Shown one piece after another: positions 1 through 36,007 of a stretch of DNA of 36,007 nt. Below the pieces are notes generated by a model. That model had not been told where the DNA came from and ran no database searches. It saw only the letters and a program-made list of their open reading frames with translations. A program made the position numbers and the translations under genes. Where the stretch lies: the UHGV virus genome UHGV-0135626; one strand, given 5' to 3'. The stretch comes from a virus. Every line of letters starts with the position of its first letter. Within the stretch, counting starts at the first letter, position 1.

Positions 1-94
1 ACAGTATCCGACCTTAGTTATCAATTGAAAAGCCTACAAATATCGTTCAGCCAATCAAGAAATTTTTTCAGCCGGAGGTGTGTACTTCAAAAAA

Positions 95-136
95 TGTGAT
101 GAATGTCACATGCAGGTGCTCTCATACACCTGCATG
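95..136 (-). terminator. Tandem stem-loops downstream of the minus-strand operon; candidate terminator
   Basis: 10-bp inverted repeat CATGCAGGTG (109-118) / CACCTGCATG (127-136) a few nt after the stop of the 144-710 gene. Second palindrome TGTGA-N6-TCACA (95-110) is followed on the minus strand by a run of six U (89-94). Confidence 0.4.
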
Positions 137-143
137 TAGACTA

Positions 144-710
144 TTAATCATTCAATAATCTATATTTTCTTTTGATTAAATCTTCACCTTTTTTGGTGAA
201 CACAAAACCAAATTGCGATTTTTTGTTCAGCCTAAGGACTCTGTTATCCAACGCATCGGTTGATGGAATCAATGTTTGATCATCTATCCAATTAAGTAGC
301 GTAAGAAAGTTCAGCAGCCTCAACGTTGTTGTGCGAAGCTCTTTCGATATATTTTCAATGCTGGCAATTCGTCTTTCTTTTTTCTCAGGTGGTACAGATA
401 ATTGTTCTTGAGGTTTCGTGGGTAGATAATCAATTTCGTTTGCTGAATCGAATGATATGTGTGGCGTAATTTTGCTAAAAAAGCCTTTCGCTGACTCACT
501 TGATAATAAACCAGACCTATTCATATCGTTTGTTATTCTGTACAGGAGTGGACTGTGTTTCATTTCAGGATAACGTTGATAAAAGTTAAGCAATTCAAAA
601 GCAGCATTAGCACCAACAAGAAAATCAGAAGGATCGCTGACTTTCCAGAAAGAATGATTTTTCTTAGCGCCAGTGGTGTCAACAAATGATAATTCTTTTA
701 ACCAACTCAT
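144..710 (-). CDS. Hypothetical protein, about 188 aa, last gene of the helicase operon
   Basis: ORF track 144-743. Start moved to the internal ATG at 710 (MSWLKEL...), which has a strong SD (AAAGGAG, 6-nt spacer); the ATG at 743 has none. No recognisable motif. Confidence 0.55.
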   Translation of the reverse strand: MSWLKELSFVDTTGAKKNHSFWKVSDPSDFLVGANAAFELLNFYQRYPEMKHSPLLYRITNDMNRSGLLSSESAKGFFSKITPHISFDSANEIDYLPTKPQEQLSVPPEKKERRIASIENISKELRTTTLRLLNFLTLLNWIDDQTLIPSTDALDNRVLRLNKKSQFGFVFTKKGEDLIKRKYRLLND

Positions 711-775
711 GATGTGCTCCTTTCTAACAAGTGAGCACATCATAGAATTAGTAGATAGGGGGTAAATATGAAATG

Positions 776-1054
776 TTACGGCAACCTGCTCAGTATTTCC
801 TCTAGATCTTTTTTTGTCATATTGGAGTTCTCATAGATGCGCATGATTTTCTCACGCGTCTTAGCGGAAACCCCAACGGCAGATGTGACTTTGTCAAATT
901 CAGCCATAGTCATCGTCTCCAGAATGGCATTGATAACTTCAGCCTTAGACATCTTGATTTTTTTCTCTTTGAGTTTTATTTGAAATTTTCCAAGTTTTTC
1001 ATTGGCCTTATCAGACAATGCCACTTGGCAATAAGTTGTTTTCTTTTCGCTCAT
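776..1054 (-). CDS. Small hypothetical protein, 92 aa, possibly DNA-binding
   Basis: Complete ORF starting 2 nt after the helicase stop, same strand. Lys-rich; no clear catalytic motif. Confidence 0.55.
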   Translation of the reverse strand: MSEKKTTYCQVALSDKANEKLGKFQIKLKEKKIKMSKAEVINAILETMTMAEFDKVTSAVGVSAKTREKIMRIYENSNMTKKDLEEILSRLP

Positions 1055-1056
1055 AA

Positions 1057-2616
1057 CTAATCTCGTTTCAGAACTCCAAAATCGAATGCTCCATCAATAG
1101 GCAATACACCTTCTGCAAAGCCAGGTGTGGTGTCGATGATGTGTTTTCGCTCATAAGAGTGAGACAACAGGTATTTGTTGCTAATGTCAATGAAATCAGT
1201 GATAAAACACACGTTTGCCTGATTCTTCTTGGCTCGTAAGCCACGACCGACACGCTGTCTCATTTCAACTTCTGCTTTCCCACCACCAGCAAGAATGACC
1301 GCGCCCACACTTGGCACATCAACACCGACATCCAGAATAGTCGAGCCTATTAAAACATCTATTTCGCCAGACGCTAAACTGTTCAGCTTTGCTTGCCTTG
1401 TCGTCTGGTTAGATTCCCCATAGATGAAATCAACTCTAAGACCTGACTCCTTCATCATCTCCATCAGGATTTGCCCGTGGCGTTTAAGACGAACCAGAGT
1501 CATGCAGTTGAGTGAATGTTGCTTATAAAGCAATGCCTCGCGCACTATGGCCTCGTTACGTCCCAAATTATACACGATCCCCAACTGATAAGCCTTTTGG
1601 TAGGCGGTGCTCATACCAACTCTAAAATTGAGGTGTTTGTTGGCAAGTTCGGCCTTGATTCTGGCCTCGTCTGGCTTGTAGGCAACTTTATGATAAAGGA
1701 AGTACGGCTTTGCCAGAATGCCTCGATCAATCAGGTACTTTTCTGTGACTTTAATTTCAATTCGCCCGGCCACCGCCATCAGGCGCATGTTGGCTTCCGT
1801 CGAATCCTTCATGAACGGCGTGGCTGTAAGCGCCAGACGATAGTCTGCGTTCACACATAATCTGGCGATGTCATAGAAATTTGAGCCTGAAGACTCATGC
1901 GCCTCTTCCAGAATAAGAAGAGAGACACTTGAAAGGAAGCGTTTCACCAACTCCCGACGTTTGAGGTGGTAGCTTTTCTTATCTGGTGTTGCATCGCGTG
2001 GTGGTTCTTCGAGGAAACTTGCAAGAGTTTGAACTGTAGCGACGTTGATATGTCGTGATACCTGGAACTCACCCGAGCCAATGACTCCAACCTTTTGGTC
2101 TTTTAACCACGGTTCGCCATTTTCGGCGCGGTAGTCGATGGATCTCTGGAAGTTTTCGGCCATTTGAAACATCAGAACAGAGCGGGTTGTTAAAAATAAT
2201 GTCATTCGACCGATACGTGCAGCTGCTTTGCAGGCAACGTTAGATTTCCCACCACCAGTAGCGATCTGGGCAATCATCATTCCCTCGCGAACTAGTGTTT
2301 CCACAGCCTGATCCTGATATGCATAATCAGGATTGTATGGGAATGGGTTAACCGCCGGATTTGGCTTTCCAAGCGCCGGGGCTTTGTCTTTGCGGATATG
2401 AACACATTTGATGCCCGACTTGTTCAAGTTCGCCGCTACAGGCTTGGCAAAGCCAGCAGGGAACGAGTTTTTACTCCAGTTGAACATCGTGCTTGTGCCC
2501 TTCCAGTCGCCAGTCTCGACTTCGTAGCTCAACATTTGCTGCACCAGTTGCTTTACCTTGTCATCTGCGCCAGAAATAAGCGCATTTACTGCGTTAGATA
2601 CAATCCGAACAGTCAT
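1057..2616 (-). CDS. Superfamily 2 DEAD/DEAH-box helicase (ResIII/UvsW-like)
   Basis: 519-aa ORF with Walker A IATGGGKSN, motif II LILEEAHE, motif III LTATP, motif VI QRVGRGLR. A small gene directly downstream recalls the T4 uvsW/uvsW.1 arrangement (analogy only). Confidence 0.85.
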   Translation of the reverse strand: MTVRIVSNAVNALISGADDKVKQLVQQMLSYEVETGDWKGTSTMFNWSKNSFPAGFAKPVAANLNKSGIKCVHIRKDKAPALGKPNPAVNPFPYNPDYAYQDQAVETLVREGMMIAQIATGGGKSNVACKAAARIGRMTLFLTTRSVLMFQMAENFQRSIDYRAENGEPWLKDQKVGVIGSGEFQVSRHINVATVQTLASFLEEPPRDATPDKKSYHLKRRELVKRFLSSVSLLILEEAHESSGSNFYDIARLCVNADYRLALTATPFMKDSTEANMRLMAVAGRIEIKVTEKYLIDRGILAKPYFLYHKVAYKPDEARIKAELANKHLNFRVGMSTAYQKAYQLGIVYNLGRNEAIVREALLYKQHSLNCMTLVRLKRHGQILMEMMKESGLRVDFIYGESNQTTRQAKLNSLASGEIDVLIGSTILDVGVDVPSVGAVILAGGGKAEVEMRQRVGRGLRAKKNQANVCFITDFIDISNKYLLSHSYERKHIIDTTPGFAEGVLPIDGAFDFGVLKRD

Positions 2617-2657
2617 AAACCTCTTTCCTTAGTGCCTTTTGTATGTTATTTGGCTAT

Positions 2658-2680
2658 TATAATAAGTAAGTGATTACTTA
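2658..2680 (+). promoter_or_regulatory. Candidate promoter/operator: consensus -10 hexamer abutting a palindrome
   Basis: Perfect TATAAT at 2658-2663, then TAAGTAA-gtga-TTACTTA (7-bp arms, 2663-2680) ending at the first codon of the ParB-like operon. The -35 element is weak. Confidence 0.35.
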
Positions 2681-3379
2681 GTGTATTGTAGCAATAAAAT
2701 GGATGTAAAAATCACGATTTTGCAGGTTGATGTTGCCAACCTTCGCCCGAATACCTGGAACACCAATTCGGTTGGTGCGCAGAATTTTGAAAAACTGAAA
2801 GGTTCTATCGAAAAATTGGGCTTTTTTAAGCCAATTTTGGCTCGTGAACTTGAAGATGGATTTTTTGAAATCCTCGGCGGCGAACATCGCTGGCGTGCCG
2901 CTATTGAGCAAGGAATTTCAACGGTTCCAGTGCTTTCTGTGGGCAAAATTAGCGATGTCGTAGCTAAACAGATGTCACTGGTGGACAACGAGCGATACGG
3001 TGAAGACGACCAAATCGCATTGCAACGCTTCATTGAAGAAATTCAGTCAGAACTTGACTATCAACTGTCTGAAATCGCCCCGTATGACGACGAAATCTCG
3101 ATGGTTTTAGCAAAAGAGGCGGCAATCGACCTTGAAGCACTGGAGGCGTTGTCTCGTGGTAGTGATGAGCCTGTCGATACCGACAAACGAGAGAAAACCG
3201 AACGTGTGGGTGCGGAACATCAGACCATGCGCTTCAAAGTAACTTTCGATGCGTCAGATCGTGTTGCAGAAACCATAAAAAACATCATCAAAGAGCAGGC
3301 TATTAACACCGGTAATGAAATGGAGAACGCTGGTGAGGCTCTGGTGTGGCTGGTCGACTACTACAAGGAGCGTATGTAA
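2681..3379 (+). CDS. ParB/Srx-like nuclease-domain protein, copy 1
   Basis: ORF begins with GTG at 2681 (alternative ATG at 2699); neither has a strong SD. ParB N-terminal box FEILGGEHRWRAAIEQG; acidic C-terminal half. Stop overlaps the next start (TAATG at 3377-3381). Confidence 0.75.
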   Translation: MYCSNKMDVKITILQVDVANLRPNTWNTNSVGAQNFEKLKGSIEKLGFFKPILARELEDGFFEILGGEHRWRAAIEQGISTVPVLSVGKISDVVAKQMSLVDNERYGEDDQIALQRFIEEIQSELDYQLSEIAPYDDEISMVLAKEAAIDLEALEALSRGSDEPVDTDKREKTERVGAEHQTMRFKVTFDASDRVAETIKNIIKEQAINTGNEMENAGEALVWLVDYYKERM

Positions 3380-4047
3380 TGACCAAAAAGTTTGAAATCG
3401 TATATCGCGACCCGGCAGATCTTATTCCCTATGAGATGAATGCCAAAAAGCATGATGAACAGCAGATCAGAGATCTGGCCGCAGCCATTAAAAAGCGCGG
3501 ATTTGACCAGCCAATTACGGTCGATAAGAACGACGTAATTATTACTGGTCATGGCCGCCGTGAGGCTGCAATTTTTGCTGGACTTGAGCGCGTACCGGTT
3601 ATTGTTCGCGATGATCTCAGTGATGACGAGGTTCGTGCGAAGCGCCTTGAAGATAACCGACTTGCCAGCATTGATTACGATGCAATTAAGCTACAGAAAG
3701 AGCTTGAGTCGCTTGTTCTGGACGATATCGAGGTTTTCGGCTTTGAAGAGCGTGAGTTGAATGTTCTCGTTGGCAGTATGACAGAAGAAATGGACACCGA
3801 CTCGCTAGTTATCGATCTTGGCGAAGAAACTAAACGACAGAAGGATGAACACACCGAGATCAGTCGTGAAGTTGCAGCGGAAGAAGTACGTGTTGTCGAC
3901 GTATTGGGCTTTAAAACGCTTCCTGCTGGCTCTGCCATTGTTGTTGGTGATTTGCTTGCCCACATGGAAGAAATGACGGGAGAAAGCGGGGTAGACGCAT
4001 TTGTGGCATATGCGGAGAAGATCTCTTCCGGGGAGATGGCTGCATGA
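3379..4047 (+). CDS. ParB/Srx-like nuclease-domain protein, copy 2
   Basis: Start taken at ATG 3379 (MTKKFEIV), overlapping the upstream stop; the track ORF begins at 3346. ParB box IITGHGRREAAIFAG; acidic C-terminal region. Confidence 0.75.
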   Translation: MTKKFEIVYRDPADLIPYEMNAKKHDEQQIRDLAAAIKKRGFDQPITVDKNDVIITGHGRREAAIFAGLERVPVIVRDDLSDDEVRAKRLEDNRLASIDYDAIKLQKELESLVLDDIEVFGFEERELNVLVGSMTEEMDTDSLVIDLGEETKRQKDEHTEISREVAAEEVRVVDVLGFKTLPAGSAIVVGDLLAHMEEMTGESGVDAFVAYAEKISSGEMAA

Positions 4048-4709
4048 GCAAATACATCATCAACGTATCGTTTCAGACACGCGTAAATAAAACCACGCGC
4101 ACGTTGGAAATCGCTGAGTCGTTCGGGCTTGGTCTGGACGAAAAAGAGTGGACGCTTTACGACAATCTGGAGCTGGAAGTGAAGCAGGGCGATGTGGTGT
4201 ACATCACCGGCCAATCCGGTTCCGGCAAATCCGTTGTGCTGCGCGAGTTGCAACGACAGATGAAGGATGAAGGGTTGTCTGTAGCCTCCATCGATGATTT
4301 TACCTTCGATAATGAGGTTAACGTCATCGATCAGTTGGGCAAAACGACCAGTGATGCGCTTGGGTTGTTATCTATGGCTGGTCTGAACGATGCATATCTG
4401 TTTGTTCGCAAGCCTTCTGAAATGTCAGACGGTCAGAAATATCGTCTCAAGATTGCCAAACTGATTGAGTCAGGCGCTAAAGTGTGGGCTGCTGACGAGT
4501 TCGGTGCTGTTTTAGACCGTGTAACCGCTCAGGTTGTGGCATCTAACCTCCAGCGTGTCGCTCGAAAGGTTGGTGCGACGGTAATGGTGGCGACGACTCA
4601 CGAAGACCTGAAGAACGCGCTGCGCCCGGATATGCAGATCACCAAGCACTACAAAGAACGCGTGAAGGTGGAATATCACAATGGCAGTCATGATGAGGTC
4701 CATTCATGA
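4044..4709 (+). CDS. Stand-alone ABC-type ATPase, nucleotide-binding domain only
   Basis: 221 aa. Walker A GQSGSGKS, signature-like SDGQKYRL, Walker B VWAADEF, H-loop TTHED. SD GGGGAG 8 nt upstream; ATGA overlap with both neighbours. No membrane domain or partner. Confidence 0.8.
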   Translation: MSKYIINVSFQTRVNKTTRTLEIAESFGLGLDEKEWTLYDNLELEVKQGDVVYITGQSGSGKSVVLRELQRQMKDEGLSVASIDDFTFDNEVNVIDQLGKTTSDALGLLSMAGLNDAYLFVRKPSEMSDGQKYRLKIAKLIESGAKVWAADEFGAVLDRVTAQVVASNLQRVARKVGATVMVATTHEDLKNALRPDMQITKHYKERVKVEYHNGSHDEVHS

Positions 4710-5596
4710 CGGACATCATCATTAAACGCTACCGCCCTGAAGAGTTTCCGCGTCATCTGGACTTTCTGGAGCGAATGACTGTCACAAAGGGAACTGTAGA
4801 GGACTGGCACGCTCTTAAGTCGCTTCACTACAAAACAGACGGCAAACCTTTCGCGCCAACTTACTATCGCTGCGAACTTGATGACCGTCTGGTGGGCGTC
4901 GTGGTTATGGCTTACCCGAAACTACTGTTGGCACCTCGCCACCGCATGTTTCCTAAGTTGAAACCAACCACTAATACCACCGTGGCTAACCAGTACTGGG
5001 GTCGGTACGTGAATAACAACTTTGCGGTGATCAGTCGCTCAGTTGTGGATACTCAGTATCGTGGCGTAGGCGTCTCTTATCGAATGATTAACCTGGTTAG
5101 CAGGATGCATGACCGGCCAATCATTGAGATCCAGTCCTCGATGAGCAAATACAATCCCTTCGCCATGAAAGCAGGGTTTAAGTTCATCCGCCCTGAGCGA
5201 CCGAAGAGCTATGAAAGTGCACTGCGTGTATTCCAGCGCCATTTCCGTTCCGACCCGGGTGATAACGAGGCGATCGTCAAAGAGTTGTTCGCAATGAGCG
5301 AGTCTCGTCGTCGCCGTGCACTGCGTGATCTGGTGGCGGACTACCACAAGAACAGTTCCCTGGCAAAAGCTGGGCGGAATCGTGGCACGACGATTCAGGA
5401 CATTGCCGACAGTCTGGTGGACGAGGCCAGCATTGTGAAGCTGCTCAAGGACATTCACAACCTGAGCTTTACGTCTCCGTTGTATGGTGTGTACCGAAAC
5501 CCTGACTTTGGCCGTCGACTGCCTGACACGCTGCCACTGCTGGCATTCGACAAACAACCTTTGGATAAACCGTTAGAAATTGCTTTACCGGCATAA
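4706..5596 (+). CDS. GNAT-like acyltransferase-domain protein with a C-terminal extension of about 120 aa
   Basis: 296 aa. GNAT acyl-CoA motif QYRGVGVSYRMI and downstream NPFAMKAGFKF. SD GAGG 7 nt upstream; ATGA overlap with the ABC ATPase stop. Confidence 0.6.
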   Translation: MTDIIIKRYRPEEFPRHLDFLERMTVTKGTVEDWHALKSLHYKTDGKPFAPTYYRCELDDRLVGVVVMAYPKLLLAPRHRMFPKLKPTTNTTVANQYWGRYVNNNFAVISRSVVDTQYRGVGVSYRMINLVSRMHDRPIIEIQSSMSKYNPFAMKAGFKFIRPERPKSYESALRVFQRHFRSDPGDNEAIVKELFAMSESRRRRALRDLVADYHKNSSLAKAGRNRGTTIQDIADSLVDEASIVKLLKDIHNLSFTSPLYGVYRNPDFGRRLPDTLPLLAFDKQPLDKPLEIALPA

Positions 5597-5605
5597 GGAT
5601 TTGCC

Positions 5606-5872
5606 ATGACGTTAACCGATAAACAAAAGGACATCATCAAAACGCTCAATCTCGGTTATGAGCGAGGTCATCTACTTGACCTGGACGAATTGCTTGAAGT
5701 TTTGCCGTACAAGACAACCAAGCAAAGTATCCAGTTCTCAATTCGCGCTCTGATAAAAAAGGGGCTGGTGGAGAAAGGGCATACGCGCCAACGCAGTGAC
5801 AATCGCTATCACCGCCGAACTCTTGGGTTAACCACTTTAGGTCGAGCCAAAGCGAAGTTACTGGTGATGTAA
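5606..5872 (+). CDS. Small basic protein, putative winged-helix DNA-binding regulator
   Basis: 88 aa, SD AAGGA 5 nt upstream, 9 nt after the GNAT gene stop. Basic C-terminus (RQRSDNRYHRRTLG); the helix-turn-helix assignment is pattern-level only. Confidence 0.5.
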   Translation: MTLTDKQKDIIKTLNLGYERGHLLDLDELLEVLPYKTTKQSIQFSIRALIKKGLVEKGHTRQRSDNRYHRRTLGLTTLGRAKAKLLVM

Positions 5873-5896
5873 TCGGTCTGGGAGCTTATTTAAAGA

Positions 5897-5951
5897 CCTG
5901 CTTCTGTATATATAAATAATAAGAAACTTATTAAATATATACGGAAGCAGG
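5897..5951. repeat. Long imperfect inverted repeat with an AT-rich interior
   Basis: CCTGCTTC (5897-5904) pairs with GAAGCAGG (5944-5951); the interior also pairs imperfectly (tgtatatat...atatatacg). Confidence 0.5.
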
Positions 5952-5990
5952 CTTAATAAGACATGCCCAGACCTAATTAAACACCCCAGA

Positions 5991-6059
5991 AAACAAGTTG
6001 GTTAGCAGATGCAGTAAACAAGTTGTTTTAGAGCGCATGGACGCGCTCTGTGTGTTTTA
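5991..6059 (+). promoter_or_regulatory. Repeat cluster upstream of terS; candidate regulatory or packaging-recognition region
   Basis: AAACAAGTTG twice (5991-6000, 6016-6025), the second forming the near-palindrome AAACAAgTTGTTT (6016-6028). GTTTTAGAG twice (6023-6031, 6051-6059) flanking hairpin AGAGCGC-atggac-GCGCTCT. No clean sigma70 -35/-10 found. Confidence 0.35.
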
Positions 6060-6068
6060 GAGGGATCT

Positions 6069-6701
6069 ATGACGGTCGAAAAAGACGAGGTAAAAACTCG
6101 CCTGACACCAGCGGAGTGGGCCGAAGCTGAAGCCAAATGGACGTCAGGCGAATATACACTCTCAAAGCTGGAGGAAGAGTACGGCATTCGTCGTGAAACA
6201 CTCTCCAGACATTTCAAAAAGCGAGGATTAGAGAAAGGCGCGGACTCTGTTGGGAAGATGGTTCGTGAGTCTCTTAAATCTGACGCAGAGCTTCGCGCTA
6301 AAGCCCGTGCGGAAAAGATAGAAGAACGTCGTACACGTTATGACGGCTGGGCGTATGCGTTGGGGCAGATGGTGATGGTCGAAGTCACTACGGCCAAACG
6401 TGAGGGTAAGCCTTTAGGGGCGATTGAGGATTCTCTCAAGAGCTTACAGAGAGCAAGTAATACCCTTGCAAAATGCTTTGAAGTTTCGTCCAAAGCATTG
6501 GGCATGGATCATGCGGAAAATGACGAGGAAGAAATTCCGAACCTGGTATTTGGTGAGCTTACGCCTTCCCAGGTGGCGAAATTACGTCAGGAAGACGACG
6601 AGCCTGAAATCATCGATGACGAATTGCTTGAGACGTTGGAAGAAGAAGCTCTAAGCGAATTTGATGCGACAGATGATGGAAGTGAAGGGGAGGACGAATA
6701 A
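6069..6701 (+). CDS. terS: Terminase small subunit
   Basis: 210 aa immediately upstream of terL with TAATG overlap. N-terminal HTH-like segment (YTLSKLEEEYGIRRETLSRHFKKRG) and a very acidic C-terminus. SD AGAGGGA. Confidence 0.65.
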   Translation: MTVEKDEVKTRLTPAEWAEAEAKWTSGEYTLSKLEEEYGIRRETLSRHFKKRGLEKGADSVGKMVRESLKSDAELRAKARAEKIEERRTRYDGWAYALGQMVMVEVTTAKREGKPLGAIEDSLKSLQRASNTLAKCFEVSSKALGMDHAENDEEEIPNLVFGELTPSQVAKLRQEDDEPEIIDDELLETLEEEALSEFDATDDGSEGEDE

Positions 6702-7957
6702 TGGCAATCCCGTCCTCGCTCAGTCTTGTGCAACTGCATTCTGGACAGATGAAAGTCTTCCAGTCTCCGCATCGATTTAAAGTTGTTTGTGCTGGTCGAC
6801 GCTGGGGAAAATCCCGGTTGTCGATCTCCACTATTATTCGTGCGGCGGCAAAGGAAAAAAAGCAAAGGGTCTGGTATGTCGCTCCTACTTACCAGATGGC
6901 TCGCCAGATTTTGTGGGACGATCTACAGGAAGTTCTGCCTCGTAAGTGGGTTAGGAAAAAGAACGACACCACGATGACAATCGTGTTGAAGAACGGTTCG
7001 GAGATCGCCCTCAAAGGTGCTGATAAGCCTGACACTCTGCGCGGCGTAGCGTTGCATTTTGTAGTGCTTGATGAATTTCAGGATATGAAGGCTGACACCT
7101 GGTACAAGGTGTTACGACCTACTCTTTCATCGACACGCGGCGGTGCACTGATCATTGGTACGCCAAAAGGCTTCTCGGAATTTCACAAACTGTGGACTAT
7201 AGGCCAGAACGTAGAGCTGCAAAGAAAGGGACAGTGGAAGAGCTGGCAGTTTGTAACTGCCGATTCTCCGTTTGTACCTACGGCGGAAATTGAAGCTGCT
7301 AAGAACGATATGGACCCGAAATCGTTCGCTCAGGAGTACCTGGCGAGCTTTGAGAACATGTCCGGGCGCGTTTACTACCCGTTCGATCGTAACGTGCATG
7401 TAAAACCGCTTCAGTTCAACCCTCGGTTGCCTATATGGGTAGGGCAGGACTTCAACATTGACCCGATGTCTTCAGTAATTTTGCAACCTCAGCCAAATGG
7501 TGAGCTATGGGCAATTGATGAATTGGTGCTCTTTTCCTCTAACACGGCAGAGGTTTGTGATGAGCTTGAGAGACGCTTCTGGCGCTGGAAATCACAGATA
7601 ACGGTATTTCCAGATCCGGCAGGTGCTTATCGCCAACATGCTCGCGGGGAGTCTGACGTCGACATATTCAAAGAGAAGGGATTCTTACGTGTCGATTATT
7701 CGAAAAAGCACCCGCCAATTGCGGATCGTGTTAATGCTGTTAACCGAATGCTGATGACCGCATCTGGAGATATCCGGCTGTATATCGATCCGAAGTGCAA
7801 GCATTTGATTGATTCACTGGAAAAAGTCATCTACAAGCCTGGAACACGAGATATGGATAAGACAGGTGGCATTGAGCATAGTGCAGACGCATTGGGCTAT
7901 CCAGTACATCGTAGGTATCCAGTCAAAAACCGTGTTATTCTTGGTGGTTCTCGATAG
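6701..7957 (+). CDS. terL: Terminase large subunit (ATPase and nuclease)
   Basis: 418 aa. Walker A-like VVCAGRRWGKS, Walker B HFVVLDEFQDM, acidic residues in the C-terminal half; sits directly upstream of the portal gene. Confidence 0.8.
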   Translation: MAIPSSLSLVQLHSGQMKVFQSPHRFKVVCAGRRWGKSRLSISTIIRAAAKEKKQRVWYVAPTYQMARQILWDDLQEVLPRKWVRKKNDTTMTIVLKNGSEIALKGADKPDTLRGVALHFVVLDEFQDMKADTWYKVLRPTLSSTRGGALIIGTPKGFSEFHKLWTIGQNVELQRKGQWKSWQFVTADSPFVPTAEIEAAKNDMDPKSFAQEYLASFENMSGRVYYPFDRNVHVKPLQFNPRLPIWVGQDFNIDPMSSVILQPQPNGELWAIDELVLFSSNTAEVCDELERRFWRWKSQITVFPDPAGAYRQHARGESDVDIFKEKGFLRVDYSKKHPPIADRVNAVNRMLMTASGDIRLYIDPKCKHLIDSLEKVIYKPGTRDMDKTGGIEHSADALGYPVHRRYPVKNRVILGGSR

Positions 7958-7983
7958 GTAAGTAATTATCTAAGGTTATTCAA

Positions 7984-9558
7984 ATGGAATTGAACGACAA
8001 ACAAATTAAGGATCTGGTGGCGCGACGCCACCCGGAATACGAAAAGAAAAAAGAACATTGGGACTTCCTCGCCAGCACTTACGCTGGCGGGCGTGGTTGG
8101 TTTACAGACAATATCTTTCGTTACTTTAAAGAGGGAGATCAGGAGTTTAAGGAGCGAGTTGAACGTGCTTATCGCTTCAACCACACTCGTGAGGTGGTAA
8201 ACCTCATCAACAAATATCTCTTTAAAGAAGACATTCATAGAAATATCGAAGAGGCACCAGAGCAGATCCGCAATTTCTGGAAACGTGCGACTCGCCAGAA
8301 TGCCTCTATTGACTCATTTATGGCCGCTATTGATTTGCAGTCGTCTATTTACGGTCGCATATGGGTTGTTGTCGATAGCACGATGAGTGGTGATGTTGAG
8401 TCAGTAGCTGACGAGAAAAAGAAAGATGCTCGCGCCTACGCCTACTGGATTTCACCTCAGCAAATGCTGGATGTGGCATGGGACGACGACGGGAATATGT
8501 TGTGGGCGTTAATTGTGGAAGTCGCTCGTGATGACGCAGATCCTTTTACTTCTACAGGTCAGGAATACCAACGTTATCGTCTGTGGACACAAAACGAGTG
8601 GTATCTGTTCCGTGAGGAAGTGAAGAAGGGCGCTGGTGGAGCAGGTCGCCGTCAGGCAAAAGTTATTTTAGAGGATAGCGGTGAGCATAATCTCGGCGTA
8701 GTTCCTGTGTTTCCTGTTGATTGTATTGGAGAAAGTGAATCACCGTATTTCAGCCCATCGTTGATCGATGATATCGCTTATCTTGATCGTGCGGTTGCAA
8801 ACTATCTGTCAAACCTTGATGCCATTATTCAGGATCAGACATTTAGCCAGTTGGCTATACCGGTACAGTCGCTTTTACCTGGTGATGAAAACCACACTAA
8901 AGTGCTTGAAATGGGCACAAAGCGAGTCTTCACCTACGATTCTGAAGGTGGAAACCAGCCGTTTTATCTGTCACCAGACCCGAAACAAGCTCAGATGATC
9001 ATCACTACGATTAAGACGGTGATTAACGAAATCTACCATTCAGTTGGTGTAGCTGGTGAGCGAACGAAGCAGGACAACGCACAGGGAATCGATAATTCAT
9101 CTGGTGCCGCAAAAATGTATGACTTCCAGCGTGTAAATAGCTTGCTTGTCACAAAAGCAGAGCGTCTGGAAAGGGCTGAACGCCAAATCATGCTACTGGT
9201 TGCGAAATGGATGGGGGTAGATCTGGACGAAGACCACTCTTTAATTGCGTATCCAGAAAGTTTCGATATTCGTGGCCTTACTGATGAATTTTCTGTTGCC
9301 GAGAAACTGTCATTACTTCAGGCACCGGACTCTGTACGTCGTCACCAGATGGAAATGCTTATTGAGAAGATTTTCCCGAACATTACTGAGGCGATGAAAA
9401 AGGAATTTGATAAAGATCTCTTGAATTTTCCTCCAAAAAATGATCTAAATACCCTTGAAAATAAGTCAGTACTTACTTATGATCGTGGTGCGGCCCAAGA
9501 AAGCGGGCAAGATCAACCCCGAGGGAATGGGGACTCATCTACTCAAGAGAACGAGTGA
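7984..9558 (+). CDS. Portal protein
   Basis: 524-aa ORF directly after terL, with an acidic and Gly-rich C-terminus; assigned by size and conserved gene order. Confidence 0.75.
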   Translation: MELNDKQIKDLVARRHPEYEKKKEHWDFLASTYAGGRGWFTDNIFRYFKEGDQEFKERVERAYRFNHTREVVNLINKYLFKEDIHRNIEEAPEQIRNFWKRATRQNASIDSFMAAIDLQSSIYGRIWVVVDSTMSGDVESVADEKKKDARAYAYWISPQQMLDVAWDDDGNMLWALIVEVARDDADPFTSTGQEYQRYRLWTQNEWYLFREEVKKGAGGAGRRQAKVILEDSGEHNLGVVPVFPVDCIGESESPYFSPSLIDDIAYLDRAVANYLSNLDAIIQDQTFSQLAIPVQSLLPGDENHTKVLEMGTKRVFTYDSEGGNQPFYLSPDPKQAQMIITTIKTVINEIYHSVGVAGERTKQDNAQGIDNSSGAAKMYDFQRVNSLLVTKAERLERAERQIMLLVAKWMGVDLDEDHSLIAYPESFDIRGLTDEFSVAEKLSLLQAPDSVRRHQMEMLIEKIFPNITEAMKKEFDKDLLNFPPKNDLNTLENKSVLTYDRGAAQESGQDQPRGNGDSSTQENE

Positions 9559-9579
9559 TAAGTAACAAAAGGAATTTTT

Positions 9580-10467
9580 ATGAATCTGTGGCAAATGCTT
9601 TTGGCCCGTCGTGGTCTGATGGATGTCGCTGAAGCGCATGAGCGTGGAGGCGCTGGCGGTGTAGCTGCTGATAATGAGCAGAGTACACAAGATCCTGACA
9701 AACAGGGTGAACAAAAAGAGCAGCCGAAGGGTGATGACGAATACGCTGGCATGACTCATGAAGAGTTACTGGCCGAACTTCGCAAAACCAAGAAAGCTGG
9801 TGCTGAACTGCTGAAAGAGAACATGAAGCGCAAAGAGAAAGAGCGCACATTGGCCGATCAGCTTGCTCAGTACGGTGAAATCGACCCGGCGCGTGCTCGC
9901 CAGCTTTTAGAAGCTGAACAGGCCGCAGAAAACGCACGTCGTGAGGCGGAGCAAGCTGAACTGGAGCGTCGTGGTGAGTTCGATGCTGTTAAAAAACAGA
10001 TGATCGAAGCACACCAGGCAGAGCTGGCACAGCGTGACGAACGTTATGCAGCACTGGAAAGTGAAAACGCATCACTGAAATCTCAATTAGTCGAGATGAC
10101 CGTGGGCGCTTCCTTCAGTAACTCTCTCTTCCTACGTGACAAAGTTCTGATGACTCCGGCAAAAGCCCGCGTGATCTACGGTTCTCATTTTGAAGTGGGT
10201 GAAGACGGTAGCGTAGTGGGTTATGACAAACCGGCAGGTCACAAAGAACGAGCTGTTCTGGTTGACGGTGAAGGTAAGCCGTTGCCGTTTGAATCCGCGA
10301 TTGAACGCATTGTGCGGGCAGATCCGGAAGCTGACGCATTGATGCGTAGCGAAGCCAAGCAGGGTGTAGGCTCACATTCCAAATCGACCTACACAATATC
10401 CCAACCGAAGAACAAGTCGACTATGGATAAGTTGGCCTCCGGTCTGGGGAAAATTGGACTTAAGTAA
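9580..10467 (+). CDS. Scaffolding protein (putative)
   Basis: 295 aa between portal and capsid genes; long charged Ala/Glu/Arg/Gln-rich helical stretch. SD AAAAGGAA 5 nt upstream. No protease motif seen. Confidence 0.55.
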   Translation: MNLWQMLLARRGLMDVAEAHERGGAGGVAADNEQSTQDPDKQGEQKEQPKGDDEYAGMTHEELLAELRKTKKAGAELLKENMKRKEKERTLADQLAQYGEIDPARARQLLEAEQAAENARREAEQAELERRGEFDAVKKQMIEAHQAELAQRDERYAALESENASLKSQLVEMTVGASFSNSLFLRDKVLMTPAKARVIYGSHFEVGEDGSVVGYDKPAGHKERAVLVDGEGKPLPFESAIERIVRADPEADALMRSEAKQGVGSHSKSTYTISQPKNKSTMDKLASGLGKIGLK

Positions 10468-10492
10468 CATCTAAATCAAAGGGAATTGATAG

Positions 10493-11368
10493 ATGCCATT
10501 ACTGCGTGAAGAAGCTGAAAAGCTGTCTAACAACGAACTTGAACAGGGTGTGATCGAAACTATCATCGATCGCGATGACCTGTTTGCCATCTTGCCTTTT
10601 ATGAAAATTAATTCAAAGGCATATCTGTACAACCGTGAAAAAACGCTGAGTGAAGCTACCTTCATCGACGTTAACGACACCATCCCTGAAGGTGCAGCAA
10701 CCTTCGAAGAATGCGTTGCGAAACTGCGTATTCTGGCTGGTGACGTAGACGTTGATAAATTCCTGGCGACCACTATGGCCGACACCAACAACCAGTTGGC
10801 TATTCAGGTTCGTCAGAAAGTTAAAGGTCTGGCTCGTGCGTTCCGTCGCAACCTGATTTTGGGTGACTCCAGCTCCAACAACAAAGCGTTTGACGGCATT
10901 CCACGCCTGATGCACGCAGATCAGAAGATCGATATCGCCGGTGCATCTATGACTTTCTCTATGTTCGACGAACTGGTCGATGCGGTGAAAGATCTTGGTG
11001 CTGACTGCATCATGATGCGTTCAGAGCACCTGCGTGCTTACCGTGCGCTGCTGCGTACAGTAAACGTAGGCCCGTCTGAAATCATGATGGAGAACTTCGG
11101 TCGTCCGATGCTGTGTCATAACGGCGTTCCGTTCATCATCAACGACTTCATCCCGACCGATTCTGGCAAAGCAAGCATCTACTGCCTGCATCTGTCAGAA
11201 GAGAACGGCGTTACAGGTCTGTATGGCGGCGACAACGCAGGTATCGTTGTTGAAAACATTGGTACTGTACAGAACAAAGACGCAGTACGTACCCGTGTGA
11301 AGTGGTACTGCTCTCTGGCGAATAAGCACGATAAGGCTATCGCTGCATTGACCAATGTAAAAATTTAA
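10493..11368 (+). CDS. Major capsid protein (putative)
   Basis: 291 aa after the scaffold gene, SD AAAGGGAA, followed by a strong intrinsic terminator. Assigned by position and size. Confidence 0.65.
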   Translation: MPLLREEAEKLSNNELEQGVIETIIDRDDLFAILPFMKINSKAYLYNREKTLSEATFIDVNDTIPEGAATFEECVAKLRILAGDVDVDKFLATTMADTNNQLAIQVRQKVKGLARAFRRNLILGDSSSNNKAFDGIPRLMHADQKIDIAGASMTFSMFDELVDAVKDLGADCIMMRSEHLRAYRALLRTVNVGPSEIMMENFGRPMLCHNGVPFIINDFIPTDSGKASIYCLHLSEENGVTGLYGGDNAGIVVENIGTVQNKDAVRTRVKWYCSLANKHDKAIAALTNVKI

Positions 11369-11400
11369 TCAGTGCAGTAGATAAGTAATTATCTATGTTA

Positions 11401-11430
11401 AAGGGTGGGCTATACGCCCACCCTTTTTGT
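11401..11430 (+). terminator. Rho-independent terminator after the capsid gene
   Basis: AAGGGTGGGC-tatac-GCCCACCCTT followed by TTTTGT: 10-bp GC-rich stem plus T-tract. Confidence 0.8.
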
Positions 11431-11441
11431 AGGAGCGAGAA

Positions 11442-12362
11442 ATGCCAGAACAAAAGATGAAGATTACGGAAGAGGCATTTTCGGATTTTACGGGGCATAT
11501 GTGCCGTGCCGGATTTACCAATTCTATCTCCGATGAACCTTTAACCGAGCGACAACAAAGTCAGCTATCTGCTTGTTTGCAGGCGGTTCCCTTCTCCCAA
11601 TCCGTAAACATAACCCCGGCTTCACCGTCAGTTTTGGTTGGGAAAACTGTTCAACTTAGTGCAGGTATTACTATGGGTAAGAGTGCCAGTTCATTCACCT
11701 GGAAGTCAGCCAATGATCAAATTGCAACCGTCAACGGCACTGGATTAGTAACTGGCGTAGCACCAGGCAAAGTGAAAATTACCGCAACTGATCAGGAAAC
11801 CCAGCTTTCCGCGTCAGTGGAAGTCACCGTAAATCCGGTAGCCGTTCAATCCGTAACGGTAACGCCAGACTCAACCTCTGTTGAGAAAGGGAAATCAGTC
11901 AGTCTGAAAGCGAATGTTCAGCCGTCAAATGCGACGAATAAGGCAGTTACCTGGTCTTCCAAAAATGAAGACAAGGCAACGGTAGACCAGAGCGGGAACG
12001 TTACTGGTGTAGAAGTTGGCACTGCGACGATTGAGATCGTTTCCCAAGATGGCAGCAAAAAGGCAACTGCAACGGTGGAAGTAACTGCGCCTGTTGTGGC
12101 TGTTACTGGTGTCGAAATCGACCCAAATAGCACAACCGTTGAGGCAAACAAAACTGTTCAGCTGACCGCAAATGTCGAGCCGGCAGGAGCAACAAATAAA
12201 ACCGTTACTTGGGAATCCAAAAATACCGAGTTTGCAACGGTGGACAGCGAAACCGGTGTTGTAACTGGTGTTGCGGCTGGCACTGCCACAATCGAGGTTA
12301 CTACCCAAGATGGTAGCCACAAAGCGACAGCGACTGTAGAAGTTACTGTCGCACAGGAATAA
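11442..12362 (+). CDS. Ig-like (Big_2-type) repeat protein, probable head decoration protein
   Basis: 306 aa with three tandem Ig-like units of about 80 aa, each with a KAVTWxSKN...ATVDxxGxVTGV...GTATIE pattern. SD AGGAG 6 nt upstream. Confidence 0.7.
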   Translation: MPEQKMKITEEAFSDFTGHMCRAGFTNSISDEPLTERQQSQLSACLQAVPFSQSVNITPASPSVLVGKTVQLSAGITMGKSASSFTWKSANDQIATVNGTGLVTGVAPGKVKITATDQETQLSASVEVTVNPVAVQSVTVTPDSTSVEKGKSVSLKANVQPSNATNKAVTWSSKNEDKATVDQSGNVTGVEVGTATIEIVSQDGSKKATATVEVTAPVVAVTGVEIDPNSTTVEANKTVQLTANVEPAGATNKTVTWESKNTEFATVDSETGVVTGVAAGTATIEVTTQDGSHKATATVEVTVAQE

Positions 12363-12406
12363 CCGATATTGGGCGGCTTTCGCCGCCCATGTAGAGAGAA
12401 AGCGTT

Positions 12407-12841
12407 ATGAAACCAGCAAAAATTGTTTTATTAGAACCGCAATTTTCCGGTTATTCGGGAATGTTGTGCGGCGTTCAGTTCGAGAATGGGGTGTCCGTCG
12501 CAGAGTTGCCTTTTATCGATCAGCAGAGGATTTGTGCTTCAATGCGAGCGTCAACAGTAGAGGGCAAAAATGTTTCTCCGTCTGCCGCATACAGTGATCG
12601 TGGTGAATTGACCGCAGACCTGATTACCGAGCCAGCAGCGCCTGACATTGTGCCAATGAAACGTGGGACACCAGATGAACCGGCCAAACAGATTCAGACT
12701 TTCACACGAGAAGAGCTGGAGTCCATTGCAGACAACGAAGGTATTGCCGGTCTACGAGTTATTGGTAATCAGGTTGGTGTTAAAGCGAAAGGAATTGTCG
12801 AAATGATTGACGGCATCCTGAAAGCACAAGGCGGTGAGTAA
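12407..12841 (+). CDS. Hypothetical structural protein (head-tail region)
   Basis: 144-aa ORF; its stop overlaps the next start (TAATG at 12839-12843). Function not recognisable from sequence. Confidence 0.55.
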   Translation: MKPAKIVLLEPQFSGYSGMLCGVQFENGVSVAELPFIDQQRICASMRASTVEGKNVSPSAAYSDRGELTADLITEPAAPDIVPMKRGTPDEPAKQIQTFTREELESIADNEGIAGLRVIGNQVGVKAKGIVEMIDGILKAQGGE

Positions 12842-13674
12842 TGGCGCAGATCGACTCGTATCGTAGCGGTGAAGCTGTTTCTCTTTCATTTGCCTTCAAC
12901 GTGCTGGATATCGAATCTGCTACCTACACAGTAAAGGACAGCACCGGGGCTATTCTCGTTGATGGCGAGCCGCTAGAAATTACCAGCGGTCAAATGTCGA
13001 TTCCGGTTGTCGTGTCGGCTGAATATAACCAGCTCTCTGAGAAAGAGCGAGATCTGCGGTACGTCATTGTGAAGGCTGTTGCATCGGGTCTGACGCATGA
13101 AGAGCGGCAAATGTATGTTCTGCTGAATAGTTTTGAACTGTCGATACCAGAACAGTCGTTTGCAACTGTCGCTGATGCTCAAATGCAGGCGATCGATATG
13201 CTGAATGGGGACACTTTGCTGTCGGATGGTGAAGGCTTAATGCGCAAGCGTCTCATTGAGGCTACCAGACGAATTAAAACTTTACCGTTCTCAATCCGCA
13301 AAATTCTACGTATCGACTTTGACCGATACGATCGCCCTCAAAATATGCTGAATGTGTATGACATTCCGTGGGGAGCAGATGGAGCGTACCGGCATGATTT
13401 AGTCGATTGGGAAAAGATGACGCAGGAGAAGTTTGAAGAGTTCCCTGACTACTTCAAAGAAGCGTTGATGCTTGCCGTTGTCAACGAAGCGTGTGAGATC
13501 GCAAATGGCAATGATGTTGCCGCAGCACGAGAGGATGGCATTTTGTCAGAGTCCATCGGTGAAACAACCAACATGTACCGTACCGGTAAAGCTGCAAACG
13601 TGCATGTGGCTCGTAGTACCTGGCGCTTGCTGGTCAGTTACATCAACAACCGTATGATTGTTCGCCGTGCGTAA
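12841..13674 (+). CDS. Hypothetical structural protein
   Basis: 277-aa ORF, translationally coupled to the upstream gene, inside the structural module. No diagnostic motif. Confidence 0.55.
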   Translation: MAQIDSYRSGEAVSLSFAFNVLDIESATYTVKDSTGAILVDGEPLEITSGQMSIPVVVSAEYNQLSEKERDLRYVIVKAVASGLTHEERQMYVLLNSFELSIPEQSFATVADAQMQAIDMLNGDTLLSDGEGLMRKRLIEATRRIKTLPFSIRKILRIDFDRYDRPQNMLNVYDIPWGADGAYRHDLVDWEKMTQEKFEEFPDYFKEALMLAVVNEACEIANGNDVAAAREDGILSESIGETTNMYRTGKAANVHVARSTWRLLVSYINNRMIVRRA

Positions 13675-13753
13675 CGCCAGTCGCATTATTTACTTTTGGT
13701 CGAAAGGGTTTTTGGCCAGTAATGAGAGCGACCGACAACAACAGGGAGAGAGC

Positions 13754-14098
13754 ATGAATATTTCATGGCAAACAGAAATTGCGATCTACCGCTTTGGCGC
13801 AAAGAACGTTTACGGCGAGGCGCAATTACAATTCGTCAGGAAGACGAATGTCGGCGTGGTTAAGTTCGAACAGAGTAATGAGAAATCGTCAGTTCGTGCT
13901 GATAGCTCTGGTAGTCGTGGTAAGGCGAGTCTGGAGCTGTTTGATGCTGTGTTAGTTGTCCCTTTAGAAGCGGCTGTACAACTTGATGATGTGCTGATCC
14001 TTGAAGGTCAAAAATTAAAGGTGTCCAGTGTTCATCGCCGCTGGGGGCTACGAGGAAGACCTGGGCATCTTGAAGTGGGGGCGAATATATGGGTCTGA
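13754..14098 (+). CDS. Head-tail connector or head completion protein (putative)
   Basis: Start moved from the track ORF (13658) to ATG 13754 (MNISWQTE), which has SD GGGAGAGAG 5 nt upstream. About 114 aa, typical for connector proteins. Confidence 0.5.
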   Translation: MNISWQTEIAIYRFGAKNVYGEAQLQFVRKTNVGVVKFEQSNEKSSVRADSSGSRGKASLELFDAVLVVPLEAAVQLDDVLILEGQKLKVSSVHRRWGLRGRPGHLEVGANIWV

Positions 14099-14562
14099 AA
14101 TACGATGCGCATCAGTTCAAACGTGCGGGGAATAGACTCAATAACAGCCAGAAAGCATTTAAGCGATATCTTATTCGGGACATGGAAAAGCTGGCGCGTT
14201 TGGTTGAGCGTCTCAGCCGTGCAATGGCCCCGCTGGAAACCGGATCTCTGGAGACAGCCATCTTTGCCAGGGTGATTAAAGAAGGTTATTCAGGGCTGCG
14301 CATTGAGCTTTCTGTGTCTGGAGCAAAACCACGTCAGGGGCATCCGGGCGTAGAAGTAGGTGACTATGCTAAGTACATGGAGCTGGGTAAATACCGACTC
14401 GGTTATCTTTCTCGAATGAAGAACGTGACAAACCCACCAATTGCCGGTGTTAAACCCCGTGTTGGGCCACACTTTCTGGAAAGAGCGGTGGAAATTAGCG
14501 AGAAGCAGTTCTCAGAAGCGATTCTTGAGGCTGCCAGAAAAGCCGGATTTACGAGAGGTTAA
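14089..14562 (+). CDS. Head-tail joining or tail completion protein (HK97 gp10-like, putative)
   Basis: 157-aa ORF overlapping the upstream stop by 10 nt. Assignment by size and position only. Confidence 0.5.
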   Translation: MGLKYDAHQFKRAGNRLNNSQKAFKRYLIRDMEKLARLVERLSRAMAPLETGSLETAIFARVIKEGYSGLRIELSVSGAKPRQGHPGVEVGDYAKYMELGKYRLGYLSRMKNVTNPPIAGVKPRVGPHFLERAVEISEKQFSEAILEAARKAGFTRG

Positions 14563-14563
14563 T

Positions 14564-14947
14564 GTGTTTATTGAAGCGTTTGCAAGTTTGATGCAGAAGG
14601 CAAAGATTGGCACGGTCGGGACTGACATTTTCTGTCACTACTTGCCTGCCAATGTGAAATCTGGCGTCCTGCTTATTAACCCAAATACCGGCATCAGCAT
14701 CGATCATGAGCTACAGGGCTTTTATCACGAATCATTCACAATCATTGTGCGTGGTTCGTCAATTACTACGACGGTTGAGAAAGCCAATAAAATCATTGAG
14801 ATGTTTCCAGTAGAGGAAACGGAATCTGGTGGTGTTTATTTTCGACTTGTACGACCGATGGCGATGCCAATCATTTATCCCAAAAATGATGGGGCATTAA
14901 TAGAAGCAGGCATTCCTGTTGAATTTGCTGGCTATTTATTGAATTAA
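14564..14947 (+). CDS. Tail terminator or tail completion protein (putative)
   Basis: The track ORF (14441-14947) overlaps the upstream gene in another frame. A GTG at 14564 with SD GAGAGG 5 nt upstream, just after the upstream stop (14560-14562), gives about 127 aa. Start uncertain (alternative ATG 14591). Confidence 0.45.
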   Translation: MFIEAFASLMQKAKIGTVGTDIFCHYLPANVKSGVLLINPNTGISIDHELQGFYHESFTIIVRGSSITTTVEKANKIIEMFPVEETESGGVYFRLVRPMAMPIIYPKNDGALIEAGIPVEFAGYLLN

Positions 14948-14956
14948 CTCAATTGG

Positions 14957-14970
14957 TAAGTATATACTTA
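14957..14970. promoter_or_regulatory. Perfect 14-bp palindrome TAAGTATATACTTA upstream of the major tail gene
   Basis: Exact self-complementary 14-mer in the 74-bp gap before the major tail protein start; same TAAGTA half-site as the other intergenic palindromes. Confidence 0.4.
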
Positions 14971-15021
14971 CTATTAGCACAATGAATGCGTAGAATTAAC
15001 GGAAAAAGGAGTTTTCCATCA

Positions 15022-15768
15022 ATGTCTAATACCCATGTAAAAAACATCAAACTTGGTGCCTGTAAGGTGTCGTTTGGTGGTGTGGATTTGGGTTACACCA
15101 AAGGTGGTGTTCAGGTTGAAGTAGCCACTGAAACGCTGAAAGTCACCGTCGATCAGTTGGGGCAGACCGTAATTTCCGAATTAGTTCAGGGGCGCAACAT
15201 TACCATCACCGCGCCTCTGGCTGAGTCTGTACTCCAAAACATGGTTGACCTGATGCCTGGTTCTACTCTGAGCGAAGATGACAACTCTGTCACGATCACA
15301 TCTGCACAGGGCGTTAACCTGATTGATGTGGCGAAGGAGCTGGTTCTGACTCCGCAGGACACCACCGACTATGTGTTGACCATCCCGAAAGCGGCAACCG
15401 CGGGCAACTTCACTATGACCTACCAGTCTGATGATGTTCGTGTGTTCTCTGTTCAGTTCAGCGCATACCCGGATGATGAAGGCGTTCTGGGCAAAATGAG
15501 CGGTCCTAAACCGGTAAAAACTGTGTCGATCTCACCGGAATCTCCAACCGTAAAAGCTGGAGAAACTGTGCAACTGACAGCCGAAATCACTCCAGCTGAT
15601 GCCGCAGACAAAACCGGTGTTTGGGAATCCGAAGACCAGGAAAAGGCCACGGTAGATCAAACGGGTCTTGTGCGCGGTGTGGCGCAGGGTACTGCAAACA
15701 TCTCCTTCACCAGCAATAGCGGTTCTAAGAAGGCTACTAAGTCAGTAACGATTAACTCCGCAGATTAA
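15022..15768 (+). CDS. Major tail (tube) protein with C-terminal Ig-like (Big_2) domain
   Basis: Start taken at ATG 15022 (MSNTHVKN) with SD AAAGGAG upstream; the track ORF starts at 14986 without an SD. C-terminal 80 aa match the Big_2 pattern seen in the decoration protein, as on lambda gpV. Confidence 0.7.
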   Translation: MSNTHVKNIKLGACKVSFGGVDLGYTKGGVQVEVATETLKVTVDQLGQTVISELVQGRNITITAPLAESVLQNMVDLMPGSTLSEDDNSVTITSAQGVNLIDVAKELVLTPQDTTDYVLTIPKAATAGNFTMTYQSDDVRVFSVQFSAYPDDEGVLGKMSGPKPVKTVSISPESPTVKAGETVQLTAEITPADAADKTGVWESEDQEKATVDQTGLVRGVAQGTANISFTSNSGSKKATKSVTINSAD

Positions 15769-15782
15769 TCAGTAATTAAGCA

Positions 15783-15810
15783 GAGGCTCAGGATGAGCCT
15801 CTCTTTTAAA
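15783..15810 (+). terminator. Rho-independent terminator after the major tail gene
   Basis: AGAGGCTC-aggat-GAGCCTCT followed by CTTTTAAAA. Confidence 0.7.
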
Positions 15811-15823
15811 AGGATTTTAACCA

Positions 15824-16141
15824 ATGACCAAATTACTCGATCTCGATTCCATTCTGCCTCCGAAGAAAAGCATCAAATTTGGCGGTCAGGAATATCCCAT
15901 CGTTGAAATGACGGTAGGTCTGTTCGTTTCCATCAAGCAGATGGAAGGCAAAGATCTCATGAACATGTCTCCTGTTGAGCAAGTGACAGCTTATGCAGAT
16001 CTGGTTCGTAAGGTTATCCCTTCAGTACCTGACGAAGTTCTTGAAAAACTGACTGTTCCGCAACTCCAGCAGATCTTCACCTTCGCTATGGAAGTGATTG
16101 ATGAAGAAAACGAAAAAGCGGCTGGCGAAGGGGCAAAGTAA
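15824..16141 (+). CDS. Tail assembly chaperone (lambda gpG-like)
   Basis: 105-aa acidic ORF between the major tail protein and tape measure genes, the conserved siphovirus position. SD AAAGGA. Confidence 0.65.
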   Translation: MTKLLDLDSILPPKKSIKFGGQEYPIVEMTVGLFVSIKQMEGKDLMNMSPVEQVTAYADLVRKVIPSVPDEVLEKLTVPQLQQIFTFAMEVIDEENEKAAGEGAK

Positions 16142-16221
16142 TTTCCCGCGATGAATCCGGGACAAGGACCGTCTCAATAGATCTCGGATTCTATTTCAGT
16201 CGTGTAGTTGCTCACTACGCC

Positions 16222-16491
16222 GTGTCGCCATTAGAGCTACTGAACGTTCCTCTCACGATGTTCTGGATGCTCAGTCGCAATATAGACCGTCTGCGTGCGG
16301 AAGAGGATGTCCGCAACTTACAAGTCGCTCGTGCGTCCCAGGCGGATGGCGAGGCTGTGAAGGCGTTCATGGAGGGTTTGCAACTCAGGATTGGAAGACC
16401 AGTCGTAACAGATAAAGTCTACGATCCAAGCCAGGATAAGGCAGACCCTGACGCCAAAGAGCAACTGATGCAAATATTTGGCAGAGGATGA
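16222..16491 (+). CDS. Tail assembly chaperone extension (gpT-like), probably made only as a G-T fusion by -1 frameshift
   Basis: Frame is -1 relative to the G-like gene and open from 16105, overlapping the last 12 codons of G. The track ORF begins with GTG and has no SD. Candidate slip sites are GAAAAAG (16112-16118) and AAAG next to the G stop (16135-16141). Confidence 0.5.
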   Translation: MSPLELLNVPLTMFWMLSRNIDRLRAEEDVRNLQVARASQADGEAVKAFMEGLQLRIGRPVVTDKVYDPSQDKADPDAKEQLMQIFGRG

Positions 16492-16498
16492 CAAGGGA

Positions 16499-19400
16499 AT
16501 GTCACAAAACGTAGAGTTTATCCTGTCGCTGGAAGACAAACAGTTTACAGCGTCAATCGATCGTGCGGGGAAACTGCTTACTCGATTTGGTGAGCAGGTA
16601 ACAAAGCCTGCTCAAAAAATCCAAACCTTTGAACGCTCTTTGGGTTCGGTCGCCCGTATCATTGGCGTTCTGGAAAGCAAGCTCGATTCTACGGCAGATA
16701 AACTACAGGATGTAGCTGCCGGTTTTGAGCTTGCTTCAGATGCTACGCGTAAAATGCGTGGCAACATCACCAGCCTCAATTCTGGTCTTAAAGCCCTGAT
16801 TGAGCGCGTCGATACGACAACTTCTTCAGTAGATAAACTCACCGCGTCATTACGTAAAGTGCAATCAGAGCTAAATGATTTCTCTGATTGGGCGACCTAT
16901 GCAAGCAAAAGCGCAAGCCGCTTTGGTACGGAGGTCAAAGAAGCCTCTGCGTCCGTGAGTGGCATGAATACGCGTCTTAATACCACGACGAAGCGACTCA
17001 GTAATTGGGGTGTCACGACGAGTCAGGCTGCCGAGGGACTGAAAAAGGTTCGTGAGCAGATGGACGAAGTTATCGGACGTCAGCAACTGATTAGCAAGCC
17101 GGTACGCGTTCGTACATCTGGAAGTGGCGATGGTGGTAGCGGGCGGCGTAGCGGCGCTTCTGGCCATAGCGGTAAAAGTAACGAAGGAGGTATGTTCTCT
17201 GGCCTTCGTGGCAACATTTTCCTGCTTGGCGAGATCGGAGATGCAGCCAGAACGGTTACTGACATCATGTTTGGGTGGCAGAAGCCTATTGTTGAAGCTG
17301 CGGCCGAAATGGAACGTATGCGGGTGATGCTTCGAGGGTTGAATAAGGAGAAGTCCAACCCGGGCCAGGCTGCCGCTGATGATATGAAGTACATCGTAGA
17401 CATGGCGCAAAATGCGCCGTTCGCGATGCAGGCGTTAACAGATTCCTTCGTGAAGTTTCGTTCTGCTGGCTTAGATCCAACCGATGGTTCTCTGAAGGCG
17501 CTGGTGGACTCCGTTGCTCGTTTTGGTGGTGATAGTGAGCTGTTGAAACGTGCGGCTGTGGCCGTTCAGCAGATGTCCGGTAAGGGCGTTGTGTCAATGG
17601 AAGAACTACGTCAGCAATTAGGTGAAGCCGTTCCTAACGCGATGCAGGCAATGGCAGACGCCGCAGGCATCACTATGGGGGAACTGACTAAAGCCGTTGC
17701 CAGCGGTACGGTTGAGGCAAAACAGGCGTTGTCTCTGATGTTTGTTGGTCTGCGTGCGGAGAATGAGAACGCAGCGAAAGACATGATGCAAACCTACACA
17801 GGTGCGCTGGCGCAACTTCAGACGTCATTCACGTTATTTGCTGATCGGGTTGGTCAGGCCGGATATCTGGATTCTCTATCGAAGGGGATGAAAGAACTGG
17901 CTTCAATCATGAATAGCGCCGAAGGGATTTCGTTTGCCAATTCTTTAGGCTCGGGGTTAACGACGGCAATCGATGGGTTGCGTCAGCTTGCTCAATGGTT
18001 AGCAAAGAACCAAGAGCTGGTAATTAATCTCGGTAAGGTAGTGGCCGCGATGGTTGCGTTCAAACTGATGCGAGCAGGGATCATGGGGGTAGTTGGCGCA
18101 GGCAGCCAGATGGTTAGCACCTTTGCCACGATGGCGACCGCCATACAGACTCCATTTAACCTCGGCGCTACAGCAGTAACTCGATTCAATCGTGCGGCAC
18201 GTATGGGGCTGGCTCCGATCCCCTCTCTTATTTTCGCCATCCGTGGGGCGATTACGGGGCTTAAAGGCGCTTTTGCTGGATTAACGGCGTTCATTGCAGC
18301 AAACCCTATAGGGGCAGCATTTACAGTTGCCACTGTAGCTGTTGCTGGCCTAATCACGTACATGACCATGCTCCGCAGCGAAACTTCAAAGGTCGTTGAC
18401 GAGATTAGGAAAATACCAGAGGCGATGACGGCGGCCAAACGTGCACAGATGGCGGAGTATAAAGCGCGTCTTGAGCAACAAATCACGCAAAAGGAACAAG
18501 AGTTAAAATCTGGCGAAAAGGTGGTTTATGGGCCGGGTATGGCCGGAACTACAGTAAAGATTAATCAGGATGAACGTAAGCGTATAGAAAATGAGCTAAA
18601 TGACCTTCGTAAGAAACGCGATAAAACTACTGGGGCAATTGAACGCGGAGACATTGCTGTAGCCAAACGTCTTGCAAAAGATGCGGCAGAATCACAGATA
18701 GAGAAAATACGGGAAGAGAATAGAGACTTTGCGGCAACATTCGTGAAAGCCCGGCAAGAGGCTCTGGATAAGATCCAGAAAATCTATGATGACGGTTCAC
18801 TTTCAGATGACGAAAAGAACAAGCTATTGGCACCGTTACGTGAAACGGTAAACAAAAGCTATCTGGAGCCTGCGCAAAAACTGGTTGATTCACTTTCTTC
18901 TCGTAAGAATGCGACCGAGAAGCAAATTGCGACTCTTAATGATCAGCTTGAAAAAGCCAAAAAGGATGGAAATACCGAGCAGATCCAGAAACTGCAAGGC
19001 AGTATTCGTGGTTATCAGGAGCATTTGGAAGCCGTTGCTCAGGAGCTGACTCAGGCAGAGTTCGAGAGAGATAACGCGGCCAAAACTGGTAAGGGCGTAA
19101 TGTCAAACCAGGGGACTGTTCTTGGGTTAGGTACAACTGATAAAGCTGCTCAGAAGGCGCTGGCGCAATATATGCGAAACCAGATGGATTCTGCGACTTA
19201 TCAACGTACTTTGCCTGACGGCACTCCGATGATGGACTTCGAAGGTAAGCCGATTATTGGGCCTAAACAACTCAAGACGCAGCTTAATTTGCAGAAAGCA
19301 TCCAGTGCCAGCTCTCTGGAGAAAATGAGCGATGAAGAGCGTGCCGCAGCCATTGCCGCACTTACTAAAGCTCGTGAACAGGATGCCGCAGCCGCCGAGA

Positions 19401-21058
19401 AAGCAGCCCAACGATCAGCTAATGCCTCGCAGCGTGCGGCCAAGAAAGAACAGGCAGCGCAACAGAAACTGGCGGCCGGATATCAGAAGGCTCTGGATAA
19501 AGCCGATCAGCTTATGGGGCAAATGGGTGAAAGCTCTAAGGCTACGGTATCGTTTGATCAGTCTCTTCGCGATACAACAAAATCGCTAACTGATTTGGCT
19601 AATGCGATTCCTAACGAGTTCATCACTCAAGAGATGATCGACAAGGCGAAAAAACGTCTTGAAGACCTCAAAAATGCGACACCTGAATATCGCGAGATGT
19701 TTAATCGCCGCAATGTTGAGCAGATGATCTCCACTTGGGCACCGGAGGCGGATTCCATTATTAGTGCTGGCTATACGCCGTCTCGTGAAGAGAAAGTTGC
19801 TGATTTCGAAGACACTTACAACCGCAATCTCAAAGCGTTGATAGAACTTCGTGATAAGGCGTCTGATCCTAAAGTCGTGGCGCTTTATACAAAGAAAATC
19901 AATCAACTTATTGCTGCTGGCAATACCGCGCTTATTAAAGAGACGGGGACTGCGACGCAGAAGTTGGCACTGGAATACGAAAGCCTGGCAGAGCAGATCG
20001 AAAGCACCTGGACTGATTTGTTTAGTGGCTTAACTGATGTCCTGACTGATTTCGTTATTAACGGGAAGATGAGCTTCTCCAGCCTGTCTCAGTCCATTTT
20101 GAAAGATATCACCAATATGGTCGTGAAGTCGCAGATCACGCTGCCTCTAATGAACATGTTGGGGATGGGAACCACCGCAGCTGGTAGTTCACAGAGTGGT
20201 AATTTACTGACCGGGGTTGCTTCCGCCGTTGCCAATCAAGGGGTACGAATGGGCAACACTGTTAACGGCGACAAGTCGGTAGGAGAAGCCACGAAGGAGA
20301 CGTCCAGTTCGGTAACTGGATTGGGGCAAACAACACAGCAGACCACCAGCGCAATTGGCACAGCAACAAATGCGATTGGTAGCTGGGTATCAGGGCTATT
20401 TGATAGCACCGAAGCCAAAGATGCTGAGACAAAAGCAGTGAAAGATTCCATCTTCTCGATGCAGAACCTCAGCTCTGTTACCGGCGCGCTGTCTGCCGCG
20501 TTTGCAATGCTTGGAGCTAATGCTTCAGGCTCTGGTAATAAGTGGTTGAATTTCGGCGCGACAGTTGCATCTGGGTTGGTTTCAGTATGGGCAGGTGGTG
20601 GTTTCGACAGTGTGACATCAAGCTCTGCTAAAACCGCAACCAGCAGTGTGGCTGACGGAACTAAAGGCATTCCAGCAATCCCGAAGTTTGCAAATGGAGG
20701 AATATTCGGAAAAGACGGCGTGATCCCGCTCCGGGCATACCAGAAAGGCGGTATTGCTAACTCACCTCAATTAGCGTTGTTTGGGGAAGGTTCTATGAAT
20801 GAGGCGTATGTTCCATTGCCTGATGGTCGAACAATCCCTGTAACGCTCAGTACCGATGGTATGAGTGGAGGAGGAAATGTTCTTTCTCCGGTATCAATTG
20901 AGATCAACGTCCATAGTGACGGTAGCACAACTGAATCCGGCGATACAGAAAGCATATGGAACAATGCCGCTCAACGGATGAAAGCAATCGCGCTTGAGAC
21001 TATCGCTCAAGAGAAACGCCCTGGCGGATCACTCAACCCAAACACTCAACGTAACTAA
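16499..21058 (+). CDS. Tail tape measure protein
   Basis: About 1520 aa, long helical Ala/Gln/Lys-rich protein downstream of the G/T pair; Gly-rich hydrophobic segments in the middle. Start taken at ATG 16499 (SD AGAGGA 10 nt upstream); the track ORF starts with TTG at 16478. Confidence 0.85.
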   Translation: MSQNVEFILSLEDKQFTASIDRAGKLLTRFGEQVTKPAQKIQTFERSLGSVARIIGVLESKLDSTADKLQDVAAGFELASDATRKMRGNITSLNSGLKALIERVDTTTSSVDKLTASLRKVQSELNDFSDWATYASKSASRFGTEVKEASASVSGMNTRLNTTTKRLSNWGVTTSQAAEGLKKVREQMDEVIGRQQLISKPVRVRTSGSGDGGSGRRSGASGHSGKSNEGGMFSGLRGNIFLLGEIGDAARTVTDIMFGWQKPIVEAAAEMERMRVMLRGLNKEKSNPGQAAADDMKYIVDMAQNAPFAMQALTDSFVKFRSAGLDPTDGSLKALVDSVARFGGDSELLKRAAVAVQQMSGKGVVSMEELRQQLGEAVPNAMQAMADAAGITMGELTKAVASGTVEAKQALSLMFVGLRAENENAAKDMMQTYTGALAQLQTSFTLFADRVGQAGYLDSLSKGMKELASIMNSAEGISFANSLGSGLTTAIDGLRQLAQWLAKNQELVINLGKVVAAMVAFKLMRAGIMGVVGAGSQMVSTFATMATAIQTPFNLGATAVTRFNRAARMGLAPIPSLIFAIRGAITGLKGAFAGLTAFIAANPIGAAFTVATVAVAGLITYMTMLRSETSKVVDEIRKIPEAMTAAKRAQMAEYKARLEQQITQKEQELKSGEKVVYGPGMAGTTVKINQDERKRIENELNDLRKKRDKTTGAIERGDIAVAKRLAKDAAESQIEKIREENRDFAATFVKARQEALDKIQKIYDDGSLSDDEKNKLLAPLRETVNKSYLEPAQKLVDSLSSRKNATEKQIATLNDQLEKAKKDGNTEQIQKLQGSIRGYQEHLEAVAQELTQAEFERDNAAKTGKGVMSNQGTVLGLGTTDKAAQKALAQYMRNQMDSATYQRTLPDGTPMMDFEGKPIIGPKQLKTQLNLQKASSASSLEKMSDEERAAAIAALTKAREQDAAAAEKAAQRSANASQRAAKKEQAAQQKLAAGYQKALDKADQLMGQMGESSKATVSFDQSLRDTTKSLTDLANAIPNEFITQEMIDKAKKRLEDLKNATPEYREMFNRRNVEQMISTWAPEADSIISAGYTPSREEKVADFEDTYNRNLKALIELRDKASDPKVVALYTKKINQLIAAGNTALIKETGTATQKLALEYESLAEQIESTWTDLFSGLTDVLTDFVINGKMSFSSLSQSILKDITNMVVKSQITLPLMNMLGMGTTAAGSSQSGNLLTGVASAVANQGVRMGNTVNGDKSVGEATKETSSSVTGLGQTTQQTTSAIGTATNAIGSWVSGLFDSTEAKDAETKAVKDSIFSMQNLSSVTGALSAAFAMLGANASGSGNKWLNFGATVASGLVSVWAGGGFDSVTSSSAKTATSSVADGTKGIPAIPKFANGGIFGKDGVIPLRAYQKGGIANSPQLALFGEGSMNEAYVPLPDGRTIPVTLSTDGMSGGGNVLSPVSIEINVHSDGSTTESGDTESIWNNAAQRMKAIALETIAQEKRPGGSLNPNTQRN

Positions 21059-21100
21059 CTATCGACTGCCCCGACCGGGGCAGTCTCACAAGGATGTGAG

Positions 21101-21436
21101 ATGGAAAGACAAACGTTTAATTGGTATCCAGATTACGAATCTGAAAAGAGCGTAAAACCGAATGTAACGGTACTTAATTTTGGTGATGACTACGAGCAGC
21201 GACAGGCTCAAGGTCTTAATCGTATTAAAGAAGAATGGTCGTTAACCTTTACCAGATCATACAACGAAATTAATGCAATCGATGACTTCCTGACTGAGCG
21301 ATCAGGTGTTGAATCGTTCTATTGGGTTAATCCAAGAGGCAAGCAGATTGTAGTTGTATGTGACAGTCATACGGTCAAGCGATATCAGGGGTACTGTGTC
21401 TTAACTGCTACATTCAGACAAGTATTTGAGGCTTAA
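21101..21436 (+). CDS. Minor tail protein (lambda gpM-like)
   Basis: 111 aa, first gene after the tape measure gene, size and position matching lambda M. SD AAGGA sits in the loop of a short inverted repeat CTCACA/TGTGAG. Confidence 0.65.
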   Translation: MERQTFNWYPDYESEKSVKPNVTVLNFGDDYEQRQAQGLNRIKEEWSLTFTRSYNEINAIDDFLTERSGVESFYWVNPRGKQIVVVCDSHTVKRYQGYCVLTATFRQVFEA

Positions 21437-21518
21437 GCATCTGGATAAGTAAGTACTAATTTACTATCATTGTGGCGCTGACAGGATGTTAGCGCCTACT
21501 TATTTCAAGGATGAAACA

Positions 21519-22217
21519 ATGGGAATTAAAGCTGATATTCAGAGCTTATCTCCCTCTGCACTCATTGAGTTGTTCGTACTGGATATGTCGAACACAACTT
21601 CAGGGGGGAAGCTATTCTTCCACGCCGGAACAAACGAACTGATGCAACCGGTCGTCTGGCAAGGAGTGACATACGAGCCGTGGCCAATCAAAGCATCAGG
21701 CTTTGACAAAACTGGCCAGGGAACGTTGCCACGTCCAAAAATTCAGGTATCGAACTTTGCCGGAACCGTCTCTGCGGAAGTTCAGGCAAACGACGATCTT
21801 GTTGGCTGCCGCATTATTCGCAAGATGACGCTGGCTCGCTTCCTCGATGCCGTTAATTTTAAAGACGGCAACCCAACAGCAGATCCAAACCAACATTTCC
21901 CGGATGAAATGTGGTTTATCGAACAGAAAACTCTCGAAACTCATCAGGTTGTCGAGTTTGAATTGTCCAGTGTGTTCGATTTGATGGGGGTGCAACTGCC
22001 GTATCGTCAGATCATTAAAAACACCTGCCCGTGGAAATACCGAGGGCCAGAATGCGGCTATACCGGCCCATATTTCGACAAAAATAACCAGCAGACGTCT
22101 ATGTCTGGTGCTGATTACTGCACAAAACGTTATGACGCCTGTAATGCGCGTCGGAATTATTTTGCCGACGGTGTGATCCATTTTGGCGGATTTATTGGAG
22201 CTACGCGGTATGGGTAA
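21519..22217 (+). CDS. Minor tail protein (lambda gpL-like)
   Basis: Start taken at ATG 21519 (MGIKADIQ) with SD AAGGA, giving 232 aa; the track ORF starts at 21486. Cys-rich C-terminal region; position between the M-like and K-like genes. Confidence 0.7.
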   Translation: MGIKADIQSLSPSALIELFVLDMSNTTSGGKLFFHAGTNELMQPVVWQGVTYEPWPIKASGFDKTGQGTLPRPKIQVSNFAGTVSAEVQANDDLVGCRIIRKMTLARFLDAVNFKDGNPTADPNQHFPDEMWFIEQKTLETHQVVEFELSSVFDLMGVQLPYRQIIKNTCPWKYRGPECGYTGPYFDKNNQQTSMSGADYCTKRYDACNARRNYFADGVIHFGGFIGATRYG

Positions 22218-23007
22218 TAAAGCAATCCCTGAGCTTGGCTCTGACGTTATGCAGCAAATCTATCTCTGCGCCATAAATCGCTACCCTAATGAAGCGTGTG
22301 GCTTTCTGGTTAGAACTAATGGCGACAAATATCGCTTTATGGAAGCGCGGAATGTATCGGAGAACCCGCAGAACACTTTTGTAATGCACGTTGACGACAT
22401 TATAGCGGCAGAGGATGCAGGTGACGTAATTGCAATCTGGCATTCACATACTGATGAATCAGCAGAAGCATCTGATGCCGATCGTGCTGGCTGTGAAGCG
22501 ACGGAAGTTCCGTGGATGATTCTGGCTATTCGCAAGAATGTTGAGGGAGATGCCCCTTTCCATTTTAGCGAGATGAATGTGATCACACCTGATGGTTTCG
22601 AAATGCCATACCTGGGCAGACCGTATATATTTGGCGTATTCGATTGCTGGATGTTGTGTCGGGACTATCTGAAGCGTGAGTTTAACGTCGAGCTTAACCC
22701 GAACGCACACCTGCATATCCCATCATGGTACACCGGCGATAACGACATTCTCGACAAGAACTACCGAAACGAAGGATTGGTACGGCTTGCGCCCGGAACA
22801 GAGCCTCAACGTGGGGACGTCTTCTTTATCCAATACGGAAAAATGCCCGATCACTGCGCGGTTTATATCGGCGATGGAATGATTCTTCATCACCAAATCG
22901 ACCGTCTTAGTTGTCGTGCTTATTACGGCGGAATGTATCAGAAACATACGACGCATCACTTGCGTCACAGAGACTTGCTCAAGGGAGATGAGACGTGTCT
23001 GAGTTAG
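22210..23007 (+). CDS. Tail assembly protein (lambda gpK-like) with JAB/MPN and NlpC/P60-like regions
   Basis: JAMM metalloprotease motif HSHTDESAEASD (H-x-H-x7-S-x2-D); downstream Cys and His residues consistent with an NlpC/P60 domain. Start at ATG 22210 (SD GGAG 9 nt upstream) preferred over the track start 22183. Confidence 0.75.
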   Translation: MGNKAIPELGSDVMQQIYLCAINRYPNEACGFLVRTNGDKYRFMEARNVSENPQNTFVMHVDDIIAAEDAGDVIAIWHSHTDESAEASDADRAGCEATEVPWMILAIRKNVEGDAPFHFSEMNVITPDGFEMPYLGRPYIFGVFDCWMLCRDYLKREFNVELNPNAHLHIPSWYTGDNDILDKNYRNEGLVRLAPGTEPQRGDVFFIQYGKMPDHCAVYIGDGMILHHQIDRLSCRAYYGGMYQKHTTHHLRHRDLLKGDETCLS

Positions 23008-23588
23008 TTCATGTGCAGCTTGGTGGCCCTATGGCCAAACATTTTGGCCGCCACTGGCATCTAAAGGTGCGCAATACAAAACAGGCTCTGGATTTAATTG
23101 AGGCCAACAAGCCAGGGTTTAAAGCATGGATGAAGCGCAACATCAAAACCTATGACAGATACCACATCCAGATCACCAATAAACAGGGCCACAAGTGGTC
23201 TGTGGACGAGAGTGAATATCAGATGATGGGGCAGTCTGACAACATTGCCAAAATCCGCATTACCCCTGTTCCGCGAGGAAGCGGCGGATCTGCTTTTGGG
23301 TGGTTTCAGACGGTAGTAGGGGCCGCTTTGTTGGTTGTATCGGCGGTAATGATGCCTGCTTTAGCACCTCTCGGTTTGTCACTAATGATGGGCGGCATAT
23401 CACAAATCATATCGCCGCAAGCCACTAACGAAAGTGTGAGACAGGCAGATAACTCGAACTCTTATTATTTCGACGGCCCTCAAAATACAGAAAACCAGGG
23501 CAACCCAGTACAACTTATCTATGGCGAGGAAATTCTGGTTGGCTCACAGGTTGTGAGTTCTTCAATCACGATTGACCAGCTAATGTAA
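22995..23588 (+). CDS. Tail assembly protein (lambda gpI-like)
   Basis: 197 aa, GTG start with SD AGGGAG 7 nt upstream, overlapping the K-like stop. Hydrophobic middle segment; position between the K-like and J-like genes. Confidence 0.65.
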   Translation: MSELVHVQLGGPMAKHFGRHWHLKVRNTKQALDLIEANKPGFKAWMKRNIKTYDRYHIQITNKQGHKWSVDESEYQMMGQSDNIAKIRITPVPRGSGGSAFGWFQTVVGAALLVVSAVMMPALAPLGLSLMMGGISQIISPQATNESVRQADNSNSYYFDGPQNTENQGNPVQLIYGEEILVGSQVVSSSITIDQLM

Positions 23589-23605
23589 ACAAGGATTTTT
23601 TGAAC

Positions 23606-26600
23606 ATGGAACAGTTCAAGAAGAAAAAGCTACCGCTGTTTATTGCCGGTGCGGGTGGTAAAAAAAGCAGCAAAAGCTCCAGCCGTACACCGGTTGAAGC
23701 CGACGATACCGTAAATTCTCGTGCAATGGCCGCTATCCTCGATCTTCTTGGGGAAGGGGTAATTGGCGGTTTAGTAAATGGCGCAAGATCTATTTTTATC
23801 GACGATCTGCCGATTGTAAATGAAGACGGTTCCTCCAACTTCAGCGGAATCACATGGGATTTTCGCGACGGTTCGCAAGACCAGACTCCAATGTCTGGCT
23901 TTGATTTCGTTGAAACGCCTAAATCCGTCAATATCCAGTTAAAAAAAACACATTATGTAACGGTTTCAATCGATAACGATGAAGCTGATCGGGTTCGTGT
24001 CATCATAAAGTTTCCTTCTTTGCGAAGCATAGATAAAAAAACTGGTGACACGAACGGTACAACCGTTGAGTACAAGTTCCAGATAGCAAATGGCGACTCA
24101 ACATTTGTAGATGTGGTCGCAGAAGGTGAAAAAAGCGTTGGCATTAAGTTAACAGCAAAGAAGACAGGTGTTTATTACCGTAGCTATGAGCTGAAGCTGC
24201 CTAAGCCTGGACGCGCATACAAGGTTCGTGTAGTCCGTATTACCGATGATAACAGCAGCCAGTATCTCTATAACGATACATGGGTGGATTCAATAGGTGA
24301 GATTGTCGATACACCGATGAACTACCCAAACTCTGTGCTGGTGGGGTTGAAGGTTAATTCTGAGCAGTTCGGCAGCACTATGCCTTCTCGCTCTTATCTG
24401 GTGCGTGGCCTAAAAATTCGTGTGCCATCAAACTATAACGAATCCAGTAACACTTACGTTGGAGTATGGGACGGTACGTTTAAGCTGCTGTCTTCATCCA
24501 ATCCAGCCTGGATTCTTTTCGACCTGTTAACGAATGAACGATATGGGCTTGGCCAATTTGTATCAGAGTCCATGATTGACCTCGGCCAGCTGTACCAGAT
24601 CGGTCGATATTGTGACGAAGAGGTTGATGATGGCTTTGGTGGCAAAGAGAAACGTTTTGCAATCAATACGCAGATTACCAGTCGACAGGACGCATACCGA
24701 CTAATTCAGGATATTGCTGGAGCATTCCGCGGCATGGTGTTTTGGGCTGGTGGCATGGTTAACATCATGCAGGATAGCCCGTCAGATCCGGTAATGATGT
24801 TTACCAACTCTAACGTCAAAGATGGATTGTTTACCTATAAAGGTTCTGCGCGTAAAGATCGCCCATCCGTTGCGCTCGTAACCTACAACAACAAGGAGGA
24901 CGGTTATAAGCAAAACATCGAGTACGTTGAAGATCAGGACGCAATGCGCCGTTATGGTGAGCGTAAGACAGAAGTCGTAGCATTTGGCTGTACAAGCCGA
25001 GGCCAGGCCCACCGAGTTGGTTTATGGCTTTTGTATACAGCCAGAATGGAGTCGGATGTAATTACATTTACTGCCGGCTTAGATGCGTCATTCCTGATGC
25101 CTGGTGAAACCGTTCTGATTCAGAACAAATATCGCGCAGGCAAACGTAACTCAGGTCGAATTGTGGCGTTTACCAAAAACAGCGTCACACTCGATGCGCC
25201 TGTGTCGTTAGCCAAAGGCGGCTGCTTTATTCGAATACTGAATCAGGAAGGCAAAATCGTTGAACGCGATGTTCTTGAAACTGGCGAAAATATAACAAAA
25301 GTTACGTTTTCAAAAGCCCTGTCTTCGGCTGAAACGCCTGTTTTGAACGGCGTCTGGACTATTACAGAACCAGACCTCGAACCTATGCGCGTTCGCATTG
25401 TTAACATAGCACAGGGGGAAACGCCGGGTAGCTTTGACATCACCGCTGTTGAGAACAATCCGTCTAAATATGAGGCGATCGACAATGGTGCAACGCTTAT
25501 CCCGCAGAATACGACGGTATTGGACCCGACTTATTCCAAGCCGTCTAATTTGCAAATCACTGAAGGGACTTATCTCTCAAGCCCTGGCAACCTGTCAGTA
25601 AAACTGACTGCAACATGGGAAGGGAAATCTCCAGAGTATTGGATCAGTTGGCGACGTTCTGATGAAAACAATGTATCGAACTGGCAATCGGCGCGTGTAA
25701 CCGAAGAGCAATACGAAATCGTTAATGTTGCGGAGAATGGACGCTACGACTTCCAGCTGTATGCGGTTTCATTCAACGGTAAAAAAACAGAGATTATCAG
25801 TACCGTTTATCAGGTGCTGGGCACAATGACACCGCCAGATGCCCCAACGTCATTAACGGCCGTTGGAGACTATCGTAATGTGATACTGAATTGGGTTAAT
25901 CCAGATTCGGTAGACCTTGATCACATTAATGTTTACGCATCCCAGACCAACAATCTGGATACAGCGAAACTGATCGCAGAGTCTGCAAGCACCACCTTTA
26001 CACATGCTGGTCTTGGGGATAGCGAAACGTGGTATTACTGGGTTCGTGCGTCAAACAAGCGCGGTATGTTGAGTCCTCCGAACTCAAACTTGGGTACAGA
26101 GGCGACGACTCGCGATGTGCTGTCGTTCCTGACAGGCAAAATTACGTCTTCTGAACTTGGCCAGACTTTACTTGAGGAAATCGACTCAAAAGTATCTCAG
26201 GAGGCGGTGGATTCCATCTATCAACAGATGGAAGAAAGTCTGAAAATCCTCGATGACAAATTTACAGATGCCGATCAGCGGCTTGAAGAAGCTCAAAACA
26301 ATCTTAAAACGGAAGTTTCCGGTACTGTCAGCAAGGTGGAAGACGCGCTTAAGGAGGTTGCAAACTCTAACGCTGCCTTAATTCAGTTGCAGGAAACTGT
26401 ATCAGAGCAGGGTAAAGCTGTAGCTGGAGCTGTTGAGGCGGCAAATGCAGCACTTGACAATTCATCGGCTTTAATTGCGGAGGAGCGTGAAGCACGAGTT
26501 GAGGGTGACTTGGCAAACGCGAAAGAAATCGAGGCGATGAAGTCAACTGTAGATAGCAGTTTAGCCACCATTGAAGAAATGAAAAAAACCGTGGCTGAAG

Positions 26601-27766
26601 TTGAACGTTCTAGTGCCGAAGTTACGACAAACATTGAGGCATTGGCTAAAACAAACATCGATCTTGCTTTGCGTCAGGATGAAGATCAGCACAAGCAGAT
26701 GGTGAGTAATGCGAAGATCACCACAACTCAGAAGGCTTTTGCAGACGATATATCTGCAATGGCTACGAAAATGGAGGAAATTCGCGCTGAAATAAATGAG
26801 GATATCAGAGCTTCAATCACTGAAGAAACAACGGCTCGTGTAGATGCTGATAATGCTATTGCAAGCAGAATCACCAAACTTGAATCAAAGATTAACGATG
26901 ATATTTCTGCCGCAATTGTGAGTGAACAAGAGGCACGAGCTAGTGCCGATGAAGCACTTTCAAAAGAAATACTATCGTTACAAGCCAAAATTGAAGGCGA
27001 TATTAGTGCAGCTATATCTGAAGAAAAAATTGCCCGAGCAACTGCTGATGAATCTTTAGCACAACAGATAACCACATTGAAGAGCCAGACGGGTAAAGAT
27101 ATTAAGGCGGCTGTAGCAGAAGAGACGAAAGCCAGAACTGACGCTGATTCGGCTTTGGCTTCTAGTATCACTAATCTACAGGCGCAAACGAGCAAAGATA
27201 TTAATGCCGCGATTACGTCTGAGGCAACTGTGCGCACAAACGCCGACAATGCTCTAAGTGGACGAATTGACACCTTAAAAGCATCAGTTGATGGAAATAC
27301 AGCGACAATTCAAGAGCAGGCAACTGCTATTGCTGATACTAACAAAAAGGTTTCAACCGCGTGGACGTTGAAGATGGAAACGTCAACAAGTGGTGGGCAA
27401 AAATATGTCGCAGGTATTGCGCTTGGAATTGACACCACGGGGCTTTCCCAGTTTTTGGTGCAAGCAGATCGATTTGGTCTAGTTAACTCAGTTAACGGAA
27501 AGATCACCACACCATTTGTTATCGAAAACAGCGTTGCATACATGAATGGTGCGTATATTAAGGATGGTACTATCACAAATGCAAAGGTAGGTGACTTGCA
27601 ATCAACAAACTTCGTAAGCGGACGAGTCGGATGGCGATTTGGTAAAAATGGAACGCTTGAGATCAACGGCAATAGTGGCGGCAATGGGAGATTGGTTATA
27701 AATGGTCAGAGGATTGACGTTTATGATGACAATAATGTCCTTCGAGTGAGGATTGGTCAGCTTTGA
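23606..27766 (+). CDS. Host specificity protein / central tail fibre (lambda gpJ-like)
   Basis: About 1386 aa, the largest tail gene after the L/K/I-like genes; fibronectin-III-like segments and a C-terminal repeat region. Start at ATG 23606 (SD AAGGA); the track ORF starts with TTG at 23600. Confidence 0.85.
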   Translation: MEQFKKKKLPLFIAGAGGKKSSKSSSRTPVEADDTVNSRAMAAILDLLGEGVIGGLVNGARSIFIDDLPIVNEDGSSNFSGITWDFRDGSQDQTPMSGFDFVETPKSVNIQLKKTHYVTVSIDNDEADRVRVIIKFPSLRSIDKKTGDTNGTTVEYKFQIANGDSTFVDVVAEGEKSVGIKLTAKKTGVYYRSYELKLPKPGRAYKVRVVRITDDNSSQYLYNDTWVDSIGEIVDTPMNYPNSVLVGLKVNSEQFGSTMPSRSYLVRGLKIRVPSNYNESSNTYVGVWDGTFKLLSSSNPAWILFDLLTNERYGLGQFVSESMIDLGQLYQIGRYCDEEVDDGFGGKEKRFAINTQITSRQDAYRLIQDIAGAFRGMVFWAGGMVNIMQDSPSDPVMMFTNSNVKDGLFTYKGSARKDRPSVALVTYNNKEDGYKQNIEYVEDQDAMRRYGERKTEVVAFGCTSRGQAHRVGLWLLYTARMESDVITFTAGLDASFLMPGETVLIQNKYRAGKRNSGRIVAFTKNSVTLDAPVSLAKGGCFIRILNQEGKIVERDVLETGENITKVTFSKALSSAETPVLNGVWTITEPDLEPMRVRIVNIAQGETPGSFDITAVENNPSKYEAIDNGATLIPQNTTVLDPTYSKPSNLQITEGTYLSSPGNLSVKLTATWEGKSPEYWISWRRSDENNVSNWQSARVTEEQYEIVNVAENGRYDFQLYAVSFNGKKTEIISTVYQVLGTMTPPDAPTSLTAVGDYRNVILNWVNPDSVDLDHINVYASQTNNLDTAKLIAESASTTFTHAGLGDSETWYYWVRASNKRGMLSPPNSNLGTEATTRDVLSFLTGKITSSELGQTLLEEIDSKVSQEAVDSIYQQMEESLKILDDKFTDADQRLEEAQNNLKTEVSGTVSKVEDALKEVANSNAALIQLQETVSEQGKAVAGAVEAANAALDNSSALIAEEREARVEGDLANAKEIEAMKSTVDSSLATIEEMKKTVAEVERSSAEVTTNIEALAKTNIDLALRQDEDQHKQMVSNAKITTTQKAFADDISAMATKMEEIRAEINEDIRASITEETTARVDADNAIASRITKLESKINDDISAAIVSEQEARASADEALSKEILSLQAKIEGDISAAISEEKIARATADESLAQQITTLKSQTGKDIKAAVAEETKARTDADSALASSITNLQAQTSKDINAAITSEATVRTNADNALSGRIDTLKASVDGNTATIQEQATAIADTNKKVSTAWTLKMETSTSGGQKYVAGIALGIDTTGLSQFLVQADRFGLVNSVNGKITTPFVIENSVAYMNGAYIKDGTITNAKVGDLQSTNFVSGRVGWRFGKNGTLEINGNSGGNGRLVINGQRIDVYDDNNVLRVRIGQL
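26700..27340 (+). repeat. In-frame tandem coding repeats (about 28-aa units) within the J-like gene
   Basis: Six to seven successive units of the form D/E-I-x-A-A-I-x-x-E-x-x-A-R-x-x-A-D-x-A-L-x-x-x-I-x-x-L; the boundaries are approximate. Confidence 0.6.
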
Positions 27767-27859
27767 TTGTGGAAAAAAATAATCATTTCTGTAAAAATAG
27801 GTAGGTACTAACTTAATGGTGGGCATGGAACGCCCACCATATCTAGGAGCAAAGGATAA

Positions 27860-30205
27860 ATGTGGTACAGGGAAGGTACAATAAATCTCACTAAAGGAAA
27901 TAAAACTGTAGTGGGAACAGGCACAGCCTGGGGAGTGACGGCGAACGGCGTCCTTCCAGGTATGATATTGATTGGCCCCGATAATAAGTTATATGAAATA
28001 AAATCAATCGAGAGTGACACTTCGTTAACTCTTGTTGAAGCCTACGGTGGTAGCACCCAAACAAATGTCCCGTGCAGAATAATTACGACCTATGAAGGTG
28101 ATTTAACCCAATTTAGTGCTCGTTTTACTGCGCTTATGTCTCGCATGTCAGCCGATTCAAAAATGATGCGTAGTTGGTTGACTGCCGTGGATGAAATAAC
28201 AATTGAGCGTGAAGATGGCACGGAATTAACCGTAAAATCCCTTACGCAGATCGTTAATGAGCACAATGAGAACCTAGAATGGTATAAAGAAAATACTCCC
28301 ATAATTAACACCGCTGCACAAAAAGCTAAAGAGGCGGCAGCGAGCGCAACAGCGGCCAAAAAATCAGAAACTAACTCAAAAGCGAGTGAGACAGCTTCAA
28401 AGACTAGCGAAACTAATGCGAAAAATAGCGAGGTAGCTGCAAAATCGAGTCAGAGTGCTGCCGCAAACTCCGCTACCGCAGCAAAAAACAGCCAGGATGC
28501 AGCAGCCGAAAGCGAGAGTGCTGCAGCTGGTTCTGCGACTTCAGCAGCTGGATCAGCAACTGCTGCGGCTAACAGCCAGAAAGCTGCGAAGACGAGTGAA
28601 ACTAACGCAAAGTCCAGCCAGACGGCAGCAAAGACCAGCGAAACGAATGCCAAAGCCAGCGAAACTGCGGCGAAAAGCAGTCAGGATGCAGCAGCCGAAA
28701 GCGAGAGTGCTGCAGCCGGTTCTGCAACAGCGGCAGCTAATAGCCAAAAAGCTGCAAAAACCAGTGAAACTAACGCAAAGGCGAGCGAAACAAAAGCAGC
28801 AGCCAGCGAGACAGAAGCAACGTCAGCCGCAACAAGAGCAGAGAATGCAGCCAGGATTGCAGAAGATGCCGCTGATCCTGCTTCTGTCCCTCCGCTTCCT
28901 GATATCTGGCTACCCTTGAATGATTCTCTGGAAGCGATAACAGGGTATGCGCCGGGGTATAAAACAATAACCATCGGCAGCGATGAAATCACTGTGCCAG
29001 TTAATGGCATATGCCAATTTAGCCGGGCTTCATCTGCAACGTATATTGATAAGTCCGGGCATATTACCGTGGCAGGGAATAACGTTCCTCGTTTTGAAAA
29101 ATATGGTTTGCTGATAGAGAATCAGCGAACAAACATGTTCGTAAATAGTTTTAATCCTGATGCGTGGAATAAAAGCGGTGGTATATCTGTAACATCATCA
29201 ACAGATGAATTTGAGTTTAAATATGGACGTTTCACAGTAGGAAGCGACATAGCAGGAACGACAACAGGGAGAAATATATGCACAGTTGCTGGTAATAGAG
29301 GCATAGATGTGACTGGCGATGATCAGTACAGTAAAGGTCCGTATGTTACCGCGTCGTTCAGGGTAAGAAGTGATCTCAATGTTCGCGCACGTATCCGTTT
29401 TGAACGGTATAACTCGGAAGGATACACTTTCCTTTGTGACGCCTATTTGTCATTACAGACCCATGAACTACAAATTACGGGTGATAATGCCCAGCTATTA
29501 ACAGCAAACTTTGAAATCGATCCAGGTAGTGGATGGATATATTTTCAGGCAACCCTGAAATGTCTGCCAGAATGGGGAATGGTTGGTACGCAGTTGCAAA
29601 TTGCAGCCGACAGAGCTGTGGGGTCTTTTGCAACAGGTGACTGGATAGAAGTAACCACCCCGCAATTTGAGTATGGTGCTTGTGCAACTTCCTTTATCAT
29701 AACGACAACAGAGCCAGCTACTCGTGCATCAGATTTATGTAAATTTCCGCTGATGAAAAATATGTATACCATGCCTTTTACGTTCATGGTGGAAGTCCAT
29801 AAAAACTGGTTTATTTCTCATAATGCTGCACCGCGAGTAATTGATACAGAAAACCATCAGTCAGGTGCTCCATTTATCATGGGATTTGGCTCTTCTGGAA
29901 CTATCAGTCAGGACGGTTATCCCTATTGTGATATAGGCGGGGCTAACCGACGTGTATATGAGTCATGCGGAGTAAGAGATCTCGTTATGGGATTCAGGGT
30001 TAAGGCTGACGGCATGACATGCTCATTTGCAAATAAGCATATAAGCACAGAAACAAAAACAGTATGGAAATATATTCGTGAAGCTGCTGTGATTCGTATC
30101 GGGGGACAAACGACGACAGGATTACGACACCTTAATGGACATATAAAAAACCTCCGTTTCTGGAACAGAGCATTGTCAGATACGCAGCTTAAGGAATACG
30201 TATAA
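27860..30205 (+). CDS. Tail fibre protein with Ala/Ser/Glu/Thr-rich repeat shaft
   Basis: 781 aa: conserved N-terminus, low-complexity repeat region, then a Gly/Tyr/Trp-rich C-terminal domain with lower GC, as expected for a receptor-binding domain. Confidence 0.75.
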   Translation: MWYREGTINLTKGNKTVVGTGTAWGVTANGVLPGMILIGPDNKLYEIKSIESDTSLTLVEAYGGSTQTNVPCRIITTYEGDLTQFSARFTALMSRMSADSKMMRSWLTAVDEITIEREDGTELTVKSLTQIVNEHNENLEWYKENTPIINTAAQKAKEAAASATAAKKSETNSKASETASKTSETNAKNSEVAAKSSQSAAANSATAAKNSQDAAAESESAAAGSATSAAGSATAAANSQKAAKTSETNAKSSQTAAKTSETNAKASETAAKSSQDAAAESESAAAGSATAAANSQKAAKTSETNAKASETKAAASETEATSAATRAENAARIAEDAADPASVPPLPDIWLPLNDSLEAITGYAPGYKTITIGSDEITVPVNGICQFSRASSATYIDKSGHITVAGNNVPRFEKYGLLIENQRTNMFVNSFNPDAWNKSGGISVTSSTDEFEFKYGRFTVGSDIAGTTTGRNICTVAGNRGIDVTGDDQYSKGPYVTASFRVRSDLNVRARIRFERYNSEGYTFLCDAYLSLQTHELQITGDNAQLLTANFEIDPGSGWIYFQATLKCLPEWGMVGTQLQIAADRAVGSFATGDWIEVTTPQFEYGACATSFIITTTEPATRASDLCKFPLMKNMYTMPFTFMVEVHKNWFISHNAAPRVIDTENHQSGAPFIMGFGSSGTISQDGYPYCDIGGANRRVYESCGVRDLVMGFRVKADGMTCSFANKHISTETKTVWKYIREAAVIRIGGQTTTGLRHLNGHIKNLRFWNRALSDTQLKEYV
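28330..28870 (+). repeat. Imperfect tandem DNA repeats encoding the fibre shaft
   Basis: Near-identical segments recur about 190 bp apart, e.g. CAGGATGCAGCAGCCGAAAGCGAGAGTGCTGCAGC at 28492 and 28682, and AGTGAAACTAACGCAAAG at about 28588 and 28759. Confidence 0.7.
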
Positions 30206-30474
30206 TGCGGGATATAACATTACGATTCGATAACAGAGAACAGTTTAACGCAATTGTATATGACAGTGGCCTGTTCAGTCTTGAAGAAGAAAATGGGGTT
30301 CTTGTTGATGTTATTGGCTGCATTATTGATTACGAGGAGCCAGAAAACGAAAGATGTACAGGCATTGATCGCGGTGGTTTTTTCGTAAACATGAGGATTG
30401 TTGATAGCAGTAAAAACATATCTTCTTTAATGCCTTTCATTACGACAGATCAGCATGTAAGGACATGGGCTTAA
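30205..30474 (+). CDS. Hypothetical protein in the fibre cassette (possible fibre assembly or adaptor protein)
   Basis: 89-aa ORF with TAATG overlap with the fibre gene stop and SD AAGGAA. AT-rich; no motif recognised. Confidence 0.45.
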   Translation: MRDITLRFDNREQFNAIVYDSGLFSLEEENGVLVDVIGCIIDYEEPENERCTGIDRGGFFVNMRIVDSSKNISSLMPFITTDQHVRTWA

Positions 30475-30486
30475 TGGAGTAAGACA

Positions 30487-31527
30487 ATGGTTACAAAAAC
30501 AGTAATTCCTGATGACATCAAAACGCTAAAATCGGATGTTAGTAAATTAAAAACCGATCAAGGAAACTACGCAACAAAATCTTATGTAGACAATAAAACA
30601 ACATGGAATGGTTATTGCAATTTAATCTATGATCAAAAAACATTGCCAACAACTGGAACTATATTCAGCGGTAAGCTGCATTTGTCAAATAAGACTGGTG
30701 AAACGGAAAACGCTTATAGTGACATATATACCAGAAAAAATATTGATGGTACTAAAGATACAATGACGAGGATCGTCACACATAACGGGACAAAAGGTAT
30801 CTTTTGGGACTTTAGTGATCTTAACGGAGGAACTTTAATTTTTCCAGGCAGTGGTGGTTATCTTAAGATGGGGAACTGCCTCATGTCGTATGGTGTGCGG
30901 GGAAGTAACGCGCTTATTAAGTTTGATTACACCGACACATTACAGATCAAATATGCCAATCATGGGTCAACCATGACATTAAACACACAGGGAACCGCTT
31001 ATGCTGGTGTTACTGCTCAATTGTGGGGCAACTCCAGTCGTCCAGTTGTTTATGAAATTAGGGATGATGGCGGGCTTTTTTTGTTTTATGCACAAAGGAA
31101 CCCAGATAAAACCTATCAGCTTGAGATAAACGGGCCATGCAAGGCTACATCATTCGACCAGGTGTCGGACAGAGATCTTAAAGAAAACATTCAGGTTATT
31201 GATAATGCCACTGAGCGCATCAGATTAATGAATGGGTATACTTACCGTCTCAAGTCTAATGGTATGCCTTATGCTGGCGTTATTGCGCAAGAGGCACTTA
31301 ATGCAATCCCTGAATCAGTTGGTAGCACAATAAAGTACAAGAGCGGGGACAATGGGTCTGATGGAGAAGAGGGAGAAAGATACTATACCGTCGATTACTC
31401 AGGCGTAACGGGTTTGCTTGTTCAGGTAGCCAGAGAGTCAGACGACAGGATAACAGCACTGGAAGAAGAAAACGCAGAATTAAGACAAAGATTATCTGCA
31501 ATTGAGGCGGCGCTTGCGTCTAAATAA
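30487..31527 (+). CDS. Tail fibre protein with C-terminal intramolecular chaperone (peptidase S74-type) domain
   Basis: 346 aa, SD GGAG 7 nt upstream. Residues 227-234 SDRDLKEN match the autoproteolysis site of endosialidase/T5-type fibre chaperone domains; a terminal helical segment (EEENAELRQRLSAIEAALASK) follows. Confidence 0.75.
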   Translation: MVTKTVIPDDIKTLKSDVSKLKTDQGNYATKSYVDNKTTWNGYCNLIYDQKTLPTTGTIFSGKLHLSNKTGETENAYSDIYTRKNIDGTKDTMTRIVTHNGTKGIFWDFSDLNGGTLIFPGSGGYLKMGNCLMSYGVRGSNALIKFDYTDTLQIKYANHGSTMTLNTQGTAYAGVTAQLWGNSSRPVVYEIRDDGGLFLFYAQRNPDKTYQLEINGPCKATSFDQVSDRDLKENIQVIDNATERIRLMNGYTYRLKSNGMPYAGVIAQEALNAIPESVGSTIKYKSGDNGSDGEEGERYYTVDYSGVTGLLVQVARESDDRITALEEENAELRQRLSAIEAALASK

Positions 31528-31533
31528 TATCAA

Positions 31534-31556
31534 GGGGCCGAGCGCCCCGTTTTATT
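31534..31556 (+). terminator. Rho-independent terminator after the fibre gene
   Basis: GGGGC-cgagc-GCCCC followed by GTTTTATT. Confidence 0.65.
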
Positions 31557-31569
31557 GGGTAGGATGAAA

Positions 31570-31854
31570 ATGGATATAACACCTTTCCTTCATGCGCTTT
31601 GTGCTGTGGCTGCGCAGCTACTGATTGGTCTTTTTACCGGGAACTGGGTTTACGGGGCGATAGCCGGTTGTACGTTCTTCATTGCGCGTGAACACACCCA
31701 GGCAGAATATCGCTGGATTGAAATGTTCGGGCATGGCAAGCGTATGAATATGCCGTGGTGGGGCGGTTTTGATCCGCGCGCTTGGGATGTAGCAAGCCTG
31801 ATGGATTTTGCGATTCCACTTTTAGCGTGCACATTATTATATATTTTTATTTAA
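31570..31854 (+). CDS. Small membrane protein with two predicted transmembrane helices (holin, moron or exclusion protein)
   Basis: About 94 aa from ATG 31570 (SD AGGA 5 nt upstream); hydrophobic segments AVAAQLLIGLFTGNWVYGAIAGCTFFIA and ASLMDFAIPLLACTLLYIFI. Lies between a terminator and an AT-rich promoter region. Confidence 0.45.
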   Translation: MDITPFLHALCAVAAQLLIGLFTGNWVYGAIAGCTFFIAREHTQAEYRWIEMFGHGKRMNMPWWGGFDPRAWDVASLMDFAIPLLACTLLYIFI

Positions 31855-31946
31855 TATAAGATTAACTGAGATATAGCTTACGCAAAGAAGGTAATAAATA
31901 TAAAGAGAGATGTTCTGAGGTAATTTATTGTTGGTGTTTAAGGTTA

Positions 31947-31976
31947 TTTACAGATAGGTAAGTGCATACCTATATA
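31947..31976 (+). promoter_or_regulatory. Candidate sigma70-type promoter with an embedded operator palindrome
   Basis: -35-like TTTACA (31947-31952), 18-bp spacer, -10-like TATATA (31971-31976). The spacer holds the perfect inverted repeat ATAGGTA-agtgca-TACCTAT (31954-31973). Confidence 0.45.
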
Positions 31977-32035
31977 AAAAAGATAAAATGTGATATAAAT
32001 CCGCCATCCCGATTTGACTTTTCATGGAGGAAAAT

Positions 32036-32359
32036 ATGTCGAACGAGATGGCGGGCGTAACAACAGAGCAAGTTGAGCGCATTGCCGCGATCGTTGCTCG
32101 GGAGGTTGTCGGCAAATTAGGTAAAGAGCTACGTGAAGAAATTGGCCAGGAGGTCAACGATCAGCTGAAAACCTACTTTGGTGATATGACCCCGGCGCAA
32201 CATAGTATTCAACACTCCAACCTGGACAAACTCCTTAACCGGTTAGATTCCATCTCCAGTGGGTTCTTTGGCGGCATTGTTTCTAAAATAACGTCGTTCA
32301 TTATTACCGCACTGCTTTTGGGGTTAGCCGCGTATGGCGTGAAAAATGGACTGCAATAA
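32036..32359 (+). CDS. Small protein with one C-terminal transmembrane helix (holin or antiholin candidate)
   Basis: Start at ATG 32036 with SD GGAGG 5 nt upstream (track ORF starts 32024). C-terminal hydrophobic segment ITSFIITALLLGLAAYGV; directly upstream of the putative endolysin. Confidence 0.45.
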   Translation: MSNEMAGVTTEQVERIAAIVAREVVGKLGKELREEIGQEVNDQLKTYFGDMTPAQHSIQHSNLDKLLNRLDSISSGFFGGIVSKITSFIITALLLGLAAYGVKNGLQ

Positions 32360-32372
32360 CAGGAGATCAAGG

Positions 32373-33065
32373 ATGAAGACTCCGAGAGGCATTCGTAACA
32401 ATAACCCCGGTAATCTTGATAAAGGATCGCCGTGGCAAGGTCTGGTTGCTAATCCAGACGAACCCCGCTTTTGCACGTTTAAAGACCCTGTTTGGGGGAT
32501 TCGTGCGCTGGCGGTGACTCTAATTACCTACCACGACAAACGTCGCGCAAAAGACGGCTCAAGTATCGATACCATTCGTGAAGTTATTGAACGCTGGGCA
32601 CCGCCGAACGAAAATAACACTGACGCCTATATTAATGAGGTGTCCAAAGCAGTTGGTGTAACCGCAGACATGATTATCGATCTGCATGATTACGACATCC
32701 TTCGACCTTTAGTTGAGGCAATCATTCGCCACGAGAATGGCCGAGGCCCGCTAAAAACGCTGAACACCTGGTATGCGGCAGAAGTTATTGAGGAAGGTCT
32801 GCGTCGAGCTGGCGTCGTTAAGCCGGTGAAAACGGTGAAGGCTGTTCCTGTAACGAAAGAAACCGCAGGCGCAACTGTTACAGCAGGTATTGGTCTGGCG
32901 CAGCTTGCCGATGTTATGCCGCAGATTTCCGCTGCTATGGATAAAGCACAAGGTCATATCTCTAGCGGGGATACAGTACGCATCATCTTCGGTATTGCCA
33001 CTATTGTTGTGGCAGGATTCATTGCCTGGTCGCAGGTAAGAAAACACCAGAAAGGGATGGTCTAA
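32373..33065 (+). CDS. Putative endolysin / cell-wall hydrolase with C-terminal transmembrane anchor
   Basis: Start at ATG 32373 (MKTPRGIRNNNPGNL) with SD AGGAG 7 nt upstream. Function inferred from position directly before Rz/Rz1; C-terminal hydrophobic segment IIFGIATIVVAGFIAW. No catalytic motif confidently recognised. Confidence 0.4.
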   Translation: MKTPRGIRNNNPGNLDKGSPWQGLVANPDEPRFCTFKDPVWGIRALAVTLITYHDKRRAKDGSSIDTIREVIERWAPPNENNTDAYINEVSKAVGVTADMIIDLHDYDILRPLVEAIIRHENGRGPLKTLNTWYAAEVIEEGLRRAGVVKPVKTVKAVPVTKETAGATVTAGIGLAQLADVMPQISAAMDKAQGHISSGDTVRIIFGIATIVVAGFIAWSQVRKHQKGMV

Positions 33066-33066
33066 T

Positions 33067-33318
33067 ATGCTAGGCAGCCTGATGACAAAGCTAAAAGTTG
33101 CTTTGATTATGCTGGCTGCCGTTCTTTTCGTTCTTGTCGGCGCTTACACGATGGGCGGAAATGCGGCGCGACGAGCAATGGAAGAGAAGGCAAAACAGGA
33201 AGACAGAAAACGACTTCAAAACACAGTGAAAGTGGTGAATGAGACGAGCAGTAAAATACGTCAGAAAGATGCTTCTGCCGTTCATCGTGAGTTGTATGAT
33301 AAGTGGGTGCGTCATTAA
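33067..33318 (+). CDS. Rz: Inner-membrane spanin (Rz-like)
   Basis: 83 aa with N-terminal transmembrane segment (LKVALIMLAAVLFVLVGAY) and a charged helical periplasmic part; a lipoprotein gene is embedded in the +1 frame. Confidence 0.65.
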   Translation: MLGSLMTKLKVALIMLAAVLFVLVGAYTMGGNAARRAMEEKAKQEDRKRLQNTVKVVNETSSKIRQKDASAVHRELYDKWVRH

Positions 33319-33454
33319 ACCACAAACAGCCAGCGTGTTGTTCTGCGATGGGGCTGAGCCTATCTATATCAGCAATAATGATGTAATGACTGAAGAAACC
33401 GAACGCCAAATCCTTTTTCACAATACGATGGGAGAGAGGGTTTGTGGTTGGTGA
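33239..33454 (+). CDS. Rz1: Outer-membrane lipoprotein spanin (Rz1-like), overlapping Rz in another frame
   Basis: 71-aa ORF starting inside the Rz gene and running past its stop. Lipoprotein signal with lipobox ISGC (MRRAVKYVRKMLLPFIVSCMISG|C); short mature peptide. Confidence 0.6.
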   Translation: MRRAVKYVRKMLLPFIVSCMISGCVIKPQTASVLFCDGAEPIYISNNDVMTEETERQILFHNTMGERVCGW

Positions 33455-33461
33455 TGTCGAA

Positions 33462-33483
33462 GTTCCCCTCAAATGAGGGGAAC
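33462..33483. terminator. Stem-loop between convergent genes; candidate bidirectional terminator
   Basis: GTTCCCCTC-aaat-GAGGGGAAC, a 9-bp stem between the Rz1 stop (33454) and the minus-strand toxin stop (33487). Confidence 0.55.
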
Positions 33484-33486
33484 ACA

Positions 33487-34008
33487 TTATTCTTCGAACA
33501 ATTTTTCGATAGATTTTGTAGGATAGAACAAAGAACGCTCGTTGTTACCAACCAGCTGGATAAAGCCTAAACTTTTATAAAACGCCTTGGCTTTGTCATT
33601 TAACGCCTCAACGAAAAGTCCATGAATGCCTACAGCAAGAGATGCATTGTACACAACGCGCATTGCATGTGTTACAAGCATTGAGCCAAATCCTTGACCT
33701 TGAAGGGACTTGTCCAAAGCCAGCCTACCCAAAGTAACACTTGGAACATTCCGATAAGGAACCTTCTTTTGTTTGCTTCTTGAAGGTAAGGACTCCTTTT
33801 CAAAACAACTACCTGACAAAGTGTAATATCCTAACACTTTTGGCCTTTCTTCTTGAGTGCAAAGCACATAAGCACGAAGAATTTTTCCCTCATGCTGCCT
33901 TTTTAAGTGGTTGGCTAAAAAGGCGTTTAGTGACTCTTCGCCGCAATCAAAACCGTTTAGATCATAATCTTTCTCTCCAGAGAAAATCTCTATCGTTGTA
34001 TTGCTCAC
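33487..34008 (-). CDS. GNAT-family acetyltransferase toxin of a type II toxin-antitoxin pair (TacT/AtaT/KacT-like)
   Basis: 173 aa; GNAT motifs (QGQGFGSMLVTHAM acyl-CoA loop, AKAFYKSLGF). Immediately downstream of, and co-oriented with, a DUF1778-type antitoxin gene. Confidence 0.8.
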   Translation of the reverse strand: MSNTTIEIFSGEKDYDLNGFDCGEESLNAFLANHLKRQHEGKILRAYVLCTQEERPKVLGYYTLSGSCFEKESLPSRSKQKKVPYRNVPSVTLGRLALDKSLQGQGFGSMLVTHAMRVVYNASLAVGIHGLFVEALNDKAKAFYKSLGFIQLVGNNERSLFYPTKSIEKLFEE

Positions 34009-34015
34009 GAGTAAA

Positions 34016-34285
34016 CTACTCCATGCTTTTCAGACGATCAGCAGCTCGTTTCAGCTTGTCGTTCGGTGCCGGAGGATTGCTTATAGCGTCCATAACCAGA
34101 TTCCAGGATTCTTCATTCAGAACTAGTCTACGGTGTTGCTCTATAACTTTCACGGCACGTTCAGATGCACTGCTAACCATAAACTGAGTAATGCTCTGGT
34201 TAGACATTGCGGCAGCTTCCTCGATGATGCTTTTATCGTCATCGGTTAATCTCAAATCGATGCGCTGCTTTTTTAGTGCTGACAT
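34016..34285 (-). CDS. DUF1778-type (RHH) antitoxin, TacA/AtaR-like
   Basis: Start at ATG 34285 (MSALKKQRIDLRLTDDDKSIIEEAA), preceded by a perfect SD AGGAGG with 5-nt spacer, giving 89 aa. The track ORF extends to a TTG at 34324. Confidence 0.8.
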   Translation of the reverse strand: MSALKKQRIDLRLTDDDKSIIEEAAAMSNQSITQFMVSSASERAVKVIEQHRRLVLNEESWNLVMDAISNPPAPNDKLKRAADRLKSME

Positions 34286-34324
34286 GTATTCCTCCTGATG
34301 GCCGTGATGTAGGAAGGCCATCAA

Positions 34325-34603
34325 TCTCCTCTGTTCAAACTGAGTTTTCGACTCAAAAATTACTTTAAAAGGCTATAGCCCATTACGTGTGCATTATCAA
34401 ATTGTGTACGGCATATCACCGTACTTGTAATATAGAGGTCATTGTTACTTTTTTCAACAGACAAATACAAGCTATGATTGCCAATTGTTAACCACAACCT
34501 ACCATTTAACCTTTACACCGCAGCCGTAGGCATTTAGGCTATATCACATATAAGAAAACAAGTTGTTTCAGACGATAATTATATACGCAAAGGGAACTCT
34601 CCA
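34325..34603. promoter_or_regulatory. Divergent control region between the toxin-antitoxin operon and parA; candidate operators or centromere
   Basis: 279-bp non-coding gap holding palindrome GGCTATAGCC (34371-34380), inverted repeat GTACGG-N7-CCGTAC (34406-34424) and near-palindrome AAACAAgTTGTTT (34556-34568) about 35 bp before parA. Confidence 0.45.
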
Positions 34604-35272
34604 ATGACCAAGATCTTTGTGGTTGGCGGCACAAAGGGCGGGCCTGGCAAATCCACCGTTGCCCAGCAAATTGCCGTTTGCCTGAAAGTCAAAAAGAAGA
34701 AGAAGGTTTATATTACCGATATAGATATTCAGCGCACGACAACGAGCTGGTGTGAAGACCGTCGACAGAACGAAGACCTTGAGCTGATTCCTTTTGCATA
34801 CGTTCAGGATGACATCATTAAGCACCTAAAATCGCTTCAGGGTAGAGCTGAGTTTGTAGTGGTAGATGCTGGTGGCTTCGACTCCGAAATTCAGCGACAA
34901 GCGATGCTGATGGCTGACGTTATCATTATCCCGCTGCGTCCTAAGCGTCGTGATTTGAAATCTTTACGTGACATCGATCCTATTATCGACAATGTTCGCA
35001 ATGTAAACGATAAAGTGAAGGTCCGCGCGGTCATGAACCAGTGCCCGGCTTTGCCATCACAAGTGTCTCGCATTCTGGCGGCTAAAGAGATTGTTGAGAC
35101 GTTTGGAATCGAGTCTGCGCCAGTCAATCTATATAACCGCAACGTCTATGATGATGCGGAAGAGTCTGGTCGTTCTATCTTTGAAATGACCGGTAGCGAG
35201 CGCGACAAAAAGGCGGAAGCCGAGTTTGAAGAATTTGTAGATTATCTGTTGAGTCTGGAGGAAGAAGAATAA
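34604..35272 (+). CDS. parA: ParA-family partition ATPase (small type Ib form)
   Basis: 222 aa with deviant Walker A GGTKGGPGKST at the N-terminus and no N-terminal HTH extension. SD AAAGGGAA; TAATG overlap with the next gene. Confidence 0.85.
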   Translation: MTKIFVVGGTKGGPGKSTVAQQIAVCLKVKKKKKVYITDIDIQRTTTSWCEDRRQNEDLELIPFAYVQDDIIKHLKSLQGRAEFVVVDAGGFDSEIQRQAMLMADVIIIPLRPKRRDLKSLRDIDPIIDNVRNVNDKVKVRAVMNQCPALPSQVSRILAAKEIVETFGIESAPVNLYNRNVYDDAEESGRSIFEMTGSERDKKAEAEFEEFVDYLLSLEEEE

Positions 35273-35631
35273 TGTCCATGAAAATGGGTGACCTAGCAAA
35301 GCGCAAAGAGCCTGATGCACCGGCTAAGAACACAACTCCTTTGCGCCAACCAGTCAGACCACAAGGACGCCCGACTCGTGGCAAAGAGAAAATTAAAAGC
35401 CGCACTATGTCACTGGAAGACGAATACTTCGAGCTTCTGGAAATGATGAAGTTTATCCCTCGTTTCGAGAAGTTCACCCGCTCTGATGTGATTCGTGCTG
35501 CTATTTTCCATCTGGCAGAGAAGTCACCGCAGGAAATCGAGGACATCGTAAAGCTGAACGAGGCGATCACAGCTGCCGATGTCACGATGCGTACCGATGA
35601 AATTAAACGCGAGTTGATGAAGAAAGGTTAA
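35272..35631 (+). CDS. Small RHH-type centromere-binding partition protein (ParG-like)
   Basis: 119 aa, translationally coupled to parA. Basic, probably disordered N-terminus and a C-terminal ribbon-helix-helix-like region. Confidence 0.65.
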   Translation: MSMKMGDLAKRKEPDAPAKNTTPLRQPVRPQGRPTRGKEKIKSRTMSLEDEYFELLEMMKFIPRFEKFTRSDVIRAAIFHLAEKSPQEIEDIVKLNEAITAADVTMRTDEIKRELMKKG

Positions 35632-35632
35632 T

Positions 35633-35661
35633 AATGTGGGCTGTCTAGCCCACATTATTTT
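35633..35661 (+). terminator. Rho-independent terminator after the partition operon
   Basis: AATGTGGGCT-gtct-AGCCCACATT (10-bp stem) followed by ATTTTAATT. Confidence 0.7.
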
Positions 35662-35682
35662 AATTAAAGTGGAGTGATAATT

Positions 35683-36007
35683 ATGCATTCGTTAGTATTT
35701 GCATTTAAAAACATACTCAAGAATGTTATAAACATACTAGGGATGTTAAATATTTTTTTGTCTGTGAGGGTGAGGAGAAAAGATATAAAAGATAAATTAA
35801 AGGAACTTAACAAAGAAAAAGAACAATTAAAAAGCGAAGAAATTATTATTGATTTATACAAGAAAAAACTCGCATCTAGCAAGGGGAAAGCTAATAATAA
35901 AATCAAAGGAAAAATAATTCACTATATTATTGCTAGAGAGTTGGGGAATGATCCTGATAATGAAGATTTGCGACATAATCTTTTTACAAAGATAAAAGAA
36001 TCAGAAG
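35683..36007 (+). CDS. Partial CDS (5' end) of an AT-rich gene: N-terminal hydrophobic segment then Lys/Glu-rich helical region
   Basis: Open frame from ATG 35683 to the window end (at least 108 codons, no stop), SD GGAG 8 nt upstream. Not in the ORF track because it is truncated. GC content far below the window average. Confidence 0.5.
   Translation, partial: MHSLVFAFKNILKNVINILGMLNIFLSVRVRRKDIKDKLKELNKEKEQLKSEEIIIDLYKKKLASSKGKANNKIKGKIIHYIIARELGNDPDNEDLRHNLFTKIKESE

What the first reader, a model, noticed from the sequence alone, without database searches (positions are those of the whole stretch)
14957..14970. Perfect 14-bp palindrome TAAGTATATACTTA before the major tail gene
An exact self-complementary 14-mer lies in the 74-bp gap before the major tail protein start, about 50 bp upstream of its SD, with a TAGAAT -10-like hexamer at 14991-14996. 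Dyad symmetry this perfect in an AT-rich spacer points to a dimeric DNA-binding protein site.
Basis: seen in the sequence. Interest (0 to 1): 0.5.

Follow-up and report, generated by a model that had tools for sequence, protein, structure and literature searches.

The report
Repeated regulatory palindrome before phage genes
The palindrome before the tail gene is one of about thirty copies of a conserved protein-binding site placed in the promoters of the lytic genes of an SSU5-type phage-plasmid (the family that includes Yersinia pestis pMT1 and Salmonella Typhi pHCM2), so it most likely marks a previously undescribed genome-wide on/off switch for virus production.

Summary
The palindrome is real; it is a perfect 16-mer (GTAAGTATATACTTAC, 14956-14971). 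Perfection alone is not significant: 44% of shuffled windows hold a palindrome of at least 16 bp. The same dyad, TA(A/G)GTA-NN-TAC(T/C)TA, recurs 8 times in the window and about 26-30 times in the 108-kb genome (Escherichia phage Cyrano, SSU5 family). Nearly every copy lies in a gap 2-130 nt before a rightward lytic gene. The tail-gene copy is invariant from Escherichia to Yersinia and Klebsiella while its flanks diverge, and a related dyad fills the same gaps in distant Acinetobacter phage-plasmids. Arm deviations are never compensated (0 of 63), so it is a DNA site for a symmetric protein, not an RNA hairpin. The conserved promoter is TTGAAT-18-TATACT, with its -10 inside the palindrome, followed by a covarying 5' hairpin and a hairpin presenting the ribosome-binding site. 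Best reading (about 0.45): operator of the lysogeny repressor (CYRAN_45 family, encoded outside the window), which would silence each lytic promoter directly. Main rival (about 0.3): a positive-control box like the P1 Lpa box, which has identical AAGT/ACTT half-sites, read by an 88-aa winged-helix protein encoded at 5606-5872. I found no prior description.

The parts
14956..14971 (.). Perfect 16-bp palindrome GTAAGTATATACTTAC. It is the tail-gene copy of the family dyad (core 14957-14970) and the best-scoring copy in the window (26.5 bits).
   Evidence: Core invariant in 11 of 12 orthologues from 7 genera.
14939..14944 (+). -35-like hexamer TTGAAT, overlapping the last codons of the upstream gene; 18-bp spacer to TATACT.
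   Evidence: TTG is retained in all orthologues (TTGAAT, TTGAAC, TTGTAA), though coding constraint may contribute.
14963..14968 (+). -10-like hexamer TATACT in the centre of the palindrome. It predicts a transcription start near 14975.
   Evidence: The central TA is invariant in all 12 orthologues, although these two positions vary freely among the other family sites.
14977..14991 (+). HP1: small RNA hairpin in the tail-gene leader. Its sequence varies but its pairing is kept across relatives. In this window it has one A.C mismatch.
   Evidence: 4 of 5 pairs show double compensatory changes (GCACC/GGTGC, GTGTC/GACAC, CGTCA/TGACG).
15001..15017 (+). HP2: hairpin GGAAAA/UUUUCC presenting the Shine-Dalgarno AGGAG (15007-15011) in its loop.
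   Evidence: Nearly invariant, with one compensatory A-U to U-A change in a Klebsiella element.
15022..15768 (+). Major tail protein gene with a C-terminal Ig-like domain; the gene served by this control region.
2667..2680 (.). Dyad copy TAAGTGATTACTTA in the divergent gap between the UvsW-type helicase operon (minus strand) and the operon of ParB-like, ParB-like, ABC ATPase, ATPase and winged-helix genes (plus strand).
   Evidence: Orthologous sites in SSU5, Klebsiella and Acinetobacter. The SSU5 orthologue has a 4-bp shorter centre.
7955..7968 (.). Dyad copy TAGGTAAGTAATTA, 15 nt before the portal gene.
   Evidence: The SSU5 orthologue is the perfect 18-mer TAGGTAAGTGCTTACCTA.
9462..9475 (.). 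Dyad copy TAAGTCAGTACTTA inside the end of the portal gene. It fills the spacer of a strong promoter-like element, TTGAAA-17-TATGAT, 104 nt before the next gene.
11382..11395 (.). Dyad copy TAAGTAATTATCTA after the major capsid gene, followed by a G+C-rich hairpin with a T-run.
21446..21459 (.). Dyad copy TAAGTAAGTACTAA before the minor tail protein L gene. It lies within TGGATA-17-TATCAT and is followed by the hairpin GGCGCTGACAGGATGTTAGCGCC.
27798..27815 (.). Dyad copy TAGGTAGGTACTAACTTA before the tail-fibre gene, followed by the hairpin GGTGGGCATGGAACGCCCACC.
31959..31972 (.). Dyad copy TAAGTGCATACCTA, 51 nt before the gene at 32024 that heads the lysis cluster (annotated as holin in the Cyrano record).
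5606..5872 (+). 88-aa MarR-type winged-helix DNA-binding protein (CYRAN_123), immediately upstream of the small terminase gene. It is the in-window candidate reader of the dyad.
   Evidence: AlphaFold2 pLDDT 81.5, pTM 0.71. Foldseek matches to MepR, MarR, AdcR and HpaR-DNA, TM 0.70-0.77. Present in all dyad-bearing lineages and not detected in dyad-less ZY21.
2699..4047 (+). Two tandem ParB_N-domain proteins (2699-3379 and 3379-4047). Weaker candidates for the dyad-binding protein.
   Evidence: Pfam ParB_N, 3e-13 and 1e-8. PDB matches to Spo0J, ParB and Noc. Also present in ZY21, which lacks the dyad.

Best explanation
The palindrome is an operator. It is one copy of a lineage-specific 14-18-bp dyad (half-site TA(A/G)GTA, built from TARG units phased every 4 bp) that lies inside the core promoters of about 26-30 rightward lytic transcription units of SSU5-type phage-plasmids. 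At the tail gene it covers the -10 hexamer of a sigma-70-type promoter, TTGAAT-18-TATACT. That promoter would start the major-tail-protein mRNA at about 14975, 1-3 nt before a conserved 5' hairpin (HP1), with a second hairpin displaying the ribosome-binding site. In the plasmid (lysogenic) state a symmetric phage regulator sits on each dyad and blocks RNA polymerase, so every lytic operon is silenced directly. When the regulator is inactivated after DNA damage, the promoters fire with host polymerase. The most likely regulator is the XRE-type repressor of the CYRAN_45 family, which is encoded outside this window next to an integrase and appears to control its own promoter through a dyad of the same family. 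Shown here: the family, its placement, its conservation, its DNA-level symmetry and the leader hairpins. Inferred: the transcription start, the sign of regulation and the identity of the protein.
For: Family and placement: 20 distinct sites with <=1 mismatch in the whole genome, 17 fully intergenic although only 13% of the genome is intergenic. 49 PWM hits (about 30 distinct sites) against 1.4 in shuffles. 26 of 77 gaps carry the dyad, with a bimodal score distribution, and no minus-strand lysogeny or plasmid gene has one outside the two divergent regions. Conservation: SSU5 has 27 sites at orthologous positions, a 40-kb Klebsiella locus has 7, and the distant Acinetobacter element has 33 related sites, 28 of them intergenic. 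The tail-gene core is invariant while its flanks diverge. DNA, not RNA: 0 of 63 arm deviations are compensated, and each half varies independently as TAAGTA or TAGGTA. Inside promoters: the full -35/-10 promoter score is directional, forward beating mirror at 19/25 sites (p=0.003) in Cyrano and 20/25 (p=0.0004) in SSU5, with 10 sites at >=9 bits forward against 1-3 mirrored. The dyad then falls between -35 and -10 or on the -10. At four sites the predicted start falls at the foot of a hairpin. At the tail site only TTGAAT-18-TATACT is called, and its -10 is invariant in all orthologues although the two central positions vary among other sites. Repressor link: the CYRAN_45 control region has TTTACA-N16/17-TAATAT followed at once by GGTAAG-CA-CTTACC over the predicted start, about 34 nt before the ATG, in E. 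coli, pHCM2, pMT1 and Klebsiella. The HTH segment is the most conserved part of the protein. Its homologues occur in 995 plasmids with the same genus distribution as the tail-gene region, including Acinetobacter, and are absent from dyad-less ZY21-type phages. CYRAN_45 is expressed in the lysogen, no gene directly downstream of a strong dyad is listed as expressed there, and Cyrano is induced by ciprofloxacin (PMC9928086). Precedent: P1 C1 acts at operators dispersed around its genome (PMC8198154; annotated operators).
Against: There are no binding or transcript data. About 60% of enteric sites, and the Acinetobacter sites in general, have no recognisable -35, which is unexpected for promoters that must fire with host polymerase alone once derepressed. 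The half-sites occur in two registers (TAAG-N6-CTTA at the tail gene, TAAG-N2-CTTA at the repressor's own promoter and in Acinetobacter), which is awkward for one rigid dimer. The operator sequence is conserved across genera and orders, whereas immunity specificities usually diverge quickly. SSU5 lacks CYRAN_45 yet keeps all the dyads. No dyad was found by the PWM scan at the divergent promoter facing CYRAN_46, where a master repressor would be expected to act. The tail-site promoter match (9 of 12) is chance-level on its own. CYRAN_45 matches Pfam HTH_19 only below the curated cutoff and has no solved homologue.
Confidence: 0.45

Rival explanations
1. Positive-control promoter box. The dyad replaces the -35 element of phage-specific middle and late promoters and is read by a phage activator that recruits host RNA polymerase, as the Lpa box does in P1. 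The reader would be the 88-aa winged-helix protein encoded at 5606-5872, just upstream of the terminase genes.
For: The P1 late-promoter box is AAGT-N-ACTT (AAGTGACTT, AAGTTACTT) centred near -22, and the dyad here is T-AAGT-A-NN-T-ACTT-A, with identical half-sites. In the sites with a recognisable promoter the dyad centre falls at about -18 to -25. Most sites lack a -35. Between-genome conservation extends about 14 bp downstream of the dyad but stops abruptly upstream. ORF 5606-5872 is a MarR-type winged helix in the same position as lpa before pacA in P1. Lpa's core is also predicted to be a winged helix. This ORF's distribution matches that of the dyad exactly: Cyrano, SSU5, Klebsiella and Acinetobacter have it and ZY21 does not. 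That includes SSU5, which has no repressor. Deep conservation is typical of late-activator sites. Late genes of well-studied phages are under positive control (PMC10695390).
Against: No Lpa-family protein (PF25716) exists in any of these elements: tblastn found nothing and the HMM's best hit was E=1.9 against 1.5e-83 for the P1 control. ORF 5606 shows no profile similarity to Lpa (0.2%) and lacks Lpa's C-terminal extension. The winged helix is a very common fold. The spacing of the half-sites differs from P1 (N4 against N1). The -10-like hexamers flanking the dyad are equally frequent on the mirrored side, so they belong to the palindrome and are not directional. There is no fixed dyad-to-(-10) distance in the enteric sites. 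At the tail gene the hexamer downstream of the dyad is not conserved (TATTAG, CATTGG, CATTAA, TAACCG), and a start from it would fall inside the conserved HP1. The dyad also precedes replication and nucleotide-metabolism genes, not only late genes. The candidate activator lies in an operon that itself begins with a dyad.
Confidence: 0.3
2. KorB- or ParB-type global regulator site. One or both of the ParB_N-domain proteins (2699-4047) bind the dyads and regulate transcription from many promoters, as KorB does at its palindromic operators on plasmid RK2 (own knowledge), or they organise the DNA for packaging.
For: Two ParB_N proteins, one with an intact GxxRxxA motif, are encoded directly downstream of dyad copy 2667. 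ParB-family proteins bind 13-16-bp palindromes as dimers (own knowledge). The module is conserved in every relative examined.
Against: ZY21 has both ParB-like proteins (33-42% identity) but no dyad or any other repeated intergenic motif in the 36.8 kb examined. Only the N-terminal domain is confidently detected, and the HTH region aligns poorly. Strict placement just upstream of genes is not expected for partition or condensation sites.
Confidence: 0.07
3. RNA-level element. The palindrome acts in the transcript as a hairpin, for example as a processing, stabilising or translational-operator site between cistrons.
For: This particular copy can form an 8-bp hairpin (-6.8 kcal/mol, z = -3.7). 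It lies between two genes of the same orientation. An FljA-family protein, whose relatives act on mRNA (own knowledge), is encoded by the enteric elements.
Against: 0 of 63 arm deviations are compensated. The deviations are a mixture of G.T and A.C on the same strand, which no single-stranded reading preserves. Conservation is of sequence, not of pairing, in contrast to the neighbouring HP1, which does covary. There is no Rfam match. The Acinetobacter elements keep the dyad but lack the FljA-like gene.
Confidence: 0.05
4. Chance palindrome in an AT-rich spacer with no function.
For: Perfect palindromes of 14-16 bp are expected by chance in 36 kb (2.4 and 0.57 per shuffle).
Against: The same sequence recurs 8 times in the window against 0.3-0.9 expected. 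It is invariant across 7 genera while its flanks diverge. It marks the same gaps in a distant Acinetobacter element.
Confidence: 0.01

Closest known systems
Dispersed C1 operators of plasmid prophage P1
   Same: A plasmid prophage with dozens of separate transcription units. One short site is repeated at many promoters around the genome and lets a single repressor hold the lytic operons off. Induction after DNA damage would need an antirepressor, because the repressor lacks a self-cleavage domain (P1 literature; annotated operators; CYRAN_45 is 128 aa with no peptidase domain).
   Different: P1 operators are asymmetric 17-mers, whereas this site is a symmetric dyad. In P1, C1 controls early operons and lpa but not the structural operons directly, whereas here the same dyad precedes both replication and structural genes. 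CYRAN_45 is XRE-type. I did not test for a C1 homologue.
P1 late promoters (Lpa box, '-22 region')
   Same: Identical half-sites, AAGT and ACTT. An inverted repeat lies between the -35 and -10 positions of many dispersed promoters. A small winged-helix protein is encoded just before the packaging genes.
   Different: Half-site spacing is N4 (or N0 in the other register) against N1 in P1. There is no fixed 4-bp distance to a -10. No Lpa (PF25716) homologue is present. The regulon is not restricted to late genes.
KorB operators (OB) of IncP plasmid RK2
   Same: A short palindrome repeated at many promoters of one replicon, at variable distances from the core promoter, read by a ParB-family protein (own knowledge). 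ParB_N proteins are encoded next to one dyad copy.
   Different: The sequences are unrelated. The ParB-like proteins are also present in a relative without the dyad.
Lambdoid CI/Cro-type operators
   Same: 14-18-bp dyads overlapping the core promoter, read by an HTH dimer, including at the repressor's own promoter.
   Different: Lambdoid operators cluster at two loci and late genes are reached by antitermination. Here single operators sit at about 30 loci. Two half-site registers coexist.

Membership tests
P1-type late promoter (Lpa-dependent) | 9-bp inverted repeat AAGT-N-ACTT | tested here: not met
   The half-sites AAGT/ACTT are identical, but they are separated by 4 bp (TAAGTA-NN-TACTTA) or 0 bp in the other register, never by 1 bp.
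P1-type late promoter (Lpa-dependent) | Fixed 4-bp distance from the box to a TAnnnT -10 hexamer, with no -35 | tested here: not met
   The offsets of the best -10 vary from 7 to 30. The -10-like hexamers at dyad positions 13 and 17 are equally frequent on the mirrored side. About 40% of sites do have a -35-like hexamer.
P1-type late promoter (Lpa-dependent) | Element encodes an Lpa-family activator (Pfam PF25716 / phrog_1704) | tested here: not met
   tblastn found nothing and an HMM built from 16 Lpa relatives gave a best E of 1.9 against 1.5e-83 for the P1 control. hhalign of ORF 5606 against Lpa gave 0.2%.
P1-type late promoter (Lpa-dependent) | Confined to late (morphogenesis, lysis, packaging) operons | tested here: not met
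   The dyads also precede the UvsY, SSB, SbcCD, RNR, ThyX and Dam genes and the primase/helicase region.
Dispersed operator regulon of a plasmid-prophage master repressor (P1 C1-like in logic) | Many copies of one site located at promoters of lytic operons and absent from genes expressed in lysogeny | tested here: met
   26 of 77 gaps carry the dyad, all before plus-strand lytic-type genes. ParA, RepA, the toxin-antitoxin pairs and the morons have none. The list of genes expressed in the lysogen comes from PMC9928086.
Dispersed operator regulon of a plasmid-prophage master repressor (P1 C1-like in logic) | Site overlaps the core promoter so that a bound protein excludes RNA polymerase | tested here: inconclusive
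   Directional sigma-70 promoter signal is present, with the dyad between -35 and -10 or on the -10, at about 10 of 25 sites. The other sites and the Acinetobacter sites show no -35. All promoters are predictions.
Dispersed operator regulon of a plasmid-prophage master repressor (P1 C1-like in logic) | Cognate repressor encoded, expressed in the lysogen and autoregulated through the same site | tested here: inconclusive
   CYRAN_45 is expressed about 10-fold above background in the lysogen. A family dyad lies over the predicted start of its promoter in four lineages. However, that dyad is in the N2 register, unlike the tail-gene site.
Dispersed operator regulon of a plasmid-prophage master repressor (P1 C1-like in logic) | Direct binding of the repressor to the site | not testable with these tools
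   Needs EMSA, footprinting or ChIP.
KorB/ParB-type global operator | ParB-family protein with an HTH DNA-binding domain that co-occurs with the site | tested here: not met
   The ParB_N domain is detected, but the HTH region aligns poorly. The proteins are present in ZY21, which has no dyad.
Intrinsic terminator or structured RNA element | G+C-rich stem followed by a U-tract, or base pairing maintained by covariation | tested here: not met
   No terminator is called. 0 of 63 deviations are compensated. There is no Rfam match.

The most novel reading that the evidence does not exclude
The dyad is the recognition box of an unrecognised class of phage transcription activator. An 88-aa minimal winged-helix protein (5606-5872), unrelated in sequence to P1 Lpa but equivalent in position, in fold class and in AAGT/ACTT half-site preference, would switch on about 30 promoters that lack a -35, covering both replication and virion genes. 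The system would be shared by the SSU5, pMT1 and pHCM2 supergroup and the Acinetobacter AB group, and its phased TARG lattice would let the factor bind in alternative registers.
Probability: 0.25. Interest if true: 0.7.

Novelty: new variant of a known kind. Interest (0 to 1): 0.55.

Why it matters
SSU5-type phage-plasmids include Yersinia pestis pMT1, Salmonella Typhi pHCM2 and many Klebsiella, Escherichia and Enterobacter plasmids, some of which carry resistance genes. How they keep about 100 kb of lytic genes silent, and how they turn them on, has not been described in the literature I could search. A single conserved dyad at about 30 promoters gives a concrete map of the transcription units. 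It also yields a short list of three candidate regulators and a simple set of reporter and binding experiments that would define the lysis-lysogeny switch for the whole family. The identity of the half-sites with the P1 Lpa box, without any Lpa homologue, raises a testable question of convergence between the two best-known enterobacterial plasmid-prophage families.

Tried and rejected
(1) TAGAAT (14991-14996) as the -10: rejected because it is not conserved, has no -35 partner and lies at the 3' edge of HP1. (2) RNA hairpin: rejected by the lack of compensation and by Rfam. (3) Lpa homologue: sought by tblastn, by a family HMM, by PHROGs and by hhalign, and none was found. (4) Phage-encoded sigma factor: the Acinetobacter element encodes a weakly sigma-like protein, but tblastn and a family HMM find no homologue in the enteric elements, so it cannot explain the shared dyad. 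(5) Directional -10 next to the dyad: it looked convincing by eye, but the mirror control showed it belongs to the extended palindrome. (6) A repeated motif in the lytic relative ZY21: none was found. (7) Pfam and PHROGs scans of about 20 candidate or uncharacterised proteins found nothing regulatory beyond ParB_N, the FljA family and a weak HTH_19. (8) A PDB sequence search for CYRAN_45 gave no hit. (9) Four literature searches for a prior description found nothing. The P1 genome paper was not held. (10) Host regulators recalled from memory (Fur, LexA, RcsAB, NarL, SlmA, TrpR boxes) were compared by eye and none matches the invariant G4/C11 and AAGT core. These are leads only and were not tested.
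Full report
IDENTITY OF THE WINDOW. The window is an SSU5-type phage-plasmid, 99% identical over the region tested to Escherichia phage Cyrano (OV696614), the plasmid prophage of E. coli LF82. Window position 14957 corresponds to Cyrano 9023. The first roughly 5.9 kb of the window correspond to the end of the Cyrano record. Relatives at decreasing identity are other E. coli elements, Shigella, Salmonella SSU5 and pHCM2, Yersinia pestis pMT1, Enterobacter, Citrobacter and Klebsiella elements, and, much more distantly, Acinetobacter baumannii phage-plasmids and the lytic Pseudomonas phage ZY21. The relationship between the SSU5 supergroup and the Acinetobacter 'AB' group has been published (PMC7969092).

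THE OBSERVATION. TAAGTATATACTTA is at 14957-14970 as stated, and G14956 and C14971 extend it to a perfect 16-mer. The 74-bp gap, the TAGAAT at 14991-14996 and the distance to the Shine-Dalgarno sequence are all as described. The downstream gene is the Ig-domain major tail protein. A perfect palindrome of this size is not evidence in itself. Shuffled windows contain on average 2.4 palindromes of >=14 bp, and 44% of them contain one of >=16 bp. The real window has fewer palindromes than expected.

IT IS A FAMILY. Searching with mismatches showed that the outer arms recur: TAAGTNNNNACTTA with <=1 mismatch occurs 8 times against 0.93 expected. An unbiased count of gapped palindromes independently ranks TAAGT-N4-ACTTA first in the window. 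In the whole Cyrano genome there are 20 distinct sites with <=1 mismatch. Seventeen of them are fully intergenic, although only 13% of the genome is intergenic. A symmetrised PWM gives 49 hits (about 30 distinct sites) against 1.4 in shuffles. Scores across the 77 gaps of at least 30 bp are bimodal: 26 gaps score >=12 bits, three are weak, and the remaining 48 score 6 bits or less. Dyad-bearing gaps precede portal, capsid-accessory, tail, tail-tip, tail-fibre, lysis, helicase/primase-region, UvsY, SSB, SbcCD, RNR, ThyX and Dam genes, among others. Minus-strand plasmid and lysogeny genes have none, apart from two divergent regions. The window holds eight copies: 2667, 7955, 9462, 11382, 14957, 21446, 27798 and 31959. 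Each lies 15-104 nt before a plus-strand gene, and the tail-gene copy scores highest.

ANATOMY OF THE DYAD. The core is TAAGTA-NN-TACTTA. Positions 6 and 9, which were not used to select the sites, are conserved symmetrically. The flanks are weakly symmetric: R-R on the left and Y-Y on the right, extending to ...ATGATAAG / CTTATCAT.... Deviations are almost all A/G in the left arm or T/C in the right arm, independently of each other, and none of 63 deviant pairs is compensated. This is the signature of a DNA site read by a symmetric protein, not of an RNA stem. TA(A/G)G...C(C/T)TA pairs are enriched only at spacings N2, N6 and N10, a 4-bp lattice. Two registers coexist: TAAG-N6-CTTA (most E. 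coli and Salmonella sites, including the tail gene) and TAAG-N2-CTTA flanked by a second TARG/CYTA pair (some enteric sites, most Klebsiella sites and nearly all Acinetobacter sites). An orthologous site can switch register through a 4-bp indel: window 2667 TAAGTGATTACTTA against SSU5 TAAGTGCTTA. I cannot explain how one protein reads both registers.

CONSERVATION. SSU5 has 27 sites at orthologous positions. A 40-kb Klebsiella locus has 7. In an alignment of the tail-gene gap from 11 elements of 7 genera the core is invariant, apart from one substitution in one Klebsiella phage, while the flanks diverge. The Acinetobacter element pABA-1fe1 aligns with the window over only 93 nt of the tail gene. 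It nevertheless carries 33 copies of ATTAGTAAG-C(G/A)-CTTACTAAT, 28 of them intergenic, in the equivalent gaps: tail gene, portal, capsid, after the tape measure, first ParB-like gene, and replication and RNR genes. ZY21 shares the gene order but has no such motif.

RELATION TO PROMOTERS. Between Cyrano and SSU5, identity is high from about -4 to +28 relative to the dyad and then falls to background. It drops abruptly on the upstream side and more gradually downstream. The -10-like hexamers that abut the dyad looked like promoters, but a mirror control shows they are equally frequent on the upstream side in both the enteric and the Acinetobacter elements. They therefore belong to the extended palindrome. 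In contrast, the full -35/spacer/-10 score is directional: forward exceeds mirror at 19/25 sites in Cyrano (p=0.003) and 20/25 in SSU5 (p=0.0004). About 10 sites have good promoters in which the dyad fills the spacer or overlaps the -35 or -10, for example TTGAAA-17-TATGAT at 9462 and TTGATA-17-TAACAT. The remaining enteric sites and the Acinetobacter sites show no -35.

THE TAIL-GENE SITE. The only promoter called by the consensus scan is TTGAAT(14939-14944)-18-TATACT(14963-14968). On its own this is a chance-level match. However, the TATACT is invariant in all orthologues although the two central positions vary freely among other sites of the family, and a TTG is kept at the -35 position even where the upstream gene ends differently. 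It predicts a start near 14975. Immediately downstream, RNAalifold finds HP1 (14977-14991), with compensatory changes in 4 of 5 pairs, and HP2 (15001-15017), which presents AGGAG in its loop. A 5'-terminal hairpin is a known mRNA stabiliser (own knowledge). The same dyad-then-hairpin layout occurs at 11382, 21446 and 27798.

WHO BINDS? The candidates were compared by domain content, position and phylogenetic profile.
(a) CYRAN_45 is a 128-aa XRE-type protein next to an integrase, encoded outside the window. It is expressed in the LF82 lysogen, where the authors regard it as the putative repressor, and Cyrano is induced by ciprofloxacin. Its homologues occur in 995 plasmids with the same genus distribution as the tail-gene region, including Acinetobacter (38-48% identity), but not in ZY21-type phages. 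Its HTH segment is the most conserved part. In four enteric lineages its own promoter (TTTACA-N16/17-TAATAT) is followed at once by GGTAAG-CA-CTTACC over the predicted start. SSU5, isolated as a lytic phage, lacks the whole integrase, repressor and CYRAN_46 block yet keeps the dyads.
(b) The 88-aa ORF at 5606-5872 is predicted with confidence to be a MarR-type winged helix. It sits immediately before the terminase genes. It is present in every dyad-bearing lineage, including SSU5, and is undetectable in ZY21, although its four upstream neighbours and the terminase are all found there.
(c) Two ParB_N proteins (2699-4047) follow dyad copy 2667, but they are also present in dyad-less ZY21.
(d) A sigma-like protein is confined to the Acinetobacter lineage.

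THE P1 PARALLEL. P1's annotated late promoters consist of a 9-bp box, then 4 bp, then the -10. The box is AAGT-N-ACTT, with the same half-sites as here. P1 lpa lies just upstream of pacA, as ORF 5606 lies upstream of the small terminase gene, and the Lpa core is also predicted to be a winged helix. However, no Lpa-family protein exists in these elements. ORF 5606 shows no profile similarity to Lpa. The spacing differs, there is no fixed distance to a -10, and the regulon is not restricted to late genes. This is therefore a resemblance in how the system works, not membership of the Lpa family.

VERDICT. The palindrome is a genuine, conserved regulatory DNA site and one member of a genome-wide regulon, which I estimate at about 0.85 for that general statement. 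I commit to the operator model: direct repression of each lytic promoter by the lysogeny repressor (about 0.45). My reasons are as follows. At the tail gene and at the other sites with recognisable promoters, the dyad lies on the -10 or in the spacer. The conserved leader hairpin requires a start upstream of it. The repressor's own promoter carries a family dyad over its start. The activator model (about 0.3) remains serious, because most sites lack a -35, because of the P1 half-site identity, and because ORF 5606 has the better phylogenetic profile. A simple reporter experiment in a phage-free host would separate the two. I found no description of the motif in the searchable literature. That library is incomplete, and the P1 genome paper and the D6/SSU5 comparative paper were not available.

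Noticed in passing
window 6016-6028 and 34556-34568 (plus a 1-mismatch copy near 5991); Cyrano 82, 29259, 32080, 58595, 80549, 81278, 93114, 93165, 96286: A second, unrelated palindrome family, (A)AGA-AAACAA-N-TTGTTT. Cyrano has 18 copies with <=1 mismatch (0.9 expected), SSU5 has 20 (0.4 expected), and it is absent from the Acinetobacter element. The copies lie mostly 11-40 nt before start codons, in gaps that lack the first dyad (small terminase, ParA, DnaB helicase, CYRAN_47, RNR beta and many small genes at 80-98 kb). Some occur as oppositely oriented pairs about 50 bp apart around a promoter-like sequence. This looks like a second regulon, and the enteric-only FljA-family protein CYRAN_114 fits its distribution.
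   Followed up: partly
window 15001-15017: The Shine-Dalgarno sequence of the major tail gene sits in the loop of a conserved 6-bp hairpin (GGAAAA-AGGAG-UUUUCC), nearly invariant from E. coli to Klebsiella. It may be a ribosome 'standby' or display structure for a very highly expressed gene.
   Followed up: partly
window 11396-11441, 21474-21496, 27818-27838: Three other dyad copies are followed within 2-15 nt by G+C-rich hairpins. The one after the capsid gene has a T-run and looks like a terminator lying downstream of the dyad, which is an odd order if the dyad marks a promoter.
   Followed up: no
window 5606-5872: An 88-aa protein with no Pfam match and an unannotated PHROG family (phrog_900) is predicted with good confidence to be a minimal MarR-type winged helix. 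It occupies the position just before the terminase genes that late activators occupy in P1 (lpa) and, from my own knowledge, in several Gram-positive phages.
   Followed up: yes
Acinetobacter plasmid NZ_CP026128, record 83885-84550 (L020 45633-46298, minus strand): The Acinetobacter relative encodes a weakly sigma-70-like protein (Sigma70_r2, E=0.003) between the MoxR-type ATPase and the polymerase genes, in the operon leaving the repressor's switch region. No homologue exists in the enteric elements.
   Followed up: partly
SSU5 NC_018843, about 42.6-42.8 kb, against Cyrano 39.1-43.1 kb: SSU5, used as a lytic phage, lacks the block that in Cyrano, pHCM2, pMT1 and Klebsiella elements carries the integrase, the XRE-type repressor and the small divergent gene CYRAN_46. 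It looks like a deletion derivative that has lost the immunity region.
   Followed up: partly
whole window: Perfect palindromes are under-represented: 4 of >=12 bp against about 9 expected in shuffles. This is consistent with palindrome avoidance in a phage genome.
   Followed up: no
Cyrano 38253-38330 (outside the window; L002 about 7253-7330): The highest-scoring dyad in the genome (27.4 bits) is followed by a block that is 100% identical between Cyrano and SSU5 (tttgttttcgttgagacgcgactgtt), about 0.7 kb upstream of the tRNA cluster, with no annotated gene. It may be an untranslated transcript.
   Followed up: no
window 2617-2698: The dyad at 2667 lies in an 82-bp divergent gap and has good -10-like hexamers on both sides (TATTATAAT leftward toward the helicase operon, TATTGT rightward). 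One dyad may therefore control two divergent promoters.
   Followed up: no

Follow-up and report, generated by a model that had tools for sequence, protein, structure and literature searches.

The window analysed here is the whole stretch of 36,007 nucleotides from UHGV virus genome UHGV-0135626, read 5' to 3' on one strand. Over positions 15700-16600 it shares 99% identity with Escherichia phage CMS-2020a and with Cyrano (phage-plasmid pLF82 of E. coli LF82) and 90% with Salmonella phage SSU5. By these identities, the source of the stretch is an SSU5/Cyrano-type phage-plasmid. Cyrano produces siphovirus particles with a long tail (259 nm) (PMC9928086), and because it is 99% identical in this region, the tail module is taken to be functional. 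DNA similarity searches found the segment described below in 785 PLSDB plasmid records, from Klebsiella, Escherichia, Enterobacter, Yersinia pestis, Salmonella, Citrobacter and Cronobacter, and in 12 phage records.

The segment holds a pair of overlapping reading frames on the plus strand, G-like and T-like (G and T below), placed between an Ig-domain major tail gene and the tape measure gene as in lambda-type G/GT modules. The upstream border of this chaperone slot is the major tail protein gene (15022..15768, +), whose product carries a C-terminal Ig-like Big_2 domain (Pfam match, E 4.6e-26); a 747-nt CDS of SSU5 and Cyrano, labelled as Ig-domain or tail protein, maps to the same positions. 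The downstream border is the tape measure protein gene (16499..21058, +) of the ORF list, and the annotations of SSU5, Cyrano and pJN2-26 give it the same label. No tRNA was found by a tRNA scan of the window.

Two features of the flanks were recorded on their own account. Between the stop of the major tail gene and the start of G lies a 9-bp GC-rich hairpin, AGAGGCUCA-GGA-UGAGCCUCU at 15782-15802, followed by CUUUUAAAA (tail to 15811). The 65-nt segment containing it folds at -17.8 kcal/mol (z = -2.66), and a simple terminator scan missed it because only four U follow. This hairpin may act as a leaky terminator or as a stabiliser, setting how much major tail protein is made relative to chaperone. 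The tape measure ORF (16478-21058, ATG at 16499) encodes 1519 aa versus the 1525 aa reported for Cyrano, and the six-residue shortfall concerns a protein thought to set tail length.

G (15824..16141, +) is the putative tail assembly chaperone gene of the zero frame in the ORF list and encodes 105 aa (11.7 kDa), ending at the TAA codon 16139..16141 (+). The frame of T is -1 relative to G. It is closed upstream by a TGA at 16102..16104 (+), which sets the G/T overlap in this window to 37 nt, and is then open from 16105 to the TGA at 16489-16491 (128 sense codons). The earliest ATG, GTG or TTG in the T frame is GTG 16222, 84 nt beyond the G stop, and no purine-rich Shine-Dalgarno (SD) sequence was found upstream of it. 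Both the frame relation and the lack of an SD and ATG of its own for T had been given by an earlier sequence-only reading of this DNA, and both are correct. If ribosomes slip by one base on the last sense codon of G, the T-like part (16138..16491, +) would comprise 117 aa (VISRDESG...IFGRG), and the predicted GT fusion (15824-16138 joined to 16138-16491, +) would have 222 aa and 24.8 kDa, with the junction ...AGEGAK|VISRDE....

Similarity searches gave little direct information on function. G matches phrog_893 (E 4.5e-49) and T matches phrog_1131, both listed with function unknown, and a Pfam search with G and T gave no hits. The AlphaFold model of G (pLDDT 72.5) had its best BFVD matches among proteins named 'Tail assembly chaperone' (top E 3.2e-4, TMq 0.65). 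The structure model of T was of low confidence and a fold search with it was uninformative.

In the annotated records examined, the chaperone pair appears as two hypothetical proteins and a frameshift is annotated in none. T is entered as a separate ORF in Cyrano, PhiR41_1, SSU5, pJN2-26 and all PGAP plasmid records, natural fused GT proteins were absent among 136 hits, and no mention of a frameshift or chaperone was found in the literature on SSU5 and Cyrano. Taken at face value, these entries say that T is a separate protein of 74-89 aa made from an internal start (GTG 16222 or a later ATG), that no fusion exists and that the open frame upstream is incidental. However, the gene callers disagree on where this protein begins, placing it at five internal positions that give 74, 77, 83, 86 or 89 aa, and GTG 16222 has no SD.

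The region between the G stop and GTG 16222 was examined in an alignment of 19 diverged sequences whose T proteins are as little as about 50% identical and which reach from E. coli to Photorhabdus, Morganella and Xenorhabdus. From the G stop to 16215, the entropies at the three T-frame codon positions were 0.40, 0.18 and 0.93, and third positions were variable in 23 of 25 codons. The 27 codons upstream of GTG 16222 thus evolve, by this substitution pattern, as T-frame coding sequence. The peptide that they encode, KVI[S/T]R...SID[L/F]GFYF[S/C]RV, is kept in relatives at 47-54% identity, and the best-conserved motif of the whole family, IDLGFYF (IDLGFYFSR in its longer form, ID[L/F]xFxF as a pattern), is encoded upstream of any T start codon. 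Moreover, tblastn alignments to distant phages of Pseudomonas, Rhizobium and Stenotrophomonas reach into the T part upstream of GTG 16222. This coding signature means that independent initiation of T fails to account for the data. Such initiation would also leave the frozen synonymous sites 16135 and 16138 in G unexplained, and it is at odds with the canonical slip heptamers of distant homologues (both described below). We therefore regard a separately initiated T as very improbable. Peptides encoded by 16141-16221 in the T frame would be, for example, VISRDESGTR and TVSIDLGFYFSR.

The end of G was compared across 178 SSU5-type loci taken from phage, plasmid, IMG/VR and GTDB collections, which collapsed to 32 distinct 110-nt variants spanning E. 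coli to Xenorhabdus and Morganella. The same G/T geometry was seen throughout the 178 loci. No X_XXY_YYZ heptamer occurs in frame anywhere in G, and the overlap contains three in-frame Z_ZZN tetramers: A_AAC (16108-16111), A_AAA (16114-16117) and A_AAG (16135-16138). The last of them, in which the zero-frame AAG at 16136-16138 is preceded by A16135, is the proposed slip site (16135..16138, +). The string NNN G[C/U]A AAG UA[A/G] around it was unchanged in all 32 variants, so that UAA or UAG always abuts AAG, and the codon before GCA or GUA varied among GGG, GAA, GAG, GAC and GAT.

This conservation is unusual within the gene. Among 21 G genes, only five of the 105 third positions were invariant, those of codons 1 (ATG), 94, 102, 104 and 105, and three of the four that are not the ATG fall within the last four codons (hypergeometric P = 8.7e-5). 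A16135 stands at the wobble position of an Ala or Val codon, and with a slip at A_AAG it would not be decoded as part of a separate T-frame codon; for these reasons its invariance is best explained by a slip motif. The recurrence of the G/T arrangement in the 785 plasmid and 12 phage records, with the A_AAG-stop string invariant, likewise argues that it is more than chance. One invariant third position, that of codon 102 (GAA, 16127-16129), lies outside the A_AAG motif, and the letters GAAG at 16127-16130 never change in the 21 diverged sequences.

The sequence-only reading had expected a programmed -1 frameshift fusing the two chaperone ORFs, had found no classical heptamer in the overlap, and had named two candidate sites, AAAG next to the G stop and GAAAAAG at 16112-16118. 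The programmed fusion is backed by the comparative evidence, and the absence of a heptamer extends to the full length of G. As for the candidate sites, the one at the stop stood, its core 16135-16138 being invariant in 32 of 32 variants, and the other fell. A shift at GAA_AAA_G, by the ribosome or by transcriptional slippage, could be proposed from the window, where the overlap includes a run of five A and, in frame, the tetramer A_AAA, and the string is present in 21 of the 32 variants. In contrast, 19 of the 32 variants have a GGC-to-GGU change that makes a -1-frame TGA (window-equivalent 16126-16128), 12 nt before the G of AAG. This nearer TGA cuts the overlap to 13 nt, confines the shift to those final 13 nt of G, and separates GAAAAAG from T, including in SSU5, the pMT1-type elements and the Cronobacter elements. 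Diverged relatives read GAAGCCG, GCTCAAC, GAACAAC, GAGCATC and others at this place, and as a tetramer A_AA.A performs far worse than A_AA.G (PMC4066793). The site was therefore excluded as unconserved and cut off in most variants, and a shift there is extremely improbable.

Several other routes from G into T were considered and rejected. The +1 frame after AAG ends after five codons, which rejects a +1 frameshift. Transcriptional slippage was rejected because the A runs comprise just 3 and 5 bases and the run of 5 is not conserved; five A are too short for efficient slippage by RNA polymerase. An SD-like AAGGGG (16128-16133) lies 2 nt before AAG-UAA, in a layout resembling the SD-spacer-slip-stop order of the prfB +1 site. 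It is confined to the E. coli, SSU5 and Klebsiella lineages, and GAAGAA, GAAGAC or GAAGAG is found elsewhere. AAGGGG was rejected as a stimulator because it is missing in most relatives (GAAGAAGCA, GAAGACGUA) and its spacing would favour a +1 shift. No conserved SD at a stimulatory distance (10-14 nt upstream) was found among the relatives compared.

A different way of reading T without a frameshift is termination-reinitiation, in which ribosomes would terminate at UAA and restart on the near-cognate AUU at 16141-16143 (UAAUU), giving a full-length T separate from G. The ATT at 16141 is indeed in the T frame and overlaps the stop, and in the Stenotrophomonas phages BUCTxx99 and ANB28 the corresponding place reads TAATG and is annotated as the T start. 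However, the codon at 16141 is ATT, ATA, GTT or ACA across relatives, which is no conserved start, and A16135 is invariant although a restart has no need of it. Relatives, BUCTxx99 among them, carry canonical slip heptamers, and for lambda gpGT it is established that the T domain is functional only when tethered to G (PMC5009743). Reinitiation as the source of T is improbable on these grounds.

The wider family also gives evidence for the direction of the shift. All 10 of the 10 distant relatives examined have T in the -1 frame and contain exactly one canonical in-frame heptamer near the C-terminus of G, ending in AAA, AAG or AAC. These are C_CCA_AAG in Pseudomonas phages ZY21 and Nican01, G_GGA_AAA in Pseudomonas phage hairong, G_GGA_AAG in Rhizobium phages V1VFA-S and B1VFA, G_GGA_AAC in Rhizobium phages RHEph10, RHph_Y2_11 and RHph_N1_10, and A_AAA_AAA in Stenotrophomonas phages BUCTxx99 and ANB28. 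The -1 relation also holds for relatives with as little as 27% identity. These ten cases suggest that the family as a whole uses -1 frameshifting. Frameshift annotation is also missing from these Nickievirus, Rhizobium and Stenotrophomonas homologues.

The Nickievirus, Rhizobium and Stenotrophomonas pairs share with the SSU5-type pair the protein family (T 27-37% identical), the gene order, the -1 overlap, an A-rich Lys or Asn slip codon near the C-terminus of G, and a hairpin whose 3' arm covers the codons of the IDF motif. They differ in having canonical heptamers and a G stop that lies 3-28 nt further on and does not abut the site; in the Rhizobium phages, moreover, a strong hairpin over the homologous IDF codons begins 8 nt after the heptamer. 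At the corresponding place ZY21 reads GCC CCA AAG GCU UAA, versus GGG GCA AAG UAA in SSU5. As judged from this comparison, what remains of the heptamer in the SSU5 clade is its A-site half alone.

Three observations concern the relatives themselves. At an equal position the Nickievirus phages ZY21 and hairong have different heptamers, C_CCA_AAG (Pro-Lys, L005 1246-1252) versus G_GGA_AAA (Gly-Lys, L189 510-516), a coordinated change that, from the sequences, keeps the site slippery. In BUCTxx99 (L008 1258) and ANB28 (L191 558) the ATG overlapping the G stop (TAATG) opens the T frame, and T could there also be made by translational coupling, despite the in-frame A_AAA_AAA 27 nt upstream. A shortened T-like ORF of Nican01 (L009 1342-1572) is labelled 'lnt: apolipoprotein N-acyltransferase', which is almost certainly a misannotated chaperone T segment.

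Taken together, our comparative results point to the production of a GT fusion, and we consider it likely that the element makes G and a minor GT fusion by a -1 slip of tRNA-Lys on A_AAG at 16135-16138. According to this model, the majority of ribosomes would translate G (105 aa) and terminate at UAA 16139-16141, and a minority would slip one base back on the tetramer. The single enterobacterial tRNA-Lys (anticodon mnm5s2UUU) would leave AAG and re-pair with AAA, and reading would resume in the -1 frame at GUA 16138-16140 and continue to UGA 16489-16491, giving the 222-aa GT with the junction ...EGAK-VISRDE.... When the codon before AAG is GCA, the corresponding -1 codon is GGC, AGC or CGC, and when it is GUA, the -1 codon is AGU or CGU. 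By the pairing rules, tRNA-Ala on GCA and tRNA-Val on GUA are unable to re-pair with these codons, so that the slip would involve tRNA-Lys only and would be of the Z_ZZN tetramer type, not of the tandem heptamer type. At the moment of slipping, AAG would be in the A site or else in the P site, the A site then being occupied by the stop codon.

The closest functional parallel is the lambda G/GT pair. As Levin 1993 and Xu 2004 are cited in PMC5009743, lambda gpG and gpGT arise by a -1 shift and the G/GT layout is conserved in long-tailed dsDNA phages. The claim of the sequence-only reading that this locus has the conserved siphovirus G/GT arrangement is borne out by the tail and tape measure flanks, the -1 overlap and the same geometry in relatives. 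Features in common with lambda are an overlapping ORF pair between the major tail and tape measure genes, a second ORF that lacks a start codon of its own and lies in the -1 frame, a slip position at a Lys codon that completes an A_AAG sequence within a few codons of the G stop, and an expected minor fusion. Unlike the SSU5-type site, lambda has a full heptamer, G_GGA_AAG, at which both tRNAs re-pair; the SSU5-type site has only the A_AAG half, with GCA or GUA before it, an abutting stop and a covarying hairpin behind it. No sequence-family link joins the SSU5-type G or T to lambda G or T (no Pfam hit).

The slip motif itself has precedents elsewhere. A_AA.G was the most efficient of 16 Z_ZZN tetramers in E. 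coli (Sharma et al. 2014, PMC4066793), frameshifting at 5.6% with the IS3 pseudoknot and at about 0.15% without a stimulator, and 87 elements of the IS1 and IS3 families contain tetramer sites (PMC4066793). Natural examples are G_CGA_AAG in IS1222 and A_CGA_AAG in B. subtilis cdd (PMC5009743). The sequence-only reading had raised a non-standard slip mechanism; the mechanism is hardly non-standard, since A_AAG belongs to a recognised tetramer class (PMC4066793, PMC5009743). The SSU5-type site resembles those of IS1222 and cdd in its minimal A_AAG after a codon that is unable to re-pair, in the slip of tRNA-Lys alone and in an expected efficiency low enough for a minor product; unlike it, those sites lie in transposase and cytidine deaminase genes and not in a phage tail chaperone. 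By analogy with lambda, where the G:GT ratio is 30:1 (PMC5009743), the yield of GT is probably a few per cent, which an A_AA.G motif reaching up to 5.6% could supply and which would be what the chaperone pair needs.

The heptamer site of E. coli dnaX, A_AAA_AAG, has an SD at 10 nt upstream and a stem-loop about 6 nt downstream and shifts about 50% of ribosomes. It shares with the SSU5-type site the slippery tRNA-Lys/AAG interaction and the host group. In contrast, stimulators like those of dnaX at the dnaX spacings were not found in the SSU5-type site.

RNA structure downstream of the candidate sites had been suggested as a check by the sequence-only reading, and a covarying hairpin was found there. 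This distal hairpin (16153..16191, +) pairs GAAUCCGGGA (16153-16162) with UCUCGGAUUC (16182-16191) around a 19-nt loop, and it begins 13-14 nt after A_AAG and 11 nt after the G stop. Its energy in the window is -11.9 kcal/mol, and RNAalifold predicted its 8-bp core independently. In the alignment, 95.3% of cells were paired, compared with 90.0 ± 1.0 in shuffles (0 of 500 as high) and 21-65% with slid partners. One base pair occurs as U-A (14 sequences), G-C (3), A-U (1) and U-G (1), and two additional pairs are changed on both sides. Energy minimisation returned this hairpin for 16 of 19 lineages (-12 to -21 kcal/mol); in Morganella its 5' arm is shifted in register. The usual spacing from slip motif to structure is 5-8 nt (PMC4066793), and the 13-14 nt of the distal hairpin is atypically far, outside this norm. 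In the tetramer reporter of PMC4066793 a pseudoknot about 5-6 nt downstream was needed for 5.6% frameshifting, whereas the SSU5-type structure stands 13-14 nt away and a stop is adjacent to the motif.

A small proximal hairpin (16144..16162, +; UCCCG/CGGGA plus GA/UC) lies 5 nt after A_AAG, a spacing that suits a stimulator. It has -8.0 kcal/mol in the window, -7 to -10 kcal/mol in most sequences of the E. coli/Salmonella/Klebsiella type and -1 to -6.5 in others, and it cannot form together with the upper half of the distal hairpin. Its 3-bp core is paired in 100% of sequences and the synonymous site 16146 inside the stem is invariant, but there is no covariation, and the proximal hairpin on its own was rejected for this reason. 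In a structural model, the proximal stem (16144-48/16158-62) and the lower half of the distal hairpin (16153-57/16187-91) could alternatively form stems 1 and 2 of a pseudoknot, a fold that is sterically plausible. However, the pseudoknot model was no better than the plain hairpin (91.6% paired versus 95.3%), and its covariation came entirely from the shared lower stem. A branched structure closed by 16148-52/16224-28, the minimum-energy fold of the single sequence, proved unconserved (74.7% paired versus 71.0% in shuffles), and an Rfam search gave no match. The slip may be stimulated by the distal hairpin, by the proximal hairpin or by a pseudoknot combining both.

RNAalifold also returned a 6-bp long-range helix between GGGCAA of the slip region (16131-16136) and UUGCUC (16208-16213), 72 nt downstream. 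It was paired in 91.2% of cells versus 89.0% in shuffles, with 9 of 500 shuffles as high, which is weak support. In its downstream arm the T-frame synonymous site 16212 is invariant and 16209 is nearly so.

The stop codon itself may belong to the signal. A stop immediately 3' of the slippery codon, as in all 32 of the SSU5-type variants, is the layout of 'shifty stop' frameshifting. Its abutment in every tetramer variant, versus 3-28 nt in the heptamer relatives, fits a contribution of the stop; this contrast is just one evolutionary transition, and T-frame codons that overlap the stop constrain it as well. A more far-reaching proposal is that the SSU5 clade swapped an ancestral heptamer, 8-nt spacer and hairpin for a termination-coupled -1 'shifty stop' design. 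Peptidyl-tRNA-Lys would then slip -1 on A_AAG while UAA or UAG fills the A site, the hairpin 11 nt past the stop would stand at about the leading edge of the terminating ribosome, and the hairpin or the alternative pseudoknot would tune release against slippage. We put this proposal forward tentatively and think it rather unlikely; if true, a phage structural gene would provide a natural example of a -1 'shifty stop' that is shared by a whole family and has its own RNA element.

On the comparative evidence, the SSU5-type site is an unannotated member of the well-known class of G/GT chaperone frameshifts that uses an already characterised minimal motif. The finding is widespread, useful for annotation and modestly surprising. 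SSU5-like phage-plasmids are very common in clinical Enterobacterales and include the Y. pestis pMT1-type and S. Typhi pHCM2-type elements, and recognising the frameshift corrects the arbitrary truncated start of T and gives functions to phrog_893 and phrog_1131. The family would also form a natural evolutionary series from canonical heptamers to a bare tetramer beside a stop, on which it could be tested how much of a -1 signal is dispensable. The mechanistic novelty is small unless the stop codon or the distant hairpin proves to be part of the signal.

Two further records deserve mention. In K. pneumoniae pCRKP18622-1 (L012 1058-1261), an annotated IS1B transposase gene lies about 80 nt past the T stop and occupies the expected start of the tape measure gene, and this copy of the element is probably tail-defective. 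Two GTDB contigs, one placed in a 'Bacillota bacterium' MAG and one in a 'Candidatus Fimivivens' MAG (L097 and L100), carry the module at 94% and 82% T identity; as carriers of an enterobacterial phage-plasmid module, they are probably mis-binned.

Follow-up and report, generated by a model that had tools for sequence, protein, structure and literature searches.

A 36,007-nt stretch of the virus genome UHGV-0135626 (here called the window) encodes a side tail fibre whose rod, in our reading, is a repeat-built coiled coil and the site of a module swap; we put the probability of this whole explanation at about 0.8. The rod would link an SSU5-like N-terminal domain to a C-terminal, lectin-like receptor-binding region. 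Comparison with relatives shows the repeat anatomy of the gene, copy-number variants, mosaic junctions and multiple recombination events. The features are collected in Table 1.

Table 1. Coordinates of the fibre gene, its repeats and the adjoining cassette in the window
Feature	Position	Strand	Remarks
Side tail fibre gene, 781 aa	27860-30205	+	ORF; by alignment a mosaic, SSU5-type proximally and lambdoid-type distally
N-terminal domain, aa 1-151	27860-28312	+	Common to SSU5-like backbones whatever the distal part
Heptad array, 27 x 21-nt units, aa 152-340	28313-28879	+	Consensus A-[AK]-x-S-[EQA]-[TS]-[AN]; uninterrupted
Cassette of ~3.5 kb common to lambdoid prophages	28345-31811	+	blastn
Cassette content: distal two-thirds of the fibre gene	from 28345	+
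Copy 1 of the 189-nt unit (nine heptads, 63 aa)	28481-28669	+	Spacing 189; register opens at the AK(N/S)SQ heptad
Crossover zone, 253-nt block	28481-28733	+	94-98% identical in SSU5-like phage-plasmids and lambdoid prophages
First arm of the 35-nt exact repeat	28493-28527	+	Core SQDAAAESESAAA
Partial copy 2, six heptads	28670-28795	+	Without one AAGSAT(S) heptad
Second arm of the 35-nt exact repeat	28682-28716	+	Offset 189 from the first arm
Distal part	28880-30205	+	Short Pro-rich linker with conserved PLPDIWLPLNDSL motif, then beta-rich, predicted receptor-binding region
89-aa ORF, phrog_1361	30205-30474	+	Function-less annotation; ORF list, PHROG
Second fibre, 346 aa, Peptidase_S74 domain	30487-31527	+	ORF list, Pfam
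99-aa ORF, mostly inside the cassette	31555-31854	+	Homology ends at 31811

A side tail fibre gene on an SSU5-like backbone

The fibre protein matches phrog_1419 ('tail protein') over its full length (E 6e-289), and its homologues bear the annotation 'side tail fiber protein'. The gene starts 94 nt past the end of a gpJ-like ORF (23600-27766) that carries PF24801, PF13550 and PF09327. Judged by sequence, its host is an SSU5-like phage-plasmid: along the phage backbone, identity reaches 97.4% with Cyrano and 80% with SSU5. The fibre gene is also present, full length and at 97-97.6% identity, in two E. marmotae plasmids.

The N-terminal domain is near identical in PhiR41_1 and has ~75-77% DNA identity in Cyrano and SSU5. 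It begins MWYREGTINL..., which is the SSU5 type, and PF08400, the lambda-type N-terminus, had no match in the window fibre protein at E<=0.1. Pfam as a whole gave nothing above threshold on the fibre, N-terminal domain included; a sub-threshold Beta_helix match was disregarded. Against the PDB, the N-terminal domain gave a weak match to a 'distal tail protein'. We suggest that this domain attaches the fibre to the tail.

Further along the protein, the NCBIfam model NF048003 ('phage head spike fiber domain') matches aa 418-623 (E 3e-12). A predicted model with pLDDT 70-90 over aa 430-600 served as the Foldseek query for the distal region, and the search returned the phage Pa193 tail fibre, neurexin LNS domains, CBM40 modules and pentraxins at E 1e-4 to 1e-3. 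These matches suggest that the distal region adopts concanavalin A-like (LamG/CBM40-like) lectin folds and forms the receptor-binding tip. Such a lectin-like tip may bind sugar.

The heptad array contains a DNA-level duplication

Between these two parts lies the array, in which 25 of the 27 units have Ala at heptad position 1 and 23 have Ser at position 4. Each of the 11 relatives compared stays in a single heptad phase, over 28-46 heptads, and forms that share an array end differ by whole heptads (indels of 7 or 63 aa). ORFs in alternative frames within the array (e.g., 28455-28919) were taken as by-products of the stop-poor GCN/AGC repeats.

The longest exact internal repeat is 35 nt long, CAGGATGCAGCAGCCGAAAGCGAGAGTGCTGCAGC, and occurs at 28493 and 28682. 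It lies within a 60-nt stretch that is identical at 54/60 positions by hand count (28481-28540 vs 28670-28729). A 17-aa peptide is identical in both copies, with 4 synonymous differences in the DNA. The second exact repeat, of 18 nt, occurs at 28595 and 28763, an offset of 168, within a 42-nt stretch with 37/42 positions identical (hand count). The offset goes from 189 to 168 nt within copy 2 because that copy lacks the AAGSAT(S) heptad. A search for approximate repeats recovered both spacings (161 nt at 73%, spacing 189; 126 nt at 73%, spacing 168). In the window, Tandem Repeats Finder reported fragments of period 42 and period 21 but missed the period of 189 nt, because copy 1 has diverged in its left half; we demonstrate the period in the window through offset identity and through its relatives. 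Among the lambdoid relatives, the same program finds period 189 in PhiR47_1 with 1.8 copies at 91% matches.

Perhaps the repeat is a mere by-product of a low-complexity, Ala/Ser-rich protein and its codon bias? Amino-acid identity is 40-53% at every multiple of 7 residues, so DNA similarity is expected at all 21-nt offsets. Our null model consisted of 500 shuffles that permuted synonymous codons while the protein sequence and the codon pool stayed fixed. The longest exact repeat in the shuffles averaged 13.8 nt and never exceeded 30 nt, against the 35 nt observed (0/500 reached 35). Identity at offset 189 was 0.579, compared with a shuffle mean of 0.519 (sd 0.017), and again 0/500 shuffles reached the observed value. 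The period-189 arrays at 91% matches in relatives likewise stand against such a by-product, which we regard as extremely unlikely. Since the 35-nt repeat is longer than any that synonymous shuffling yields, we conclude that it is a duplication at the DNA level and not merely a repeated peptide. This bears out an earlier note on this DNA, which had proposed DNA-level tandem duplications encoding an Ala/Ser/Glu/Thr-rich fibre shaft at 28330-28870, a region that falls wholly within the array. The same note had described segments of 30-40 bp recurring about 190 bp apart; the spacing and the length hold for the 35-nt repeat, but exact identity over 30-40 nt is found in this one segment only, not in several.

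Copy number and age of the 189-nt unit

Array lengths in relatives differ by exactly 63 aa (189 nt), in both directions; one pair of relatives differs by 7 aa. One 63-aa copy is present in phage IdasGreatGrand and in P0003, and three are present in P0108, P0110 and P0112. Two copies are by far the commonest state (~109 of ~113 scorable 90%-identity protein clusters, ~96%). One further candidate for a copy-number variant, P0001 (718 aa, 63 aa shorter than the window protein), was rejected: it has a two-copy array and is truncated at its C terminus. We conclude that the array is fairly stable and that copy-number variants are rare.

The variants that do occur comprise whole units, and their junctions lie in repeated sequence, as unequal crossing-over predicts. 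The one-copy forms are copy 1/copy 2 hybrids joined at the exact core, and in the P0003/L014 variant the deletion junction falls directly after the core of the 35-nt repeat. The P0003 form, from a metagenome contig of 2 kb, may have arisen in assembly. At the E. coli prophage locus L013, Tandem Repeats Finder reports 3.2 copies of period 189 at 91% matches, and the perfect run of 257 nt at offset 189 in this three-copy locus points to a recent duplication.

Are the two copies in the window also recent, or kept alike by gene conversion within this genome, with an array that is unstable in the phage's population? The 35-nt exact repeat within a 60-nt stretch at 90% identity would fit such a history, as would the clearly recent perfect duplication in the separate L013 lineage. 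Variants of the SQ(D/V/A/N)AAA(E/Q)SES core are patchy between copy 1 and copy 2 across phages, and this could reflect occasional conversion. However, comparing orthologous copies from different phages gives 93-99% identity, against only 65% for the two paralogous copies of the window and 80-86% for those of the lambdoids. Homogenisation would leave paralogues more alike than orthologues, and we found the reverse; hence, the window's duplication predates these phages and bears no sign of concerted evolution. The synonymous differences within the shared 17-aa peptide, the identical gene length of 2346 nt in the two independent E. marmotae plasmids and the predominance of two-copy clusters also argue against recent origin or conversion, which we consider unlikely. 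The window's own two copies are thus not 'recent or homogenised', as had been supposed from the window alone. The expansion and contraction foreseen for such arrays are seen in the relatives with one, two and three copies and in the perfect run at L013.

The distal fibre was exchanged inside the array

The cassette that begins within the array is 93.5% identical to PhiR47_1 and 91.5% identical to PhiR11_1 over its whole length by blastn. Cyrano and SSU5 lack it, and their homology to the window does not return until 31936 and 31955. Other distal parts are found in the closest backbone relatives (Cyrano, PhiR41_1 and SSU5); in PhiR41_1 and most E. coli phage-plasmids, the array ends differently (T2, '...EPYKYVLQ') and the receptor-binding domains are others. 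Left of 28481, the window follows PhiR41_1 and is ~30% different from the lambdoids, and from 28530 onwards it follows PhiR47_1. On these alignments, we conclude that the window fibre is an SSU5-type N-terminus joined inside the array to a cassette of lambdoid-prophage type.

The switch falls in the crossover zone. A four-gamete test on 10 sequences of this block yielded 17 informative sites and 54 incompatible site pairs, with a minimum (Rm) of 7 recombination events in the 253 nt. The three chimeric phage-plasmid fibres, those of the window and of the two E. marmotae plasmids, differ in their crossover points. When N-terminus type was set against array-end type, all four combinations were found. 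Of 5426 complete E. coli genomes, 1052 contain the shared block; the number of places per genome has a median of 2 and a maximum of 9, and 86 of them are on plasmids.

That the distal part had been exchanged was anticipated in the earlier note, and the alignment to related fibre genes confirms it. The sign on which that claim leaned, a lower-GC C-terminal domain, was misleading. Along the gene, GC3 is flat (0.40 in the N-terminal part, 0.38 in the array and 0.36 in the C-terminal part), and the high GC of the array (GC2 0.68) is due to its Ala/Ser codons. In base composition the native N-terminal part equals the C-terminal part (GC 0.42 and 0.43), and 11% of same-size windows have GC as low as the latter. 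We therefore rejected GC as a sign of the exchange, which is demonstrated instead by comparing sequences.

Could the mosaic junction or the repeat number be an artefact of assembly, either a chimera of phage-plasmid and lambdoid prophage or a collapsed repeat? The block is 94-98% identical in co-resident elements, with its median of 2 per genome, and short-read assemblers could switch paths there. Furthermore, the full chimeric gene was not found in any complete E. coli genome in RefSeq. However, the same architecture is present in the E. marmotae plasmids CP146383 and CP072690, which are complete and circular and, at 95.5-97.3% identity, align colinearly with the window over 23000-34000 and 23000-30546. 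Downstream, the window rejoins the SSU5-like backbone where these plasmids do, and P0001 and P0003 share its combination of N-terminus and array end. We judge an artefact very unlikely. Nor did we find support for the array as the hotspot of assembly error that it had been thought to be: the two independent complete plasmid assemblies agree on the gene length. Partial homologues from draft genomes (548-688 aa) were considered as assembly breaks in the array and rejected, as all of them keep a complete array and end in the C-terminal domain.

Fold of the rod

Heptad periodicity across the array is unbroken, with a conserved a/d core. In an AF2 monomer model, helix is predicted at residues 146-276 and 288-337, with pLDDT of 35-49 in the array. 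A phmmer search against the PDB matched the array to residues 38-227 of DT57C LtfA (8hqz_d; E 8e-7, ~30% identical), a match that is strongly composition-biased (HMMER bias 49.7 vs score 31.0). DT57C LtfA forms a three-helix coiled coil that departs from the tail collar (PMC10713586). The proximal domain of Ur-lambda Stf, residues 102-393, has been described as a trimeric coiled coil that follows an N-terminal collar domain (PMC12617516), and the lambdoid homologues of the array carry the collar domain PF08400.

Alternatively, this Ala/Ser-rich segment might be a linker that is extended or disordered, or a shaft of beta structure as in the distal parts of many tail fibres. Model confidence below 50 throughout the array, Ala/Ser cores that are atypical of coiled coils and the composition bias of the LtfA match would all agree with this. 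However, a strict seven-residue phase is maintained over 27-46 repeats, with indels of 7 or 63 aa between forms that share an array end, aa 146-337 are all predicted helical, and the related rods of DT57C LtfA and Ur-lambda Stf have been described as trimeric coiled coils. A fold other than a coiled coil therefore seems improbable to us. Modelling and analogy point to a rod that is probably an alpha-helical, trimeric coiled coil, ~28 nm long. Its three strands would run parallel, with Ala at 'a' and Ser at 'd'. Both residues are unusually small for a core.

A model for the growth and exchange of the rod

We propose that tandem duplication built the array in two stages, starting with 21-nt units and continuing with a 189-nt block that spans nine heptads. 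Because all units are in frame and keep the heptad register, unequal crossing-over between copies would add or remove whole 63-aa segments (~9 nm) and leave the rod intact. The conserved DNA at 28481-28733 would be the substrate for homologous recombination, because the block is common to lambdoid prophages and phage-plasmids that are often co-resident in Escherichia. By this putative pathway, the window fibre would be a recombinant that has an SSU5-type head and its first eight heptads, followed by a lambdoid rod end, the receptor-binding domain and two to three downstream genes. The conservation of the block may simply reflect recent transfers.

Has the repeat design been selected for evolvability, with the ~250-nt block kept as a shared 'linker' for repeated trade of a 3.5-kb host-range cassette and the 63-aa unit tuning the reach of the fibre? 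We regard this as a tentative idea, possible and rather doubtful.

The locus is an ordinary but clearly documented case of known tail-fibre mosaicism, and it reveals no new mechanism. It offers a clean example, at base level, of host-recognition modules moving between integrated lambdoid prophages and phage-plasmids, through a junction that has been used several times in nature with the heptad register preserved. A search of the literature on tail-fibre recombination in phage-plasmids and SSU5 found nothing specific to this locus. Practical uses may lie in the design of chimeric side fibres, as for lambda-derived delivery particles, and in host-range prediction for phage-plasmids, a group in which some members carry resistance genes. 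When the N-terminus of lambda Stf is joined to foreign C-termini by engineering, the resulting fusions are functional (PMC11338833).

Comparison with known systems

The window fibre resembles lambda Stf in having an Ala/Ser-rich heptad rod right after the attachment domain and in its place after the gene for the central fibre, J (optionally after lom). Lambdoid genes annotated as Stf have 85-97% DNA identity to the window array and distal part from 28345. The same group takes in the 'prophage tail fiber N-terminal domain-containing' proteins encoded by lambdoid prophages of E. coli. The two fibres differ at both ends. The collar domain of lambda Stf docks on the junction of tail tube and gpM; the 151-aa N-terminus in the window is of SSU5 type and not the PF08400 collar (Stf residues 1-91). 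Distally, the lambda tip is gp37-like and binds OmpC, whereas the window tip is a predicted ConA-like lectin region. Lambda Stf is followed by the assembly protein Tfa; downstream of the window fibre there is no Tfa-type gene, and its place is taken by the 89-aa ORF and another fibre, which carries an S74 chaperone domain.

A second comparison is with T5 pb1 and LtfA (PDB 8HQZ), the L-shaped or lateral tail fibre of the T5-like phage DT57C. LtfA is likewise a siphovirus side fibre beside a central fibre, and no other PDB sequence matched the array significantly. LtfA differs in that its attachment requires a separate collar protein, LtfC, and the distal parts are unrelated. A further group of known fibres consists of SSU5 gp21, Cyrano CYRAN_21 and the fibre of PhiR41_1, which share with the window the backbone, the N-terminal domain, the place after the gpJ-like gene and the heptad phase. 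In SSU5 and Cyrano, however, the rod has ~46 degenerate heptads and the distal parts are long and unrelated (1260 and 1341 aa).

A coiled coil built of repeats, with a variable number of segments, is known from T4 fibritin. Classical tail-fibre mosaicism, as in P2 H, Mu S, P1 S, lambda stf and T4 gp37, involves horizontal exchange of distal modules between unrelated phages at conserved stretches of the fibre gene. The present case departs from this classical picture in two respects: lambdoid prophages, which are integrated, exchange with phage-plasmids, which are extrachromosomal, and crossovers fall in a defined zone of 253 nt that lies within a higher-order repeat of 189 nt.

A side tail fibre gene on a phage-plasmid backbone

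Backbone matches identify the window as part of an SSU5-like phage-plasmid. Positions 12000-36007 align, with gaps in coverage, to Escherichia phage Cyrano (108 kb; 97.4% identity), phage CMS-2020a (93-97%), PhiR41_1 (93.7%) and Salmonella phage SSU5 (80%). At 33487-35631, position and colinearity with annotated Cyrano and E. marmotae plasmids point to a GNAT-toxin/DUF1778-antitoxin pair (minus strand) and a ParA-like partition gene, consistent with a plasmid lifestyle.

The fibre ORF starts 94 nt past the end of the gpJ-like gene. Along its whole length it hits PHROG phrog_1419 ('tail protein', E 6e-289), and its homologues carry the annotation side tail fibre (Stf) protein. The SSU5-type N-terminal domain, or head (fibre aa 5-79, window 27872-28096), weakly matches PDB chain 23gd_B, 'Distal tail protein gp20' (E 0.003), which hints at how the head may dock on the tail. 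The C-terminal third of the gpJ-like protein carries helical repeats of about 30 aa, 'DI.AAI.EE.AR..AD.AL...I..L' (aa ~860-1230, window 26211-27270). Within this repeat region, identity to Cyrano and PhiR41_1 drops to 67-70% over 26211-27065, against 92-96% in the flanks; this is a second mosaic patch.

Features of the fibre locus
Feature	Coordinates	Strand	Remarks
gpJ-like central fibre gene, 1388 aa	23600-27766		PF24801, PF13550, PF09327
Fibre ORF, 781 aa	27860-30205	+	contains array region
Copy 1 of 189-nt unit	28481-28669		nine heptads
Copy 2 of 189-nt unit	28670-28795		partial, six heptads
Block (crossover zone)	28481-28733		253 nt, ungapped
89-aa ORF	30205-30474		phrog_1361; in cassette 28345-31811
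Second fibre, 346 aa	30487-31527		Peptidase_S74 (intramolecular) chaperone domain; in cassette, after 89-aa ORF

The heptad array contains a DNA-level duplication

Laid out in sevens, the fibre protein shows 27 unbroken heptads (aa 152-340, nt 28313-28879) with the consensus A-[AK]-x-S-[EQA]-[TS]-[AN]; position 1 is Ala in 25 of 27 and position 4 is Ser in 23. A higher-order repeat is superimposed on the 21-nt period: 35 nt match exactly at 28493 and 28682 (offset 189 nt, nine heptads), 18 nt match exactly at 28595 and 28763 (offset 168), and a repeat search returned 161 nt of 73% identity at a spacing of 189. Could a repetitive peptide alone produce these matches? We permuted synonymous codons while holding the protein fixed. 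In 500 shuffles the longest exact repeat averaged 13.8 nt with a maximum of 30, compared with the 35 observed, and none reached the observed offset-189 identity of 0.579. Hence the DNA itself was duplicated, and the tandem duplications that an earlier note placed at 28330-28870 are real. Alternative-frame ORFs of 64-154 aa also cross the array on both strands (28455-28919, plus strand; several at 28450-29010, minus strand); these are most simply stop-poor frames of GCN/AGC-rich repeats, not genes.

The array probably forms a coiled-coil rod

In an AlphaFold2 monomer model, aa 146-276 and 288-337 make up a single long helix; confidence is low, as it would be for a lone chain removed from its oligomer. 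The sole significant PDB sequence match to the array is LtfA of the T5-like phage DT57C (8hqz_d, residues 38-227, E 8e-7), which its authors describe as a three-helix coiled coil where it leaves the collar of the tail (PMC10713586). In Ur-lambda Stf, cryo-EM, cryo-ET and AlphaFold3 define residues 1-91 as a collar domain, which a linker joins to a proximal coiled coil at 102-393 (PMC12617516); homologues of the array in lambdoid phages have this very collar domain, PF08400, and then the same heptads. A single heptad phase is kept across 28-46 heptads in 11 of 11 relatives examined. Taken together, these observations suggest that the array is probably the proximal coiled-coil rod, presumably trimeric. 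Assuming a coiled coil at 1.485 Å per residue, its 189 residues would span about 28 nm and each 63-aa unit about 9.4 nm.

The distal part (aa ~345-781) is beta-rich and matches NCBIfam NF048003, 'phage head spike fiber domain' (E 3e-12). Foldseek matches (E 1e-4 to 1e-3) were the Pseudomonas phage Pa193 tail fibre, neurexin LNS pairs, CBM40 sialic-acid-binding modules and pentraxins. With their concanavalin A-like lectin folds, these hits make a carbohydrate receptor plausible.

The distal part derives from lambdoid prophages

Backbone relatives differ in their distal parts: Cyrano has a 1341-aa P1 S-like fibre, SSU5 a 1260-aa fibre and PhiR41_1 another domain. Window 28345-31811 instead matches lambdoid prophages (PhiR47_1, 93.5%; PhiR11_1, 91.5%); this cassette also takes in most of a small downstream ORF, and homology to Cyrano and SSU5 returns only at 31936 and 31955, respectively. 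The comparison is decisive, and we conclude from it that the distal part was exchanged.

The earlier note had also described a lower-GC C-terminal domain that looks recently exchanged. The exchange stands; the compositional argument does not. GC is 0.43 in the C-terminal part versus 0.42 in the native N-terminal part, GC3 is flat (0.40, 0.38 and 0.36 in the N-terminal part, array and C-terminal part), and 11% of same-size windows are as low in GC as the C-terminal part. It is the array that is GC-rich (0.53; GC2 0.68), owing to its Ala and Ser codons. We therefore rejected GC content as proof of exchange.

Base-by-base alignment located the junction. Up to 28480 the window equals PhiR41_1 except for two SNPs and is about 30% off the lambdoids; from about 28530 on it is identical to PhiR47_1. 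PhiR41_1 and Tritos-type phages split off after about 28730 into a different array end. SSU5 and lambda (PF08400) heads each occur with both array ends, T1 ('...AEDAADPASVP') and T2 ('...EPYKYVLQ'). The three T1-end phage-plasmid fibres (the window, CP146383 and CP072690) switch from phage-plasmid-like to lambdoid-like sequence at differing points within 28481-28585, and they differ in the lambdoid donors they resemble. Across ten sequences the block has 17 informative sites, 54 site pairs fail the four-gamete test, and Rm puts the recombination events at no fewer than 7. Multiple recombination events have thus occurred here.

Of 5426 complete E. coli genomes, 1052 contain the block, in a median of two and a maximum of nine places each, with 86 on plasmids, so co-resident substrates for homologous recombination are common. 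The window's own chimera was found in 0 of the 5426 E. coli genomes searched; it occurs in two E. marmotae plasmids.

Several further observations concern these elements. The second fibre shares 93% identity with a phage JenP1 gene labelled 'endosialidase-like', and GC falls to 0.34 at 30400-30800. At the second-fibre position the E. marmotae plasmid CP072690 carries a shorter gene, of 234 aa, a further swap inside the cassette. NZ_CP146383.1, with the same chimeric fibre, is a 166-kb IncFIB E. marmotae plasmid and may be a cointegrate; the usual SSU5-like elements are ~105-110 kb. In PhiR41_1 (locus L002, 4001-6365) the annotation divides the homologous fibre between two adjacent 'side tail fiber' CDS of 597 and 155 aa, a split that may reflect a frameshift, a pseudogene or a sequencing error; related phage-plasmid proteins have 787-795 aa.

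The duplication is old, and its copy number varies

Are the repeats recent or homogenised, as had been proposed? We excised both 63-aa units from nine phages for a DNA comparison. Between lambdoid phages copy 1 shows 93-99% identity, and within each array-end type copy 2 shows 95-99%. Set against each other in the same genome, copies 1 and 2 share only 80-86% in lambdoids and 65% in the window, whose copy 1 has a left half of the diverged SSU5 type. The 17-residue peptide SQDAAAESESAAAGSAT is identical in both window copies, yet its codons carry four synonymous differences. The duplication is therefore older than these phages, this comparison gave no sign of concerted evolution, and the proposal fails for the window's genome.

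The anticipated expansion and contraction are seen among relatives. In 120 protein clusters and 11 phage genes we measured how far the conserved PLPD(I/V)W motif lies from the array start. With an SSU5 head this distance is 193 or 130 aa (T1 end) or 206 aa (T2 end); with a lambda head it is 234 aa (T1) or 247, 310, 184 or 240 aa (T2). Within one class, lengths differ by exactly +63, -63 or -7 aa. About 96% of scorable clusters are in the two-copy state, and the window's gene length, 2346 nt, recurs in two complete E. marmotae plasmids that are independent of each other. Three-copy forms come from three separate contigs (P0108, P0110 and P0112). At the DNA level one three-copy locus (L013) has 3.2 copies of period 189, with a perfect run of 257 nt at offset 189 and first two units 183/189 identical, indicating a recent tandem duplication there. 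One-copy forms (phage IdasGreatGrand and P0003, the latter to be read with caution as it comes from a 2-kb metagenome contig) are copy 1/copy 2 hybrids; in the one-copy locus L014 the junction lies directly after the 35-nt exact core, as expected from unequal homologous crossing-over.

Draft E. coli assemblies contain dozens of 'partial' lambdoid Stf-like homologues (P0009-P0107; 548-688 aa). All have the full array and end within the C-terminal domain. Contigs thus tend to break within the receptor-binding domain or beyond it rather than in the array, probably because that domain is common to several prophages per genome.

Discussion

We propose that, because the rod's units are in frame and in register, homologous exchange anywhere within it, between copies or between phages, would leave the coiled coil intact. 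Between copies, such an exchange would lengthen or shorten the rod in steps of nine heptads. Between a phage-plasmid and a lambdoid prophage, it would replace everything distal to the crossover, and a second shared-sequence region at ~31561-31811 could close the cassette on the right-hand side. The N-terminal domain would remain with the backbone, presumably since its fit to that phage's tail is needed, while the lectin-like tip and the second fibre would move jointly as a host-range cassette. Lambda Stf engineered with foreign C-termini gives functional chimeras (PMC11338833), in agreement with such modularity. Selection of the block as a recombination linker is a speculative extension.

In its rod the window's fibre matches lambda Stf and the prophage relatives of Stf, and from 28345 on it belongs to the same DNA lineage. 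However, it has neither the defining PF08400 collar domain nor a gp37-like tip with Tfa, and so is not a full member of that family. Its rod resembles that of T5-like phage lateral fibres, and its head domain and gene position are those of SSU5-like phage-plasmid fibres. Comparisons of P2, Mu, P1, lambda and T4 long ago established that tail-fibre genes are mosaic at conserved internal stretches. To these, the locus adds a well-resolved case between phage-plasmids and lambdoid prophages, and a defined 189-nt higher-order repeat that varies in copy number too.

Follow-up and report, generated by a model that had tools for sequence, protein, structure and literature searches.

Locus organization

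Do the two open reading frames at 30205-31527 of UHGV-0135626 form a horizontally acquired, low-GC fibre cassette of their own, and is the fibre able to remove its own chaperone domain? The window, that is, the whole stretch of 36,007 nucleotides that was analyzed, comes from an SSU5-like phage-plasmid of Escherichia and represents its late region (virion and lysis). Both open reading frames proposed in a sequence-only reading, of 89 aa (30205-30474) and 346 aa (30487-31527), are present on the plus strand. They belong to a larger region, 27860-31854, which codes for a two-part side tail fibre with the 781-aa Stf as the proximal and the 346-aa protein as the distal part (Table 1).

Table 1. 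Features of the side tail fibre locus
Feature	Position	Strand	Basis
Stf, proximal side (lateral) tail fibre, 781 aa	27860..30205	+	ORF; phrog_1419 'tail protein', E=6e-289
Stf residues 1-162, tail-anchoring N-terminus of the phage-plasmid backbone	27860-28345	+	homology
Horizontally exchanged host-recognition block	28345..31811	+	cross-genome comparison
Stf residues 163-378, Ala/Ser/Thr-rich repeats, probably coiled coil	28346-28993	+	
Stf residues 379-781, C-terminal module StfC	28994-30202	+	
GTA head-spike-fibre-like domain in StfC (Stf 418-623)	29111..29728	+	NCBIfam NF048003 GTA_spike_fiber
Possible lectin-like (ConA/LamG-like) C-terminal strands in StfC (Stf 729-777)	30044..30190	+	sub-threshold match
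p89, acidic, 89 aa, 10.3 kDa, pI 4.4, phrog_1361	30205..30474	+	phrog_1361, E=1e-30
Distal fibre residues 1-40, docking motif and short heptad-like helix (I11, L14, V18, L21)	30487..30606	+	
Distal fibre body, residues 41-226, beta-rich, presumed receptor-binding part	30607..31164	+	
Intramolecular chaperone/autoprotease (Peptidase_S74), distal fibre residues 227-346, 13.2 kDa	31165..31527	+	
Predicted dyad Ser227, Lys232	31165-31167, 31180-31182	+	conservation
GC-rich hairpin GGGGC-CGAGC-GCCCC, terminator-like on both strands	31534..31548	.	consensus scan only
m99, small membrane protein, phrog_1443	31555..31854	+	ORF, phrog match

The N-terminal 160 aa of Stf were 98.8% identical to those of the SSU5-like PhiR41_1 and were not found in the lambdoid relatives. 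The repeat region matched the shaft of DT57C LtfA (8hqz_d, 8e-7). StfC, itself lacking a chaperone domain, was 98-99.8% identical in lambdoid prophages, 50.6% identical in Gp22 of Tequintavirus IrisVonRoten and 31% identical (over 403 aa) in ORF137 of AKFV33, a protein found in virions (PMC3326045). The anchors fused to StfC vary, and resemble those of SSU5, lambda, T5 or P2. Within StfC, the GTA_spike_fiber profile matched with E=3.1e-12 and 47.4 bits (cut-off 36). Pfam Laminin_G_3 stayed under its cut-off (E=7e-4, 20 bits compared to 27.6), a match consistent with the prediction of a galectin-like domain for the Gp22 C-terminus (PMC11990801).

Exchange of the host-recognition block

The closest relative of the backbone, CMS-2020a, was 97.9% identical over 804-25000 (24 kb) and 97.3% identical over 31991-35423; between 28347 and 31991 it carried unrelated sequence with one 1576-aa fibre that has its own chaperone domain. 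The lambdoid loci L002, L004 and L006 matched exactly 28345-31811 at 91.5-96%, PhiR41_1 matched 27065-29134 and 31561-33451 only, and Nonagvirus JenP1 shared the fibre gene only, at 92.8%. The left junction lies at 28345-28347 and the right one within 31561-31811, or at 31991 compared to CMS-2020a, and the exchanged unit takes in Stf past residue 162, both the 89-aa gene and the fibre gene, and a portion of the gene after them. The module exchange proposed earlier from base composition was upheld, by genome comparison far more than by GC, but the unit extends from 28345 to 31561-31811 and not from 30205 to 31527. Moreover, the fibre gene itself is mosaic, as 30595-30894 and 31045-31344 fall to 54-68% identity to relatives that are otherwise at least 95% identical.

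The right-hand junction is inside m99, where the lambdoid donors as well as the backbone relative match over 31561-31811. This gene, whose true start is likely the ATG at 31570 (94 aa), codes for hydrophobic segments at residues 3-27 and 74-94. It ends the fibre module in lambdoid prophages and SSU5-like phage-plasmids alike, and was found directly after the fibre genes in PhiR11_1, PhiR47_1, Tritos, the CE10 prophage and PhiR41_1. The hairpin lies seven bases 3' of the fibre stop codon, within the lambdoid-shared block. The block from 28345 to approximately 31811 very probably recombined in from a pool common to lambdoid prophages, Queuovirinae and T5-like phages, with one crossover in stf just past the anchor domain and the other in the small membrane-protein gene.

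The GC content of 30205-31527 was 0.403 compared to 0.465 for the window (2.9th percentile among stretches of the same size). Third-position GC (GC3) was 0.344 in the 89-aa gene and 0.369 in the 346-aa gene, approximately 1.4-1.8 sd under the gene mean of 39 ORFs chosen mechanically as the longest non-overlapping ones (mean 0.464, sd 0.068). Upstream, GC3 was 0.368 in the stf gene and 0.345 in its C-terminal part (28994-30202), and over 28994-31527 the GC content was 0.414, with only 0.1% of the 2534-nt stretches of the window lower (mean 0.470, sd 0.021, minimum 0.413). The low-GC dip spans the part of stf that encodes StfC, together with the 89-aa and fibre genes. The low GC that the sequence-only reading had ascribed to the last two is therefore real (approximately 2.7 sd at the 2534-nt scale) and modest, but not confined to them. 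The GC content of the exchanged block was 0.414-0.436 compared to 0.477 for the backbone. The block is out of place in lambdoid prophages too (J gene 0.56, block 0.445), and its GC content is nearer to that of the T5-like (0.39) and Queuovirinae (0.42-0.43) loci. Still lower GC values, 0.33-0.37, occur at the two ends of the window.

It is very improbable that no exchange took place and that the low GC reflects normal scatter in composition or the amino-acid content of the proteins. The modest GC3 deviation of the two genes would suit such scatter, as would equally low values at 21101-21436, at 33487-34008 and at both window ends. However, third codon positions show the dip as well, and the case for exchange is independent of composition: scatter without exchange is contradicted by sharp homology breakpoints with the 97.9%-identical CMS-2020a, and by 91-97% identity to unrelated phage lineages.

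The distal fibre and its proposed attachment

A GGAG Shine-Dalgarno sequence (30476-30479) lies ahead of the distal fibre, which begins with the motif T3-x-T5-x-I7-P8-x-D10-I11-x-x-L14-K15. This motif (T.T.IP.DI..LK) or a close variant starts every distal fibre behind a p89 homologue, despite differing bodies (227, 346 and 557-586 aa), and residues 1-40 were 84-100% identical where bodies were 65-95% identical. The first 20 aa co-varied with StfC and p89 (Mantel r=0.68 and 0.70, respectively). In the AF2 model, a monomer (pLDDT 74) although the protein must be trimeric, residues 9-29 formed a helix and residues 50-220 were all beta (pLDDT 75-92). A shaft motif of the T4 gp34/P2 gpH type was found at residues 175-222, approximately; the family profile matched the T4 gp34 repeat (4uxe, 2e-7), and in tblastn the fibres of P2 (gpH), P1 and Fels-2 matched residues 140-224 at approximately 30% identity. 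Among close homologues, the most variable stretches were residues 41-50, 71-80 and 91-100. Residues 1-15 to 1-40 would dock onto the proximal fibre at its StfC/p89 end, and residues 41-226 would form a beta-rich receptor-binding shaft and tip. No receptor class was identified by homology search of residues 1-226, and structure comparison of the modelled body gave spurious beta-sheet matches only, e.g. to porins. Other lateral tail fibres suggest, by analogy, a surface glycan (O-antigen or LPS, for example) as the probable receptor.

Wherever such a fibre was present among the related loci examined, its gene lay directly 3' of StfC and p89, and the homologous Gp22 and Gp24 of IrisVonRoten were modelled as proximal and distal fibre (PMC11990801). 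The same paper describes S74 fibres that attach through N-terminal anchors of their own, such as Gp114 of Wifcevirus ManiWeber, a precedent for the 346-aa protein being an independent short fibre on the tail tip instead of a subunit borne by Stf. This is improbable here, as no tail-anchor domain was detected in the distal fibre, in which approximately 40 residues precede the body. Moreover, the N-terminal motif is common to unrelated tails (T5-like, Queuovirinae, lambdoid and SSU5-like), always behind StfC and p89, whereas the N-terminus of Stf switches with the tail type.

The GenBank labels of the JenP1 and ESCO3 homologues ('putative endosialidase-like protein' in JenP1, 'endosialidase chaperone') would instead suggest an endosialidase-like enzyme, i.e. 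a capsule depolymerase spike. That reading is extremely improbable. The match is confined to the chaperone domain (residues 227-278), and even with E values of up to 10, residues 1-226 gave no sialidase, beta-propeller or beta-helix family. The 186-aa body is too small for a known depolymerase, and it is fibre shafts (T4 gp34, P2 gpH) that it resembles.

The chaperone domain and predicted self-cleavage

The autoproteolysis signature SDRDLKEN is located exactly at residues 227-234 of the distal fibre, as had been read from the sequence. It starts the match to Pfam Peptidase_S74 (PF13884; residues 227-278, E=1.8e-12, 47.8 bits, cut-off 22), which indicates that the motif is not a chance string. 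Ser227 and Lys232 were invariant in alignments of 46 and 14 sequences, as were G264, I266 and A267 in the 14 divergent ones, some from fibres only 21-31% identical, and D228, L231 and N234 were at least 90% conserved. The profile of the divergent alignment matched solved chaperone domains, namely the C-terminus of DT57C LtfA (1e-16), S16 gp37 (2e-16), the MyRF ICA domain (2e-12) and the GA-1 neck appendage chaperone domain (0.0028), of which the deposited chain 3gud starts at the aligned Ser. T5 pb1 and K1F endosialidase were absent among the PDB matches of this profile at E up to 1, and the relation to them runs via the shared Pfam family and DT57C LtfA. These findings support a chaperone domain with a predicted self-cleavage function.

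In T5 pb1, the Thr1263-Ser1264 bond is cut and Lys1269 activates Ser1264 (PMC4690869); the S-x4-K spacing in the 346-aa fibre equals that of pb1. The chaperone domain would nucleate folding of the trimer and, after correct folding, the Ser227/Lys232 dyad would cut it off at Val226/Ser227, between nucleotides 31164 and 31165, leaving a mature chain of 25.1 kDa with the distal tip exposed. The mature length of approximately 226 aa given in the sequence-only reading stands by homology, but the receptor-binding part would be at most approximately 186 aa, as approximately 40 residues are docking motif and coiled coil.

We consider it quite improbable that the chaperone no longer cleaves, so that the 38-kDa protein works uncut or the domain is a mere trimerization tag. 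Cleavage is a prediction, and for the upstream folding-sensor residues of T5/K1F (Arg1250 and Asp1239 in T5) no equivalent was assignable in the 346-aa fibre, where conservation of R185, E190, N215 and G216 is at least 90%. In contrast, the dyad and its neighbours are conserved as described above, and conservation within the family is highest in the chaperone part (mean column entropy 0.38 compared to 0.61-0.74 elsewhere). In T5, adsorption is inhibited by the cleaved protein only, the uncleaved form masking the binding tip (PMC4690869), so selection should retain cleavage.

The small protein p89

The ATG of p89 overlaps the stf stop codon (TAATG). No family in Pfam or NCBIfam matched p89; its 376 relatives are about 91-93 aa long and 'hypothetical' wherever the source names them, and the gene takes the equivalent position in T5-like phages, Queuovirinae and lambdoid prophages. 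The proposal that the 89-aa gene and the fibre gene form one cassette did not hold, because p89 goes evolutionarily with the upstream StfC: the Mantel r was 0.96 for p89 and StfC compared to 0.38 for p89 and the distal fibre body. Where p89 pairs were at least 95% identical, StfC was always at least 98% identical, and the fibre body down to 13%. In PhiR41_1, L045 and L046, StfC and a p89 homologue occur with no distal fibre or chaperone domain at the locus. The p89-StfC link could partly mirror the crossover sites that homology permits at the conserved fibre N-terminus, and not function.

Our leading reading, a tentative one given slightly less than an even chance, is that p89 is a dedicated folding/assembly partner of StfC, by analogy with lambda Stf/Tfa and P2 gpH/gpG, in which a fibre gene is likewise followed by a small, co-varying, translationally coupled gene. 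Coupled in this way to stf, p89 would assist StfC, which lacks a chaperone domain, and StfC and p89 would form a portable two-gene 'socket' that takes interchangeable distal fibres. There are differences, as p89 has no Pfam match and so is not of the Tfa family Caudo_TAP, is about half the size of Tfa, and is followed by another fibre gene, unlike in lambda and P2.

It is somewhat unlikely that p89 is a structural adaptor, and not a chaperone, located in the virion at the StfC end and binding the conserved N-terminal peptide of the distal fibre. Its gene sits between both fibre genes in every locus examined, the first 20 aa of the distal fibre co-vary with p89 as they do with StfC, its homologue IrisVonRoten Gp23 is annotated 'tail fiber protein', and its profile is weakly and repeatedly similar to PKD/Ig-like repeats, a fold that many accessory domains of virions have. 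Yet the individual PKD matches reached just 7-13 bits, the AF2 model of p89 has helices, and three loci retain StfC and p89 with no distal fibre. The published IrisVonRoten model links Gp24 to the proximal fibre, and the passages of PMC11990801 consulted give the small protein no role. In AKFV33 virions, gel-band mass spectrometry identified four proteins only, ORF137 but not ORF136 (PMC3326045), a result of little weight as a protein as small as ORF136 would have fallen outside the bands analyzed.

Relation to known fibre systems

The gene order is that of the Tequintavirus IrisVonRoten (Gp22, Gp23 and Gp24) and AKFV33 (ORF137 ltpA, ORF136 and ORF135 ltpB), in which the proximal C-terminal module is homologous to StfC, the small protein is 31-33% identical to p89, and the distal fibre likewise has the N-terminal motif and a terminal S74 chaperone domain. 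In contrast, the distal fibre has 346 aa here compared to 574 and 557 aa in IrisVonRoten and AKFV33, respectively, the Stf anchor is SSU5-like and not T5 pb1-like, and the host element is a temperate phage-plasmid, whereas both of these phages are virulent. The body showed no similarity to that of Gp24, which has a 'T-shaped' dual-domain form (PMC11990801), and a Gp12-like domain was not detected.

The lateral tail fibre locus of the Queuovirinae, gp23-gp24-gp25 in JenP1, has the same three-gene layout, and gp25 (351 aa) is the closest homologue in a characterized phage, with 91% aa identity over residues 1-226 and 92.8% DNA identity over 30523-31463. The C-terminus of the proximal fibre of JenP1, a virulent phage, was just 47% identical and the small protein 28%, indicating that recent sharing was limited to the distal fibre gene.

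T5 pb1 and K1F endosialidase (MEROPS/Pfam S74) also have a C-terminal chaperone with a Ser-Lys dyad, cut just before the Ser, with a helical C-terminal coiled coil and a release that exposes the tip, as predicted here. However, pb1 is a single, self-attaching 1396-aa chain, and here the chaperone is borne by a separate distal subunit. In the branched fibres of DT57C (LtfA and LtfB), the second fibre is attached through the first and not to the tail, as would be the case here. Both DT57C proteins carry S74, whereas here the proximal fibre lacks it and is followed by p89; the DT57C papers mention no small gene between the two fibre genes.

Taken together, the fibre assignment, the chaperone domain and the module exchange are a highly probable reading of the locus. 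The three-gene layout is shared with T5-like phages, Queuovirinae and lambdoid prophages, and a published description exists for phage IrisVonRoten; more than 100 E. coli genomes carry annotated, near-identical genes. The locus is a real but ordinary case of a distal fibre, predicted to be self-cleaving, within a host-recognition module of 3.5 kb acquired by exchange from other coliphages.

Limits of the exchanged host-recognition module

The two open reading frames proposed in the sequence-only reading, coding for 89 and 346 aa, were present as described. The GC content of 30205-31527 was 0.403 compared to 0.465 for the window, which placed this region at the 2.9th percentile among same-size windows in a sliding-window analysis. 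GC3 was 0.344 in the 89-aa gene (p89) and 0.369 in the 346-aa fibre gene, compared to a mean of 0.464 (SD 0.068) for 39 mechanically chosen ORFs. In the gene for the 781-aa proximal side tail fibre (Stf), GC3 was 0.368, and it was 0.345 over the last 403 codons, and few 2534-nt windows of the 36 kb had a GC as low as that of 28994-31527 (0.414; mean 0.470, SD 0.021, minimum 0.413). These findings confirm that the low GC claimed for the two ORFs is real but modest, and that the compositional unit is larger than these ORFs, the dip beginning upstream of 30205. GC alone was rejected as proof of exchange because the deviation is modest. The ends of the window (1-1000 and 35500-36007) had a GC of 0.33-0.37, below that of the fibre module.

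Features of the fibre region and of the remainder of the window
Coordinates	Strand	Feature	Remarks
144-743	-	199-aa ORF at window end	GC 0.36
23600-27766		J protein, 1388 aa
26211-27098		Insertion in J	Long Ala/Glu/Ser-rich coiled coil with repeated DISAAI..E.ARA.AD.AL units
27860-30205		Stf, 781 aa	Proximal side tail fibre
28345 to ~31811		Exchanged block
28994-30202		StfC	Stf residues 379-781
30205-30474	+	p89, 89 aa	phrog_1361; ATG overlaps the stf stop codon (TAATG)
30487-31527	+	Distal fibre, 346 aa	phrog_4563
31555-31854		Membrane protein, 94-99 aa	phrog_1443; likely start 31570; hydrophobic residues 3-27 and 74-94
32346-33065	+	Endolysin, 239 aa	phrog_873; hydrophobic C-terminal segment (IIFGIATIVVAGFIAW)
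33067-33318	+	Rz-like spanin	phrog_1026
33239-33454	+	71-aa ORF	Overlaps the Rz-like gene in another frame; lipoprotein-like signal (…MISGC…)
33487-34008	-	GNAT acetyltransferase	phrog_1758; GC3 0.368
34016-34324	-	Small gene	DUF1778 annotation in the E. marmotae plasmid
34604-35272		ParA
35664-35906		80-aa ORF at window end	GC 0.26

The horizontal exchange that had been proposed from the AT-richness of the cassette was borne out by homology breakpoints with other genomes. In lambdoid loci, the match (91.5-96% identity) ran exactly from 28345 to 31811. The match to the nearest backbone relative, CMS-2020a, stopped at 28347 and resumed at 31991; between these breakpoints, CMS-2020a had a single fibre of 1576 aa, which includes a C-terminal S74 chaperone domain, and a 279-aa ORF. 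PhiR41_1 matched near the fibre region only at 27065-29134 and 31561-33451. In PhiR41_1 and two further loci (L045 and L046), the C-terminal part of Stf (StfC), a p89 homologue and the membrane protein were found, and no distal fibre, docking motif or S74 chaperone domain was found within the locus. Together with CMS-2020a, these layouts indicate that SSU5-like phage-plasmids have single-chain, two-part and distal-less fibres. In the CMS-2020a locus (L049; CP053388.1, reverse complement), the 1576-aa Stf lay at 4460-9190, with the same N-terminal anchor, and the 279-aa ORF at 9200-10039.

On a smaller scale, JenP1 had only the fibre gene in common with the window (30523-31463, 92.8% identity). 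Within this gene, identity was 54-61% to PhiR47_1 and an Escherichia marmotae plasmid at 30595-30894, and 64-68% to PhiR11_1 and the E. marmotae plasmid at 31045-31344, compared to 95-100% in the flanks of both sub-blocks. These breakpoints show that exchange occurred at three nested scales: that of the block as a whole, that of the distal gene and that of segments within this gene. In lambdoid prophages, the GC content was 0.56 for the J gene and 0.445 for the block, compared to 0.39 for T5-like loci and 0.42-0.43 for Queuovirinae loci. The block is compositionally foreign in lambdoid prophages too and lies nearer to the T5-like and Queuovirinae loci, a hint that low-GC virulent phages feed the fibre pool.

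The right-hand recombination junction fell inside the phrog_1443 gene. The phrog_1443 protein was always the last of the side-fibre module, and it was 90-96% identical across elements with otherwise unrelated backbones. Its gene was the last of the late operon in lambdoid prophages and lay just before the lysis genes in SSU5-like phage-plasmids.

The 346-aa fibre carries a predicted autocleaving chaperone domain

The 346-aa protein belonged to phrog_4563, 'tail fiber protein' (E=2e-200), and shared 97% identity with a cluster of E. coli proteins that bears the name 'tail fiber domain-containing protein'. The SDRDLKEN signature reported at residues 227-234 was found there and opens the match to Pfam Peptidase_S74 (PF13884, residues 227-278, E=1.8e-12, 47.8 bits, cut-off 22). 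The predicted catalytic pair, S227 and K232, is found where the domain starts, with a spacing of five residues. In an alignment (A4) of the C-terminal 131 residues that takes in the distal fibres of IrisVonRoten, VogelGryff and AKFV33 and a 227-aa variant, some of them 21-31% identical, S227, K232, G264, I266 and A267 were invariant across relatives down to 21% identity. S227 and K232 were at least 90% conserved in another alignment (A1). Moreover, the A4 profile matched the solved structures of the DT57C LtfA C-terminus (8hqz_d, 1e-16), S16 gp37 (6f45, 2e-16) and MyRF ICA (7dc3, 2e-12), and also the chaperone domain that is released from the GA-1 neck appendage (3gud); the 3gud chain starts at the aligned Ser of 'SDERHK'. 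The domain is homologous to these solved chaperone domains; it occupies the very C-terminal end of the chain and terminates in a helical coiled coil.

In T5 pb1, the Thr1263-Ser1264 bond is cut, Ser1264 being activated by Lys1269; the trimer must be correctly folded for cleavage to occur, and the cleaved protein alone competes for the receptor (PMC4690869). The spacing of S227 and K232 is the same as that of Ser1264 and Lys1269. In this family, the region before the domain folds into a trimeric, interdigitated beta structure, and a sensor Arg contributed by a neighbouring chain couples its correct folding to cleavage. No equivalent of the Arg1250/Asp1239 folding sensor of T5 could be assigned in the fibre. 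Homology predicts a cut at Val226|Ser227, by which the 38.2-kDa precursor would give products of 25.1 kDa and 13.2 kDa. In its family match, its Ser/Lys spacing and its homology to solved domains, the fibre shows the testable properties of the S74 intramolecular-chaperone family.

In PhiR47_1 (L004, 6143-7183), the distal fibre was annotated as two proteins of 294 aa and 37 aa, and the chaperone part was 98% identical in translation. This gene appears to be split by a stop or frameshift within the chaperone domain, 3' of the predicted cleavage site. The apparent break could come from a sequencing error or mark a recent inactivation.

A three-gene lateral fibre with a probable distal subunit

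The locus resembled the three-gene lateral fibres of AKFV33, IrisVonRoten and the Queuovirinae in each of its parts. Proximal fibres of this type end in an StfC module of phrog_1419/5939; the proximal protein here belonged to phrog_1419 (E=6e-289), and its StfC was 31-51% identical over 403 aa to IrisVonRoten Gp22, AKFV33 ORF137 and the JenP1, VogelGryff and Tritos homologues. A phrog_1361 protein of approximately 90 aa was encoded directly 3' of the proximal gene, and the distal protein combined an N-terminal TxTxIPxDIxxLK motif with a C-terminal S74 domain. These findings assign the locus to the three-gene type.

Two other arrangements were ruled out. Humolli et al. (2025; PMC11990801) describe 'T-shaped' distal fibres, in IrisVonRoten (Gp24), Gordonclarkvirinae and Wifcevirus, in which a Gp12-like RBD1 and a T5-like RBD2 share a chain of approximately 570 aa. 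The body of the 346-aa fibre has 186 aa, its tblastn likeness to Gp24 was confined to the first 17 residues, and no Gp12-like family was found in it by Pfam, indicating a simpler, single-tip member. In the DT57C-type pair, both LtfA and LtfB carry S74; here, Stf had no S74 match and only the 346-aa protein had one. A paper on central tail spikes (PMC12309495) had no bearing on this fibre.

No anchor domain was found in the 346-aa fibre. It sat behind a proximal fibre and a protein of approximately 90 aa in every related locus examined that had such a fibre, in lambdoid elements (PhiR11_1, PhiR47_1, Tritos and E. coli CE10), Queuovirinae (JenP1 and VogelGryff) and T5-like phages (IrisVonRoten and AKFV33). 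Where a p89 homologue was present, the protein after it opened with T-x-T-x-I-P-x-D-I-x-x-L-K, or with a sequence close to this, regardless of its length (227, 346 or 557-586 residues). Residues 1-162 of Stf tracked the backbone, with 98.8% identity to PhiR41_1 and no match in the lambdoid relatives, and StfC further occurred as a fusion with lambda-Stf-, T5-pb1- and P2-gpH-type anchors. StfC matched NCBIfam GTA_spike_fiber (NF048003) above the cut-off at residues 418-623 and Laminin_G_3 below threshold at residues 729-777. In PMC11990801, the IrisVonRoten pair was modelled with proximal Gp22, which has a galectin-like C-terminal domain, bearing distal Gp24. These findings argue that the 346-aa protein is the distal subunit.

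A minimal distal fibre of 227 aa was present behind an identical StfC/p89 in nine loci (L007, L008, L012, L026-L028, L030, L031 and L034, at 5283-5966). It shared the docking motif and had a coiled coil, and its chaperone domain, with S109-S-I-R-Y-K114, was divergent; its mature part would be 108 aa only.

The phrog_1361 protein co-varies with the proximal fibre

The assignment of p89 to phrog_1361 (E=1e-30) gave a family annotated without function. Pfam searches with E up to 10 gave no family, the one match, of 13.8 bits, being due to chance, and NCBIfam gave none either. A word-indexed search with p89 alone gave four fragments; a search with an alignment of locus-derived homologues gave 376 relatives of approximately 91-93 aa among sequences clustered at 90% identity, and an exhaustive profile search gave 115 representatives, mostly of 85-110 aa, at the 50% level. 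Alignment of p89 with the JenP1, Tritos, IrisVonRoten, VogelGryff, AKFV33 and PhiR41_1 homologues revealed 11 invariant columns. The accessible parts of the BASEL, DT57C, AKFV33 and phage-plasmid papers assign no function to the small protein.

Across 33 distinct loci, the pairwise identity of p89 correlated with that of StfC (Mantel r=0.96) far more closely than with that of the fibre body (r=0.38). In pairs with p89 at least 95% identical, StfC was always at least 98% identical and fibre bodies were as low as 13%, and in pairs with fibre bodies at least 60% identical, p89 was as low as 29%. This co-variation, together with the loci that have no distal fibre, favours a p89 function linked to StfC, a module that lacks a chaperone domain. 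The earlier module-exchange interpretation is supported once two points are corrected: exchange involved the whole block, and the 89-aa gene goes with the upstream StfC rather than with the distal fibre.

By analogy with lambda Tfa or P2 gpG, p89 would be a downstream assembly chaperone, although no sequence relationship to their family (Caudo_TAP) was found. A rival reading is that p89 is a structural adaptor. Under either reading, StfC and p89, which are found behind SSU5-, lambda-, T5- and P2-type anchors, would travel as a pair of genes and serve as a socket for any distal fibre with the 15-residue TxTxIPxDIxxLK plug; p89 would then be either a dedicated folding factor of the lectin-like StfC or a physical adaptor for the plug. 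That p89, in one or the other of these roles, is an essential and so far overlooked third part of a 'plug-and-socket' fibre system with a wide distribution is a tentative proposal to which we give somewhat less than an even chance.

The structure prediction for p89 had a pLDDT of 67.6 and fold searches were uninformative. The p89 profile gave 5-11 weak matches each (7-13 bits per repeat) in five giant PKD-repeat proteins (P0262, P0277, P0286, P0292 and P0298), with the common pattern ...F.D...F....I.W.......(D/E)P......Y.V.VR(I/V).DD. As a lead only, p89 may have a very distant PKD/Ig-like origin; its AF2 model has helices. Two p89-family fusions (P0308 and P0333) carried a C-terminal phrog_6034/14311 domain. 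A function was not deduced from them because this domain is itself annotated without function.

Fibre body and receptor

A homology search of the N-terminal part had been suggested as a way to the receptor class; it returned shaft-type matches and did not reveal the receptor. The family profile matched the repeated motif of T4 gp34 (4uxe, 2e-7) at residues ~175-222, and residues 140-224 were approximately 30% identical to the P2 gpH, P1 and Fels-2 fibres. This likeness reflects a shaft element and is no pointer to the receptor. The body was all beta in the model of the monomer, with uninformative fold matches. No enzymatic domain was found in the fibre in Pfam searches, and an endosialidase reading was rejected for this reason; the 'endosialidase-like' label on homologues stems from the chaperone domain alone. 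By analogy with other lateral fibres (PMC8594841; PMC4690869), the most likely target is a surface glycan. The ability of IrisVonRoten to infect hosts that express O16 is attributed to its fibres of this type (PMC8594841).

Phage-plasmid setting

Over 1-25000, the identity of the window to Escherichia phage CMS-2020a was 97.9%; for Cyrano it was 98.0%, for PhiR41_1 95.0% and for Salmonella phage SSU5 81.2%. This collinear identity and the virion, lysis and partition genes place the window as the late region of an SSU5-like phage-plasmid. In PLSDB, 725 plasmids matched 27000-34000, 700 of them non-mobilizable; the same fibre architecture was found in two E. marmotae plasmids and one E. coli plasmid, and CP146383 was 95.6% identical to the window over 10 kb.

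Upstream of the fibre module were the tape measure protein, tail-tip genes and J. The insertion in J had 67-69% identity or no match to CMS-2020a and PhiR41_1, compared to 91-95% upstream of it, and is a second variable host-range region of the window. Downstream were a candidate holin, named from the 'Holin' annotation at the matching place in Cyrano and SSU5, the endolysin, the spanins, the GNAT/DUF1778 gene pair and ParA. The N-terminal 130 aa of the endolysin resembled transglycosylase domains of tape-measure and injection proteins, and its PhiR41_1 homologue carries the note 'internal (core) protein'. The Rz-like gene and the 71-aa ORF look like an overlapped Rz/Rz1 spanin pair. The GNAT/DUF1778 pair adjoins ParA and resembles a TacT/TacA-type toxin-antitoxin system.

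Implications

S74-domain tail fibres, their self-cleavage and their horizontal exchange are textbook matter. DNA matches to the region were found in 787 of 5426 complete E. coli genomes, 135 of which cover at least 80% of it; more than 100 complete E. coli genomes have genes of 97-98% identity that carry the annotation 'tail fiber domain-containing protein', and the annotation of phage JenP1 includes a fibre with 91% identity. The feature is an ordinary one, represented and annotated in public genomes before, and the phrog_1361 protein is its one uncharacterised conserved component, singled out as worth experiment. SSU5-like phage-plasmids can carry resistance genes. For host-range engineering of these elements, the breakpoints provide junctions at 28345, ~30523-30594 and ~31811. 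Through a conserved 15-residue N-terminal motif, one distal-fibre pool serves virulent T5-like phages and Queuovirinae, temperate lambdoid phages and phage-plasmids.

Follow-up and report, generated by a model that had tools for sequence, protein, structure and literature searches.

Positions 32036-33454 of the DNA analysed, the 36,007-nucleotide virus genome UHGV-0135626 (referred to here as the window), are very probably the lysis cassette of an SSU5-like phage-plasmid, a variant of the chi/Enc34 type whose endolysin belongs to the Enc34/M4Lys kind and carries its membrane anchor at the C-terminus. The window belongs to the SSU5-like phage-plasmids of E. coli; by megablast, its DNA is 97.5% identical to that of Cyrano, 93% to PhiR41_1 and 82% to SSU5. 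Four genes make up the cassette, encoding a 107-aa protein, the 230-aa endolysin and an overlapped Rz/Rz1 pair (Table 1).

The same four genes are found in the same order in SSU5 (SSU5_026-030) and Cyrano (CYRAN_22-25), with DNA 82-97.5% identical to that of the window, and in both records they are labelled holin, endolysin, Rz and Rz1. Compared with these two cassettes, the window and PhiR41_1 have an extra gene upstream that encodes a 94-aa membrane protein; in SSU5, its slot is occupied by three other accessory genes, including Cor. The cassette region was matched by 725 PLSDB plasmid records, and the gene tables of the best matches list all four lysis genes as 'hypothetical protein'. The open reading frames of the region are real genes and not chance openings, because they match PHROG families (E values from 7.5e-25 to 1.6e-88) and have hundreds to thousands of homologues. 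A scan of the five proteins of the region against Pfam and NCBIfam gave nothing above threshold. SSU5-like phage-plasmids are common in E. coli, Klebsiella, Salmonella and Enterobacter and are clinically relevant, and their annotation could be improved with the Enc34/M4Lys endolysin class confirmed as in use there.

Table 1. Features of the lysis cassette and its upstream flank, in coordinates of the window.
Feature	Position	Strand	Description
Terminator-like hairpin	31534..31548	both	G+C-rich, 5 G-C pairs, loop of 5, T-run tail GTTTTATT
Accessory small membrane protein, 94 aa	31570..31854	+	phrog_1443, a family of unassigned function; ORF opens at 31555
18-bp palindrome	31955..31972	.	TAGGTAAGTGCATACCTA; conserved left edge of the lysis cassette; candidate regulatory site
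Extended -10-like element	31991..31999	+	TGATATAAA (TGnTATAAA); 37 nt upstream of ATG 32036; candidate cassette promoter
107-aa protein, holin position	32036..32359	+	phrog_5093; hydrophilic helical N-terminal domain, one C-terminal transmembrane helix
Endolysin, 230 aa	32373..33065	+	AGGAG 7 nt upstream
Endolysin catalytic domain, residues 1-150	32373..32822	+	PHA02564 / Enc34-type all-helical glycosidase; RNNNPGN, W75, Y86, catalytic E121
Endolysin C-terminal membrane module, residues 151-230	32823..33065	+	homologous to the Enc34 transmembrane domain
i-spanin, Rz-like, 83 aa	33067..33318	+	phrog_1026, E 7.5e-25; N-terminal transmembrane helix, then charged periplasmic domain
o-spanin, Rz1-like lipoprotein	33239..33454	+	phrog_1275, E 1.3e-24; signal peptide ends in lipobox ISGC
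Terminator-like hairpin closing the cassette	33462..33483	+	9-pair stem, 6 G-C pairs

The initial annotation had taken the 230-aa protein to be a probable endolysin. Sequence comparison and modelling support this identification and place the protein in the Enc34/M4Lys class of endolysins with a C-terminal transmembrane domain. Its best PHROG match is phrog_873, 'endolysin' (E 1.6e-88). In a phmmer search of the PDB, residues 3-151 matched the Enc34 endolysin, 7q47, at E 2.6e-54, and by BLASTP residues 4-228 are 54% identical to full-length Enc34 ORF39, anchor included. The RNNNPGNL sequence occupies residues 8-15. The catalytic residues are kept: E121 (in IRHENG), W75 (ERWAP) and Y86 (DAY), which correspond to Glu131, Trp79 and Tyr95 of Enc34, are invariant across 29 diverse homologues. 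The AF2 model of the protein has a pLDDT of 85-96 over residues 30-150, and its top Foldseek match is again 7q47 (E 1.7e-14, target-normalised TM 0.80), followed by the phage E1004 core protein. The profile search and the predicted structure, which is all-helical and resembles the lysozyme alpha-lobe, therefore both identify a cell-wall hydrolase fold. The Enc34-type catalytic domain has no Pfam model. The structure and activity of the Enc34 catalytic domain have been published (PMC8943055), as has the glucosaminidase activity of M4Lys (PMC7143992). Muralytic activity, of the glucosaminidase kind seen in M4Lys, and transmembrane-dependent lysis would be expected of the 230-aa protein by analogy with these homologues, to which it is about 54% identical.

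A hydrophobic anchor at the C-terminus of the 230-aa protein had also been proposed, and it was recovered. A hydropathy scan detected a single segment above threshold, at residues 195-223, with a Kyte-Doolittle 19-residue maximum of 2.07, and the similarity to Enc34 ORF39 extends through it to residue 228. By the same measure no N-terminal hydrophobic segment is present in the first 190 residues, which begin with MKTPRGIRNNNPGN. The membrane module consists of a conserved PVTKET linker, a weakly hydrophobic Gly/Ala/Thr-rich helix at residues ~165-190, a strong transmembrane helix at ~203-220 and the basic tail RKHQK. Twelve of its positions are invariant (P159, T161, E163, A167, G174, Q177, A179, P183, A188, S198, A218 and Q221), and over residues 156-199 the confidence of the AF2 model drops below 50. 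The net charge flanking the transmembrane helix is -1.45 before it and +2.2 after it. With a single helix and the positive-inside rule, the catalytic domain would sit outside the membrane, as the authors of M4Lys predicted for their enzyme (PMC7143992); the predictions for Siskin (PMC6498227) and Enc34 (PMC8943055) have two helices with both protein ends inside.

The initial annotation considered a C-terminal anchor unusual for an endolysin. That view does not hold, because such enzymes form a published class, described for Siskin in 2019, M4Lys in 2020 and Enc34 and LysAP in 2022, and the genes are already labelled in SSU5 and Cyrano. Three of these reports concern C-terminally anchored endolysins of the same family (PMC6498227, PMC7143992 and PMC8943055). 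M4Lys lyses E. coli only with its C-terminal transmembrane domain (PMC7143992), and Enc34 ORF39 is toxic when full-length and not when truncated (PMC8943055). The endolysin finding is therefore correct but ordinary, the enzyme type being known and annotated in close relatives. A literature search for later work on the mechanism of M4Lys or PHA02564 found nothing beyond the papers cited here.

A second endolysin was sought in the window and none was found; in SSU5 (103 kb), the annotation of the first 100 kb lists no other lysin. One candidate, the tape-measure protein with its match to phrog_1768, 'endolysin', was rejected, because by Pfam the matching stretch is a tape-measure region and has no lysin domain. 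Hence a hydrolase fold is present in the 230-aa protein and no other endolysin was found in the window, the two points on which the initial annotation had staked its proposal.

The endolysin gene is followed by the spanin genes. The o-spanin gene begins within the i-spanin gene and ends past it in a different reading frame, the arrangement of an overlapped two-component spanin. The i-spanin, in which the helix comprises residues 1-34, is weakly similar to Enc34 ORF40 and equal to it in length. The o-spanin is 43% identical to Enc34 ORF41 (E 1e-21), and that of SSU5 has been assigned to the Chi family (PMC6139136). Downstream, the closing hairpin separates Rz1 from a convergent acetyltransferase-toxin gene.

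The locus had been described as an atypical lysis region with three membrane-anchored proteins. All of the open reading frames described are present, but the first membrane protein, of 94 aa, is not a lysis gene product. Its most likely start is ATG 31570, given the AGGA 8 nt ahead of it and the MD(I/L)(T/S)P with which most homologues begin. Its hydrophobic stretches are at residues 3-41 and 73-96. In the earlier description of a two-helix membrane protein the helices were undercounted, since the AlphaFold model (pLDDT 92.9) has three; AREHTQAEYRWI and WGGFD are invariant in the family. In lambdoid phages, the gene directly follows the tail-fibre genes and lies about 20 kb from the phage's own S/R/Rz cassette, a placement after the tail fibres and far from S/R/Rz that is seen in at least 55 lambdoid phage records. 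Neither Cyrano nor SSU5 has the gene, and among plasmids its presence varies. In the window, the tail-fibre gene stops at 31527, and the hairpin that separates it from the 94-aa gene is part of a 97-99% identical block that lambdoid phages also have. Judged from these genomic settings, the 94-aa gene is part of a swapped-in lambdoid side-tail-fibre module. The earlier suggestion of a separate insertion flanked by a terminator and a promoter is thus right in that the gene is a separate accessory gene and the hairpin exists, but the gene arrived with the tail-fibre module and not as an independent insertion, and the sigma-70 scan found no promoter before the cassette, although a candidate element is conserved there. 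The 94-aa gene follows the hairpin directly, with no room for a promoter of its own.

The sigma-70 scan covered positions 31855-32023. It accepts only hexamers that end in T, and the hexamer at 31991-31999 ends in A; the candidate promoter, not reported by the scan, was recognised in a conserved alignment. In this alignment of four elements (the window, Cyrano, SSU5 and PhiR41_1), both the palindrome and the -10-like element are conserved, the latter being invariant. A palindrome pattern derived from the single site upstream of the holin-position gene had 8 matches in the window versus 0.53 expected, with 6 intergenic and upstream of + strand genes, and 11 in SSU5 versus 0.47 expected, at equivalent positions. 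A degenerate pattern was set aside, because it was built from its own matches and its statistics were circular. The palindrome recurs upstream of late genes, the lysis cassette among them, and is a candidate regulatory site.

The first gene of the cassette encodes the protein for which one C-terminal helix had been noted, and the sole hydrophobic segment of the 107-aa ORF is indeed C-terminal, at residues ~80-102, followed by a tail of 5 residues (KNGLQ). A conserved motif, FGDM..QH..QH, includes the invariant residues G49, H56 and H60 (H-x3-H). The alternative ATG at 32024 lacks a ribosome-binding site, and in PhiR41_1 it falls outside the reading frame. As a small membrane protein that has a transmembrane helix and is encoded beside an endolysin, the 107-aa protein agrees with the generic description of a holin; the holin hallmarks of a charged hydrophilic C-terminal domain and a dual-start motif were not found in it. 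The 'holin' label on its homologues in Cyrano and SSU5 rests on gene position, and no similarity to annotated holin families was detected in Pfam, NCBIfam or PHROGs. The chi-type first lysis gene ('lysis protein B', a proposed class IV holin) and phrog_5093 gave an hhalign probability of 0.2, no BLASTP alignment was obtained with Enc34 ORF38, and the phrog_5093 profile had no significant similarity by hhalign to the tail-anchored upstream protein of Alcaligenaceae. The recurrence of partner genes with a C-terminal helix in other lineages may reflect convergence.

Remote relatives of the 107-aa protein were collected by exhaustive profile search and confirmed as phrog_5093. Six gene neighbourhoods, out of 58 representatives, were examined, and in five of them the relative lies directly upstream of a Peptidase_M15_3 endolysin, an Amidase_2 endolysin, or a phrog_8226 holin and a phrog_669 endolysin. 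The relatives' cassettes also hold another small membrane protein, which in one case is the phrog_8226 holin. Because of this extra membrane protein, and because the 107-aa protein has no charged C-terminal tail, it may be a regulator and not the hole-former; it is either a holin or a lysis-timing regulator or partner. Literature searches found no experiments on phrog_5093 members and, for tail-anchored holins, nothing beyond the papers cited here. A bolder proposal, which we regard as unlikely, is that phrog_5093 constitutes an undescribed class of tail-anchored lysis proteins (N-terminus inside, one C-terminal helix, G...H-x3-H) that, together with the anchored endolysin, times a lysis without holin. 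Cassettes that open with a phrog_5093 member include at least four endolysin types unrelated to each other (Enc34-type, Peptidase_M15_3, Amidase_2 and phrog_669); if the proposal were true, SSU5-like lysis would proceed without a conventional holin, its timing set by two interacting tail-anchored proteins. The sole parts of the system that may be undescribed are the phrog_5093 family of first genes and the palindrome that recurs upstream of late genes.

The catalytic domain, with Glu121, Trp75 and Tyr86, would cut the peptidoglycan, and the C-terminal module would hold the enzyme on the inner membrane and give the catalytic domain access to the wall, as the experiments on M4Lys and Enc34 suggest. 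In the order of events that we infer, the enzyme would build up on the cytoplasmic side of the membrane, tethered there, its two ends both inside. At a critical concentration, the membrane module, acting with the 107-aa protein or timed by it, would disrupt the membrane, the enzyme domain would reach the murein, and the overlapped Rz/Rz1 pair would then break the outer membrane. In BSPM4, the first gene, which is not homologous to the 107-aa gene, is dispensable for lysis in vitro (PMC7143992).

It is possible, though less likely than not, that the 107-aa protein forms holes as a canonical holin does, but in a new topology (N-terminus inside, helix C-terminal), and that the endolysin anchor merely tethers the enzyme until triggering. 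All SSU5-like elements have the protein in the holin position, its family comes first in the cassettes of four endolysin types and its juxtamembrane motif (G49, H56, H60) is strongly conserved. However, a lone helix that leaves 5 residues as its periplasmic tail, the absence of a charged domain at the C-terminus, a gene with no usable dual-start motif and the lack of similarity to the annotated holin families already listed do not fit a holin well, and an endolysin of the M4Lys class lyses unaided (PMC7143992). That last observation favours a different reading, likewise possible but less likely than not, in which the C-terminal module of the endolysin itself makes the membrane lesion, as in a holin-endolysin fusion, and the 107-aa protein is an antiholin-like timing regulator. 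Lysis of E. coli by M4Lys on its own depends on concentration and requires neither Sec nor the upstream partner; the transmembrane domain by itself is bacteriostatic, loss of 13 C-terminal residues abolishes lysis and co-expression of the partner slightly delays it (PMC7143992). The toxicity of full-length but not truncated Enc34 ORF39 points the same way, as do the conservation of the membrane module, far above the need of a passive anchor, the SSU5-type cassette without a further small membrane protein besides the spanins, and the coexistence of phrog_5093 members with another holin candidate in relatives' cassettes. On the other hand, holin-independent lysis may be an over-expression artefact, according to the Enc34 authors (PMC8943055). 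Moreover, phrog_5093 also precedes M15 and amidase endolysins that are soluble and depend on a real holin, and in some of these cassettes the other membrane protein belongs to no known family.

The remaining readings concern the identity of the genes. That the 230-aa protein is a virion-associated, wall-degrading entry protein and not a lysis enzyme is highly improbable. The same catalytic domain does occur N-terminally in internal virion or core proteins and in tail proteins (9vvp Gp29; phrog_7182, phrog_2276 and phrog_992; podovirus internal virion proteins), the NCBI domain name is 'virion protein' and the PhiR41_1 record reads 'internal (core) protein'. The window protein, however, is a stand-alone protein of 230 aa with a transmembrane helix, encoded between the holin-slot gene and the spanins; its full-length identity of 54% is to proteins shown to lyse cells, and the searches of the window and of the first 100 kb of SSU5 yielded no alternative endolysin. 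It is scarcely more credible that the three membrane proteins, including that of 94 aa, form a single three-component lysis system. Their genes are adjacent and on the same strand, and all encode membrane proteins, but Cyrano and SSU5 have the cassette without the 94-aa gene, the lambdoid records place that gene with the tail fibres, and a conserved cassette boundary and the palindrome separate it from the 107-aa gene.

Among known systems, SAR endolysins (P1 Lyz and R21 of phage 21) are likewise membrane-tethered and have a weakly hydrophobic Gly/Ala/Thr-rich helix, and with them lysis is possible without a large-hole holin. Their SAR domain is N-terminal and Sec-exported and the enzyme ends outside the membrane, whereas the window endolysin has no N-terminal signal-anchor-release domain. 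Its export route cannot equal the SAR route, because it has no N-terminal hydrophobic segment and its anchor is C-terminal. LysAP of Acidovorax phage AP1 (PMC8879335), of ~227 aa, is likewise anchored at the C-terminus, with basic residues after the transmembrane domain, but its catalytic domain is a GH24 lysozyme unrelated in sequence to the window endolysin. LysAP alone lyses E. coli, and its transmembrane domain is needed for membrane localisation and lysis (PMC8879335); LysAP is reported to be Sec-dependent (PMC8879335) and M4Lys Sec-independent (PMC7143992).

M4Lys of Salmonella phage BSPM4 (Bai et al. 2020, PMC7143992) and the chi-like 'lysis protein A' (Siskin, PMC6498227) are of the same family and architecture as the window endolysin, which is ~55% identical to the chi-like phage homologues over 99% of its length. 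The chi-like partner protein has its helix at the N-terminus and a coiled coil at the C-terminus, whereas the window's partner has a C-terminal helix and no sequence similarity to it. Enc34 is a virulent chi-like siphovirus and the window element a temperate phage-plasmid; the gene upstream of the Enc34 endolysin is unrelated to the 107-aa gene, and two short insertions in the Enc34 enzyme are absent from that of the window. Nevertheless, Enc34 ORF39 (PDB 7q47; Cernooka et al. 2022, PMC8943055) has the fold, the Glu/Trp/Tyr residues and the membrane module in common with the window endolysin, and it is likewise encoded between a first-gene protein and an overlapped spanin pair.

Comparison of positions 31400-33500 with phage genomes by megablast matched SSU5-like phage-plasmids, with identities of 97.5% to Cyrano, 93% to PhiR41_1, 82% to SSU5 and about 78% to Klebsiella relatives. 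The Cyrano and SSU5 records label the matching genes holin, endolysin, Rz and Rz1; downstream of these cassettes come a toxin-antitoxin pair or hypothetical genes, with ParA beyond them. All five open reading frames described in the initial annotation are present in the window sequence. Their membrane features were read from hydropathy analysis, and start codons were assigned from ribosome-binding sites, the N-termini of homologues and an indel in PhiR41_1 that breaks the frame. PHROG scans of the other window ORFs returned a helicase, ParB-like proteins, terminase, portal, capsid, tail, tape measure and tail fibres; judged by these matches, the gene content outside the cassette is that of a normal SSU5-type late region.

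Coordinates of the lysis genes, the tail-fibre block and the palindromic sites (window positions unless SSU5 is named)
Feature	Position	Size	Description
First membrane protein	31570-31854	94 aa	hydrophobic residues 3-41 and 73-96; three helices in model, pLDDT 92.9
Second protein	32036-32359	107 aa	single hydrophobic segment, C-terminal
Third protein	32373-33065	230 aa	RNNNPGNL at 8-15; strong segment ~203-220, then RKHQK; no N-terminal segment
Rz	33067-33318	83 aa	helix at N-terminus
Rz1	33239-33454	71 aa	lipobox ISGC; gene overlaps Rz end
Distal tail-fibre block	27860-31854		781-aa tail protein, 89-aa ORF, 346-aa fibre (Peptidase_S74 chaperone domain), 94-aa membrane protein
Palindrome resembling TAGGTAAGTnnnTACCTA	2663-2680, 7955-7972, 11378-11395, 14953-14970, 27798-27815, 31955-31972	18 bp	intergenic
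Palindrome, SSU5 (L090)	2032, 5472, 9068, 21938, 27475, 33601, 38179, 41774, 43662		

Directly past the cassette terminator, the minus strand (33487-34324) encodes a KacT-like toxin of the GNAT acetyltransferase type (phrog_1758) with its small antitoxin, convergent to the lysis cassette; next come ParA (34604-35272) and a 119-aa partner; SSU5 differs in having unrelated hypothetical genes at the toxin-antitoxin position. Two adjoining genes at 4044-5596, flanked by the ParB-like genes and the terminase region, match the phage families phrog_293 and phrog_886 ('ABC transporter / ATP-binding subunit'). In PLSDB, 725 plasmid records matched 30400-33500 (Klebsiella 303, Escherichia 251, Enterobacter 91, Salmonella 44), and the PLSDB gene tables of the best-matching records enter all four lysis genes as 'hypothetical protein'.

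The 230-aa protein had been proposed to be an endolysin with a C-terminal anchor, and homology to the endolysin of Hafnia phage Enc34 bears this out. The Enc34 catalytic domain (7q47) was matched in the PDB by phmmer (E 2.6e-54), and BLASTP against full-length Enc34 ORF39 gave 54% identity over residues 4-228, an extent which implies that the linker and transmembrane part are homologous as well. The AF2 model was confident across the catalytic domain, and its sole significant Foldseek matches in the PDB were 7q47 chains B and A (chain B: E 1.7e-14, TM 0.80). In an alignment of 29 homologues, with identity down to 55%, W75, Y86 and E121 were invariant; their Enc34 counterparts are Trp79, Tyr95 and Glu131, the last being catalytic. 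The RNNNPGN motif is kept, with N11, P12, G13 and N14 invariant.

The possibility was considered that the 230-aa protein is not a cell-wall hydrolase and that a canonical endolysin is encoded elsewhere. However, its homology is to such a hydrolase, no other peptidoglycan hydrolase was found among the window ORFs, and SSU5_027 is the only endolysin listed in the SSU5 RefSeq annotation over the first 100 kb of 103 kb, which together indicate that the 230-aa protein is the element's endolysin. The tape-measure protein, one PHROG match of which is labelled 'endolysin', was rejected as a second lysin because Pfam assigns a tape-measure region there. Elsewhere in SSU5, distant from its lysis cassette, SSU5_101 (L091, 36898-37596) is annotated 'lysozyme inhibitor LprI family'.

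By homology, the 230-aa protein belongs to a characterised, published endolysin class and is already labelled as such in close relatives, and the view that its C-terminal anchor is unusual was not upheld. C-terminal transmembrane domains on chi-like endolysins were first noted for Siskin in 2019 (PMC6498227). For M4Lys of Salmonella phage BSPM4 (2020), peptidoglycan degradation by the catalytic domain and glucosaminidase activity were reported; the full-length protein by itself lyses E. coli, without azide-sensitive Sec or the upstream gene, but not once it lacks its transmembrane domain or final 13 residues (PMC7143992). Work on Enc34 (2022) supplied the endolysin structure and its relationship to GH73 and GH23 enzymes, and the full-length protein is toxic while a truncated form is not (PMC8943055). 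LysAP, a C-terminally anchored GH24 lysozyme unrelated to the Enc34 type, has also been published (PMC8879335).

Conservation in the 29-homologue alignment is unusually high for an anchor over residues 151-230, where the invariant positions include P159, T161, E163, A167, G174, Q177, A179, P183, A188, S198, A218 and Q221. The mean net charge around the strong helix is +2.2 on the C-terminal flank and -1.45 on the N-terminal flank; by the positive-inside rule, the charge after the helix would place the C-terminus in the cytoplasm. The side on which the enzyme domain lies then depends on residues 165-190, a weakly hydrophobic stretch rich in Gly, Ala and Thr that resembles SAR domains in composition. 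If this stretch spans the membrane, the enzyme domain would be cytoplasmic, as predicted for Siskin and Enc34; if it does not, the domain would necessarily be outside, as predicted by the M4Lys authors. The AF2 model is not confident on this point, with pLDDT below 50 over residues 156-199. This ambiguity is common to the whole family and not particular to the window locus, and the export mechanism across all Enc34/M4Lys-type endolysins is one point of remaining interest.

The first membrane protein had been considered a separate insertion. It is broadly a separate gene of accessory character and variable presence, but appears to travel with the tail-fibre module, to which it is best assigned as an accessory member. 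In lambdoid phages of about 46 kb it follows the tail-fibre genes, and DNA matching at 97-99% identity continues without a break from the 346-aa fibre gene's 3' end into it; in lambdoid phage Tritos about 20 kb separate it from the S, endolysin and Rz genes. Neither Cyrano nor SSU5 carries it, and in SSU5 Cor and two other accessory genes occupy its slot. Similarity of PLSDB plasmids to the window begins at 31569, 31936 or 31952, which indicates both variable presence of the gene and a conserved cassette edge just left of 31955. Gene order in the distal tail-fibre block is identical in Tritos (TRITO_19-22), whereas Cyrano, SSU5 and PhiR41_1 carry different fibres, suggesting a host-range module exchanged between lambdoid phage and phage-plasmid. 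The family of the 94-aa protein, phrog_1443, is widespread (448 clusters), and an invariant block, AREHTQAEYRWI, together with D4, H10, Q18, WGGFD and C89, is shared across Enterobacteria, Aeromonas and Comamonas. These residues look more like an active or binding site than a mere anchor; a fold search with the protein gave no informative match. The slot after the tail fibres is the usual place of lysogenic-conversion or exclusion genes, and the 94-aa gene occupies such a slot.

Downstream of the tail-fibre gene is a hairpin with a run of T. Upstream of the cassette, a perfect-armed palindrome, TAGGTAAGTGCATACCTA, precedes a TGnTATAAA element, and both are kept in four elements. With a pattern derived from this single site, 8 matches were obtained in the window where 0.53 would be expected; six of them are intergenic, just upstream of plus-strand genes encoding ParB-like, portal, Ig-domain, major-tail-like, tail-fibre and holin proteins. 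In SSU5 there were 11 matches against 0.47 expected, in equivalent places. The palindrome is probably a regulatory site of late operons, either an operator or a phage-specific promoter element of SSU5-like phage-plasmids. No description of it was found in the literature, and it is a further point of remaining interest.

So is the phrog_5093 family, to which the 107-aa protein of the first cassette gene belongs (three scanned representatives match it). A word-indexed search gave matches in SSU5-like elements alone: 12 phage records and 30 clusters, the majority of which have at least 64% identity to the query. With an exhaustive profile search, 58 representatives were obtained at E <= 0.001. 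Common to the members are F-G-(D/E)-M, invariant G49, an invariant H-x3-H (H56, H60), conserved D71 and a C-terminal helix. Genomic context was looked up for six remote members. In three the gene immediately precedes a Peptidase_M15_3 endolysin; in one it lies upstream of an Amidase_2 endolysin, and in another upstream of a phrog_8226 holin with a phrog_669 endolysin behind it; the sixth is on a contig too short for context. There is thus good positional evidence that phrog_5093 members are lysis proteins of one kind or another. In the M15 and amidase cassettes an additional membrane protein of 72-96 aa is encoded after the endolysin, so phrog_5093 may act in regulation instead of forming the hole. 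A shared motif, RPY(V/L)T...GP.N..I..WF.ER, marks such proteins of 72-91 aa, which have no assigned family. In the SSU5 cassette, apart from the 107-aa protein, only the endolysin's own anchor is a candidate for disrupting the membrane.

A neighbourhood survey covered 80 viral contigs encoding endolysin relatives. Many full-length relatives (206-241 aa) bear a C-terminal helix, the short ones (130-165 aa) have none, and the upstream partner is of two types, with either an N-terminal or a C-terminal helix. Compared with the Enc34 cassette, the endolysin is 54% and the o-spanin 43% identical, and the i-spanin is weakly similar and equal in length. The first genes share no similarity: in the product of the chi and Enc34 gene the helix is at the N-terminus and a coiled coil comes after it, and the SSU5 type has the opposite layout. 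The SSU5 cassette is thus a chi-type cassette with a non-orthologous first gene.

Follow-up and report, generated by a model that had tools for sequence, protein, structure and literature searches.

Judging from sequence comparisons, the palindrome that lies ahead of the lysis genes in the DNA analyzed here is one of about 20–30 copies per element of a conserved 20-bp site. The stretch under study (36,007 nucleotides of the virus genome UHGV-0135626; henceforth the window) represents an SSU5-like phage-plasmid, with 95–98% identity to E. coli elements and ~81% identity to Salmonella phage SSU5. The reading of this site family that we favor, and that we regard as moderately probable, is that the copies are operators of a repressor, and that the binder is a 128-aa XRE-type HTH protein (the CYRAN_45 family). 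This protein would then be the master repressor of the plasmid state, recognizing the 20-bp site as a symmetric dimer. In the lysogenic plasmid state the promoter of almost every lytic unit would be overlapped or adjoined by a site occupied by the repressor, keeping the polymerase off, and at promoterless junctions, such as that between the terL and portal genes, the bound protein would act as a roadblock to elongation. Upon loss of the repressor all units would be released together, lysis included. As the same site precedes ~20 transcription units, lysis appears to belong to one global regulon, which contradicts the proposal of an earlier note on this DNA that lysis is separately regulated.

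Distribution, symmetry and promoter context of the 20-bp site

The inverted repeat ATAGGTA-N6-TACCTAT (N6 = AGTGCA), which the earlier note had singled out upstream of the lysis genes, is indeed perfect. A single perfect repeat of this 7/6/7 geometry would by itself be unremarkable; the window contains 10 such repeats as against 1.9 in shuffled sequences. With up to 3 mismatches permitted, the repeat at the lysis genes is matched 7 times in the window versus 0.77 times expected, a count reached in 0 of 100 shuffles, and a PWM adds an eighth copy (Table 1). A symmetric PWM applied to CP100028.1, a complete and closely related element of 109 kb, recovers 20 positions scoring at least 18 bits as against 0.0 in shuffles; the above figures for the window and for this relative rule out a chance origin of the site family. 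The consensus is composed of the half-sites ATAGGTAAGT and ACTTACCTAT, with flanks that extend weakly to ATG...CAT. All copies in the window lie in gaps or at the ends of ORFs, ahead of plus-strand lytic genes, and the scan of the window found no copy in the toxin-antitoxin and ParA segment (33.4–36.0 kb). The plasmid-maintenance genes of this palindrome-free segment are a GNAT (KacT-like) toxin with a DUF1778 antitoxin (33487–34324, minus strand) and a ParA-type partition module (34604–35631, plus strand).

Table 1. Coordinates of the copies of the 20-bp site and of the features of the lysis region in the window
Feature	Position	Strand	Remarks
Sister copy	2662..2681	.	divergent region between helicase gene (-) and ParB_N gene (+)
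Sister copy	7954..7973	.	fills the 26-nt terL-portal junction; stoperator-like position; same place in Acinetobacter
Sister copy	9461..9480	.	separates the hexamers of TTGAAA-17-TATGAT as their spacer, portal ORF 3' end; 11.5 bits; the same in three lineages
Sister copy	11377..11396	.	after the major capsid gene, then terminator hairpin 11403-11423 + T5; same layout in Acinetobacter
Sister copy	14952..14971	.	overlaps TTGAAT-18-TATACT, before the major-tail (Ig-domain) gene
Sister copy	21445..21464	.	before the tail-tip L gene, then a covarying hairpin
Sister copy	27797..27816	.	before the tail-fibre gene
Intrinsic-terminator-like hairpin + T-run	31534..31548	+	between the tail-fibre accessory gene and the lysis promoter region
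TTTACA, -35 of the earlier note	31947..31952	+	lineage-specific; upstream flank unrelated in all other lineages
Putative 20-bp palindromic operator, lysis copy (ATAGGTAAGTGCATACCTAT)	31954..31973	.	PWM 25.4 bits
TATATA, -10 of the earlier note	31971..31976	+	overlaps the final three bases of the palindrome
TGaTATAAA, extended -10	31991..31999	+	conserved in 7/8 lineages; best candidate -10 of the lysis promoter
Predicted transcription start	32006..32006	+	placed from the -10 position only
Holin gene	32036..32359	+	start at the second ATG, GGAGG ahead; annotated Holin in Cyrano and SSU5
Endolysin gene	32373..33065	+	identity to annotated Cyrano/SSU5 genes
Rz/Rz1 spanin genes	33067..33454	+	identity to annotated Cyrano/SSU5 genes

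In CP100028.1 the sites stand ahead of nrdA, thyA, tail gene L and the genes for the SbcD-like protein, the dam-type methylase, SSB, a ParB_N protein, the portal, the major tail, the tail fibre and the holin. They likewise precede the gene that follows the one for the portal, the Ig-domain gene downstream of that for the major capsid, and genes of the replication region adjoining those for helicase, primase and ligase. A score of 18 bits or more is reached by 21 sites in SSU5 and by 18 in Klebsiella pJN2-26; these occupy orthologous intergenic positions, such that orthologous copies are present in E. coli, Salmonella and Klebsiella elements; the Klebsiella consensus is the perfect palindrome ATAGGTAAGTACTTACCTAT. 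A syntenic Acinetobacter phage-plasmid carries about 30 copies of a lineage-specific variant with half-sites ATCAGTCAGT and ACTGACTGAT, the former also rendered as ATCAGTCA(G/C)T. These copies lie in analogous places: the holin gene is preceded by two, the terminase-portal junction holds one, and another, itself trailed by a terminator, comes after the capsid gene.

Given the intergenic location of the copies, often just 5' of ribosome-binding sites, one might suppose that the palindrome works as an RNA hairpin in processing, stability or termination or as a translational operator, and the folding of the lysis copy at -5.7 kcal/mol and the GNRA-like loops of some copies would be in keeping with this. 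Across 51 distinct sites, however, mirrored positions are Watson-Crick in 375 cells as against 378.9 expected under independent halves, and at positions 4/17 the counts are AT 11, GC 13, GT 11 and AC 13, A-C thus being as common as G-T. The mean MFE is just -3.0 kcal/mol, with a value of 0 for some copies, and an Rfam scan of the window gave no match. The sites themselves are symmetric, without bias towards either strand. As the half-sites vary independently, with no base-pair covariation, they are best read as DNA sites for a symmetric protein dimer, and the want of covariation together with the weak folds leads us to reject the RNA reading, which we consider extremely improbable.

The sites also show a directional association with promoter-like sequences, which were called by simple PWM predictions plus conservation. 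For each of the three enterobacterial genomes scored, sigma70-like sequences overlapping the sites reach about 6.7 bits in the sense and 4.7–4.9 bits in the antisense direction (p = 0.009, 0.001 and 0.003, these genomes not being independent samples), with random positions scoring 3.4 bits; the corresponding difference in Acinetobacter is not significant (p = 0.15). Near-consensus promoters in which the palindrome forms the spacer are kept in register across lineages, namely TTGATA-17-TAACAT (nrdA) and TTGAAA-17-TATGAT (3' end of the portal ORF). The register is likewise conserved in TTGCCA-17-TGnAAAAAT at dam, where the predicted start falls inside the palindrome, and in TTGAAT-18-TATACT and TTTACA-17-TAGTAT, where the -10 falls inside it. 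On the whole, the site centre may lie anywhere from about +1.5 to -42.5, always inside the predicted polymerase footprint, and the terL-portal junction has no promoter-like sequence in any lineage examined. This multiplicity of registers fits steric repression better than activation. No oriented hexamer was found at a fixed offset from the palindrome: the sole enriched hexamer is TAnnnT at motif position 18, and it is alike on both strands (0.68 and 0.61). Being symmetric, TAnnnT is taken to be part of an extended palindrome, and on the same ground the idea of a fixed-offset -10 or -35 beside the palindrome was dropped.

These observations bear directly on the possibility that the palindrome is an element for a lytic-cycle activator, of the P1 Lpa or class II type, which replaces a missing -35 and turns on all lytic promoters including that of lysis. 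A good -35 is lacking at most sites, and the -10-like TAnnnT hexamers abut the palindrome, as such an element would have it. Yet the symmetry of TAnnnT assigns it to the palindrome itself, several of the overlapped promoters are predicted by the PWM to be strong enough without activation, and the register runs from overlap with the start site to overlap with the -35, a range that no single activator geometry allows. Sites are also found before early replication and nucleotide-metabolism genes. Taken with the further points raised below, we judge an activator element to be unlikely, albeit well short of negligible.

Terminator-like hairpins stand 5–30 nt after several sites, an arrangement that would suit an antitermination or activation element as well as an operator of the favored HTH repressor. 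Those lying directly after copies in the window are at 11403–11428, about 21474–21497 and 27818–27838, and one also follows the nrdA site in relatives. Their pairing is kept by compensatory changes between lineages (e.g. GGCGCT/AGCGCC versus CAACGT/ACGTTG), predicted starts fall within some of the stems, and a CAGGATG loop motif recurs. A separate near-perfect hairpin of 56 nt (5897–5952; RNA MFE -24.7 kcal/mol) is situated between the ORF at 5606–5872 and the terS-like gene and is flanked by GTCTGG at 5876 and CCAGAC at 5967. It is present in three copies in CP100028.1 and also occurs in SSU5 and Klebsiella, where at least one copy (15285) has CCAGAC repeats after it; pac, centromere or origin are guesses as to its role.

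The lysis cassette and its promoter region

The earlier note had interpreted TTTACA and TATATA, separated by 18 nt, as a sigma70 promoter whose spacer is filled by the palindrome. Both hexamers are present in the sequence at that spacing, but as a promoter they are no better than chance: the pair scores 2.8 bits on the sigma70 PWM, below the mean best score of 3.4 bits at random genome positions, and is not among the sites listed by a consensus promoter scan of the window, a scan in which promoter-like sites are fewer than in shuffled sequence (9 versus 16.2). As a -10, TATATA has no T at position 6; its orthologues read TACAAA, TACAAT, TATAAA, TACCAT, TACTAA and TATAAT, and, going by the motif, it is partly the end of the extended palindrome. 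TTTACA was sought in the lysis region of 7 other lineages and was absent from each; as the upstream flank is unrelated in every lineage, this hexamer appears to be a local accident. These hexamers are thus probably not the functional ones, and may represent a weak second promoter in this lineage only.

Comparison of the lysis region across eight lineages points to a different promoter. An element TGnTATAAA, situated 20 nt further downstream than the -10 of the earlier note, has an invariant TG and TATAAA in seven lineages, the middle base being A, C or G. It is separated from the palindrome by a fixed gap of 17 nt (18 nt in pHCM2), the sequence of which is free to vary, and a counterpart in pFF979_1, TGgTATAAC, lies 16 nt from the palindrome. 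To judge by the alignment, this pattern of conservation is the signature of an extended -10. The conservation of the -10 at 31994–31999 makes it the likely lysis promoter, from which transcription would begin near 32006, so that the palindrome would span -52 to -33. The palindromic candidate operator would overlap the predicted RNA polymerase footprint with either assignment, lying in the spacer of the pair proposed earlier or at -52 to -33 of the extended -10 promoter. Under the repressor model the site would accordingly cover approximately -52 to -33 of a promoter with a TGaTATAAA core and, in this lineage, would also fill the spacer of the weak TTTACA-18-TATATA; a palindrome filling a promoter spacer is a geometry seen at several sister sites as well. 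Of the earlier proposal that a repressor occludes the polymerase through the palindrome, the mechanism survives as the best-supported one, a conserved putative operator being present in the promoter region, while the assignment of the promoter does not. The constant spacing at this site, which puts its centre near -42.5 relative to the conserved extended -10, is nevertheless the classic position of a class II activator; it speaks for an activator element and against the HTH repressor.

SSU5, Klebsiella pJN2-26, S. Typhi pHCM2, Enterobacter, Cronobacter and a second E. coli lineage all retain the lysis palindrome upstream of the holin gene; it is degenerate only in Y. pestis pMT1, whose cassette is disrupted. 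A narrower model, that of the earlier note, would have TTTACA-18-TATATA act as a stand-alone promoter with a private operator that places lysis under its own control. The hexamers and the palindrome do occur in the proposed geometry, and the terminator-like hairpin upstream implies that the lysis cassette probably needs a promoter of its own. However, an operator common to ~20 other units is hardly private, and the absence of TTTACA elsewhere, a score below the random mean and the failure of the scan to detect the promoter all weigh against this model, which is highly improbable.

With respect to the cassette itself, a Pfam search with the holin gave no hit. The holin ORF has two in-frame ATGs (32024 and 32036), four codons apart (M-E-E-N-M), of which only the second has a good ribosome-binding site. 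Upstream of the cassette, the segment 31400–31811, which spans the tail-fibre accessory gene together with the greater part of a 99-aa membrane ORF (31555–31854), is 97–99% identical to the lambdoid E. coli phages PhiR47_1, HannyBb and Tritos. The region 31400–31854 hence has the form of a mosaic joint, with SSU5-like plasmid homology resuming downstream, at the left edge of the palindrome (31952–31955). In a BLAST search involving 763 SSU5-like plasmids, homology begins at 31952–31955 for the majority of those sampled hits that extend as far as the palindrome.

Candidate binding proteins and their implications

The gene for the 128-aa HTH protein lies outside the window, where it adjoins the integrase gene, and is annotated as CYRAN_45, a putative repressor. 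CYRAN_45 is expressed 10-fold over background in an LF82 lysogen (PMC9928086). In E. coli, Klebsiella, pHCM2 and pMT1 the start codon of the HTH gene has a variant of the site, TCTGGTAAGTGCTTAC(C/T)GAT, 28–31 nt upstream of it; in the same divergent region Acinetobacter and pFF979_1 possess several operator-like copies, those of Acinetobacter being extra, degenerate ones. The gene is found in 865 plasmids and has the same genus distribution as the SSU5-like holin region. Among the candidate regulators, its product alone has a counterpart in the Acinetobacter relative. The recognition helix reads KN(A/P)N(N/I)LSL in every lineage whose motif is of the E. coli type, at overall identities of 56–66%, and KRPNVLSM in Acinetobacter, a correlation of helix and motif that rests on one motif change. 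A PDB sequence search with the HTH protein gave no hit. It is from this combination of expression, co-occurrence and site placement that we infer the identity of the binder and the direction of its effect. Five other regulators, namely the FljA-like Flag1_repress protein, a HicB-like protein, a Cra-like protein, the 71-aa CYRAN_37 and SSU5 Ant, were set aside as binders because none of them is detectable in the Acinetobacter relative, an element whose sites are laid out in the same way.

The K. pneumoniae element pFF979_1 has two operator-like sites 31 bp apart (41385–41435) just upstream of a shorter HTH homologue of 101 aa. A third (41927–41946) is embedded in a longer perfect palindrome and precedes the first divergent lytic gene by 9 nt, and this layout resembles an OR-type switch region.

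SSU5, which has been described as virulent (PMC5427195), lacks the HTH gene and yet keeps all the sites. This would be expected if the gene was deleted recently, and the repressor model would then offer an explanation for the virulence of SSU5; the retention of all sites in a virulent phage would equally fit a binder that SSU5 has kept, and is a further point in favor of an activator. Another such point is the core of the site, AAGT/ACTT, which is like the P1 late-promoter box AAGTNACTT placed 4 nt from the -10, and this resemblance to the Lpa box AAGT-N-ACTT counts to that extent against the HTH repressor. Against an activator of this kind, tblastn detected no Lpa homologue in four genomes (E values of at least 0.2). 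A scan of six proteins against PHROG 1704 matched P1 Lpa itself only, more distant homology being possible. An Lpa-like ORF at 144–743 (35% over 52 aa) was dropped as a weak hit, the ORF being absent from SSU5 and Klebsiella.

A further alternative is that one of two conserved ParB_N-domain proteins (2699–3379 and 3346–4047) binds the sites in the manner of KorB of RK2. Silencing through dispersed palindromes is an established mechanism of the KorB type, RK2 having 12 OB palindromes. Both ParB_N genes occur in every lineage, SSU5 and Acinetobacter included, and a copy of the palindrome lies 17 nt upstream of the first of them. On the other hand, the ParB_N domain alone was detected in these proteins, with no DNA-binding domain identified; the genes are in lytic orientation behind an operator copy, the partition system of the element is a separate ParA module, and the proteins are not known to be expressed in the lysogen. 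These features render binding by a ParB_N protein very unlikely. The two genes stand in tandem, together with one for an ABC-type ATPase (2699–4709), upstream of the terminase genes, an arrangement found in all lineages including Acinetobacter.

A composite reading, to which we attach a slim chance, is that the one palindrome serves two proteins, the lysogenic XRE-type repressor and an Lpa-like lytic activator that uses the AAGT/ACTT core, with the two competing at about 25 promoters. If so, this competition together with roadblock sites inside operons would set the decision between plasmid and lysis genome-wide, and the system would constitute a symmetric Gram-negative counterpart of the mycobacteriophage stoperator system.

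Returning to the single-repressor model, release of lysis would be coupled to the loss of a repressor shared with the other site-bearing lytic units, and would require no late switch of its own. Phage-plasmids of the SSU5 type are frequent in Enterobacterales, where they include pHCM2 of S. Typhi and pMT1 of Y. pestis as well as hundreds of plasmids from Klebsiella, E. coli and Enterobacter. In the searchable literature we found no description of an immunity circuit of the SSU5 type or of the palindrome motif; a 2026 preprint on heteroresistance was set aside as it concerns a different phage-plasmid family. The operator consensus and the candidate repressor together supply a testable map of the whole lytic regulon, predict immunity groups that separate the enterobacterial motif from the Acinetobacter motif, and might provide handles with which to induce or cure these elements.

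Comparison with known dispersed-operator systems

The late promoters of P1, for which the boxes were taken from the annotated record (LPmat, LPpro, LPlyz, LPdar, LPs and LPsit), share with the present sites a palindromic AAGT/ACTT core just upstream of a -10-like hexamer and the occurrence of multiple copies before morphogenesis and lysis genes. The P1 Lpa box, however, consists of AAGT-N-ACTT, 4 nt and the -10, whereas here the half-sites AAGTACTT abut without a central base inside a palindrome of 20–26 bp. The 9-bp box 4 nt from the -10 has no equivalent in the present sites, which are 3 nt from the symmetric TAnnnT, nor are the latter confined to late operons, as they also precede nrdA, thyA, dam, SSB and replication genes. 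The lack of an Lpa homologue, the sites at early genes and a geometry that is neither fixed nor oriented argue against membership of the Lpa family. The likeness of AAGT-N-ACTT to AAGT/ACTT could be due to convergence or to a distant relationship of the binding proteins.

As with CI/Cro of the lambdoid phages, the site is a palindrome suited to a small HTH dimer, and extra weaker copies occur between the repressor gene and the divergent lytic operon. In lambdoid phages, though, there are 6 operators in two clusters and the late and lysis genes are controlled via Q antitermination, as opposed to the 20–30 dispersed operators of the SSU5 type, one of which is at the lysis promoter. The OB sites of KorB (IncP RK2) are similar in that one palindrome, repeated identically at least a dozen times in or close to the promoters of a mobile element, defines a global regulon, but KorB is a ParB-family protein, while the binder favored here is of the XRE-type HTH class.

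The repressor gp71 of mycobacteriophage L5 and Cluster A acts at about 24–30 'stoperators'. The proposed system is comparable in having one small repressor and tens of sites throughout the genome, in short operon gaps and at promoters, that would silence the lysogen. The L5 sites differ in being 13 bp in length, asymmetric and orientation-dependent, whereas those described here are 20 bp long and symmetric, the sequences being unrelated; and a roadblock in the present system, for instance at the terL-portal junction, is only a presumed function. P1 C1, as annotated in NC_005856, is likewise the immunity repressor of a phage-plasmid, with many scattered operators overlapping sigma70 promoters. 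Its operators are 17 bp long, asymmetric and restricted to early functions, the late genes needing Lpa, in contrast to the single symmetric site that precedes both early and late units here. The SSU5-type elements display the general properties of dispersed operators and stoperators: there are many intergenic copies before lytic genes, at variable registers with respect to PWM-predicted promoters or at promoterless junctions, and a candidate repressor gene expressed in the lysogen has a site in its own control region. The asymmetry and orientation dependence of the L5 and P1 C1 sites were not found among them. By analogy, the closest parallels in mode of action would be P1 C1 with its dispersed operators and L5 gp71 with its stoperators, sites that in both cases are asymmetric and unrelated in sequence to the palindrome of the SSU5-like phage-plasmids.

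Follow-up and report, generated by a model that had tools for sequence, protein, structure and literature searches.

Phage-plasmid P1, equipped with parABS and phd-doc, encodes a type Ia ParA, an HTH-type ParB and the Fic-family toxin Doc. A temperate phage that resides in its host as a low-copy plasmid, it combines active partition with a toxin-antitoxin addiction module, and the SSU5-type elements are likewise an established phage-plasmid group (PMC7969092). Salmonella phage SSU5, S. Typhi pHCM2 and E. coli Cyrano (pLF82) belong to this SSU5_pHCM2 group, whose relatives are circular plasmids of ~110 kb. SSU5-like phage-plasmids are common; they occur in E. coli and also in S. Typhi, Shigella sonnei and Klebsiella, acting as carriers of resistance and defence genes, so that the means by which they are maintained are of practical interest. 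For Cyrano, a copy number of 5.5 per chromosome has been measured, and during its lysogeny a KacT-type toxin, the corresponding antitoxin and a 119-aa open reading frame (ORF) are all expressed (PMC9928086).

Here we analyse a viral genome of 36,007 nucleotides (UHGV-0135626; the whole stretch is referred to below as the window), in which four genes directly downstream of the lysis module had been read, from the sequence alone, as a plasmid-type maintenance block. These genes are present, with outer limits at exactly 33487 and 35631, and a holin candidate, endolysin, Rz and Rz1 adjoin them immediately upstream at 32024-33454. We conclude that 33487-35631 very probably serves the plasmid maintenance of an E. 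coli phage-plasmid of the SSU5-like (pHCM2/Cyrano) type, comprising a conserved partition operon and an accessory toxin-antitoxin cassette. The maintenance logic of partition plus addiction is shared with P1, but ParA, ParB and Doc of P1 have no homologues among the genes of this block. The block is composed of two independent parts, of which the toxin-antitoxin pair lies outside the conserved backbone.

An SSU5-like phage-plasmid and its relatives

At the nucleotide level, the four-gene block shares 98.5% identity with Cyrano and 97-99% with circular E. coli plasmids of ~105-115 kb, of which there are many, while its partition genes are ~86% identical to those of Salmonella phage SSU5; over its first 25 kb, the window is 98% identical to many plasmids of the SSU5_pHCM2 type. 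A survey of 5,426 complete E. coli genomes gave 266 matches to the block and 283 to these 25 kb, every one of them on a plasmid and none on a chromosome, and SSU5-like phage-plasmids were found in ~5% of the complete genomes in this set. Wholly plasmid-borne relatives, together with the identity to Cyrano and SSU5, support assignment of the window to the SSU5/pHCM2 group and uphold the suggestion that the element persists extrachromosomally, its plasmid state being read from its relatives. Gene order is also common to the group, running from virion and lysis genes through a cargo slot to parA and the 119-aa gene, followed by a second cargo slot and helicase/primase genes. The window and Cyrano differ in their tail-fibre genes and in the gene after parB, as the 119-aa gene is called here, whereas SSU5 is without the toxin-antitoxin pair and has two unrelated genes in that slot. 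Scans with Rfam models and for tRNAs found no RNA genes in the window. Three related contigs are labelled Bacillota, Fimivivens and Sphingobacterium in the taxonomy of their metagenome-assembled genomes, labels that probably reflect binning errors.

The complete reading of a close relative, pWP4-S18-ESBL-07_2, supplied the replication initiator for which a search had been proposed: a RepB-family protein, its gene flanked by iteron-like repeats, is encoded there along with DnaE, a DnaB-like helicase, primase and ligase. The statement that no integrase is visible is correct within the window; the same relative, however, encodes a tyrosine recombinase ~14 kb to the right of where the window ends. 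As the relatives are located purely on plasmids, a role in resolving multimers, in the manner of Cre, is more likely for this enzyme than one in integration. Since the element type, the plasmid state and the KacT-type toxin have all been published already, the phage-plasmid nature of the element included, they bring no new biology. The less familiar ground lies in the partition genes, their leader and the slots on either side of them.

The partition operon

The first gene of the operon (34604..35272, plus strand) encodes a small ParA-type partition ATPase of 222 aa, recognised by the Pfam families MipZ, AAA_31 and CbiA and by phrog_164, ‘ParA-like partition protein’ (4e-51); against the NCBIfam model ParA_partition it scores 115.7 bits, under the cut-off of 180. 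Its deviant Walker A motif, GTKGGPGKST at residues 9-18 (K11...K16), corresponds to that of ParA/MinD-family ATPases (KGGxxGK[ST]). The best relative of solved structure is ParF of the type Ib partition system of TP228 (4DZZ, 1.2e-10), and Soj is also matched. Like ParF, the protein is small and devoid of the N-terminal DNA-binding (HTH) extension of type Ia, its residue 9 aligning to ParF residue 8. Compared with the 88%-identical plasmid pYY76-1-1, all four genes of the block are under strong purifying selection (dN/dS 0.03-0.06), with parA at 0.03.

In a one-base overlap (TAATG) with the stop codon of parA begins the gene for the 119-aa partner, a predicted centromere-binding adaptor (35272..35631, plus strand), which was adjacent to parA in all 93 loci examined and has a dN/dS against pYY76-1-1 within the range given above. 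Residues 1-47 are predicted to be disordered and form a tail in which the motif MGDLAK is conserved and a stretch, RPQGRPTRGK, is rich in Arg and Lys; beyond the tail, predictions place a ribbon-helix-helix (RHH)-like strand/helix/helix candidate, SRTMSLEDEY...FTRSDVIRAAI, and then two more helices. In this the protein resembles ParG of TP228, which is also small, encoded downstream of its ParA and furnished with a flexible basic N-terminal tail (a predicted feature here), though ParG has 76 aa rather than 119 and the two extra C-terminal helices are peculiar to the present protein. Sequence and profile searches of Pfam, NCBIfam, PADLOC and the PDB gave nothing significant for it. In hhalign comparisons, the family profile showed no similarity to ParG (1P94, probability 0.09) or to omega repressor, and aligned in register but weakly with CopG. 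A second model gave no RHH match either. An exhaustive profile search of 1.84 billion cluster representatives gave 18 hits in all, none of which linked the protein to a known family.

The sequence-only reading had described a type Ib partition pair with an RHH partner. Its ParA half stands, in the form of a small ParF-like ATPase whose Walker A motif is deviant, but the type Ib, RHH character of the partner has weak support: the disordered tail and the RHH-like segment are predicted, yet no Pfam or PDB sequence match and no similarity to ParG were found, and RHH is the one part of that description which we treat as no more than plausible.

Upstream of parA lies an ultra-conserved non-coding leader of 107 bp (34497..34603, plus strand; core 34510-34570), which begins at the very position where homology to relatives lacking the toxin-antitoxin pair starts. 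In alignments, its identity to relatives is 86-93.5%, although the parA genes of these relatives agree at only 50-62% of third-codon positions. Within it are a candidate promoter-like site, TTTACA (34512-34517) and TAGGCT (34535-34540) separated by a 17-nt spacer, and a dyad, AAACAA-G-TTGTTT (34555-34567), whose arms are kept and whose centres differ in the two most distant loci. The leader is a candidate for the par promoter, the operator and possibly the centromere. A (candidate) cis site upstream of parA is shared with TP228, but parH of that plasmid is an array of tetramer boxes, whereas one dyad and no array was found here: repeat finding and TRF detected no repeat array near parAB, and, such arrays being typical of type Ib centromeres, this counts to some extent against the reading given here, as does the single dyad. 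In a complete 110-kb relative, the dyad and TAGGC-N3-TAGGC are each present a single time, and the only repeat clusters there are iteron-like arrays on either side of repB and four copies of GAAACGGC clustered ~2.6 kb to the left of the window's start; nothing was found that ties either of these to ParA.

By analogy with ParF/ParG of TP228, partition might proceed as follows. The sigma-70-like promoter in the leader would drive parA and the translationally coupled 119-aa gene, whose product may dimerise through its RHH-like core and bind the leader, most likely at the AAACAA-G-TTGTTT dyad. Bound there, it would repress the par operon and mark the plasmid, while its disordered basic N-terminal tail would stimulate the ATPase of nucleoid-bound ParA, and sister plasmid copies would be pulled apart.

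The toxin-antitoxin cassette

On the opposite strand, the antitoxin gene (34016..34285, minus strand) precedes the toxin gene (33487..34008, minus strand) with a gap of 7 nt, the same order of antitoxin then toxin as in the AtaRT and KacAT operons; here, the pair occupies a cargo slot of a phage-plasmid, unlike the chromosomal AtaR-AtaT and KacA-KacT. The antitoxin, of 89 aa, starts at an ATG preceded at five bases by AGGAGG, belongs to the DUF1778/TacA family (Pfam TacA1, 5.7e-26) and is, by sequence, an orthologue of KacA (6.6e-42) and AtaR (1.3e-40), in keeping with the DUF1778 antitoxin originally proposed. Its dN/dS against pYY76-1-1 is 0.04. A 102-aa ORF with a TTG start was rejected as the antitoxin gene, being merely an upstream extension of the 89-aa ORF.

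The toxin, 173 aa from a GTG start, likewise agrees with the GNAT toxin first described. It scores above the cut-offs of Pfam Acetyltransf_1, _7 and _10 and falls in the AtaT/KacT subfamily, with E 1.4e-79 to AtaT of E. coli O157:H7 (6GTS, 6AJM; residues 1-172 aligned) and E about 1e-75 over its full length to KacT of Klebsiella pneumoniae (5XUN, 5ZGN), both collinear with it from end to end and free of gaps; its dN/dS against pYY76-1-1 is 0.06. The acetyl-CoA motif (Q/R-x-x-G-x-G/A) is represented by QGQGFG at residues 103-108, with G108 kept. The roles of AtaT residues in catalysis and in contact with the tRNA acceptor stem have been described (PMC7595197), and 16 of the 19 that were compared are identical, including the catalytic tyrosine Y144 and L27, F30, H34, R37, S76, S78, K79, K81, K82, P84, Y85, R95 and L136. 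Most tRNA-contact residues are thereby kept; the three of the 19 that differ are A26S, K77R and R40E, the last of which reverses a charge in helix alpha-1, and R71K is a further, conservative change, so that tRNA preference may differ from that of AtaT. On these grounds the toxin is a predicted aminoacyl-tRNA N-acetyltransferase.

In the region, a consensus scan found its best promoter-like match (10 of 12 positions) in TTGAAA (34457-34452) and TATATT (34434-34429), with a 17-nt spacer, the candidate toxin-antitoxin promoter (34406..34457, minus strand). At the expected transcription start lies a dyad, GTACGG-N7-CCGTAC (34406-34424), the arms of which are preserved and the centre changed in pYY76-1-1 and in a Kluyvera relative, and which may be the antitoxin's operator. 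At the other end of the cassette, a G+C-rich hairpin with a 9-bp stem (33462..33483), scored as terminator-like in the consensus scan, occupies the gap that separates the stop codon of Rz1 (33454) from that of the toxin (33487); it is a candidate bidirectional terminator that may part the convergent lysis and toxin-antitoxin operons. In a type II cassette of this AtaRT/KacAT kind, the antitoxin would neutralise the GNAT toxin and repress the operon; upon plasmid loss the labile antitoxin would decay and free the toxin (post-segregational killing), which would then acetylate the amino group of charged tRNAs and bring translation to a stop.

Alternative readings

It is instructive to ask how else these genes might be explained. 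Were the element an integrated prophage, its partition and toxin-antitoxin genes would be relics, a notion to which the tyrosine recombinase of the close relative and the presence of SSU5 repB/parA fragments in the chromosomes of 13 S. Agona genomes (bioRxiv 10.1101/2025.09.12.675607) lend some substance. Relics, however, sit ill with strong purifying selection on all four genes, Cyrano has been measured as a plasmid (PMC9928086), and of the E. coli matches counted above, 0 of 266 and 0 of 283 are chromosomal; with no chromosomal match among 5,426 complete genomes, integration was rejected as extremely unlikely. Equally improbable is the description of the 119-aa ORF as a RelE/ParE-type toxin, the sole support for which is the annotation of CYRAN_29 in the Cyrano deposit and its listing among toxins in PMC9928086. 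Neither a RelE/ParE nor any other toxin was matched in Pfam, NCBIfam, PADLOC or the PDB, the structure is predicted to run from a disordered basic tail into helices, and the gene is always coupled to parA and has no antitoxin-like neighbour; similarity to RelE/ParE was thus found neither in sequence nor in fold, and the 119-aa partner is an uncharacterised protein wrongly annotated as a toxin. A somewhat better case, and still an improbable one, can be made for ParA's true DNA-binding partner being one of two tandem ParB_N proteins encoded within the window at 2681-4047 (PF02195, E 3e-13 and 1.5e-8) ahead of an ABC-type ATPase, which would leave the 119-aa ORF, itself without a recognised DNA-binding domain, as a regulator or as unrelated. 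Yet these genes belong to the packaging region, at a distance of 31 kb, and neighbour the terminase genes, PHROG hits identify such proteins as common phage nuclease- or methylase-associated modules, and ParF, the closest solved relative of this ParA, pairs with a small protein that is not of the ParB_N kind; the one-base overlap with the parA stop and the constant company of parA (93/93 loci) likewise favour the 119-aa protein as the partner.

For the toxin-antitoxin pair, the choice is between addiction and other kinds of service to the element. Of 264 E. coli relatives, 150 carry it and 43% do not, so that it is not needed for maintenance; it alternates, in a mutually exclusive manner, with an unrelated two-gene cassette, phrog_2594 + phrog_3307 (92 loci), and its G+C content of ~41-42% departs from the 47-49% of the backbone. 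The pair is therefore swappable cargo, and several cassettes can take this place in the element. These same observations could be taken to mean that the cassette is primarily competitive or defensive, acting in abortive infection or as a guard against displacement by related phage-plasmids without the pair, as could the defence genes in the opposite slot (59 of 92 loci) and the defence systems reported in SSU5-like elements (bioRxiv 10.1101/2025.09.12.675607). Against this, neither toxin nor antitoxin matches a PADLOC defence model, in the papers searched and read AtaRT/KacAT-type systems were not reported to act against phages, and post-segregational killing can coexist with competition between plasmids; we consider a primarily defensive role rather unlikely, and retain the accessory addiction cassette as the preferred reading.

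A possible partition anchor between two cargo slots

The partition genes are accordingly bracketed by two cargo slots, of which the one that follows parB is, in the relatives, a hot spot for anti-phage defence: the recognised or candidate defence genes counted there are PD-T4-3, PD-T7-5, PDC-S31 and PDC-S49. That slot is bounded at 35630..35659 by a perfect, terminator-like hairpin with a 13-bp stem, an inverted repeat that begins at the parB stop codon and at which, in alignments of parB 3' ends, homology to most relatives ends. We tentatively suggest, at somewhat less than even chances, that the 119-aa protein represents a new and very narrow family of centromere-binding adaptors acting on a minimal, single-dyad centromere within the 61-bp invariant leader, and that it forms with parA a fixed anchor between two recombination hot spots at which addiction and defence cassettes are swapped. 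A 61-bp candidate is thereby given for the centromere of this large plasmid family.

Four maintained genes beside the lysis operon

The toxin-antitoxin and partition block that the sequence-only reading had placed at 33487-35631 is borne out by four open reading frames spanning exactly those limits. The toxin (33487-34008, minus strand; 173 aa) scores above the Pfam GNAT cut-offs, and its residues 1-172 align without gaps with the solved structures of AtaT (6GTS, 6AJM, 7CHD; E 1e-79) and KacT (5XUN, 5ZGN; E 1e-75). Its antitoxin (34016-34285, minus strand; 89 aa) matches TacA/DUF1778 in Pfam at 5.7e-26, as well as KacA (6.6e-42) and AtaR (1.3e-40); the longer TTG-start version in the mechanical ORF list is an artefact, the real start being the ATG preceded by AGGAGG. 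On the plus strand, parA (34604-35272) encodes a 222-aa ATPase of the ParA/MinD family with a deviant Walker A motif (GTKGGPGKST, residues 9-18) and a match to phrog_164, 'ParA-like partition protein', at 4e-51. The start codon of its partner gene, parB (35272-35631; 119 aa), overlaps the stop codon of parA as TAATG. Relative to the 88%-identical plasmid pYY76-1-1, dN/dS is 0.06 for the toxin, 0.04 for the antitoxin, 0.03 for parA and 0.06 for the partner, so all four are maintained genes and not chance ORFs.

AtaT depends on G108 to bind acetyl-CoA and on Y144 to catalyse the reaction (PMC7595197). The window toxin keeps both, together with L27, F30, H34, R37, S76, S78, K79, K81, K82, P84, Y85, R95 and L136, and departs from AtaT at A26S, R40E, R71K and K77R. 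Because these residues are kept, homology makes it very probably an active aminoacyl-tRNA acetyltransferase, and one that may not share AtaT's tRNA preference.

A phage-plasmid of the SSU5 type

Identity over the block is 98.5-98.9% with Escherichia phages Cyrano and CMS-2020a, and 97-99% with many E. coli plasmids that are circular, non-mobilisable and 105-115 kb long; Salmonella phage SSU5 (86% identity) and Klebsiella phage-plasmids (about 80%) align with it over the par genes alone. The window, Cyrano, SSU5 and the plasmid pWP4-S18-ESBL-07_2 share a single gene order, in which tail genes, holin, endolysin and Rz/Rz1 precede the block, and helicase, primase and ligase follow it. Across 5,426 complete E. 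coli genomes, every match to the block (266/266) and to the first 25 kb of the window (283/283) lies on a plasmid, and neither has a chromosomal match; the right-hand 11 kb does match chromosomes, only through tail-fibre genes common to lambdoid prophages. In the complete sequence of pWP4-S18-ESBL-07_2, iteron-like repeats flank the gene of a RepB-family initiator, and other genes code for DnaE, a DnaB-like helicase, primase, ligase, RecA and an S24 peptidase. SSU5-type elements form a defined phage-plasmid supergroup (PMC7969092); for Cyrano, alias pLF82, the measured copy number is 5.5 per chromosome, genotoxic stress induces it, and in lysogeny it transcribes its KacT-type toxin, the antitoxin and the 119-aa ORF (PMC9928086).

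The proposal of an extrachromosomal phage-plasmid is thus supported by the plasmid-only matches in E. coli, the replication genes of a close relative, an initiator among them, and the published data on SSU5 and Cyrano. The sequence-only reading saw no integrase in the window, and this holds for the window itself; pWP4-S18-ESBL-07_2 carries a tyrosine recombinase. Because all relatives are plasmids, that enzyme probably resolves multimers rather than serving as an integrase. The evidence supports an ordinary member of a well-described family, for which the phage-plasmid reading was already known.

The recombinase gene adjoins a transcriptional regulator about 14 kb past the right end of the window (NZ_AP022089.1 56435-57919; L015:6435-7919 in our numbering of loci). 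The same plasmid carries host-like apbC and metG (methionyl-tRNA synthetase), dfrA51, nrdAB, thymidylate synthase and three tRNA genes (L016:4017-7308, L015:37293-37769); metG is a curious companion for a toxin that, by analogy, would be able to acetylate Met-tRNAfMet. The tail-fibre genes of the window (27860-31527) are unlike those of Cyrano and are shared with lambdoid prophages on chromosomes, where they have thousands of matches; a Peptidase_S74 intramolecular chaperone domain forms the C-terminal end of the 346-aa protein at 30487-31527. The MAG labels of three par-locus contigs (L008, L012, L013) read Bacillota, Candidatus Fimivivens and Sphingobacterium, probably through binning errors, since the contigs have the gene order of an enterobacterial phage-plasmid.

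Two cargo slots around parAB

The homology shared with SSU5, PhiR41_1 and many E. coli plasmids begins only at about window position 34497. A match is present in 264 E. coli genomes; 150 of these have the block in full, and most of the others only the par half, from about the same position. In a set of 92 related loci (IMG/VR, GTDB genomes, GenBank), many of them near-identical and their counts non-independent, the slot that follows Rz1 and precedes the par leader is occupied by the GNAT pair in 45, by an unrelated co-directional pair, phrog_2594 (about 132 aa) and phrog_3307 (about 255 aa), in 36, and by other genes in the rest. The toxin-antitoxin segment has a G+C content of 41-42% vs 47-49% in its neighbours. 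The toxin-antitoxin pair is cargo, not backbone, which we count among the modest new points of this analysis. The phrog_2594/phrog_3307 cassette (for example L004:2769-3944 and L002:4797-5953) never occurs together with the GNAT pair, has no match in Pfam or PADLOC, and may be its functional analogue for addiction or defence.

A hairpin at 33462-33483 parts the toxin-antitoxin segment from the convergent lysis operon. The best minus-strand promoter-like site (TTGAAA-17-TATATT, 34457-34429) has at its expected transcription start a dyad, GTACGG-N7-CCGTAC, whose arms are kept in two relatives while the centre varies, as would suit an antitoxin operator. Within the long antitoxin leader, a hairpin with an 8-bp stem (34296-34323, minus strand; TGATGGCC-N12-GGCCATCA), also kept in pYY76-1-1, ends right at the AGGAGG ribosome-binding site and could modulate antitoxin translation.

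On the other side, the parB stop codon is the exact point at which homology with most relatives breaks off, and a hairpin particular to each variant stands there. From there to a conserved phrog_2500 gene, the 92 loci (again non-independent) hold PD-T4-3, a GIY-YIG protein (28), PDC-S31, a DUF2971 protein (24), PDC-S49, a P-loop NTPase (6), PD-T7-5 (5), an unknown protein of about 360 aa (16) or a pair of membrane proteins (11). In 59/92, one or more genes match a PADLOC model for known or candidate defence, and the slot is an anti-phage defence hot spot, a further modest addition. This setting, with parAB as the fixed anchor between two cargo slots, keeps alive the alternative in which the toxin-antitoxin pair has a part in competition or defence in addition to addiction.

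The window is of the membrane-protein type: G+C falls to 27% directly 3' of the parB stop (35632-36007), and an ORF from 35684 runs off its end. In the one relative that matches in full (L003:10383-11550), the corresponding ORF codes for a coiled-coil membrane protein of 250 aa, and a second membrane protein, of 140 aa, comes after it; the two (phrog_22270 and phrog_17322, of unknown function) are distant homologues of SSU5_035/036.

The partition pair and its candidate cis site

Of the proposed type Ib ParA/RHH pair, the ParA half is supported: ParA is small, without the type Ia N-terminal domain, and its nearest solved relative is ParF of TP228 (1.2e-10). A ribbon-helix-helix fold for the partner is plausible but unproven. 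The 119-aa gene sits alongside parA in 93/93 loci examined, in a remarkably narrow family (25 matches among 5.8 billion clustered proteins; 18 members in an exhaustive profile search of 1.84 billion representatives) with no Pfam domain in the members found. Conserved in its alignment are an N-terminal motif, h-G-(D/G)-L-x-K, with a variable linker after it, the basic stretch Q-G-R-P-T-R-G-K, then I-K-S-R-T-M-S-L-E-D-E-Y and, past a helix and a loop, F-T-R-S-D-V-I-R-A-A-I; AlphaFold predicts residues 1-47 to be disordered and four helices to follow (pLDDT 63-68). The R-S-D-V-I-R-A-A signature, sub-threshold, in-register RHH_1 matches in two distant relatives (E 0.005, 0.11) and a weak in-register alignment with CopG speak for the fold; against it count the lack of any significant match in the searches made, of similarity to ParG and of RHH matches with a second model. 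The Cyrano annotation of this ORF as 'RelE/ParE putative toxin' is without support in Pfam, NCBIfam, PADLOC or PDB. The partner is an orphan protein, wrongly annotated, another modest new point.

No repeat array was found near parAB. The 107-bp leader 5' of parA (34497-34603) keeps 86-93.5% identity to relatives whose parA genes agree at just 50-62% of third-codon positions, and its core (34510-34570) is almost invariant. The core holds TTTACA-17-TAGGCT, with the dyad AAACAA-G-TTGTTT lying about 15 bp downstream of it; a complete 110-kb relative contains this dyad just once. Its arms persist around differing centres in the two most distant loci (AAAACAA-C-TTGTTTT and AAAACA-TT-TGTTTT), as would be expected where a protein binds. 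It is the best operator candidate and perhaps a centromere core, and the conserved single-dyad leader joins the modest new points as a candidate cis site.

In NZ_AP022089.1 the sole repeat cluster besides the repB iterons, four copies of GAAACGGC in about 110 bp of a 600-bp non-coding stretch (L014:3228-3340), lies about 2.6 kb left of the window start and could be a packaging or centromere-like site. Within the window, 31 kb from parA, two tandem ParB_N-domain genes (2681-3379 and 3346-4047, plus strand; PF02195 at 3e-13 and 1.5e-8) and an ABC-type ATPase gene (4044-4709, plus strand) closely precede the terminase genes and diverge from a DEAD/ResIII helicase gene (1057-2616, minus strand); their candidate roles are packaging, nuclease activity or a second segregation-like function.
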